Shown here: piece after piece, positions 1-32,000 of the stretch
How the letters are laid out: the number at the start of each line of letters is the position of its first letter
Position numbering within the stretch: position 1 is the stretch's first letter
Assembly (NCBI RefSeq): GCF_900095195.1
Contig: NZ_LT606950.1
Coordinates: 757,207 to 789,206, forward strand
Direction of reading: 5' to 3'
DNA length: 32,000 nucleotides
Origin: Polynucleobacter necessarius
Lineage (GTDB): Bacteria > Pseudomonadota > Gammaproteobacteria > Burkholderiales > Burkholderiaceae
Program-made: the position numbers and the translations under genes
The notes under the pieces: model-generated
Told to the model about the DNA's origin: nothing
Databases searched by the model: none
The model's input: the letters and a program-made list of their open reading frames with translations, nothing else

Positions 1-2175
1 CGCAGGAAATTTACTTAACTCTTCGGGAGCTGGTAGACCCAGATCACGAATCCACTCTAGATCCAACTCAAATAGCACTGGTGCTTGAGGCAATTCATAG
101 GATTGCTGAATACCAGGATGTAGTTCACCAATCCAACCTACCTCAACTCGATTTTTGCCAACCTGCAAAAATACCTTGGCACTACGTCCAGGATGCAGAG
201 CAGGATGTTGTGCAGCTTCAGTAATAAAGTGCAGCGGATCTAATACCCGCTCTAGATCACCTTTCACATCAAAAAAATCGACTGCTTTTGATGGGCTTGC
301 CCACTGCTCTGGAACGGCCGCACCATATGCTAATCCGCCAATCTTTTGGGGCTGTTCAAAGCCCGCAACTTTGCCAGCTTGCTCGGCAATCGCAGCATCG
401 CGTTTAAATATTCTGCCAGTCTCAAATAGGCGCACTCGCCCTGCACCGCGGTTCAAATTCGACTTAAGCTGCGAAAGCAGACCGCCCCAGAGGGTGCTGC
501 GCATGACGCCATACTGATTAGCGATTGGATTCAGTACACGTATTAAATTTTGCTCAGTTGCGCCAGTAAGTCGTTGTTCGCTCTCTTGATCTGTAAAACC
601 AAAATTCACTGCCTCTTGATAGCCCTGTAATGCAAAACGCTGACGGAGCAAATGAATACCGCGTTTTGCTTCGGCTTTTGCACTCATTTTGAGCGACGCC
701 ACTGGCGGCTTATCGGAAATGTTTTCAAATCCATACATCCGCACAACTTCTTCAATCAAATCTTCTTCGATCTCGATATCAAAGCGGTAGCTTGGCGGTG
801 TCACAACAAAAACATCAACCGCTTTCTTAAACTCAAAACCTAAACGTCTAAAAACATCGGCAATCACTTCATTTGTCAGCGGAATGCCAATTACCTTTTC
901 AGCACGAGCAAGACGCATTTTCACATTCTTACGCTCTGGTACATTGAGGATCTGATCATCTACCGGACCGGCCTGCCCACCACAAACCTCGAGAATGAGT
1001 GAGGAAAGATATTCCAGACAATTCACTGTATTTTGCGGATCGACACCACGCTCAAAGCGATGCGCAGCATCGGTACTGAAATTGAAACGACGTGCTCGTC
1101 CTTGAATCGCCGAAGGCAACCAATAGGCGGCTTCTACATAGATATTGGTTGTTTGGTCGCCAACTACGCAATGATTACCGCCCATAATGCCTGCGAGAGC
1201 TACGGGACCATTCTGATCGGCCACTACACCCGCTTCTTGAACTTTGCCTGACGAATCAGGGCCAACCAGAGTAACGGTTTGACCATTGAGAAGCTCTAGG
1301 GTCTCACCGGCTTTGGCCCAACGTACCGCAATATCACCTTGGAATTTATCAATATCAAACACATGGGTTGGCTGACCCATTTCTAACATCACGTAGTTTG
1401 ATAAGTCGACTAATGCTGAAATACTGCGTTGGCCTGCACGATTTAAACGCGTCACAACCCAGTCTGGGGTTTTGGCTTTGGGGTTTACACCACGAATCAC
1501 GCGACCAGCAAAGCGACCGCACAAATCCGTATTTAAAACGCTAACTCTGCGTTTGTCATCGATGGATACCGCCGGAGAATGCCAACTCGGTTTACACAGA
1601 GAGGAGCCCGTAATTGCCGATACTTCTCTTGCCATGCCTAACAGCGACAAACAATCGGCTTTGTTTGGCGTTAATTTGATCACATAGATCTGATCATCCA
1701 AATCAAGATATTTGCGAATATCTTCGCCTACAGGTGCATCAGCAGGTAACTCCAAAATGCCTTCATGGTCATCACCAAGCCCAAGCTCGCGCCCAGAGCA
1801 CAACATACCCTGGCTCTCTACGCCACGGAGCTTGCCAACCTTAATTAGGAAAGGCTTGCCACCTGCCTCCGCAGGAGGCAATTCGGCACCTACCAGAGCA
1901 CATGGAATCTTAATGCCAGCACGCGCATTCGGTGCACCACAAACAATTTGCAGCTCTTGACCAGTACCGGCATCGACTTTACAAACACCTAAACGGTCCG
2001 CATCAGGATGCTGCTCCGCAGACAAGATTTGCGCCACCACAATTTTGGTAAATGGTGGGGCAACAGAGTGCTGCTCTTCTACCTCTAGACCAGCCATTGT
2101 CATCGCATGGCCTAAGGCATCGCTATCTAGCGATGGGTTTACGTATTGACGAAGCCAGGATTCAGAGAATTGCAT
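1..2175 (-). CDS. pheT: Phenylalanine--tRNA ligase beta subunit (partial; 3' end lies beyond the window start)
   Basis: This ORF is missing from the track because it runs off the edge. The - strand is open from the ATG at 2175-2173 to base 1 (725 codons): MQFSESWLRQYVNPSLDSDALGHAMTMAGLEVEE...KVDAGTGQELQIVCGAPNARAGIK...VESQGMLCS. It lies 15 bp downstream of pheS. Confidence 0.92.
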   Translation of the reverse strand, partial: MQFSESWLRQYVNPSLDSDALGHAMTMAGLEVEEQHSVAPPFTKIVVAQILSAEQHPDADRLGVCKVDAGTGQELQIVCGAPNARAGIKIPCALVGAELPPAEAGGKPFLIKVGKLRGVESQGMLCSGRELGLGDDHEGILELPADAPVGEDIRKYLDLDDQIYVIKLTPNKADCLSLLGMAREVSAITGSSLCKPSWHSPAVSIDDKRRVSVLNTDLCGRFAGRVIRGVNPKAKTPDWVVTRLNRAGQRSISALVDLSNYVMLEMGQPTHVFDIDKFQGDIAVRWAKAGETLELLNGQTVTLVGPDSSGKVQEAGVVADQNGPVALAGIMGGNHCVVGDQTTNIYVEAAYWLPSAIQGRARRFNFSTDAAHRFERGVDPQNTVNCLEYLSSLILEVCGGQAGPVDDQILNVPERKNVKMRLARAEKVIGIPLTNEVIADVFRRLGFEFKKAVDVFVVTPPSYRFDIEIEEDLIEEVVRMYGFENISDKPPVASLKMSAKAEAKRGIHLLRQRFALQGYQEAVNFGFTDQESEQRLTGATEQNLIRVLNPIANQYGVMRSTLWGGLLSQLKSNLNRGAGRVRLFETGRIFKRDAAIAEQAGKVAGFEQPQKIGGLAYGAAVPEQWASPSKAVDFFDVKGDLERVLDPLHFITEAAQHPALHPGRSAKVFLQVGKNRVEVGWIGELHPGIQQSYELPQAPVLFELDLEWIRDLGLPAPEELSKFPA

Positions 2176-2190
2176 ACCGTGTGAACCTGT

Positions 2191-3237
2191 TTATGCAGGA
2201 AATTGCGCCAAGAAACGCAAATCGTTTTCAAAGAAGAGGCGTAAATCATCGACGCCATAACGCAACATGGTTAAACGCTCTAGACCGGAACCAAAGGCAA
2301 AACCGGTATAGTGCTCTGGGTCAATACCCATATTGCGTAAGACATTTGGATGAACCTGACCGGCACCCGAGATCTCTAACCAACGGCCAGCGAGCTTACC
2401 GCTACCAAAGGCCATATCAATTTCAGCGGAAGGCTCAGTGAACGGGAAATACGATGGACGAAAACGCACCTGCAATTCATTCGTCTCAAAAAATGTTCTC
2501 AAGAAGTCGGTATACACGCCCTTCAGATCGGCAAAAGAAACGCTTTGTGCAATCCACAAACCCTCTACCTGGTGAAACATGGGCGAGTGAGTTGCATCGC
2601 TGTCCACGCGATAGGTTCTACCTGGTGCAATTACCTTTATTGGCGGCATGACATCAGCATTTGCATATTTTTTGACGTGCTCACTCGCAAACCGAACCTG
2701 AATGGGGCTGGTGTGTGTGCGTAACAGCAACGGTTTCTCTAGAGAATCTTTGCCATCAATATAAAAAGTATCCTGCATAGATCGAGCAGGATGATTTTCA
2801 GGGCTATTGAGTGCCGTGAAATTAAACCAGTCGATTTCAATCTCAGGACCATCAGCCACATCAAAACCAATGGAGCGGAAGATTTCTTCTACTCGCTCCC
2901 AAGTGCGCATTACAGGATGCAAGCTACCAACCGCTTGACCGCGCCCTGGCAAGGAAACATCGATAGATTCAGCAGCTAAACGCTGTTGCAATACGGCATC
3001 AGCCAAAGCTTGGCGACGCTCTTGTAGTGCAGCCTCAACTTGCGTTTTGATTTGATTAATTTGGGCGCTAGCACTCTTACGATCCTCAGGCGACATTCCA
3101 CCAAGCGCTTTTAAACGTTCAGTGAGAACACCTGACTTACCGAGATACCTGGCTTTCGCGTCCTCAAGAGCTGCCGAGTCGGCAGCTCCGGAGAAATCAC
3201 GTTTGGCATCCTCGACAATTTGGTCGAGAGAAACCAT
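2191..3237 (-). CDS. pheS: Phenylalanine--tRNA ligase alpha subunit
   Basis: 348-aa ORF with class II aaRS motifs (...[12 protein letters not shown]..., ...[14 protein letters not shown]..., ...[22 protein letters not shown]...). It sits in the conserved pheST position after rplT. Confidence 0.97.
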
Positions 3238-3266
3238 TGCAGCTTAGTTCGCTTAGAAACTAAGAA

Positions 3267-3632
3267 TTAAGCTGCAGTGTTGACTACGGACTTGATCCGA
3301 GCAACCAAAGCAGCAAAGGCTGCTTTGTCAGCAATAGCCATATCGGAAAGTACTTTGCGGTCGAGATCGATCGCAGCTTTCTTCAAACCATTGATGAATA
3401 CGCTGTATGTCAAGTCATGCTCACGCACTGCCGCATTGATACGGGCAATCCACAAAGCGCGGAATACACGTTTCTTGTTGCGACGGTCACGATAGGCATA
3501 TTGACCAGCACGCATAACCGCTTGCTTAGCAATGCGGAATACGTTTTTACGACGGCCGTGGTAACCCGTTGCGGCATCGGTAATTTTCTTATGACGGGCT
3601 ATTGCTGTAACCCCACGTTTGACTCTTGGCAT
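3267..3632 (-). CDS. rplT: 50S ribosomal protein L20
   Basis: 121-aa ORF starting [17 protein letters not shown]...[24 protein letters not shown], a typical L20 sequence. Confidence 0.97.
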
Positions 3633-3657
3633 TGAATTCTCCTAATCTAGTCTGAGG

Positions 3658-3855
3658 TTAAGCGTAAGGAAGCATGGAGCGAATTGACTTAACATCAGAT
3701 TTCGCAACTTCGGTGGAACCACGCAAATGACGCTTGTTCTTCGTGTTCTTCTTGGTGAGGATGTGGCGTTTGAAAGCCTGACCTCGTTTGATGGTTCCGC
3801 CTGCGCGAACCGTGAAACGCTTTTTGGCGCTACTCTTGCTCTTCATCTTGGGCAT
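3658..3855 (-). CDS. rpmI: 50S ribosomal protein L35
   Basis: 65-aa [39 protein letters not shown], located between infC and rplT. Confidence 0.95.
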
Positions 3856-3989
3856 AAAGCACCCCTTCTTTTACTTGTGCAACATAGGTGGCAACCGACG
3901 GTTACTCTTCCTGTACCCAGAAACACTTCTCTACTGCCAGCATCTTTCAATGCCTCCCTACTTAAGAACTAGATTTTTTATAAACCTAG

Positions 3990-4514
3990 TTACTTAGCCT
4001 TGCGGACGGGGGCCAGTACCATCACCATTTGGCGACCCTCCATCTTTGGAAACTGTTCGACTTGACCATACTCTTGTAGGTCCACTTTCAAACGCTCCAA
4101 CATCCTTGCTCCGATTTCTTGGTGGGCCATTTCACGACCCCGAAACCGCAACGTAATTTTTGTCTTATCGCCATCCTCTAAAAAGCAGATTAGATTGCGT
4201 AGCTTCACACCATAATCACCATCGTCTGTACCAGGGCGGAATTTCACTTCCTTTACCTGAACCATTTTTTGCTTCAGCTTAGCTTCATGCTGACGCTTGG
4301 CTTCTTGGTATTTGAATTTGCCAAAGTCCACGATTCGGACTACAGGCGGTGCAGCGGTGGGAGCAATTTCAACCAGATCGGTATCTTTCTCTTCTGCTGC
4401 CGCTAAGGCTTCACTCAACTTAACTACACCGATGGCTTCACCATCGATTCCAATCAAACGCACTTCAGGAGCAGTAATTTCCCGATTAATGCGCTGCAAT
4501 CTTTCAGTAGCGAT
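3990..4514 (-). CDS. infC: Translation initiation factor IF-3, with a probable non-ATG (AUC/AUU) start
   Basis: The ORF reads ...[43 protein letters not shown]...[14 protein letters not shown]. The track start is an internal TTG at 4499. The frame stays open upstream to ...GGA ATT AAG AAG ATC GCT ACT GAA. ATC at 4514 gives [13 protein letters not shown] and has AAGGA about 9 nt upstream. ATT at 4523 is the alternative. Confidence 0.88.
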
Positions 4515-4556
4515 CTTCTTAATTCCTTTAAAAAAACAATAAAAACCGTTCTAACC

Positions 4557-6479
4557 CTAGCTAGGCTCGGGTCCGACTTTCTGGGATATATCCTGCTGGA
4601 GTCGGGCAACGAAGGCATCAATAGGCATTGCACCCAAATCCACTCCGCCACGGGCACGAACGGCCACCGAATTACTTTCTGATTCCTTATCCCCCACAAC
4701 GAGCAAAAATGGGATCTTCTGTAATGCGTGCTCGCGTATTTTATACGTAATTTTCTCGTTCCGCAAATCCGCCTCGACTCTAAACCCTTGTTTTTTCAGG
4801 ATTTGCTGGACTTGTTGTGCATATGTAGCAGAATTCCCGGAGATATTCAGGACAACTGCCTGGGTCGGAGCGAGCCAAACTGGCATGTTTCCAGCATGAT
4901 TTTCGATCAAAATCCCAATAAAACGCTCTAAAGAGCCCACAATGGCCCTATGGAGCATGACCGGGGTCTCGCGGCTATTGTCCTCAGCCACGTATTCAGC
5001 ACCCAAACGGGCAGGCATCGAAAAATCCACCTGGATGGTGCCGCACTGCCATGTACGACCAATAGAATCCTTGAGGTGGTATTCAATTTTAGGACCATAA
5101 AAAGCACCCTCACCTGGCAATTCTTCCCATTCTTGACCGGATGCTTTAAGGGCGCCTCGCAACGCTTCTTCAGCCTTATCCCAAATCGCATCGTCACCAA
5201 CACGTTTTGCGGGGCGCAACGCTAACTTCACCGCCACTTCAGTAAAATCAAAATCTTGGTAGACAGCGCGAACGGCTTTGTCGAAATCTGCCACTTCTGA
5301 CTGGATCTGGTCTTCGGTACAGAAAATGTGCCCATCGTCTTGTGTAAATCCGCGAACTCGCATCAGACCATGCAATGCCCCGGATGGTTCGTTGCGATGG
5401 CATTGACCAAACTCACCAAAGCGCAATGGCAACTCACGATAGCTATGCAATCCAGAGTTATAAATTTGTACATGTCCAGGACAGTTCATCGGCTTTAATG
5501 CATAAGCCCGATTCTCAGACTCCGTGGTGAACATGTTCTCTTTGTAGTTTTCCCAGTGACCAGATTTTTCCCAGAGTGCTCGGTCCAATATCTGTGGCAC
5601 TTTGACTTCTTGATAGCCTTCTTGTTGATAGACACGACGCATGTACTGCTCAACCTCTTGCCAGATCGACCAGCCTTTTGGATGCCAGAAGATTAAGCCT
5701 GGAGCCTCTTCTTGAAAATGAAATAAATCTAATTGCTTGCCTAAACGACGATGGTCACGTTTTTCAGACTCTTCAAGCATATGCAAGTACGCATCTTGAT
5801 CTTCTTTACGCAACCATGCTGTACCGTAAATACGTTGCAGCATCTCATTCTTGCTATCACCACGCCAATAGGCGCCAGCAAGCTTCATGAGCTTAAAAAC
5901 TTTGAGCTTTCCAGTAGAAGGAACGTGAGGTCCTCGGCATAAGTCGGTGAATTTACCTTCTGCATACAGTGAGACGTCCTCTCCCTGAGGAATGCTGGCA
6001 ATGATTTCTGCTTTGTAGTGCTCGCCTTGATCTTTGAAAAATTTCACAGCCTCATCGCGAGGCAAAACGCTGCGTACCACTGGCTCATCTTTTTTGGCCA
6101 GCTCAACCATCTTCTTCTCTAAAGCAACTAAGTCCTCTGGTGTGAATGGACGATGATACGAAAAGTCGTAGTAAAAACCATTCTCGACAACAGGGCCAAT
6201 GGTAACTTGGGCCTCTGGAAATAATTCCTTAACAGCATAGGCCAACAGGTGTGCCGTCGAGTGACGGACAATTTCGAGAGCCTCGGGACTTTTATCCGTA
6301 ATGATGGCAAGTTGACTGTCTTTATCGATGACAAAACTGGTATCGACCATCTTGCCATCCACAATGCCGCCAAGCGCAGCTTTAGCAAGACCACTGCCGA
6401 TGCTTTGAGCCACATCCGCAACCCGAACAGGGGCCTCAAACTCACGTTTTGATCCGTCGGGCAGAGTAACTGCTGGCAT
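4557..6479 (-). CDS. thrS: Threonine--tRNA ligase
   Basis: 640-aa ORF with a TGS N-terminus ([18 protein letters not shown]), an editing-domain motif (HSTAHLLA) and a class II core (...[10 protein letters not shown]..., ...[30 protein letters not shown]...). Confidence 0.97.
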
Positions 6480-6544
6480 AACGACTCCATCTGTTTAACT
6501 GAACTTACTAATATTCCGTGCACTGGTGCTACTTCACTTCAATA

Positions 6545-6584
6545 CCTAAAAATAAGGCGCGGTAGCTTGTGGGCATCCGCGCCT
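6545..6584 (-). terminator. Candidate Rho-independent terminator or attenuator between tRNA-Val and thrS
   Basis: On the - strand the sequence reads AGGCGCGG-(14 nt loop)-CCGCGCCT followed by TTATTTTTAGG. This is an 8-bp GC-rich stem (plus-strand 6555-6562 / 6577-6584) with a U-rich tail (plus-strand A-run 6547-6554). Confidence 0.5.
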
Positions 6585-6616
6585 CTTGAGTTTCCTCTTT
6601 TTGGGTCTTTATTCGT

Positions 6617-6693
6617 TGGTAGGCTCGATTGGACTCGAACCAACGACCCCCACCATGTCAAGGTGGTGCTCTAACCAGCTGAGCTACGAGCCT
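6617..6693 (-). tRNA. tRNA-Val (anticodon GAC)
   Basis: The reverse complement reads AGGCTCG TA GCTC AGCTGGTTA GAGC A CCACC TTGACAT GGTGG GGGTC GTTGG TTCGAGT CCAAT CGAGCCT ACCA. It folds as a full cloverleaf with anticodon loop CT-T-GAC-A-T, a T-loop GTTCGAGTC and an encoded CCA. Confidence 0.93.
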
Positions 6694-6711
6694 ATACGGC
6701 CCCGTAGTTTA

Positions 6712-6891
6712 TCACCGGCGACGCACTTGGGTGACGCCTTTCACCTCTTCTAGGCTATTTTGAACCACCCTCAAGACCTCCGCATCTTTAACCTCAATAG
6801 TTAGCAGGATCTGAGTCGGTCCACGCCGTTTGAATCACCCGTTCTGGGGCGCGCTCTAAAAGTCCTCGAAAAGTTTTGCATGAACGACGGT
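6712..6891 (-). pseudogene. relA: RelA (GTP pyrophosphokinase) C-terminal remnant, separated from its N-terminal part by the inversion
   Basis: The - strand reads ...[31 protein letters not shown]. After a frame change it reads ...LLTIEVKDAEVLRVVQNSLEEVKGVTQVRRR* with TGA at 6714-6712. These match the RelA region after the '...GVSIHR' motif and the extreme ACT-domain C-terminus. About 50 codons between them are missing. Confidence 0.8.
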
Positions 6892-7199
6892 CTGCACGCT
6901 CATCATCGAGCGGTATCCTGAATCCACTCTTTCAACTTCGCGAGCAATTAAGCCGTAAGAAACGTAATTTAAATTAGCGCCACCGTATTGCTCGGGGATG
7001 GTGATGCCTAAGAAGCCGAGCTCACCCATTTCACGAAAAATTGCAGGATCGGCTGTTTCATTGCGGTAGGCATCAAGTATTCAAGGCATCAGCCGGTTTT
7101 GGGCGTAATCTGCCGCAGCATCGCGCACCATACGTTCTTCTTCGGTTAATTGGGTATCTAACAAAGAGGGTCTTCCCAATGAAAGCTCGCTTTACTCAT
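6888..7199 (-). pseudogene. gcdH: Glutaryl-CoA dehydrogenase, N-terminal ~100 codons only, with an in-frame TGA
   Basis: The - strand from the ATG at 7199 reads [102 protein letters not shown]. Homology ends abruptly near 6891. The TGA at 7083-7081 sits where homologues have Arg. Confidence 0.87.
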
Positions 7200-7291
7200 G
7201 TCTCTATTCATCCTTAGGATTGTTTTGACCGCGCCTGCGTGAATTCAGGAATGCGGATATGCTTTTGCCTATTATTCATTTTTCTGGGCAT

Positions 7292-7997
7292 ATGAACTCC
7301 CCAAGACGTCACCATCGTTATTACGACCTCATTTTGGCAGCCTTTGTGGTGGTATTGCTGTGCTCAAACTTTATTGGGGCGGGGAAAGCCGCGGTCGTTA
7401 CCTTGCCGTATTTTGGGGAGTTAGTATTTGGCAGTGGCATCCTCTTTTCCCCATCGCATATTTTTTTGGAACATCCTGACCGAAGTTTATGGTTACGCCT
7501 AAGATCGTAGGGCAGTGTGGGCAAGATTTGCTGCCTTAGCGTTTGTTGTGCCATCATGGCGCAAATTGTGATTGCGCTACCGGTTGCGCCAGGGCTTATA
7601 TGGCAAATTATCAGCATGGCTTAGAAACCGTATTTGGAAACTCCTGGCGGATTGCATTGGCATCCATGTTTTCCTTTTGGTGCGGCAGTTTTGCGAATAG
7701 TTTTGTCTTGGCCAAAATGAAGATCTGGACTTCGGGTCGTTTCTTATGGATGCGCACCATTAGTTCTACAGCAATAGGTGAGTTGGTGGACTCTTCTTCT
7801 ATATGTTAGCGGTTTATGGATTATGGCCAACTGCTGAAATCATTCAAGTCGCATTTGCGCAATATGCCCTAAAGACTTCTTGGGAGGTTTTAGCTACGCC
7901 ACTCACGTACTGGATCGTCAATTACCTCAAGCGCAAAGAAAACGAGGATTACTACGATATTCACACCAATTTCACGCCATTTCGGGTCAAAGTCTAG
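7292..7997 (+). pseudogene. Queuosine-precursor transporter (VUT/YhhQ family, COG1738) pseudogene
   Basis: Three consecutive ORF pieces lie in different frames. They read MNSPRRHHRYYDLILAAFVVVLLCSNFIGAGK...FGSGILF; ...ILTEVYGYA*DRRAVWARFAALAF (TAA at 7500-7502); ...VFGNSWRIALASMFSFWCGSFANSFVLAKMKIWTSGRFLWMRTISSTAIGELVDS; and ...YALKTSWEVLATPLTYWIVNYLKRKENEDYYDIHTNFTPF. Together they cover one family-length protein. Confidence 0.75.
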
Positions 7998-8051
7998 GTC
8001 GATCCCTTTTTGGGAGTTTCTTCTCGTTAACCCGTTAAAATAGTGGTCTTT

Positions 8052-8075
8052 GCCCCATCGGTGGGGCGTCTGTTG
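8052..8075 (+). terminator. Weak hairpin downstream of the yhhQ-like pseudogene
   Basis: GCCCCA-TCGG-TGGGGC (8052-8067) is followed by GTCTGTTG. The stem is short and the T tract poor, so support is low. Confidence 0.3.
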
Positions 8076-8104
8076 AACTGATTTCAGAAGGCTAGAAAAT
8101 ATCC

Positions 8105-9712
8105 GTGCTGTCCGCATCTAATATCACCATGCAATTTCGGGCAAAACCCCTGTTCGAAAATATTTCCGTGAAGTTTGGAGGCGGTAACCGCTACGGCTTG
8201 ATTGGCGCGAACGGTTGCGGAAAATCCACCTTCATGAAAATCCTTGGCGGCGAGTTAGAGCCTTCCAGTGGCAATGTGAGTTTGGATCCCGGTATTCGTC
8301 TTGGTAAATTGCGTCAGGACCAATTTGCGTACGAAGATATTCGCGTGCTCGATGTTGTGATGATGGGTCATGAAGAGATGTGGAAAGCAGCGCAAGAGCG
8401 TGATGCGATCTATGCAAACCCGGATGCAACCGACGAAGACTATATGAAAGCCGCTGAGCTTGAAGGTAGGTATGCGGAGTACGGTGGCTATACCGCAGAA
8501 GCGAAAGCGGGTGAGTTGTTGTTGGGTATTGGGATTCCCATTGAGCAACATAATGGTCCGATGAGCAATGTTGCACCTGGCTGGAAATTGCGTGTATTGC
8601 TCGCGCAAGCGCTATTTTCAGATCCCGATGTCTTGCTACTCGATGAGCCAACCAACAACTTGGACATTCACTCGATTCATTGGTTAGAGGAAGTGCTGAA
8701 TCAATTCAACAGCACGATCGTCATCATTTCACACGACCGTCACTTCCTAAATGAAGTCTGTACGCATATGGCGGATATGGACCATGGAACTCTAAAGGTT
8801 TACCTAGGTAACTACGATTCATACATGCTGGCTTCGACACAGGCAAGAGCTCAGCAATTAGCATCGAATGCGAAAGCCAAAGAAAAAATTGCTGAATTGC
8901 AGGCTTTCGTTAGCCGCTTCTCCGCAAATGCATCTAAAGCACGCCAAGCAACATCGCGTCAACGCCAGTTGGAGAAAATCGAGATCGCTGAAATCAAGCC
9001 ATCTTCTCGTCAGAATCCTTTTATTCGCTTTGATTACGAGAAAAAATTACACAATATGGCGGTTGAGTGCAATGCGCTGACTAAGGCATACGACCGAACC
9101 ATCTTCAAGAACTTCAAGCTTGGCATTCGTGCCGGAGAAAAGATTGCGATCATCGGTCAAAACGGCGCAGGTAAAACCACCTTGTTGAAAACAATTTTGA
9201 GCAAGCGATTTGATGGTATTCCAGCTGATAGTGGTGATGTGAAGTGGGCTGAAAATGCCAATGTCGGTGTAATACCTCAAGACAACACGGAGATGTTTGC
9301 AAAAGACGAGACGCTCATGGAATGGATGAGTACTTGGCGTAATACTGGCGATGATGACCAAGTAGTTCGCGGCACCCTAGGACGTCTTTTATTCTCCGGT
9401 GATGAGGTTGGTAAGTCTGTGAAGGTGCTGTCTGGTGGTGAAAAAGGGCGCATGATCTGGGGTAAGTTGATGCTGCAAAAGCACAACGTCTTAGCCATGG
9501 ATGAGCCTACCAATCACATGGATATGGAATCAATTGAGAGCTTGCAAATTGCGCTTGAGAAATTTGAGGGGACACTAATCTTTGTATCCCATGACCGTGA
9601 ATTTGTATCGGCTTTAGCGAACCGCATCCTAGAGGTGAAGATGGATGGAACGGTTGAGGATTATTCCGGGACGTACGAAGAATATCTTCGCAGCCAAGAA
9701 TTGGCTGGCTAA
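8105..9712 (+). CDS. ybiT: ABC-F family ATPase (YbiT-like)
   Basis: 535-aa ORF with a GTG start and two ABC cassettes: GANGCGKST...[11 protein letters not shown] and GQNGAGKTT...LSGGEKGRM...[11 protein letters not shown]. It aligns end to end with E. coli YbiT as I recall it ([41 protein letters not shown]). It appears intact. Confidence 0.92.
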
Positions 9713-9981
9713 GGAGATTTATTTTCTTTAGCCTGACGCTGAAAGCGGGTCGCAGTACCTTCTGCACGGATCCGCTTCCAAACAAGGGCTTTCTCTTCAT
9801 CTGAGAAAAATACCCAATTACTGACTTCGCTCAGTGTGCGCCCACAACCCTGGCAAATCTCATCATAGAGAGTGGTGCAAACACCAATACAGGGTGAGTC
9901 CGATTCGTTATCGCCAGTAGAGAGCGAGTTCGAGCCATCAAGAGGTAAGTCGGGATTAATTTTGTTGCTAGCAGCAGTCAT
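9709..9981 (-). CDS. DUF1289 (YdhL-like Cys-rich) small protein
   Basis: 90-aa ORF containing [28 protein letters not shown], the family Cys motif. Its start overlaps the upstream stop as TAATG at 9979-9983. Confidence 0.72.
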
Positions 9982-11150
9982 TAGGATACTTTAGACGATT
10001 TCAGCGGACTATGCTCGCCAAGCTCATTCACATATGCACCAATACCTTGGTGTTCACTTTCCAAAAAGTGTCCGATTGCCTCAGCAAAGCGCGGGTCTTG
10101 TATCCAGTGGGCAGATTGAATGCTGGTAGGCAGAAACCCACGCGCCATTTTGTGTTCACCCTGCGCACCACCTTCAAATGTCTGAATGCCATGGGCGATG
10201 CAGTATTCAATGGCTTGATAGTAGGCTGTTTCAAAGTGCAAGCACGGCACGCGTTCAATCGCGCCCCAGTACCTACCATAGGCTCTTGAGGATGAGTGAT
10301 CCACCACTAATAGTGAGGAGGCAATTGGACTGCCATTACGCTTTGCAATGATGAGGTGTAAATGCTCTGGCATTCTTTGAACCCAGAGCTTAAAGAATGC
10401 GGGTGTTAAGTAGGGGCTTGAGTGATGCTCTTGATAAGTATTTTGATAACAGTTGTAGAAAAATTCCCAATCGCTTGCCGTTGACTTTGTGCCCGGTAGA
10501 ACTACTGAAATCACGGGGTTTTTTGTTACGTGACTCGGTTCAGTTTCATTGGCATAACCAAGGCTTTCAAAGCTTTGAGTATTTTTTATCCGCCCTGACT
10601 ATGAAACGTCGCAAGAATATTCGTCGCGAACGCAAACAAGTATTGCGTGAAGGCATTTCATTTCGTCAGGTACCTCATGCGATAGCGGAAATAGAGTGTG
10701 TGCAGACGAGAGATGATTCTCGGTCAGAAGGGTTTTTAAGGCCCCAATCATGATCTTAGATATCTCCGTCAGATCTACGCTTGGTGAGCATAAGAGGCGA
10801 GGTCCTTGAACAGGGGTAAATGGAATGGCGCAGAGTACTTTTGGATAGTAGTTCAGCCCATTTTGTTCATAAGCTTGCGCCCAGGACCAATCAAACACAA
10901 ACTCACCGTAGGAATGCTGCTTTAGATAGAGTGGCATCGCTGCAATGAGATGCCCATCACGTTTGATGGCGAGATGAGCAATTTGCCATCCTGTGGCATT
11001 ACCTACGCAACCTGTTTCTTCAAGAGCGCTTAAAAATTCATATCTTAAGAAAGGTCCTGCATGTTGAGGAAGTAGAGCATTCCAGTCTACTGCAGAGACA
11101 TCGGTAATGCGATCGAGGATAGCGAATTGATATGAATCGTTACGCGTCAC
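9981..11150 (-). pseudogene. COG3146/DUF482 GNAT-like acyltransferase-family gene disrupted by an internal 172-bp inversion
   Basis: The N-terminal part lies on the - strand from 11150 to ~10675 (MTRNDSYQFAILDR...WQIAHLAIKRDGHLIAAMPLYLKQHSYGEFVFDWSWAQAYE...LSSAHTLFPLSHEV). The central part lies on the + strand from ~10499 to 10670 (ELLKSRGFLLRDSVQFHWHNQGFQSFEYFLSALTMKRRKNIRRERKQVLREGISFRQV). The C-terminal part lies on the - strand from ~10496 to 9981 (PGTKSTASDWEFFYNCYQNTY...YGRYWG...LHFETAYYQAIEYCIAHGIQTFEGGAQGEHKMARGF). The GTG start overlaps the gloA stop as GTGA. Confidence 0.82.
10495..10674. other. In-place inversion within the COG3146 gene (172 bp flipped, bounded by GGTA / TACC)
   Basis: GGTA lies at 10495-10498 and the palindrome GGTACC at 10669-10674. 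Flipping 10499-10670 gives a continuous frame ...SHEVELLKSRGFLLRD...GISFRQVPGTKSTASDWEFFY... Confidence 0.85.
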
Positions 11151-11538
11151 GCTGAACGTTGAATCAGTTCAATTTTGTAACCATCCGGATCGGTGACAAA
11201 TGCAATGATGATGTCGCCACCAGCAACGGGGCCAGCCTCACGAGTGACATTGCCACCCGCTGCTTTGATCTTGTCGCAGGCTACATAGGCATCTGGAACG
11301 CCTATAGCGATATGGCCATAGGTATTTCCGAGATCATAGGCATGAACCCGTAGTTGTAGGTCAATTCCAGTTCAGCCTGACCATCCGCGTTGCCGTTGCC
11401 GTATCCCAAAAAAGCCAATGCATATTTTTGTTCAGAACGTTCAGTGGTACGCAAAAGGTTCATGCCTAAGACCTGAGTATAAAAATCTATTGACCGCTGC
11501 AGGTCGCCAACACGCAGCATGGTGTGCAATAACATCAT
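11147..11538 (-). pseudogene. gloA: Lactoylglutathione lyase (glyoxalase I) with a single 1-nt frameshift
   Basis: [47 protein letters not shown]...ELELTYNYG is followed by a frame change at the C-run 11347-11349. It continues as [66 protein letters not shown]. Confidence 0.85.
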
Positions 11539-11541
11539 GCT

Positions 11542-13212
11542 TTACATTGCTCCATAGTTAGGCCCACCACCACCTTCGGGAGTGACCCAGACGATGTTTT
11601 GACTGGGGTCTTTGATGTCACACGTTTTACAATGTACGCAATTCTGCGAATTAATTTGCAAGCGCGGTTGACCATCCGCTTCGATATATTCATATACACC
11701 GGCAGGACAGTATCGCTGTTCTGGGCCTGCATATGTTTTTAGGTTGAGGCTAACTGGAATGGCCGCATCCTTCAAGGTCAGGTGAATCGGTTGATTCTCA
11801 GCATGGTTCGTGTTGGAGATAAAGACCGAGGAGAGGCGGTCGAAACTAATCTTGCCATCGGGTTTGGGATAGTCGATTAGCTGATGATGCGCAGCTGGTT
11901 CTAAACACTCATGATCAGCATGTTTTAGATGCACCGTCCAAGGTACATTGCCACCCATGACTTTTTGCTCCAAGCCAACCATGAGGGTGCCCAAATACAG
12001 CCCTTTGGACATCCATGCTTTGAAGTTGCGTGCCTGATTGAGTTCAGTATGCAACCAACTATGTTGAAAGGCGGCTGGGTAACCCGCTAGAACATCTGCA
12101 GAGCGGTTGTCGTTAATGGCTGCAACAGCGGCTTCTGCCGCCAGCATTCCCGTCTTAATCGCCGCATGACTACCCTTGATGCGAGACGCATTCAAATAGC
12201 CGGCATCACACCCTGTCAACGCACCGCCTGGGAATACGGTTTTAGGGAGACTATTTAATCCACCTGCTGTTAATGCACGAGCGCCGTAGGCGATGCGCTT
12301 ACCGCCCTCAAAGGTCTCCCGAATTTTTGGGTGCAATTTATAACGCTGAAATTCTTCAAAAGGAGAAAGGTAGGGGTTCTTGTACGAAAGACCAACGACC
12401 AATCCCACGGCAACCTTGTTATCACCGAGGTGATACAAGAAAGAGCCTCCATAGGTATCGCTTTCTAGGGGCCAGCCAGCGGTATGCACCACTAAGCCAG
12501 GTTTGCTCTTGGAGGGTTCTACCTCCCAAAGTTCTTTAATGCCAATGCCGTAGCTTTGAGGATCTGAATCTTTGTCTAGGTCAAATTTTGCGATTAATTG
12601 TTTGCCAAGGTGCCCGCGCGCGCCTTCGGCAAAGAGGGTGTATTTGCCGCGCAATTCCAGGCCGAGCTGAAATTGATCGGTAGGGTTACCTTCTTTGTCT
12701 AAATCCATTGATCCAGTGATTACTCCACAAACAGCGCCATTGGCATCGTATAAAACATCTGCAGCTGAGAAGCCTGGAAAAATTTCAACCCCGAGTGCTT
12801 CCGCTTGCTCACCGAGCCAACGCGTCACGTTTGCTAAGCTAGCAATATAGTTCCCCTCATTTTTAAAGCAGTGTGGCAACATCCAATTTGGCACTTGATA
12901 CGAATTGTCTGAAGTCAAAAATAAAAATTGATCTTGAGTGACTTCAGTATGCAGAGGGGCCCCCAATTCTTTCCAGTTGGGAAATAATTCGGTTAGCGCC
13001 ATTGGGTCCATCACAGCGCCAGACAAAATATGCGCGCCAATCTCCGAACCTTTTTCTAACACGCAAACGCTAATTTCCTTGCCAGATTCATGGGCAAGCT
13101 GCTTTGCTTTGATCGCAGCCGATAGGCCAGCAGGGCCGCCTCCAACAATGACCAGGTCGTAATCTATCGATTCCCTAGGCCCAAATTGTTCTACTAACTG
13201 CGCTTGGTTCAT
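11542..13212 (-). CDS. Electron-transfer flavoprotein:ubiquinone oxidoreductase (ETF-QO)
   Basis: 556-aa ORF with an FAD-binding N-terminus (DLVIVGGGPAGLSAAIKA) and a C-terminal 4Fe-4S region (...RYCPAGVYEY...NCVHCKTCDIKDP...WVTPEGGGGPNY). It appears intact. Confidence 0.92.
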   Translation of the reverse strand: MNQAQLVEQFGPRESIDYDLVIVGGGPAGLSAAIKAKQLAHESGKEISVCVLEKGSEIGAHILSGAVMDPMALTELFPNWKELGAPLHTEVTQDQFLFLTSDNSYQVPNWMLPHCFKNEGNYIASLANVTRWLGEQAEALGVEIFPGFSAADVLYDANGAVCGVITGSMDLDKEGNPTDQFQLGLELRGKYTLFAEGARGHLGKQLIAKFDLDKDSDPQSYGIGIKELWEVEPSKSKPGLVVHTAGWPLESDTYGGSFLYHLGDNKVAVGLVVGLSYKNPYLSPFEEFQRYKLHPKIRETFEGGKRIAYGARALTAGGLNSLPKTVFPGGALTGCDAGYLNASRIKGSHAAIKTGMLAAEAAVAAINDNRSADVLAGYPAAFQHSWLHTELNQARNFKAWMSKGLYLGTLMVGLEQKVMGGNVPWTVHLKHADHECLEPAAHHQLIDYPKPDGKISFDRLSSVFISNTNHAENQPIHLTLKDAAIPVSLNLKTYAGPEQRYCPAGVYEYIEADGQPRLQINSQNCVHCKTCDIKDPSQNIVWVTPEGGGGPNYGAM

Positions 13213-13371
13213 GCCGTTTCTCCGAAATTTCTAAAAAATGGGGTATTTCTGCCTAGATAGTTTAGTTCCAGCCGCCAAAAACCCATTTGGTGCTCGGACT
13301 ACCTGGCCCAAAGGGTCCGAAGCATTATGATTGCTTTTTTACCCTTTTTGGCAATATTTAGGACAAAAGTT

Positions 13372-14085
13372 ATGAATAAAACCTACCCATCGGCAGTAGA
13401 TGCCCTGCGGGATATCTTAAAAGATGGACAAAAACTGGCAGTTGGCGGTTTTGGTCTGTGCGGTATTCAGGGGCGAGCCCAGAGGCTCTCATTGCAGCGG
13501 TAAAGGAGCTTGGCGTACAAAATCTCACTGCGATTGCAAACAATGCTGGTGTGGATGGTTTTGGCTTAGGTTTGTTGTTGAATTCCCGCCAAGTTAAAAA
13601 AATGGTGGCCCCATACGTAGGTGAAAACAAAGAGTTTGAGCGTCAATACCTCGCTGGCGAATTGGAGTTGGAATTTACGCCCCAAGGTGCTTTGGCGGAG
13701 AAGTGTTAAGTGAGCCTGTGGTGGCGGCATTCCAGCCTTTTATACAAAAACAGGTGTAGGTACGCTGGTTGCTGAAGGTAAAGAGGAAAAAGAATTTGAT
13801 GGTGAGAAATATATCCTGGAGCGCTCTATCGTTTCTGATATTTCTCTAGTAAAGGCATGGAAAGCTGATAAGTCCGGGAACTTGGTGTATTGCTATACGG
13901 CGCGCAACTTCAACCAATTCGTCGCCATGGCTGGCAAGATCACCGTGGCTGAAGTCGAGGAGATTGTTGAGAATGGTCAATTGCATCCTGATGAAATCCA
14001 CACGCCAGGAATTTATGTACACCGTTTGGTGATTAACAAGACTCCAGAGAAGCGCATTGAACAGCGTACTCTCTCAGCAGCTTAA
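13372..14085 (+). pseudogene. scoA: Succinyl-CoA:3-ketoacid CoA-transferase subunit A pseudogene
   Basis: [32 protein letters not shown] is followed by an ~11-nt insertion (13468-13478). The gene continues as [75 protein letters not shown]. More frame breaks lie at ~13700-13880, then ...YTARNFNQFVAMAGKITVAEVEEIVENGQLHPDEIHTPGIYVHRLV. Confidence 0.85.
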
Positions 14086-14112
14086 TGATTGAAAAGAATT
14101 AGGAAGAACGAA

Positions 14113-14762
14113 ATGCCTTGGAATAGAGATGAGATGGCAGCACGTGCTGCTAAAGAATTAAAAGACGGTTATTACGTCAATTTGGATATTGGTATGCCAA
14201 CCTTGGTGGCGAATCATGTGCCCAAAGATATGGAAGTCTGGTTGCAGTCTGAAAACGGTTTGCTTGGTATTGGCCGTTTCCAACGGAAGCTACGATCGAT
14301 GCTGATTTGATCAATGCTGGTAAGCAAACAGTGACCACCTTACCTGGCTCTTCGATTTTTTCATCGGCAGATTCTTTCGGCATGATTCGTGGTGGAAAAA
14401 TCAACATCGCGATTTTGGGTGCGATGCAAGTAAGCGAGCACGGTGACTTGGCGAACTGGATGATTCCAGGCAAGATGGTTAAGGGTATGGGCGGCGCCAT
14501 GGATTTGGTTGCGGGTGTCAAGCACGTCGTCGTATTGATGGAGCACGTTGCTAAGAAGAAAGATGGCGCGGAAGAGTTGAAGATTCTTCCTAAGTGCACC
14601 TTGCCCCTAACTGGCGTCAAGGTCATTAGCAAGATCATTACGGATTTGTGTGTTCTGGACATTACGCCCAAGGGTCTCAAACTCATCGAGCTGGCTCCTG
14701 GTGTTACCAAGGAAGAAGTAATCGCCAAAACAGACGCCCCTGTAGACACTGCGGGTTTCTAA
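14113..14762 (+). pseudogene. scoB: Succinyl-CoA:3-ketoacid CoA-transferase subunit B with one frameshift
   Basis: [37 protein letters not shown]...[11 protein letters not shown] is followed by a frame break at the CC run 14274-14275 (expected GGC CCG TTT CCA). It continues as [69 protein letters not shown]... Confidence 0.85.
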
Positions 14763-14797
14763 CCCGCGTCACCATTTAATGGAATAATGGGTTCACG

Positions 14798-15901
14798 ATG
14801 TCGGGCCCCCATCATTTCCATTTCAAGCCATTTAAGTCTCAGTCTCCTGTGGGCTCGGATCCATCTTTGCATGCCCACAAGAAAGGGGATGCGCGACACT
14901 CTCATAGCAAACAAGTTGCCAATCAAAACCTTTTATTGATTGCAATGGTATTGACTCTCGGCTTTTCTGGAGTTGAGGGCGCCGCTGCTTATTTTGCCAA
15001 TTCTTTGGCATTGATTTCTGATGCGGGTCATATGGTCACGGATGCTGCAGCATTAGGATTGGCATTATTAGCGCAAATTATTTCCCGTCGTCCGCCATCA
15101 GCAAAACATTCATTTGGATTTGGTAGGGCAGAAGCCTTGGCGGCATTTGTCAACAGTATTGTGATGTTGGGTTTGGTAGTCTGGACTGTGGTGGAGGCTA
15201 TCAGTCGTTTTTATGACCCTCACAAAGTTGATGGCTTAACCGTTACTGTTGTTGCCGGTATTGGCTTGCTGATGAATGTTATTGTTGCTTGGGTGCTCTC
15301 ACGCGACAAGAAGGGTGTGAGCACGCGGGCTGCTTTGGTGCATGAGATAGGCGATTTACTCGGATCCGTTGCCGCACTAGTTGCGGGTGTTGTGATTCAG
15401 GTAACGGGCTGGATGCCGATTGACGCGATTCTCTCCATCTTGGTTTCCCTGTTGATCCTGAAATCCACCGTTTCTATCCTGCATGAGTCTTATCACTTCC
15501 TGATGGAGGGTGTCCCGCTGCACATTGACTATTTGCAAGTTGGCAAGGATTTAAGAAATGTTCCTGGCGTCTTAGCGGTTCATGATCTGCATGTGTGGGA
15601 GATGACGCCGAGCTTTCCGGCGTTGATTGGCCATATTGAAATTGCGGACATCATGGAGTGGCCTGCCATCATGGCGCGAATCAATGACATGCTTTTGGAC
15701 AAACATGGAATTGATCATGTAACCTTGCAGCCAGAGGAGGTTGGTGAGATTGCCGATGATGAAATACCAGATTCAGCCGTTTTCCATGACGACGATACCT
15801 TTTATGTTCAATGTTCAAGCGGTGAGGCGGGACACCGTATGCATACCACGCTTGGGGTAATCCCAAGAACCCTAAAGTATTGGTCTGCGTACATGGTCTA
15901 A
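14798..15901 (+). CDS. Cation diffusion facilitator (CzcD/ZitB-like) metal efflux protein
   Basis: 367-aa ORF with a His-rich N-terminus, a TM2 motif SDAGHMVTDAAAL, a TM5 motif VHEIGDLLGS and a C-terminal domain ...VHDLHVWEM...HVTLQPEE. The last ~45 codons lack family similarity and overlap the start of the next (decayed) gene. Confidence 0.8.
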   Translation: MSGPHHFHFKPFKSQSPVGSDPSLHAHKKGDARHSHSKQVANQNLLLIAMVLTLGFSGVEGAAAYFANSLALISDAGHMVTDAAALGLALLAQIISRRPPSAKHSFGFGRAEALAAFVNSIVMLGLVVWTVVEAISRFYDPHKVDGLTVTVVAGIGLLMNVIVAWVLSRDKKGVSTRAALVHEIGDLLGSVAALVAGVVIQVTGWMPIDAILSILVSLLILKSTVSILHESYHFLMEGVPLHIDYLQVGKDLRNVPGVLAVHDLHVWEMTPSFPALIGHIEIADIMEWPAIMARINDMLLDKHGIDHVTLQPEEVGEIADDEIPDSAVFHDDDTFYVQCSSGEAGHRMHTTLGVIPRTLKYWSAYMV

Positions 15902-16640
15902 CAAGACGTGGAAGTGATTTCAAGACATTGGCGCTAGCCATGTGCAATGACTATTACGTTGTTTGCCGTGATGTAGTTGGTTGTGGAGATTCGGATCGTT
16001 TAAGTAATCCCATGCAATACGCTGTTCCGCAATACGTAGCGGATATGACCGACCTCGTTAAACATCTCGGTGTCGATCAGGTGGATTGGTTTGGTACTTC
16101 CATGGGTGGATTGATCGGCATGGTCTATGCAGCAATGCCTAACTCACCAATTCGCCGTATGCTCATTAATGATGTTGGTCCTCGGATTGAGCCTGACGCG
16201 ATCAAGCGTTTGGGCTCGTATGTTGGTCAACCATTTCTTTCGCCAATCGCACCGATGCACTTAATCGTTTAAATCAAATTTGTGCGACATTTGGTGAGCA
16301 CACGCTAGCAGAATGGGAGATATATAACGGACCGATGTTGGTGCAACGTGATGGCATGTGGATCATGCACTATGACCCAAACATCTCGGTGCCATTTGCC
16401 TCAGTCAATCCCATCATGGCCAAGGCAGGTGAGATGGCGATGTGGCATGCGTTTAAGCAAATCCATATCCCCATGTTAATAGTCCGTGGCGGAGATTCGG
16501 ATCTCTTATCCGCCGCAACTGTTGCCGAGATGTGCAAAGTGAATCCTTATGCCCGCAGTATTGAGATTCATCACGTGGGTCATGCGCCAGCTTTTATCAA
16601 AGCAGAGCAAATTGCTTTAGCGAAGGAATTTTTTAGTTAA
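15756..16640 (+). pseudogene. Alpha/beta-fold hydrolase pseudogene
   Basis: The pieces lie in three frames. They read MMKYQIQPFSMTTIPFMFNVQ...; ...YAYHAWGNPKNPKVLVCVHGLTRRGSDFKTLA...VDWFGTSMGGLIGMVYAA (GxSxG nucleophile elbow); then, after a shift near 16235, ...ISFANRTDALNRLNQICATFGEHTLAEWE...MLIVRGGDSDLLS...HHVGHAPAF. Confidence 0.72.
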
Positions 16641-16663
16641 CCATTTGGTTTAATCTTTGCCTA

Positions 16664-17407
16664 TGGCAAATGTACCTACCAATCCAGAAAAACCATCTGT
16701 CTTCCAAGATGCTTGGTATGGTGAGCCTTCTCAGTCCCATGCTCTGGGCGCTGCCCAAATACTCGAGACCTTAAATCTAGATAGGAGGCTTTAGTAAAGC
16801 TAATTGGCGATGAGGCTACTAAGCTGTTCATTGGTTACCGAGGTTTACGACAGGCGCAAGCCAAATTAGTCCGCGAAGATAGCGGCTTAAGTATCTCCGG
16901 TCAAGAGGAGATGTTGCGCAAGATGCTTTTAGCATTTGGTGATGATTTGCGTGTGGTTCTCATTTATTTAGCATCGCGTTTATAAACGTTGCGCTGGGTG
17001 ACTCAAGAAAAGATAGAGATGCCATCAGCATGGGCGCAGGAGATTCTGAATATCGATGCTTCATTGGCAAACCGGTTGGGTATTTGGCAGATGAAGTGGG
17101 AGATGGAGGATTTGGCTTTCCGCGTACTGTCACCCGTTGTCTATCGTGATATTGCCAATATGCTCGATGATGAAGAGGCTTGGCAGATTGCCAAACACGT
17201 TGAGACTAAACCGGATGTCTCAGAAGTAAAAGCTACTTCACCCGAAATTGTTCTGCGACATAGTAGTTGTAAATCAGGGCAAGGGGGTGATGTCTTGGTG
17301 GTTGGCGTTGATTCATTGTTGATGCAACTAGCCCGCTGCTGCAGACCAGTGCCACCGGATGCTATTGCGGGATTTGTGACACGCGGCAAAAGTGTCTCGA
17401 TACACCG
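16664..17407 (+). pseudogene. relA: RelA N-terminal and central remnants, heavily deleted and truncated by the inversion
   Basis: MANVPTNPEKPSVFQDAWYG...ILETLNLD is followed by stops and frame changes. Later pieces read ...LIGDEATKLFIGYRGLRQ...EEMLRKMLLAFGDDLRVVLIYLASRL* and ...ANRLGIWQMKWEMEDLAFRVLSPVVYRDIANMLDDEE. The sequence then jumps to ...[37 protein letters not shown]. The (p)ppGpp-synthetase catalytic block that should lie between is absent. Confidence 0.85.
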
Positions 17408-18273
17408 CTTTAGTCATGGTGCCGATTAATGAATTTGGCAGCGAAGCGCAAAAGCAAAAATATCTTCCAAGTCTCGCTACTGGGGAGTGGATTGGTTGCT
17501 TTGGTTTAACTGAACCAAACTACGGCTCCGATGCTGGCGGCATGATTACCCGCGCCAAGAAAGTTCCAGGTGGATTTTCATTAACGGGCTCAAAGATGTG
17601 GATATCCAACGCACCGATTGCGGATGTATTTGTCGTTTTGGCCAAGAATGATGAAGGCGTCATCCGAGGGTATATTTTGGAAAAAGGCATGAAGGGTTTA
17701 AGCGCTCCGAAGATTGGCGGCAAGATGGGTCTGCGCGTTTCCATTACTGGCGAAATCGTGATGGACGATGTATTTGTGCCAGCAGAAAATGAATTCCCGG
17801 AAATTATTGGTTTAAAAGGTCCTTTTACCCGCTTAAATTCCGCTCGCCATGGAATCTCTTGGGGGAATTTAGGTGCAGCTGAATGGTGTTGGCATGCTGC
17901 CCGTCAATACACGCTGGATCGCAAACAATTTGGCAAACCCTTGGCGGCTAATCAACTGATTCAAAAGAAATTAGCGGACATGCAAACGGAAATCGCGCTC
18001 GCCTTACAAGGCTGCTTGCGTTTAGGCCGCATGAAAGATGAAGAGATTGCCGCTCCTGAAATCACCTCCATCATGAAACGCAACTCCTGTGGCAAATCCC
18101 TTGATATTGCTCGCATGGCACGCGATATGCATGGCGGCAACGGTATTTCAGATGAGTATGGCGTGGTACGTCATATGATGAATCTCGAGGTCGTCAACAC
18201 CTATGAGGGCACACATGATATTCATGCGCTCATCTTGGGTCGCGCACAAACAGGTATTCAAGCTTTTAGTTAA
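17404..18273 (+). pseudogene. gcdH: Glutaryl-CoA dehydrogenase, C-terminal ~290 codons, detached from the N-terminus by the inversion
   Basis: ...(T)[52 protein letters not shown]...[15 protein letters not shown]...[16 protein letters not shown]...[44 protein letters not shown]. It continues exactly where the 7199-6892 fragment stops. Confidence 0.9.
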
Positions 18274-19342
18274 GCTTTAGCTGATTGACGATGGTCTTCG
18301 CTGCATTTGCAAAGGCCTCGTCACTGTCGTTTTCCAATTGCACGAAATGATCAATGCGGTACTGGGGAAAATTTCGCACAATCGACGATTGATATGATGG
18401 GTCGTAGTGCTTTATCAACAACTCCTCCACCAACTCGGGGAACTGTCCTGCATCGATCGTTTCATACCACTTGGCAATTTGCACCTTTCCATAATGGGCT
18501 GTGAGTAATGCCAACTTATTTTTAAATTGAGCTGTATCACTCAAAAAATGGTGATACTCATGAAGCAACCAGGACACTCGCGCACTGGCACTCGAACGCA
18601 ATTCAATACACGCTCCATTGCGGATCTTTTCCATTAATGCGTCGGGAATATGAACACCACCAACCTTCTTACTCTCTGATTCCACTAGTACTGGCTTAGT
18701 CGGATCGAGTTTTCGCAAGGCATTCCATAGGGCTGTCTCAAAACCCTTTTGAGTTGGCTGCTCGATGTTCGGCTCGTTACCCAATACCGATCCCCGATGA
18801 ATGGCTAACGCTTCTAGGTCCAGTATTTGGGCGCCATAATTTTTTGCCTCTTGTAAAACCCGCGTCTTTCCGCTACCCGTCATGCCGCAAATCACTTGAA
18901 AGTTAAACTTTTTAGCCGCATCTTCAAGGTCGTCGATAACGGTACGTCGAAAGCCTTGGTAACCACCTTCCAATTGCATCGCTTTCCAGCCAATGCGATT
19001 GAGAATGTGCGTGAGTGCTCCGCTACGTTCTCCACCGCGCCAGCAATAAATTAAAGGACGCCATTCACGCGGCATCTCCAGAAGATGGTTTTCGAGGTGA
19101 TTTGCAATATTACGAGATACCAAAGCTGCGCCCAGTTTCTTTGCAGCAAATAGTGAGACTTGTTTGTATAAGGTTCCGACTTGAGCACGCTCGTCGTTAT
19201 TGAGGACCGGAAAATTGACGGCACCCGGAATATGATCCAAGGCAAATTCTGCGGGAGAACGCACATCAATCACGAGATCAAAGTGATCTAACGCGGATGA
19301 AAATTGATCTCGCTTGAGAATATGGGGATTGCTAGGTTGCAT
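18266..19342 (-). CDS. selU: tRNA 2-selenouridine / geranyl-2-thiouridine synthase
   Basis: 358-aa ORF with a rhodanese domain carrying the active-site motif YCWRGGERS and a P-loop [10 protein letters not shown]. It has family length and no lesions. It overlaps the gcdH 3' end convergently by 8 bp. Confidence 0.88.
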
Positions 19343-19351
19343 GACGCAGCG

Positions 19352-19751
19352 TTAGCGAATCTTTTGCAAAATATCTTCAGGCCATGGTGCTGATTTTCTG
19401 GTAGCAAGGTCGGCCCACACCATCGTCGCACCGCCTAAGGCCATTTCCTCATTAGGAGCAGTAGTGAGGGCCATGCTCGTACGACCAAACGCCAATCGAG
19501 GTCTTCAATATCAGGTCACCTGGATAGCTCACTTGCTTATAGAAATTACAGAAGCCATTCATCATCACCATGGTGTTTTGACCAAGAGCCACTTGGTAAC
19601 CCAATGATGTAATCCAATCAACACGGGCTTGCTCCATAAACCGAAAGTACACTGTGTTGTTCAAACGCTCATACGCATCCATATCCCCCCAACGAATGGG
19701 AGCGACCATTTCATGAACGAGTTTGCGTTCAGCAGGAATATCGATGCGCAT
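19352..19751 (-). pseudogene. YbgC/4HBT-type acyl-CoA thioesterase with one frameshift
   Basis: MRIDIPAERKLVHEMVAPIRWGDMDAYERLNNTVYFRFMEQARVDWI...NGFCNFYKQVSYPGDLILKTSIGV is followed by a frame break at the A-run 19487-19489. It continues as GRTSMALTTAPNEEMALGGATMVWADLATRKSAPWPEDILQKIR*. Confidence 0.7.
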
Positions 19752-19759
19752 TAAAAAAT

Positions 19760-20104
19760 TTAACCAATTTGCAAAGCAAAATTGTATAAATTGGTAGACC
19801 GAGCACCAGAACGACAAAAGGCCAAGATTGGGCCTGGTAACTCTTTTAGCAAACGAGCCATCTCTTGAACTTGCTGTGGCGTAAATGCGCCTGGAACTAC
19901 AGGCAAATACACATAATGAAGCCCTAATTTTTCCGCCTCTGCTTGGATTGATGCGTTACTAGGCTGATCTGGGCCACCCTCTCCATCAGGACGGTTATTG
20001 ATCACGCTTTTGTAGCCAAGCTGGGCAATTTCGGCGACGTGATCAGGAGCAATTTGTCCAAGAGTGGCAAACGAATCCGTATGGCGTGTAATTGGAGGGG
20101 GCAT
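19760..20104 (-). CDS. TIGR01244/DUF442 family protein (Blh N-terminal-like sulfurtransferase/phosphatase fold)
   Basis: 114-aa ORF reading ...GQIAPDHVAEIAQLGYKSVINNRPDGE...PGAFTPQQV...ILAFCRSGARS. It has the Cys-loop motif typical of the family. Confidence 0.72.
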   Translation of the reverse strand: MPPPITRHTDSFATLGQIAPDHVAEIAQLGYKSVINNRPDGEGGPDQPSNASIQAEAEKLGLHYVYLPVVPGAFTPQQVQEMARLLKELPGPILAFCRSGARSTNLYNFALQIG

Positions 20105-20144
20105 TTCAACCTCGAAAATTAAATTGGTATAGCTTCATTCTAAA

Positions 20145-20591
20145 TCAGGACTTTTTGTGGGCACTGAAGAAGCGGTCGCAAATTTCCATCCCCGCTAACA
20201 TCGCTACTAAGAAAATAAGCGCCTTAGGGTGTCCAGCACCTAGAGCAACAATAGCGGGGCCAGGGCAAAATCCAGCGATACCCCAGCCTGCGCCAAAGAT
20301 CAGACTTCCAATAACTAAAGGCTTGGTAATATCTCTCCGATTTGGAATATGTAATGCACCACCAAAAAAAGCCTCGGTTCTCTTGCTGACCACATAAAAA
20401 CCGCCAAGCCCAACAATAATAGCCCCGAGCATAACAAACATAAGGGATGGATCCCATGCGCCAGCCAAATCTAAAAATCCTAAAATTTTCTGCGGATTGG
20501 TCATACCTGAAATGATCAGACCCCAACCAAACAGTACACCAATCAAATACTGACTAAATAAACCAAAGTGCCGTCTCACATCAGCCCCCAA
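20145..20591 (-). CDS. Half-size YeeE/YedE-family (DUF395/DUF6691) membrane protein
   Basis: 148-aa ORF reading ...LIGVLFGWGLIISGMTNPQKILGFLDLAGAWDPSLMFVMLGAIIV...GSLIFGAGWGIAGFCPGPAIVALG. The start is ambiguous: TTG at 20591, or GTG at 20579 just after the upstream stop. Confidence 0.75.
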   Translation of the reverse strand: MGADVRRHFGLFSQYLIGVLFGWGLIISGMTNPQKILGFLDLAGAWDPSLMFVMLGAIIVGLGGFYVVSKRTEAFFGGALHIPNRRDITKPLVIGSLIFGAGWGIAGFCPGPAIVALGAGHPKALIFLVAMLAGMEICDRFFSAHKKS

Positions 20592-21017
20592 TCAAGTGAC
20601 GAAAAACATACACCGTCAGAAAACCGGTACTCATAAAGGCTAATGTCGCCACCAAAGATCGAGGCGAAAGACGCGATAGTCCGCAAATTCCATGACCACC
20701 AGTACAACCCGAGCCATACTGAGCACAAAACCCTACTAATAGTCCAGCAACCATAATGGCAAATTCATCCACCTGCACGTCGATAACCGGGCGGACACCA
20801 AAGAAGAGTGCTGCGAGTATTGGAGCACTCAAAAGTCCACCGATTAGGGCAATTCTCCAGGCACGATCATCAGCCTTGTGGCGGAGCAATCCAGAAACAA
20901 TTCCACTGATACCTAAAATAAGGCCATGCAACAGCACGTAAAGTGCAGCAGCTACGCCAAGAATCATGCCACCCAGAAGGGATGAATGGGTGTAAATGAA
21001 ATCTAATCGATCTGCAT
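20581..21017 (-). pseudogene. Half-size YeeE/YedE-family protein with a damaged 5' end
   Basis: The ATG at 21017 gives MQID*ISFTP (TAG at 21005-21003, where homologues as I recall them have Trp). After a 1-nt frame change it reads HSSLLGGMILGVAAALYVLLHGLILGISGI...YGSGCTGGHGICGLSRLSPRS. Only an N-terminally shortened ORF (20581-20967) remains open. Confidence 0.68.
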
Positions 21018-21041
21018 GAATATTTCTCTTCTAAATAAGGA

Positions 21042-22157
21042 TCAAGCACAAGGAGACTGATTAACAGAACACTCCAAATATCGTAGAGCAATGTATGCAC
21101 CTACCACAAATCCTGGTAAAGCTAAAAATGCATTGAGCGCTAAAGTAGAAATTCCACTTATACCCTGGCCAATTGTGCAACCCAAGGCCAGGACACCACC
21201 AAAGCCCATCAACGCAGCGCCAATCATGTGCTGAGCGGTATCGCGTGGGCTAACAAAGGATTCCCAGCGAAAGGATTTGGTGTAGACCGCATGCATAAAA
21301 GATCCAACAATCACCCCTAGAACAGCAACGATGCCAATCGTGAGTACTTTTGAGGTGTCGCTAAAGAACATCAGCCAATCTAGGGAATAGGCAAATGGAG
21401 CAACAAAAGATAGGCTCTCCATTTTTCCAGAATTCGTGATTAAGAAAACATCTTCTAGCGTATTTGGATCTTCTAGTAAATGCGCAAGCGAGCCTGATAT
21501 CCACCAAAAAATGGTAACGAAGATTCCAACGCCAAGACCAGCCACTAGGTTATTAGCCGTCCAAAAGGAATTTTGGAGCAAAGCAAATGCTATGAAAGCG
21601 AATCCAAGAATTAGGCCAAGATATAAATGCGCTAGCGTTCTATCGATACCCCATTGTTGCGCAACGATAGAGGGAATATCTTGAGGGCCTGCCAATTCAA
21701 TAAAAAATGAATCCAGTACATTGACCCTGAGCACCGCTAAGAATCCTCGTATCGTAAAGTAGGCAAATAGCCCCAACACAATAAATACGATAACGGATTT
21801 AAGACTACCTCCTCCAATGCGGATGAGCGTCTTGCCCCCACAGCCTGAAGTCAGAACCATTCCGAAGCCAAAACAAAGACTGCCCGTTAAAGTTGATAAG
21901 TACATCAAGCGCGAACCCGAATAAATGGACCTTGTACTATCAATCACCTCGAGCGAACTCAACAAGACAACCCCTAAGATGGCAACACCAATAGCTAAAG
22001 ACCACTGCCTTAGACGGGTGAGATCAGACATCAAGAAGGTATCCGCAATTGCGCCCATGGTACAAAAGTTTGTTTGACGCATTAAAAAACCGAGAAAGAA
22101 TGCGCCGAAGAAACTCAGCCAGGGGATAGAGGATGTCGAGATTGATTCGGTCATCAT
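21042..22157 (-). CDS. Full-size YeeE/YedE-family permease (SoxT/TsuA-like thiosulfate or sulfur-compound transporter)
   Basis: 371-aa polytopic ORF with the three conserved Cys motifs of the family: RQTNFCTMGA, LTSGCGGKTLIRIGGG and LALGCTIGQGISG. Confidence 0.8.
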   Translation of the reverse strand: MMTESISTSSIPWLSFFGAFFLGFLMRQTNFCTMGAIADTFLMSDLTRLRQWSLAIGVAILGVVLLSSLEVIDSTRSIYSGSRLMYLSTLTGSLCFGFGMVLTSGCGGKTLIRIGGGSLKSVIVFIVLGLFAYFTIRGFLAVLRVNVLDSFFIELAGPQDIPSIVAQQWGIDRTLAHLYLGLILGFAFIAFALLQNSFWTANNLVAGLGVGIFVTIFWWISGSLAHLLEDPNTLEDVFLITNSGKMESLSFVAPFAYSLDWLMFFSDTSKVLTIGIVAVLGVIVGSFMHAVYTKSFRWESFVSPRDTAQHMIGAALMGFGGVLALGCTIGQGISGISTLALNAFLALPGFVVGAYIALRYLECSVNQSPCA

Positions 22158-22165
22158 TATTTCCG

Positions 22166-22474
22166 CTATGAGACTACAGCCTCATCAGAGCGCTTATCAC
22201 CCTTGGTATCAACCCAGGTCACCATCAACTTATCACCATTGCTGCCTCGGTACTTGAAGTTAATGTATGGATCTTTTGAGATTGCAGACCCAAAATCCGC
22301 ATTTAATACATCTTTACCCTGGGCTTTAACGTTAACGGTTTTAATAAACCAAGCGGGAATATTTTTACCTGAGGAGTCCTTACGCTGCCCAGACTCCATC
22401 TCATGCTTCATCAGAATTTTGACGTTGACGATACCCTTCTCTTCGGAGGCTCGTACTCGAGTAATTTCACTCAT
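22166..22474 (-). CDS. soxZ: Sulfur-carrier complex protein SoxZ
   Basis: 102-aa ORF reading RVRASEEKGIVNVKILMKHEMESGQRKDSSGKNIPAWFIKTVNVKAQGKDVLNADFGSAISKDPYINFKY...GDKLMVTWVDTKGDK. It has the SoxZ pattern and lies directly after soxY. Confidence 0.85.
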   Translation of the reverse strand: MSEITRVRASEEKGIVNVKILMKHEMESGQRKDSSGKNIPAWFIKTVNVKAQGKDVLNADFGSAISKDPYINFKYRGSNGDKLMVTWVDTKGDKRSDEAVVS

Positions 22475-22504
22475 GCGATTCTCATTTCCATTTCCGTGAC
22501 AAGA

Positions 22505-22957
22505 TCATGATCCACAGCCACTTAAAGTCACTTTTACTTCCTTGGACGTTACCAACCATTTTGAATCTACTCTTACCAATGCGTACACATTAGATGTTTG
22601 CGCCATTTTGATCCGAGTCGTTACAAATGGCTCACTAAGTGGCGTTAAAAAGAATTGTCCAGCTAAAGCGCTAGGGTTCTTTTCAACCAGTATGGCAATG
22701 TGTTGGGCCTTTAAATCTGTAGTTACAGTTACCGGAACCAGCGCACCATTCTCAGATAGATCTGGGGCGGTTAAATTGATAGCCGAGGATTTTTCAGGCA
22801 AGCCAGCCCTCAGAGCCCTGTATACATCCTCAATATTCTTGGCATCAAAGGCTGCCTTATTCCACTCTTCCGCCTGTGCAAAAGATATCAGACCAGCTGA
22901 GGCCATCAAACCCATTAATGCCGTAAATCGAATTAGCTCTCTTCTGTTTAAATCCAT
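22505..22957 (-). CDS. soxY: Sulfur-carrier protein SoxY (Tat signal; C-terminal Cys swing-arm)
   Basis: From the internal ATG at 22957 it reads MDLNRRELIRFTALMGLMASAGLISFAQA, a twin-arginine signal. It continues ...INLTAPDLSENGALVPVTVT...KVTLSGCGS*. The carrier Cys is retained in a GCG context; the canonical ending is GGCGG. Confidence 0.85.
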   Translation of the reverse strand: MDLNRRELIRFTALMGLMASAGLISFAQAEEWNKAAFDAKNIEDVYRALRAGLPEKSSAINLTAPDLSENGALVPVTVTTDLKAQHIAILVEKNPSALAGQFFLTPLSEPFVTTRIKMAQTSNVYALVRVDSKWLVTSKEVKVTLSGCGS

Positions 22958-23124
22958 AAACCTGCAAACATGTCCCATTAACCAATTAATGTATGGGAAC
23001 AACCCTTTCATTGTCTTAAGATGCGTTGATTTTATCGTCCCGACTCCCTAAAGCTTAGTTTATTTACAGATAACGCAAATATCAGGGAAAATGAGTCTCT
23101 TTGCATGAAAAACGATAACTCCAA

Positions 23125-23781
23125 ATGATTGATCAAGAAGCCATTCTTCTCTCCCTCAAGCTTGCTTTGTGGATCTTGGCATTGATCATTCCGTTTGGCA
23201 TCTGGATCGCCCATTCGCTTCAACGCCTTGGGCATAGCAAATCCTGGATTGAGGCCGGGCTAGCACCCCCCTTAGTTCTTCCCCCAACCGTTTTAGGGTG
23301 CTACCTTTTAGTGGGCCTAAGTGGTAAAGCTTTTTTTGGCACACCACTAATTTTTTCCTTTCCTGGGATCTTAATAGCATCCCTGATTGTGAACTTACCA
23401 TTTGCTATACAACCGATCCAACGTGCATTTAAAGCAATTCACCCTGAAATTATCGAGGCAGCCGAGGTCAGCGGTTTATCAAAATAGCAAATCTTTCGAT
23501 TGATTGAGTTACCACTTGCGTGGCGTGGCATCACTAGTGCAGCAGTGCTAACTTTTGCCCACACCCTTGGCGAGTTCGGAGTAATTCTCATGGTGGGCGG
23601 TGCAACACCAGGCGAAACCAAAACGGTATCGATTGCAATCTACGACAAGGTGCAAAGTTTTGATATAGCAGCCGCTGGCACGCTCTCACTCATCTTATTG
23701 GCAACCTCGCTGGTAGCAATTGCAATCTCTTATGGCGTATTTGGTCGTCAAGCGTCTTCATCTCGATATCAAGGTCGCTAA
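23125..23781 (+). pseudogene. modB: Molybdate ABC transporter permease with an in-frame TAG
   Basis: ...PPLVLPPTVLGCYLLV...IIEAAEVSGLSK*QIFRLIELPLAWRGITSAAVLTFAHTLGEFGVILMVGGATPGETKTVSIAIYD... The TAG at 23485-23487 occupies the conserved Trp position (E. coli ...GAGRWRVFFTVTLPL). The frame is otherwise continuous. Confidence 0.85.
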
Positions 23782-24426
23782 TGTTGAGAATCAAGCTCTC
23801 CCAAACAAGCCCTAACCCACTACAACTCAATATTGAATGCGAGCCTGGAGAGTTGCATGCACTTATAGGCCCATCTGGCAGTGGTAAGACCACCACCTTA
23901 CGTACTATTGCTGGATTAAATAACCCCAACATCGGAAAAATTGAATGCAATCATGAAATTTGGTTTGAGGCAAATGAGCACCAAGATACGATTACCTCTC
24001 TCAGCCCCGCTCAACGTTCATGTGAATTCCTGTTTCAGCAGTACGCACTTTTTCCACATCTGACCGCGCTGGACAATTGACTTGGAACGGCAGCCAGCAC
24101 CTCTTTCATGTAGTCGATAAAGGAAAGATTCCACCCAATACTCCGGTTGCTTGGGTTGTTCCAGCTGGTGGCCTCAGTCTTCTGGCCAGTCCAACGGTCA
24201 CTACGATTGCATGCTCCGTTGAACAAATTAGCGCTTTAGGTCAAATCGCGGTAATTCAGCTGTGCACGGTTGATGGCAAACACAACATTATTTGGGGGCC
24301 TCAGTGGCAGAGGCTAAGCGCTTGGGACTTGCACCAGGCATCAGTACATTTTTAGAAATCGATGGCAACAAGATCCACATCTTGCCGCTGCGCCCCATCA
24401 ACGATCCAAGACGCTTTACGAATTAG
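23781..24426 (+). pseudogene. modC: Molybdate ABC transporter ATPase with an internal deletion and frameshifts
   Basis: Walker A (GPSGSGKTT) and Q-loop (FQQYALFPHLTALDN*) are present. The ABC signature, Walker B and H-loop are missing. The sequence resumes with TOBE/Mop-like pieces in other frames (...EAKRLGLAPGISTFLEIDGNKIHILPLRP...*). Confidence 0.8.
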
Positions 24427-24438
24427 CGGTTTATGCAA

Positions 24439-25109
24439 TTAAGAGGATGAAGGCTTTTGGACTACCAACCCAGGTATTGCTGACATTCCTGTATGCCTTG
24501 GTCCCTCCGATGGCTCCTTTTCGTAGGATGTCAGCTCATGAATAATGAAATCTTTTGCTAATTCACGGATGAGCTCTTCGGTGTAGAGATGCTCAATCAG
24601 TGATGGGCCACCTGTCTTATATTCCAACTGCTTTGGGGTGTAGCCCTGCAAGGTAAAAATACCTCCCGACTTTAGCGCTTCAAAAGTTTGACGAAAAATA
24701 CGTGCGCGCATTACGGGGTCTGCAAACCGTATAAAGACGCCTACTACAGCATCGTATTCAGTGGACTGCCAATCAAAACTGTCCGTATCCGAGAATGAAT
24801 ACGCGACCTGAACCTGATTGTGTTCTGCAAATTTCTTGGCCTTAGCCAGCGCAACATCGTAGGCATCAAAACCACAACCACTTGCATACCTTGCATTGCA
24901 AGCCAAACACCATTACGCCCCTCCCCGTCGGCAATACAAAGCACCTTGTCATTAGCCTTTAAATACTGGCTAGCAGTTTGCACTAGGTATTCGTTTAGTT
25001 CCTTTCCAAAAATGAACTCTTCTTTATCAAAGCGCTCATTCCAGAACTGCGTAGCATCCGCAAAACTCATTGCTCGATCGAGATGTACTTGTTTATTTTT
25101 TGAGTCCAC
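24439..25109 (-). pseudogene. Class I SAM-dependent methyltransferase with a frameshift
   Basis: The first piece reads MDSKNKQVHLDRAMSFADATQFWNERFDKEEFIFG...KVLCIADGEGRNGVWLAMQGMQV. After a frame change near 24875-24900 it reads GFDAYDVALAKAKKFAEHNQVQVAYSFSD...YDAVVGVFIRF...LKSGGIFTLQGY... Confidence 0.7.
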
Positions 25110-26294
25110 CGACTAAATCATTTTTGAGGTCGTTAATATTCTCTAGACCTACAGCAATTCGCACTAATCCATCGGAGATACCAGTCCTTACAATCTGCAG
25201 CGCTCACACGACAATGCGTTGTTGTCGCTGGGTGGGTAATCGTTGTGCGAGCATCGCCCAAGTTCGCTGTAATCGAACATAGCTTGGTTTGATTAATCAA
25301 TTTAAAGGCTGACTTTTTCCCGCCTTTGAGCACAAAGGAAACAATCGCCCCACCCTCTTTTTTATTGACGCATGGCCAATGCATGCTGTGGATGGGACTT
25401 AAGCCCTGGATGATAGACGCGCTCAACGCCAGGCTGCTTTTCGAGCCACTGGGCAAGTGCGAGCGCATTCTGACTCGTTGCTTCATCCGCAGCTCAAGAG
25501 TTTCAAGGCCTTTTAAGAATACCCAGGCATTGAATGCCGAAAGTGTGGGTCCTGCGGTACGCACATAGGGAAATACCTTGCCCATGACAAAGTCATTGCT
25601 ACCCACAATGGCGCCACCAACGACTCTACCTTGACCATCCAGATACTTCGTAGCCGAAGACAACGTCAGCACCCAGAGCCAATGCCTTTTGCAAGGCAGG
25701 GGTACAAAAACAATTGTCAACCGCAAATAATGCTCCCGCCTTCTTTGCAACTGTAGAGATTGCTTTGATATCAGCGATCTCAGTTAGCGGATTAGATGGC
25801 GTCTCTAGATAGAAGAGTTTAGTGTTTGGCTGCACAGCAGCTTGCCAAGATTTGATGTCCGCCAAATCGACATAAGTTGTAGTGATTCCAAAACGACCAA
25901 GGATGTTCGTAAACAGCTGAATCGTTGCACCAAATACGGAGCGAGAACAAACCACATGATCGCCAGCTTGCAAATGCGCCATCGCCATTGTCAAAATAGC
26001 GGACATTCCAGAGGCAGTTGCAATACATGCTTCCCCACCTTCGAGAGCAGCCAAACGATCTTGGAACATGCTTACTGCGGGGTTGGTAAAGCGTGAATAG
26101 ATAAAACCTTGGTCAGCATGCGCAAAACCATCGGCAACCATTTCAGCGCTATCAAAGCAGAAGCTCGAAGTCAAAAACATCGCTTCGGAATGCTCTTGAT
26201 ATTCATGAGTACGACGAGTGCCAGCACGAACCGCGATGGATTCAAGTGCTAACTTGGAAAAATCAGGTTTTCTGCAGGTGATTTTACTCTTCAT
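25093..26294 (-). pseudogene. metZ: O-succinylhomoserine sulfhydrylase / Cys-Met PLP-enzyme pseudogene with several frameshifts
   Basis: The N-terminal 222 codons are in frame (…FIYSRFTNPAVSMFQDRLAALEGGEACIATASGMSAIL...LFYLETPSNPL...AVDNCFCTPALQKALALGADVV). The remaining pieces are scattered over other frames: SATKYLDGQGRVVGGAIVG...[26 protein letters not shown]; ...[31 protein letters not shown]; ...ITANLGDARTTITHPATTTH; ...GISDGLVRIAVGLENINDLKNDLVGGLKK* (TAA at 25095-25093). Confidence 0.85.
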
Positions 26295-26354
26295 GCCCCC
26301 ATTTTGACACCGAATTGCGGATTTGCCTCCTCAAAGACAAATTCTTGTCGATTT

Positions 26355-27893
26355 TTAATCTTCGGTAGCTAAGTGCAAATGCAGTTGTGAACGGGCAAAG
26401 TCGCTCGAATCCAGCTGACGATCCGCCTTTGCAGCAGAGGAGTTGCGTTGTGCCTCAAGCGCATCGAGATAGGAGTCATTGATATCGCCCGTGATGTAAT
26501 GACCATCAAAACAGGAGGCTTCAAAGTTCTGAATGTTTGGATTGATATCCCTAACTGCCTGCTTCATGTCTTCAACGCTTTGGTAGATCAACTGATCGGC
26601 ACCAATCATCTTGTTAATTTCATCGTCTGTACGACCATAGGCAACTAACTCACTGCGAGTTGGCATGTCGATACCATAGACGTTTGGATAACGCACTGGG
26701 GGTGCAGCAGATGCAAAAATGACTTTCTTGGCACCTGACTCACGCGCCATCTGGACGATTTCAAAGGACGTTGTGCTGCGAACAATCGAGTCATCCACAA
26801 TCAAGATGGTCTTGTCTTTAAACTCTACTCGCATCGCATTGAGTTTTTGACGTACGGATTTCTTGCGTGCGGCTTGACCAGGCATGATGAAAGTGCGACC
26901 GATGTAGCGATTCTTGAAGAAGCCCTCGCGATAGTCCACCCCCAAGTTCTTTGCCACCTGCATAGCAGCAGGACGACTCGAGTCTGGAATCGGCATCACG
27001 ACATCAATCTCATCAACGTTGGTCTCTTTACGAATCTTTTCTGCTAAGTAGTCGCCCATGCGCATGCGCACGTTATAAACCGTTACCCCATCAATCGTGG
27101 AGTCTGGTCTTGCCATGTATACGTATTCAAAAATACAGGGGCTGAGCACAGCATTCTGAACACATTGACGCGCGTAGAAATTTCCGTCGATATCGATGTA
27201 AATCGCTTCACCTGGATTAACGTCACGTACAAAAGTAAATCCAAGACCTTCTAGCGCAACAGACTCAGAGGTCACCATCCATTCGGGCCCCTGAGGTGTG
27301 TCGATACGACCTATACACAGCGGACGAATACCAAATGGATCACGGAAAGCCAATAAACCATATCCAGCAATTAAAGAGACCACCGCATAGGAACCCTTTA
27401 CGCGACTCGCCACACCGGTCACCGCGTTAAACATGGCGCCCTCATCCAATGCTGCGCTATTGGTTTCTTTTTGAAGCTCATCTGCCAATACGTTGAGCAG
27501 CACTTCTGTATCGGAGCTGGTGTTAATGTGACGGCGATCTCGATAAGCCATCTCCACCCGCAAACTCGCGGCATTGGTGAGGTTGCCGTTGTGGGCCAGA
27601 ATAATTCCGTACGGGGCGCTTACATAAAAAGGTTGCGCCTCTTCTTCACTGCTGGCAGAACCTGCCGTTGGGTAACGTACTTGCCCAATTCCTGCATTAC
27701 CAATCAAGCTACGCATGTTGCGCGTTCTGAAAACATCGCGCACTAGACCGTTGGCTTTATGCATCGTGAATGAGTTGCCATTCATGGTGGCGATACCCGC
27801 AGCGTCTTGGCCACGATGTTGCAGCAATAGCAACGCATCATAGAGCAGTTGATTTACTGGTGAATGGGAAACGGTTCCGACGACGCCGCACAT
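26355..27893 (-). CDS. purF: Amidophosphoribosyltransferase
   Basis: 512-aa ORF with the N-terminal nucleophile MCGVVG, followed by ...LQHRGQDAAGIA... and the PRPP-binding loop ...ILIVDDSIVRSTTS... It appears intact. Confidence 0.96.
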   Translation of the reverse strand: MCGVVGTVSHSPVNQLLYDALLLLQHRGQDAAGIATMNGNSFTMHKANGLVRDVFRTRNMRSLIGNAGIGQVRYPTAGSASSEEEAQPFYVSAPYGIILAHNGNLTNAASLRVEMAYRDRRHINTSSDTEVLLNVLADELQKETNSAALDEGAMFNAVTGVASRVKGSYAVVSLIAGYGLLAFRDPFGIRPLCIGRIDTPQGPEWMVTSESVALEGLGFTFVRDVNPGEAIYIDIDGNFYARQCVQNAVLSPCIFEYVYMARPDSTIDGVTVYNVRMRMGDYLAEKIRKETNVDEIDVVMPIPDSSRPAAMQVAKNLGVDYREGFFKNRYIGRTFIMPGQAARKKSVRQKLNAMRVEFKDKTILIVDDSIVRSTTSFEIVQMARESGAKKVIFASAAPPVRYPNVYGIDMPTRSELVAYGRTDDEINKMIGADQLIYQSVEDMKQAVRDINPNIQNFEASCFDGHYITGDINDSYLDALEAQRNSSAAKADRQLDSSDFARSQLHLHLATED

Positions 27894-27897
27894 ATCT

Positions 27898-28409
27898 CTA
27901 GATTCCTATTGTTAATTTAGGAGTAATGGTTGGAATAACCGGTGACACTTTTAGCATTGCATCACTTAACTGCTTTGCCCAATCGGCTGGCAACCAACCT
28001 TTAATTAATCCAGTGGCGATATCAACAGCCGGTCTGGTAATTGCATTTTTCCAAGCCATACTTTGCGGAATTGGCGTTAAGGCGGCAAGGGTTGCCAACC
28101 CTACCACAATGAGTCCACCACGCAATAAACCGTTAAGCCTGCTGACAAAATAATCTTTTGCACCACACCACCAAATAATCCGCAGAGGACAAGTGTTAGG
28201 ACAAACAATATGAGCCAACTTAATCCGAGACTGAGTAACTCATCCAAATGAAATGTCGATAACCTTTCAGTAGAAAGGTAGTTGCTGTAGTAATATGCCA
28301 CCTATGCAGCAACAAACCAAGCAGCGAGTGCAAGCACTTCTTTGAATAAGCCGCGAGAGATTCCGACCAGCGCAGATATCAACAGCACTACTAGGGTGAA
28401 GTAATCCAC
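27898..28409 (-). pseudogene. cvpA: CvpA-family membrane protein pseudogene
   Basis: (GTG at 28409) DYFTLVVLLISALVGISRGLFKEVLALAAWFVAA*VAYYYSNYL... has an in-frame TAG at 28304-28302. After a frameshift near 28130-28150 it reads ...LNGLLRGGLIVVGLATLAALTPIPQSMAWKNAITRPAV... It holds the conserved position between dedD and purF. Confidence 0.75.
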
Positions 28410-28440
28410 CGATGTTAACTTTAAGGTGGATAATATTCCA

Positions 28441-29274
28441 TTACTGCTTACCTGTCTCGACGAGTCGTGGCGTTAGACCCATTGCCTTAATTTTTTTCTC
28501 GGCAGCTTCTGCAGCATCTTTATCCGTATAGGGGCCTGCGCGCACTAAAAAGATCTTATTACCGTCGGCCCCTACTTTATTCAATACGTAGCTGGGTATT
28601 TTCTGATTCTTCAGTCTCGCTACCAATCCATTGACATTGCTCTCGGATGCAAATGCGCCAATCTGAATGACGAACTTTCCAGACCCGTTTGAACTAGCGC
28701 CATTAGTAGCGGCTTTGCTAGCATCATCCGCTTTGGGTTTTGCATTCGTTGCAGCGACCACCTCTTCTCCCGCAGCCAGCCCTAACGCAGGAGCTTTGCT
28801 TGGGGTTGGCGTGCTAGATGCAGATTTTGTTTCTGGTTTTGAGTCAACCTTAGCGTCAGCAGTTTGGGTTGGTGCTGGCGTGGGGGCTGGAGCACTCAGT
28901 TTTGGAGTGTCCGCTTCCGCTTTAACCTTTTCGTCAGACTTTGTATCGACCTTGGTGTCAGGCTTAGCCTCTGTTCCAGGGATAGGCAAACTGGTCACAA
29001 TATTGACCGCAATGTCATTTGGTGCGGTTTTAGGCCTGCTATCCAAAATTCGGGGTAGCGCCACAACTGCAATCAAAACCAGTACCGCGCCACCAATGAG
29101 ACGGTGGCGAGCACGTTGCTGTTCTGGATCTTCGGTAAGCGCGAGTTCTTCTGCTTCGGCAGCACGCTGGAAGGCGCGCGGAGCAGCCCGTTTGGTGGAG
29201 CGACGCCCTACTGAACCCAATTCAAGGCCATCAGCCGGGTTTTTTCGCTTAAAAAAGCTCGGTAAACGAATCAT
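28441..29274 (-). CDS. dedD: SPOR-domain cell-division protein (DedD-like)
   Basis: 277-aa ORF with an N-terminal TM segment (LIGGAVLVLIAVVALP), a long Ala/Pro/Lys/Thr-rich low-complexity linker and a C-terminal SPOR domain (GKFVIQIGAFASESNVNGLVARLKNQKIPSYV...FLVRAGPYTDKDAAEAAEKKIKAMGL). Confidence 0.8.
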   Translation of the reverse strand: MIRLPSFFKRKNPADGLELGSVGRRSTKRAAPRAFQRAAEAEELALTEDPEQQRARHRLIGGAVLVLIAVVALPRILDSRPKTAPNDIAVNIVTSLPIPGTEAKPDTKVDTKSDEKVKAEADTPKLSAPAPTPAPTQTADAKVDSKPETKSASSTPTPSKAPALGLAAGEEVVAATNAKPKADDASKAATNGASSNGSGKFVIQIGAFASESNVNGLVARLKNQKIPSYVLNKVGADGNKIFLVRAGPYTDKDAAEAAEKKIKAMGLTPRLVETGKQ

Positions 29275-29277
29275 AGA

Positions 29278-30603
29278 TCAATGCGCCTGGTTGTTTCGAT
29301 AAGCCATTACGCCTGCAACTGTATAGAAGGATCCGAAGATCACAATTCTATCACCCTCACCAGCCGCAGAAAGGGCTTTTTGATACGCTAAAGCGATATT
29401 TTCGAAGATTTCGATGCCTCCATCAGACCCATTTTTGGGCTTGACCCCCATGCCCTCAAGCTTCTGCGCCAAGAACTGGGCCGAAGCCGCTCTTGGGGTC
29501 GGCAAATCGGTGCAAAACCAAAAATCCACAATATCCAACAGCGGCTGAATAACCCCCTCTAAGTCCTTATCAGCCATCGCTCCAAAAATGGCATAGGTAT
29601 AAGGGTGATAACCCATTTTGTCTAGACTTTGGCCTAGGGTTGCTGTCGCATGGGGATTATGGGCAACATCTAGAACGATCGTAGGCTGACCTGGCAATAC
29701 CTGAAAGCGCCCAGGCAATTCCACCAGGGCAAAACCATTCCGAATATCCTGTGCGCTGACTGGTAAACGCTGATGCATTACCATTAATGCGGCAATGACC
29801 GCAGAGGCATTAAGGATCTGATTAGCACCACGCAGCGCAGGGTATCCAAGACCGCTGAAACGCTTGCCCCTGCCTGCCCATCCCCACTGTTGCTTATCCC
29901 CCTGAAAGTTATAGTCACGCCCTTGCAACCACAGATCACAGCCTAACTTGGCTGCGTAATCAATCAGCGTTTGCGGTGGTACAGGGTCACCACAGACAGC
30001 AATATGACCAGGGCGGAAGATGCCTGCTTTTTCCAAGGCAATCGCTTCGCGGGTTCCGCCTAGGAACTCAGCATGGTCGATATCGATGCTGGTGACAATA
30101 GCGCAATCCGCATCAACGATATTCACGGCATCTAAACGGCCACCCATACCGACCTCAAGGATGACTGCATCGAGACTCGCCTTCGAAAACAAATGCAGGA
30201 TCGCTAGGGTGGTGAACTCAAAGTACGTCAATGTTGGTGCATCAACCAAACTCACACGCGCCTTTTCCACGGCAGCAAAGTGCTCTAACAGCAAGGCATC
30301 GCTAACATCCTCGCTGTTAATGCGAGCGCGTTCATTAAACGACAACAAATGCGGTGAGGTGTGGCAACCCACTCGGTAACCTGAAGCGCGCAAGATACTC
30401 TCGAGATAGGCGCAAGTAGAACCTTTACCATTTGTTCCCGCAACCGTTATCACAGGACATTCAAAATGAAGATCTAGGGCAGCCTTGACGCGATTGATGC
30501 GCTCTAACCCCATATCGATTCCGACGGGATGCGCAGTTTCGAGGTGGCTAAGCCAAGCCTCTAAACTGGTAAATAAATTTGGGGGTTGGTGTGCAGTACT
30601 CAA
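29278..30603 (-). CDS. folC: Bifunctional folylpolyglutamate synthase / dihydrofolate synthase
   Basis: It reads ...LEAWLSHLETAHPVGIDMGLERINRVKAAL...ITVAGTNGKGSTCAYLESIL...HTSPHLLSFNERARIN... The track ORF begins inside accD. The likely start is the TTG at 30603, just after the accD stop, but this is uncertain. Confidence 0.87.
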   Translation of the reverse strand: MSTAHQPPNLFTSLEAWLSHLETAHPVGIDMGLERINRVKAALDLHFECPVITVAGTNGKGSTCAYLESILRASGYRVGCHTSPHLLSFNERARINSEDVSDALLLEHFAAVEKARVSLVDAPTLTYFEFTTLAILHLFSKASLDAVILEVGMGGRLDAVNIVDADCAIVTSIDIDHAEFLGGTREAIALEKAGIFRPGHIAVCGDPVPPQTLIDYAAKLGCDLWLQGRDYNFQGDKQQWGWAGRGKRFSGLGYPALRGANQILNASAVIAALMVMHQRLPVSAQDIRNGFALVELPGRFQVLPGQPTIVLDVAHNPHATATLGQSLDKMGYHPYTYAIFGAMADKDLEGVIQPLLDIVDFWFCTDLPTPRAASAQFLAQKLEGMGVKPKNGSDGGIEIFENIALAYQKALSAAGEGDRIVIFGSFYTVAGVMAYRNNQAH

Positions 30604-30607
30604 GCGC

Positions 30608-31495
30608 TTAAACGGCTGCGCTACCTGCAACGGCAGGTTCAGGTAATTTTTGCAACAACGCCAATAGACGAGCAATCTCGCCGCGCATTTGGCGACGATC
30701 GACAATCATGTCAATGCCACCCTTTTGCAATAAGAATTCAGAACGCTGAAAACCTTCAGGCAATTTCTCACGAACTGTTTGCTCGATCACGCGTGGACCA
30801 GCAAAACCGATTAAGGCTTTGGGTTCAGCCATAACGACATCGCCCATGAATGCAAAACTGGCAGAAATACCGCCCATGGTTGGGTCCGTCAATACGCTGA
30901 TGTATGGCAAGCCTTTTTTAGACAAGAGGGTCAGCATCGAGTTGGTCTTGGCCATCTGAAATAAGGACAGCAAACTCTCTTGCATGCGTGCACCACCAGT
31001 GGCCGTGACACAAATGAATGCACACTTCTTATTGATTGCCTCTTGCGCTGCTCGTGCGAAGCGCTCACCTACTACAGAACCCATTGATCCACCCATGTAT
31101 TGAAATTCAAAACACGCGGCAACTACTGGAATATTTTCAATTTTTCCACCCATAACGATGAGAGCTTCAGTCTCACCGGAAGCATCATTGGCTTCCTTAA
31201 TACGATCAGGGTACTTTTTTGAGTCTTTAAATTTCAGCGGATCTGTCGGATAAATCTCTGCGCCGATTTCGTAACGGCCTTTGGGATCTAACAAACTTTC
31301 TAAACGTTGGCGCGCGCCGATACGCATGTGGTGACTGCATTTTGGGCAGACCGAAAGGTTTGCTTCGATATCAGTGCTGTAGAGAACAGTTTCACAACCA
31401 GGGCATTTAACCCATAATCCTTCAGGAACCGATTTACGATTCGCAGGATCCGTATGTTGAATTTGGGGAGGGAGTAATTTATCAATCCAGCTCAT
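30608..31495 (-). CDS. accD: Acetyl-CoA carboxylase carboxyltransferase beta subunit
   Basis: 295-aa ORF with an N-terminal Zn-ribbon (CPGCETVLY...CPKCSHHMR) followed by ...[18 protein letters not shown]... Confidence 0.95.
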
Positions 31496-31501
31496 TAGTT
31501 T

Positions 31502-32000
31502 TTAGCTATCCAATGCGTCACGAATCTCACGAATGAAGGTTTCTAGTGATTGTACTGCCTGCCCTGGGGGCGCATCCTCTAAAAGGCGAATAATTCGGCT
31601 ACCAATAACGACCGCATCAGCACTGTTTGAAACCGCTTTTGCGCTCGCAGCATCGCTAATCCCGAAGCCCACAGCAATCGGAATATCCGTTTCCTCACGA
31701 ATTTTTGGGATGATGCTAGCCACGTCCTGGGTATTGAGGTGCGATGCCCCAGTCACCCCGCGCATCGATACGTAGTAAATGTAGCCAGAAGCGATCTTGG
31801 CCGCCTCTTTAATCCGCCCGTGGGACAAAGTCGGCGCCAACAAGAAGATGGGGTCGATGCCGGCAACACGCATACGCGCTGCAAAATCAACGCATTCTTC
31901 TGGCGGATAGTCCACTACCAGCACACCATCAACACCAGCCGCTTTAGCTTCAGTTGCGAAACGTTCAGCACCCATTTGCTCGACGGGATTAGCGTACCCC
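31502..32000 (-). CDS. trpA: Tryptophan synthase alpha chain (partial; 5' end lies beyond the window)
   Basis: The C-terminal ~165 codons read ...[15 protein letters not shown]...[11 protein letters not shown]...PIAVGFGIS... The frame stays open to the window edge. Confidence 0.9.

Follow-up and report, generated by a model that had tools for sequence, protein, structure and literature searches.

A block of 10,520 bp (positions 6888–17407) is inverted in Polynucleobacter necessarius, a ciliate endosymbiont with a genome rich in pseudogenes, and its two ends divide the genes relA and gcdH. The inversion was confirmed as real, derived and specific to the lineage of the window, which is the whole 32,000 nucleotide stretch of DNA that was analysed. 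Both junctions carry a tetranucleotide that is native to relA, the TCCT expected in gcdH has probably been lost, and length is unchanged; on balance, these sequences probably reflect one reciprocal break-and-rejoin event, with a 4 bp staggered cut and cross-joining of the ends. Coordinates of all features are collected in Table 1.

Extent and polarity of the inversion

The inversion was defined by blastn against the free-living Polynucleobacter L001, L084 and L088. Window positions 2191–6813 and 17410–21872 align in the forward direction with positions 43–4631 and 16382–20917 of L088, and the interval between them (6889–17408) aligns in reverse with 16378–4872. Against L084 and L001 the pattern is the same, with collinear flanks, a reversed interior and a single breakpoint pair, and L003, compared on the relA side only, has the same order as the other free-living genomes. 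An inversion of about 10.5 kb splitting relA and gcdH had been proposed in the initial annotation, and the alignments returned just one inverted block, with the same endpoints. Across the breakpoints, L001, L084 and L088 have full-length genes for RelA (672 aa) and GcdH (392 aa), and the split halves in the window match these same two proteins by tblastn with contiguous alignment coordinates. GC skew is +0.072 within the block, compared with -0.109 and -0.069 in the flanks; this reversal of sign is confined to the block, and the skew of L088, L084 and L001 is uniform.

Three assemblies from three samples, with two haplotypes (L081, L082 and L083), represent a sister symbiont strain of about 98% identity. 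Since its relA is still contiguous across the breakpoint, the inversion is, judged from this sequence identity, very young as well as lineage-specific.

Table 1. Features at the ends of, within and beside the inverted block
Feature	Position	Strand	Remarks
tRNA-Val(GAC)	6617–6693	-	ARAGORN; ancestral downstream neighbour of relA
relA 3' remnant	6712–6887 (tblastn 6889–6715)	-	RelA residues ~560–584 (from 559 in tblastn match), 635–672, to stop codon; tblastn, L081/L001 comparison
Left junction tetranucleotide CGGT (gene strand: ACCG)	6888–6891		Contiguous with relA sequence on left
gcdH 5' fragment	6892–7199 (tblastn 7170–6892, GcdH residues 11–103)	-	Codons 1–103
Vut_1-family transporter pseudogene	7259–7997	+	Split among short ORFs; L088 counterpart 236 aa; ORF list, synteny with L088 and L084
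ABC-F ATPase gene	8105–9712	+	Intact, orientation now flipped; Pfam, synteny
DUF1289 gene	9709–9981	-	90 aa, intact; ORF list, L081 and L088 gene tables
FemAB_like pseudogene	9981–11150	-	Two ORFs; Pfam, alignments
Nested small inversion in FemAB_like pseudogene	10495–10674		180 bp = 172 bp + GGTA (10495–10498) + TACC (10671–10674)
ETF-ubiquinone oxidoreductase gene	11542–13212	-	Intact; 100% identity with Polynucleobacter necessarius WP_114662462.1
CoA-transferase A/B pseudogene remnants	13300–14750		Synteny with L084 and L088
CDF cation-efflux gene, then abhydrolase-domain remnants	14798–16640	+	CDF open (14798–15901), abhydrolase broken; Pfam, L084 and L088 gene tables
relA 5' remnant	16663–17403 (tblastn match to 17414)	+	RelA residues 1–40, 57–184, 475–559 (to 561 in tblastn match); tblastn, L081/L001 alignment
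Right junction tetranucleotide ACCG	17404–17407		Contiguous with relA on left; replaces expected gcdH TCCT
gcdH 3' fragment	17408–18273 (tblastn to 18270)	+	GcdH codons 105–392 plus stop codon (residues 104–392 in tblastn match)
mnmH/selU-type rhodanese gene	18266–19342	-	Ancestral right-hand neighbour of gcdH; Pfam, NCBIfam on L088 ortholog

The divided genes

The four fragments of relA and gcdH described in the initial annotation were reproduced by translation and tblastn, with their frames needing correction by 1 nt in places, and its placement of relA beside tRNA-Val agrees with the order thrS, tRNA-Val, relA that is common to L003, L084 and L088. The break in relA falls at codon 559/560, approximately. 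In addition to the inversion, the gene has suffered three deletions and one stop codon: the 5' remnant carries a 46 bp deletion, a deletion of about 870 bp and a TAA stop, and the 3' remnant has lost about 168 bp internally (ACT domain). Residues 41–56, 185–474 and 585–634 are missing. The product of the intact gene in L084 and L088 has HD_4, RelA_SpoT, TGS and ACT domains in that order (Pfam), and the window fragments align to the L088 ortholog by tblastn. For that ortholog the PRK10872 model (GTP diphosphokinase) gave 522.6 bits and the SpoT model 388 bits, neither reaching its equivalog cut-off, and by this comparison the split gene fits the RelA type among RelA/SpoT homologues.

In gcdH the break lies in codons 104–105. 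The 5' fragment lacks 1 bp near position 7164, which shifts the frame, and has a nonsense codon, TGA, at 7083–7081; the 3' fragment is free of stops and frameshifts, with about 95% protein identity to the free-living GcdH. The gene is putatively of glutaryl-CoA dehydrogenase type: three acyl-CoA dehydrogenase domains (N, M and C) are present and its orthologs bear that name in JGI and UniRef, with no NCBIfam equivalog cut-off reached.

Junction sequences

Flipping the block in silico restores both genes in frame, as had been claimed, and shows breakpoints that are exact to the base, with no net gain or loss of sequence. The length of gcdH is then the same as in the free-living genes, and relA reads as the uninterrupted sister-strain sequence (...GATACACCGTTGTTCATGC...) except for one substitution. 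The ACCG at the junctions is native to relA, being present in the sister strain (L081/L082). At the gcdH site, the flipped window reads ACC GCT (Thr-Ala), whereas L001, L084 and L088 have TCC TCC, TCC TCA or TCT TCT. All of 120 close homologues have Ser-Ser at this site, as do 116 of 120 more distant ones (236/240 together), and Thr-Ala occurs in none. The initial annotation had described a 4 bp inverted microhomology, a claim that this comparison does not support, since relA alone had ACCG ancestrally and every relative carries TCN TCN in gcdH. Probably the parental tetranucleotides shared only the central CC, and the four bases of relA replaced those of gcdH at both junctions; the pre-inversion gcdH tetranucleotide is taken from the relatives, that part of gcdH being deleted in the sister strain.

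No inverted repeats of at least 12 nt were found at the block ends (6888 and 17407), and no transposase or recombinase domain was detected anywhere in the window, in keeping with the earlier statement that IS elements, long inverted repeats and recombinase genes are absent from the ends. Homologous inversion between repeats or IS copies was rejected on these grounds, as there is no inverted repeat with arms at 6888 and 17407 and there are no transposase domains. A site-specific invertase was likewise rejected, given the lack of a recombinase domain in the window and crossover tetranucleotides that differ at two of four positions.

A second, smaller inversion of 180 bp is nested within the block, in the FemAB_like pseudogene, and the FemAB reading frame is open again once this segment is flipped. 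It has TACC/GGTA at both ends, GGCC is lost and length is unchanged, which is compatible with a 4 bp swap, although the swapped stretch there could be just 2 bp. Together with an inversion that the sister strain has of its own in the same region, it suggests that the region is prone to rearrangement.

A staggered break-and-swap and its alternatives

The proposed mechanism would begin with both sites being cut with a 4 bp stagger and the ends cross-joined. Each junction would at first be a 4 bp heteroduplex of ACCG against TCCT, paired only at the central CC, and replication would then segregate the strands to give one daughter with the relA bases at both junctions. The footprint expected of such a cut, one partner's 4 bp at both junctions and zero net change, is what is found at the 10.5 kb inversion, and a strand-level simulation (4 bp staggered cut, flip, replication) starting from CAG TCCT CTTTAG and TAC ACCG TCG matched both junctions base for base. 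Type IIA topoisomerases (gyrase, topo IV) produce breaks with just this 4 bp stagger, and as a hypothesis the candidate enzyme would be one of these, with two cleavage complexes exchanging subunits or interfaces, which is a proposed route to illegitimate recombination. A point against it is that ACCG, compared by eye, is unlike GRYC, the classical cleavage core of E. coli gyrase.

The same final sequence, with homology likewise unnecessary, would result from two independent double-strand breaks and end joining without a topoisomerase, where the 4 nt overhang at relA was filled on both ends (a duplication) and 4 nt were trimmed at gcdH. We consider this unlikely, as the two breaks would have to be processed in opposite ways, the gain of 4 nt exactly offsetting the loss of 4 nt, and length neutrality is seen again in the nested inversion. 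Less probable still is illegitimate recombination in a 4 bp inverted microhomology, with both parental sites already ACCG/CGGT. This reading accounts for the identical tetranucleotides at both junctions and for the seamless flip, and the Thr-Ala could predate the event, since the window gcdH has other unusual substitutions at invariant positions: it deviates at 15 of the 285 columns that are invariant among the 120 close homologues, a count that includes S104T and S105A at the junction, five positions near the N-terminus that the frameshift displaces, and the premature stop at position 40. However, it needs non-synonymous changes in two neighbouring codons (TCC to ACC, TCT to GCT) of a near-invariant Ser-Ser motif, both sitting exactly at the breakpoint and equal to the relA bases, and our rough estimate of its likelihood is about 0.003, versus about 0.2 for the staggered swap.

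A block flipped by the assembler and absent from the cell is very improbable. There is a single assembly for the strain, exact look-ups of the junction-spanning ORFs found no second assembly with a window-type junction, and a misassembled flip would likewise reverse the GC skew. Nevertheless, there is no end repeat to mislead an assembler, the sister strains show real inversions in the same region, and the replacement of TCCT by ACCG in gcdH is not a simple flip of the ancestral sequence and cannot be created by an assembler. That the window order is ancestral, and that of the free-living relatives and the sister strain derived, is refuted by the full-length genes across the breakpoints in the relatives against split halves in the window, by synteny and by a skew broken only in the window, and nothing was found in its favour.

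Comparison with known systems

In recently host-restricted, pseudogene-rich symbionts, the usual explanation for inversions is that IS copies, rRNA operons or other long repeats have recombined. The present inversion resembles these in being derived, with breakpoints in dispensable genes, local reversal of GC skew and ongoing pseudogenisation, but has no end repeat longer than 4 bp and no mobile element. Very short identical sequences at both novel junctions are shared with microhomology-mediated illegitimate recombination, except that the identity on the gcdH side seems to have arisen in the event and not to have preceded it, with probably only the two central bp shared. Precise, reciprocal and length-neutral inversion is also typical of Hin/Gin-type serine invertases and Xer/integrase-type tyrosine recombinases; here, in contrast, there is no recombinase gene, recognisable paired sites, enhancer or long inverted repeats. 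Serine recombinases need an identical core of 2 bp and tyrosine recombinases one of 6–8 bp, and a 4 bp overlap with mismatches fits neither.

Gyrase subunit or interface swapping has been discussed as a path to illegitimate recombination (PMC11164529). The Ikeda model of gyrase-mediated illegitimate recombination described there has in common with the staggered swap the reciprocal, conservative joining of unrelated sites without homology, a 4-base stagger of type IIA cleavage that equals the 4 bp unit seen here, and a predicted heteroduplex segregation that gives both junctions. Its support comes from in vitro work and from phage and plasmid systems, for the most part with quinolones, whereas here it is a proposal drawn from a sequence footprint in a natural genome.

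Parallel gene loss in the sister strain

Neither relA nor gcdH has been kept by the sister strain, where the lesions differ and the window inversion is absent, so this stringent-response gene and gcdH are being lost in parallel. Both were dispensable in the symbiont. The suggestion that the inversion inactivated two genes at once is thus unproven: each gene carries further disabling lesions, and the inversion is one of several per gene and not demonstrably the first. As a single event in dispensable genes it has small biological consequence, and its interest lies in mechanism and comparison. The close relationship of symbionts and free-living strains makes Polynucleobacter a model for the onset of genome reduction, and this locus provides a base-exact, very recent rearrangement whose prior sequence is directly readable at relA (in the sister strain) and can be deduced at gcdH (from conserved relatives). 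It shows that inversions arise in a genome region without mobile elements or repeats, and the 4 bp swap signature is testable and could help, in natural genomes, to distinguish exchange of the topoisomerase type from repair by microhomology.

A wider proposal, possible but on the doubtful side, is that type IIA topoisomerase subunit exchange left its natural footprint in both the 10.5 kb and the 180 bp inversion of an IS-free endosymbiont, each being length-neutral with one partner's 4 bp at both junctions. The sister strain was hit independently at the same spots, some 40 bp away in the 5' region of gcdH and within 7 bp in the same FemAB segment, and on this proposal they may be strong topoisomerase cleavage hot spots that drive rearrangement and gene loss in early genome reduction.

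Among the other genes of the block, the ORF at 14177–14749, in the region of the CoA-transferase remnants, had no Pfam match, and the CDF and abhydrolase sequences correspond to a single 623 aa fusion gene in the free-living relatives.

Polarity of the inversion

Three free-living Polynucleobacter genomes were used as references, L088 (CP061303.1, strain MG-6-Vaara-E2), L084 and L001, and all share a single gene order (3/3): thrS(-), relA (672 aa, -), CDF-abhydrolase (623 aa, -), CoA-transferase B and A(-), ETF-ubiquinone oxidoreductase (ETF-QO, +), glyoxalase(+), FemAB(+), DUF1289(+), ABC-F(-), Vut_1(-), gcdH (392 aa, +) and mnmH/selU(-). The ancestral order on the relA side is also present in another free-living genome, L003. 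Alignment to L088 by blastn is forward for window positions 2191-6813 (L088 43-4631), reversed for 6889-17408 (L088 16378-4872) and forward again for 17410-21872 (L088 16382-20917), giving one clean inverted block, as does L001, so that the ~10.5 kb inversion described in the initial annotation, with its ends inside relA and gcdH, was borne out. Because these relatives hold whole genes across both breakpoints, the arrangement in the window is the derived state. The comparison of GC skew that the annotation had proposed revealed a reversed sign inside the block (+0.072) relative to its flanks (-0.109 and -0.069), a result that a misassembled flip would also give, and skew alone does not exclude one; the homologous interior in L088, L084 and L001 has negative skew, as in its flanks. 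No inverted repeat was found at the block ends and no transposase or recombinase domain anywhere in the 32,000 nt, in agreement with the annotated lack of an IS, long inverted repeat or recombinase gene at the ends. The inversion is confirmed as real, derived and recent, and belongs to a known type of event, the lineage-specific inversion in a degenerating symbiont genome.

Split genes and genome context

Six-frame translation, together with tblastn searches using the intact proteins of L088, recovered all four relA and gcdH fragments claimed previously (see table). The split gene adjoining thrS and tRNA-Val is of the RelA type, its L088 ortholog scoring higher on the GTP diphosphokinase model (522.6 bits) than on the SpoT model (388 bits). 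The second split gene (gcdH) is an acyl-CoA dehydrogenase, named glutaryl-CoA dehydrogenase by JGI and UniRef, and it reached no NCBIfam equivalog cut-off. Flipping the block in silico restores both genes, as had been proposed, and does so seamlessly: there is no gap at the junction when the reconstructed gcdH is aligned to 120 homologues, or the reconstructed relA to its counterpart in L081, a sister symbiont strain.

The ETF-QO within the block matches WP_114662462.1 (Polynucleobacter necessarius) at 100% identity. Broken genes are abundant across the window (Vut_1, FemAB_like, CoA-transferase A/B, the abhydrolase half of a CDF-abhydrolase fusion and a split Cys/Met-metabolism gene), and this breakage fits an obligate Euplotes endosymbiont. 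Pseudogenisation is dense over the intervals tabulated for Vut_1, glyoxalase, CoA-transferase, abhydrolase and the Cys/Met-metabolism enzyme.

Features of the inverted block and its surroundings (window coordinates)
Feature	Position	Strand	Remarks
tRNA-Val(GAC)	6617-6693	-	
RelA residues 559-584, 635-672	6889-6715	-	
Left junction	6888-6891		CGGT
Chimeric ORF, 57 aa	6856-7029	-	gcdH codons into out-of-frame relA
GcdH residues 11-103	7170-6892	-	
Vut_1 pseudogene	7259-7997		single intact gene in free-living L084 and L088
Sister-strain inversion, ~6.6 kb	7513-14142		L081-L083
Sister rearrangement junctions	7513, 14142-14267, ~17447		L081 9160-9178 and 15419; same in L082/L083
FemAB_like pseudogene	9981-11150		
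Nested inversion, ~180 bp	10495-10674		inside FemAB_like pseudogene
Glyoxalase pseudogene	11153-11540		single intact gene in free-living L084 and L088
ETF-QO	11542-13212	-	
CoA-transferase A/B pseudogenes	13300-14750		single intact genes in free-living L084 and L088
Abhydrolase half of CDF-abhydrolase fusion, broken	15902-16640		fusion intact in free-living L084 and L088
RelA residues 1-40, 57-184, 475-561	16663-17414	+	
Chimeric ORF, 146 aa	16989-17429	+	relA remnant over right junction
Chimeric ORF, 293 aa	17392-18273	+	GTG start in relA remnant, in frame through entire gcdH 3' fragment
Right junction	17404-17407		ACCG
GcdH residues 104-392	17408-18270	+	
Cys/Met-metabolism PLP enzyme, two ORFs	25133-26294		beyond stretch compared with L088

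Junction sequences and mechanism

The tetranucleotides at the two junctions had been interpreted as a 4-bp inverted microhomology. ACCG/CGGT does occur at both, and in the sister strain ACCG is native to relA (CAC CGT, His-Arg), but comparison makes its prior existence in gcdH improbable. The flipped window has CAG ACC GCT TTA (Thr-Ala) at the gcdH site, while free-living genomes have CAG TCC TCC TTA, CAG TCC TCA TTA or CAA TCT TCT CTG, and the motif SVQ-SS-LVM is found in all of the 120 closest GcdH proteins. Searching metagenomes with the 21-mer at the end of the gcdH 5' fragment gave 120 matches, all distant (<=73% identity upstream) and none from a close pre-inversion relative; Ser-Ser was encoded in 116 of these and Thr-Ala in none. 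Each junction's ACCG runs on into relA sequence on one side, and the exact limits of the gcdH-derived sequence are ...CAG on one flank and CTTTAG... on the other. The most economical reading is that relA's 4 bp now occupy both junctions and that the TCCT of gcdH is gone, in which case the two parental 4-mers would have had only the central CC in common. The junction is unusually clean and mechanistically suggestive, and the apparent microhomology probably arose as a consequence of a 4-bp staggered exchange.

In such an exchange, the relA and gcdH sites would each be cut with a 4-bp stagger, the middle duplex would be turned round and its ends cross-ligated, and replication would then sort the strands, leaving one daughter with relA's 4 bp at both junctions. 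Strand simulation of these steps (a 5'-staggered cut of 4 bp at each site, reversal of the duplex between them, ligation and a single replication round) gave a first daughter, GCATGAACGA-CGGT-CTGCACGCT ... TCTCGATAC-ACCG-CTTTAGTCATGG, that equals the window at both junctions, and a second with AGGA and TCCT there. Cuts staggered by 4 bases are characteristic of type IIA topoisomerases. That two gyrase cleavage complexes swap subunits or interfaces is a model of long standing for homology-independent illegitimate recombination, reviewed and backed biochemically in PMC11164529. The staggered swap ranks first among the explanations, as a tentative inference. Its main rival is end joining with fill-in and trimming, which would yield the same product. 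Microhomology already present at both parental sites is, on a rough estimate, far less probable than the staggered swap: it requires two neighbouring non-synonymous changes within the invariant Ser-Ser motif of gcdH, at the exact breakpoint and copying relA's bases exactly, although the parental gcdH allele is deleted in the sister strain and Thr-Ala could have preceded the event. A plain 2-bp (CC) microhomology exchange was rejected, since it predicts CAGTCCGTCG and TACACCTCTT, neither of which matches the observed junctions.

Sister strains and the age of the inversion

Three contigs of the sister strain, from three samples, were reached via the cluster-mate P0241 (ETF-QO 99% identical): L081 (ENA ERZ27248707), L082 (SRR32119647) and L083 (SRR8208349). 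All three match the window at ~98% identity and are no less rich in pseudogenes; since the split, each branch has diverged by ~0.3-0.6% in coding DNA, and the figure for pseudogenes is ~1.2%. In L081 and L082 relA is unbroken at the breakpoint (...GATACACCGTTGTTCATGC...) and matches, apart from one substitution, the window after the in silico flip (...GATACACCGTCGTTCATGC...), which makes the inversion younger than the split from the sister strain.

The sister contigs bear a separate inversion of ~6.6 kb and have lost ~0.8 kb including the 5' part of gcdH. Of its junctions, one overlaps by 1 nt and the other contains 10-20 nt of filler that cannot be assigned, and the break in gcdH lies ~40 bp from that in the window. 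Derivation of either arrangement from the other was rejected, as it would take two or more additional inversions that reuse breakpoints exactly, and for this reason independent events are favoured. Inside the gcdH 3' region (equivalent to window 17860-17900) L081 is distinct from L082, so the sister clade has at least two haplotypes; their different lesions indicate that decay of gcdH continues independently even among the closest strains. The lesions themselves are a 25-bp deletion in L081 and L083 and a TGG-to-TGA change at that place in L082.

Nearby rearrangements and chimeric ORFs

The nested inversion within the FemAB_like pseudogene is length-neutral (310 bp vs 310 bp in L088) and ends in GGTA and TACC, with the expected GGCC lost; flipping it opens the FemAB frame again. 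In L081-L083 the same segment is deleted, with endpoints <=7 bp from those of the nested inversion. That sister breaks fall near those of the window both here and in gcdH suggests local fragility.

By joining relA to gcdH, the inversion created chimeric ORFs at both junctions (see table). None of these is on record in other assemblies, exact look-ups of the 57-aa left-junction and 293-aa right-junction ORFs returning no second assembly, as did those of two further window proteins, ETF-QO and P0121.

Order of gene loss

The view that two genes were inactivated at once is unproven, as relA and gcdH each bear other disabling lesions, and the inversion may have come before or after these. Near codon 12 (~7164) the gcdH 5' fragment has lost 1 bp, and its codon 40 (7083-7081) has changed from CGN to TGA, while the 3' fragment is without disabling lesions. 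The relA remnants carry 46-bp, ~870-bp and ~168-bp deletions and a TAA stop. Dating of relA inactivation by lesions common to the window and L081 was abandoned, as all indels differ and L081 has its own set; with no lesion in common, relA was probably still full length when the lineages separated, and each then degraded it in its own way. In gcdH, the window and L081 share a set of four radical substitutions (A215V, C246R, Y252H and G317E), and these were considered as proof of death before the inversion. This was rejected after a control with the intact ETF-QO, where changes at invariant columns (6/358) were judged comparable in rate to those in the gcdH 3' part (6/~210, the denominator being an estimate). 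Branch-specific substitutions were too few for timing. Both genes are clearly dispensable in these symbionts, which are losing them in parallel.

The ~870-bp relA deletion (residues 185-474; window ~17160-17175) apparently brought together the two copies of a brief direct repeat (..TCGATG / ..TGGATG, the latter followed by ATGAAGAGG), and would be of genuine microhomology type, unlike the inversion junctions. The large relA deletion in L081 is a different one, with other endpoints.

Follow-up and report, generated by a model that had tools for sequence, protein, structure and literature searches.

A conservative 172-bp inversion at 4-bp inverted repeats within a FemAB_like gene of the Euplotes endosymbiont Polynucleobacter necessarius

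Polynucleobacter necessarius is an obligate endosymbiont of Euplotes ciliates, whose genome is rich in pseudogenes and in an early phase of reduction. The stretch of DNA analysed here (the window) comprises 32,000 nucleotides of the P. necessarius contig NZ_LT606950.1, and contains a gene of the FemAB_like/DUF482 family (PF04339; COG3146) that is broken as deposited. The gene is made up of three parts, the central one of which is reverse-complemented in place between two short inverted repeats:

9981-11150, minus strand: FemAB_like/DUF482 gene (PF04339; COG3146), whole, broken as deposited
10671-11150, minus strand: N-terminal part of the gene (PF04339 positions 2-146, E 1e-55; orthologues align in minus orientation)
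10499-10670, plus strand: central 172-bp block, reverse-complemented in place (PF04339 positions 147-204, E 1.9e-16)
9981-10498, minus strand: C-terminal part of the gene (PF04339 positions 204-368, E 2e-63; supported by orthologue alignment)
10495-10498, no strand: GGTA, microhomology at the left breakpoint, read from the sequence
10671-10674, no strand: TACC, microhomology at the right breakpoint, read from the sequence; with GG at 10669-10670 it forms the palindrome GGTACC

In a Pfam search, the 369 positions of PF04339 are covered by three abutting ORF matches, with the middle match on the opposite strand from the other two. The minus strand as deposited encodes a 183-aa N-terminal ORF (10599-11150) and a 177-aa C-terminal ORF (9981-10514); the frame of the former begins at the same GTG start as in orthologues, runs on into the flipped block and ends at a stop at 10599. 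On the plus strand, the central block encodes ELLKSRGF...ISFRQ(V) and is contained in a 118-aa ORF (10397-10753) that spans both junctions of the inversion.

Reverse-complementing 10499-10670 yields one uninterrupted ORF of 389 aa, which matches PF04339 over its full length (positions 2-368 of 369; E 5e-148) with 493.5 bits, above the gathering score cutoff of 27 bits. Owing to the ambiguity of the 4-bp ends, flipping any interval up to 10495-10674 restores the same ORF; the flipped segment therefore measures 172 bp, or up to 180 bp if these ends are counted. The repaired protein shares 72-78% identity with eleven Polynucleobacter orthologues of 386-392 aa (mostly 390), and aligns with them without gaps at both junctions (...SHEV|ELLKSRGF... 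and ...SFRQV|PGTKST...). No other frameshift or stop was found in the repaired gene, either in the restored ORF or in the orthologue alignments; the inversion is the sole lesion in the gene. On the window-specific branch, the gene has undergone three non-synonymous changes (one of them at a nearly invariant Arg) versus one synonymous change, a comparison of very low power; the pattern is compatible with an already dead gene, and the counts are far too small to weigh.

The orientation of the central block was established by nucleotide alignment with ten free-living Polynucleobacter loci, comprising nine from the GTDB species set and L085, the locus of protein P0003, which is among the closest intact orthologues found (78% aa identity). 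In all ten, the flanks align one way and approximately 10517-10675 align the other way, with the centre matching only as a reverse complement; the segment thus occupies the same position as in the orthologous loci, but as the reverse complement. Both junctions are free of gained or lost bases, which makes the inversion conservative. Inverted complementarity between the breakpoints extends over exactly 4 bp, and is bounded by a C/T mismatch on the outer side and a G/G mismatch on the inner side. The GGTACC palindrome now lies at 10669-10674, and in the pre-inversion sequence it lies at 10495-10500. For random in-place inversions of 100-300 bp within the FemAB_like gene, the chance of at least 4 bp of inverted microhomology at the breakpoints is P = 0.017, so the observed microhomology exceeds chance expectation; given that 4 bp is short, this value on its own is suggestive and not overwhelming. 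A repeat search found no longer inverted repeats flanking the block, and no hairpin or stable single-strand fold was found at the interval (z = -1.47 for the ancestral single-stranded fold). Comparison with the free-living loci revealed no other small flips elsewhere in the window.

An earlier note, made from the sequence alone, had proposed that the central block is encoded in place but reversed on the plus strand at 10499-10670, that flipping it gives an uninterrupted frame, that the junctions lie in GGTA (10495-10498) and in TACC (10671-10674) within GGTACC, and that the inversion is the only inactivating event. The three-piece Pfam matches and the orientation of the orthologues, the full-length match of the 389-aa ORF, the breakpoint sequences and the repaired gene free of other frameshifts or stops bear out these four claims in turn.

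The 118-aa junction-spanning ORF is on record as a predicted protein from the source contig (P0204), with a Pfam FemAB_like match, and the inversion is thus present in the deposited P. necessarius genome. All ten of the window proteins that were looked up have identical entries in the public collection, eight of them with P. necessarius accessions (WP_1146624xx and WP_2319684xx), and all ten are assigned to a single NCBI contig of 1,550,368 bp. No second assembly with the inversion was found in contig searches with the ETF-QO, 118-aa and 183-aa ORFs, or in a homology search with the 118-aa ORF; the latter returned the source's own ORF and ordinary fragments only. P0205, which covers 82% of the 118-aa ORF, was considered as a second inverted case and rejected, as it is a fragment in normal orientation. 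A search among ETF-QO homologues for a closer intermediate lineage found none beyond the source cluster, which includes the contigs of the sister lineage described below; the next match past this cluster is a 95%-identical free-living MAG, in which the 2.7-kb contig ends before the FemAB_like gene.

The sister lineage is represented by three independent assemblies, L081 (ENA ERZ27248707), L082 (Logan SRR32119647) and L083 (Logan SRR8208349), which are 97-99% identical to the window (98.8% over 7513-14142). The gene next to the FemAB_like gene, gloA (glyoxalase I; about 11160-11538, minus strand), has a frameshift near 11345 caused by a 1-bp deletion in a G run. This frameshift is common to the window and to L081 and L083, which indicates that pseudogenes were already present in the common ancestor; the sister lineage has acquired a 5-bp duplication and a 19-bp deletion in gloA in addition. 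Gene fragments are dense at 13200-17400, 19450-19820 and 22500-26300 of the window, and include two CoA-transferase subunits, HD and ACT pieces of spoT/relA, a 4HBT thioesterase, a TPMT/methyltransferase and an ABC permease. A CDF transporter-hydrolase fusion is split (14798-15901 and 15880-16272), and an enzyme of Cys/Met metabolism is divided into two overlapping ORFs (25133-26294). Several kilobases of the free-living locus L086, encoding TauE, thioredoxin, lactamase_B, sulfite oxidase and cytochromes, are missing from the window.

In the sister lineage, the 172-bp inversion is absent, and the FemAB_like gene has been disrupted by four lesions of its own (+4, -91, -179 and -1 bp). The 179-bp deletion, at 12517-12521 of L081 and also found in L082 and L083, corresponds to 10504-10682 of the window, and the bases lost are nearly the same ones that the window carries inverted (...CCCGGTACCTGATAGCGG...). 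This deletion can be derived from the un-inverted (repaired) sequence in a single step at 2 bp of microhomology. From the inverted sequence, the sister allele cannot be reached by one deletion, as the shared prefix and suffix fall 3 nt short. Most parsimoniously, then, the block had not yet been flipped when the two lineages diverged, and the 172-bp inversion would be recent, confined to the window lineage and younger than about 1.2% divergence. Less parsimoniously, an ancestral inversion was followed by deletion in the sister lineage; this requires two deletions versus one, and accounts no better for the coincident end points. An argument from indel counts against an ancestral inversion is weak, because the window lineage is free of extra indels in the already dead gloA too.

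The 172-bp inversion is enclosed in a second, larger inversion, which was delimited by orientation relative to the free-living loci L001, L003, L008 and L085:

6892-17403, no strand: 10.5-kb inversion enclosing the 172-bp inversion
6888-6891, no strand: CGGT, left microhomology of the 10.5-kb inversion (4 bp)
17404-17407, no strand: ACCG, right microhomology of the 10.5-kb inversion (4 bp)

The breakpoints of the 10.5-kb inversion lie at the 3' end of a decayed spoT/relA-like gene, which is clipped, and within gcdH (glutaryl/acyl-CoA dehydrogenase), which is split into a C-terminal piece at 17392-18273 (plus strand) and an N-terminal piece on the minus strand just right of 6892. Joining the junction halves gives ...GCATGAACGACGGT|GTATCGAGAC..., a sequence that L081 retains unbroken, apart from a single substitution (AACGG, versus GACGG in the window); the other reconstructed junction preserves the frame and length of gcdH. 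Both reconstructed junctions are thus loss-free, and the 10.5-kb inversion is also perfectly conservative. The two inversions therefore have an identical signature, namely 4 bp of inverted microhomology with no gain or loss at any of the four junctions, and both are absent from the sister lineage. The earlier note had placed the small inversion within a larger microhomology inversion, which holds, and had called a clean example with such nesting unusual; the 10.5-kb inversion covers about 38% of the comparable sequence, so that the nesting as such is not statistically remarkable within the window. Over about 7000-18000 the GC skew is positive, with negative values to the left and right; inversions centred on the origin or terminus were rejected as an explanation for the nesting, because this is an island of reversed skew with no skew switch. 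The microhomologies of both inversions share a GGT/ACC core (GGTA/TACC and CGGT/ACCG), for which we estimate a probability of about 6%, and which is not significant.

We interpret the 172-bp flip as a lineage-specific, conservative inversion at 4-bp inverted repeats in a gene of a Euplotes endosymbiont, produced by microhomology-primed strand exchange (probability about 0.8). This strand exchange most likely took place during replication; replication template switching as the specific cause is plausible but unproven. The segment would have been swapped between strands at GGTA, which lies within the ancestral GGTACC palindrome, and TACC. A nascent 3' end terminating in ...GGTA would pair, at the segment's far end, with TACC of the opposite strand; copying back through the GGTACC palindrome would leave the nascent end again as ...TACC; and this end could return to the original template at the TACC site, with 4 bp available at each switch. 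The inversion would then mark a step in the neutral decay of a dispensable gene within a run of pseudogenes. Several points count against this explanation: the inverted allele is known from one assembly only, the repeats are short, the enclosing 10.5-kb inversion has the same signature but exceeds the reach of a short-range switch, and the near-coincidence with the end points of the sister deletion is unaccounted for by a simple one-off event.

The events that Loytynoja and Goldman catalogued are reportedly mostly tens of base pairs in length, many of them creating or perfecting inverted repeats; in P. necessarius, by comparison, 172 bp were flipped at 4 bp of homology, and no inverted repeat was created. 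Their four-point template-switch model, which generalises Ripley's bacterial quasipalindrome model, converts a fragment into its own reverse complement in situ, as observed here, through a switch to the opposite strand followed by a return (Loytynoja and Goldman, 2017; PMC5453318). The model explicitly lists inversion of a fragment only, and favours switches between strands (PMC5453318); the path outlined above would be its "inversion only" case. The template-switch origin suggested in the earlier note is therefore upheld insofar as the signature fits this case, but not as a specific assignment, since the same signature fits reciprocal break-and-join equally. Microhomology-primed U-turn inversions, which resemble the 172-bp inversion, are frequent in organelle genomes, likewise reduced and endosymbiont-derived, under replication stress (PMC4417113, published in 2015); these U-turns are single junctions observed in reads, shorter than 50 bp and unfixed, whereas the P. 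necessarius inversion is completed, fixed, conservative and has two junctions. Inversions at short inverted repeats in E. coli, and FoSTeS/MMBIR, are likewise illegitimate rearrangements that use very short inverted homology and need no dedicated recombinase. Repeats of 12-23 bp are involved in the classical cases from E. coli, and MMBIR events usually change copy number.

Reciprocal illegitimate recombination, or a double break rejoined at microhomology with the fragment religated in flipped orientation, could instead have generated the 172-bp inversion, and would also have made the 10.5-kb inversion. This is a possible, if less probable, origin. It fits the sequence signature of the 172-bp inversion as well as template switching does, and copy-back over 10.5 kb is implausible for a short-range switch within a replication fork; given that the larger inversion has the same loss-free, 4-bp signature at its junctions, break-and-join could explain both inversions more economically. 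A fragment that had been excised, and was then either lost or reinserted flipped, would also cover the loss of almost the same interval in the sister lineage. However, end-joining of double-strand breaks usually leaves resection scars, and none are present at the four junctions. There is also no site-specific enzyme or recognition site common to both ends (GGTACC occurs at one end only), and the end points of the sister deletion are offset by 5 and 12 bp and involve a different, 2-bp microhomology.

The most interesting residue is that the same interval of roughly 175 bp was broken repeatedly in two sister lineages. The end points of the 179-bp deletion are at most 5 and 12 bp from those of the inversion, a coincidence with a probability of about 1 in 1000 (a rough estimate) if the two events were independent; a local hotspot, or fragile site, is a likely reading of this overlap. 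Both breakpoint sites carry the imperfect direct repeat TCG(N2-4)AGGTA (sense strand), and one of them also carries the GGTACC palindrome; as a consequence, the same pair of sites can produce a deletion by annealing directly, or an inversion by annealing as inverted repeats. The closely matching deletion in the sister lineage is a hint of fragility determined by the sequence itself. The stronger proposition, that the interval is a genuine rearrangement hotspot at which these two sites gave rise both to the deletion in one symbiont lineage and to the conservative inversion in the other, is tentative and rather doubtful.

An improbable alternative is that a single complex event, either a multi-switch or a shattering, made both inversions by converting A-B1-C-B2-D to A-B2'-C-B1'-D. 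In such an event, the 172-bp block (C) would have kept its original orientation, and its flanks would have been swapped and flipped. Microhomology of 4 bp without loss of bases is common to all four junctions, both inversions arose after the split from the sister lineage, and there is no known lineage with just one of the two, all of which a single event would explain. Against this, two ordinary sequential inversions suffice, given that nesting in an inversion of this extent is not improbable, and replicative multi-switch events normally alter copy number, with no such change seen here. If either the hotspot or the single multi-switch reading were true, microhomology-driven strand exchange would contribute to gene loss repeatedly and predictably when genomes begin to shrink, in a way that annotation pipelines miss.

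We regard it as very improbable that the inversion is a sequencing or assembly artefact, in the form of a chimeric amplification product or a mis-join, and that the true gene is intact. In favour of an artefact, only one deposited assembly contains the inversion, the gene has no further flaw once repaired, and strand-displacement amplification produces inverted chimeras at microhomologies. However, a 4-bp repeat cannot mislead an assembler, and an exact flip with two junctions would arise only if one and the same double chimera made up most of the coverage. In addition, the surrounding 10.5-kb inversion has the same signature, and the excess of non-synonymous changes on the window branch, with its very low power, fits a gene that was already dead.

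There is scarcely any likelihood that the flip is a programmed intragenic inverton, serving as a reversible, recombinase-driven on/off switch. Other bacteria do have intragenic invertons by which premature stops are introduced, and as here the inversion lies wholly within a coding sequence and truncates its product (Chanin et al., bioRxiv 10.1101/2023.03.11.532203); the P. necessarius flip is also exact, and in frame when reversed. In contrast to this flip, intragenic invertons have recombinase-recognised repeats of about 11 bp or more, as in the thiC inverton with its 11-bp inverted repeats, and are reversible and heterogeneous within populations (bioRxiv 10.1101/2023.03.11.532203), none of which is seen here. 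The inverted repeats in P. necessarius are only 4 bp long, compared with the roughly 10 bp or more expected for a recombinase, and free-living orthologues differ in sequence at both sites. No invertase or recombinase was found among the window ORFs or the annotated syntenic loci; the lack of long inverted repeats and of a recombinase argues against a programmed switch. Moreover, the genome belongs to an endosymbiont undergoing decay, and in the sister lineage the block was simply deleted.

Inversion mediated by an IS element or other repeat was rejected, as the window is colinear with the free-living loci and has no inserted DNA at any breakpoint; no transposase or IS element was found in the window. 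Quasipalindrome correction of the Ripley type was likewise rejected, because there is no imperfect palindrome across the region and no new inverted repeat was created.

The 172-bp flip is a clean but not unprecedented example of gene breakage during the decay of a symbiont genome, and it leaves knowledge of the mechanisms themselves unchanged. As a natural case it is unusually clean, in that the gene was inactivated by a conservative, microhomology-bounded flip alone, the ancestral sequence can be restored base for base, and the time of the event is bracketed by the sister lineage. Such lesions escape standard pseudogene calling, and the chimeric 118-aa ORF is stored as a "protein" in a public collection. 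Because they are invisible to such calling, their share in the mutational spectrum of decaying symbionts is essentially unmeasured.

Two sister symbiont lineages have independently rearranged one pseudogene-rich neighbourhood, as the sister lineage has an inversion of its own, which comprises the block corresponding to 7513-14142 of the window. Its breakpoints lie at about 9160-9178 and at 15419 of L081 (7513, 14142-14267 and 17468 of the window). One junction has 1 bp of microhomology; the other is untidy, with filler and the loss of about 800 bp that include the N-terminus of gcdH. One of its breakpoints is 60 bp from the gcdH breakpoint of the window. In the FemAB_like gene, the AGGTA motif is present at both breakpoints of the 172-bp inversion, and the 91-bp deletion of the sister lineage (10176-10266 of the window) abuts GGTAGGTAC (sense strand), a further copy of this motif.
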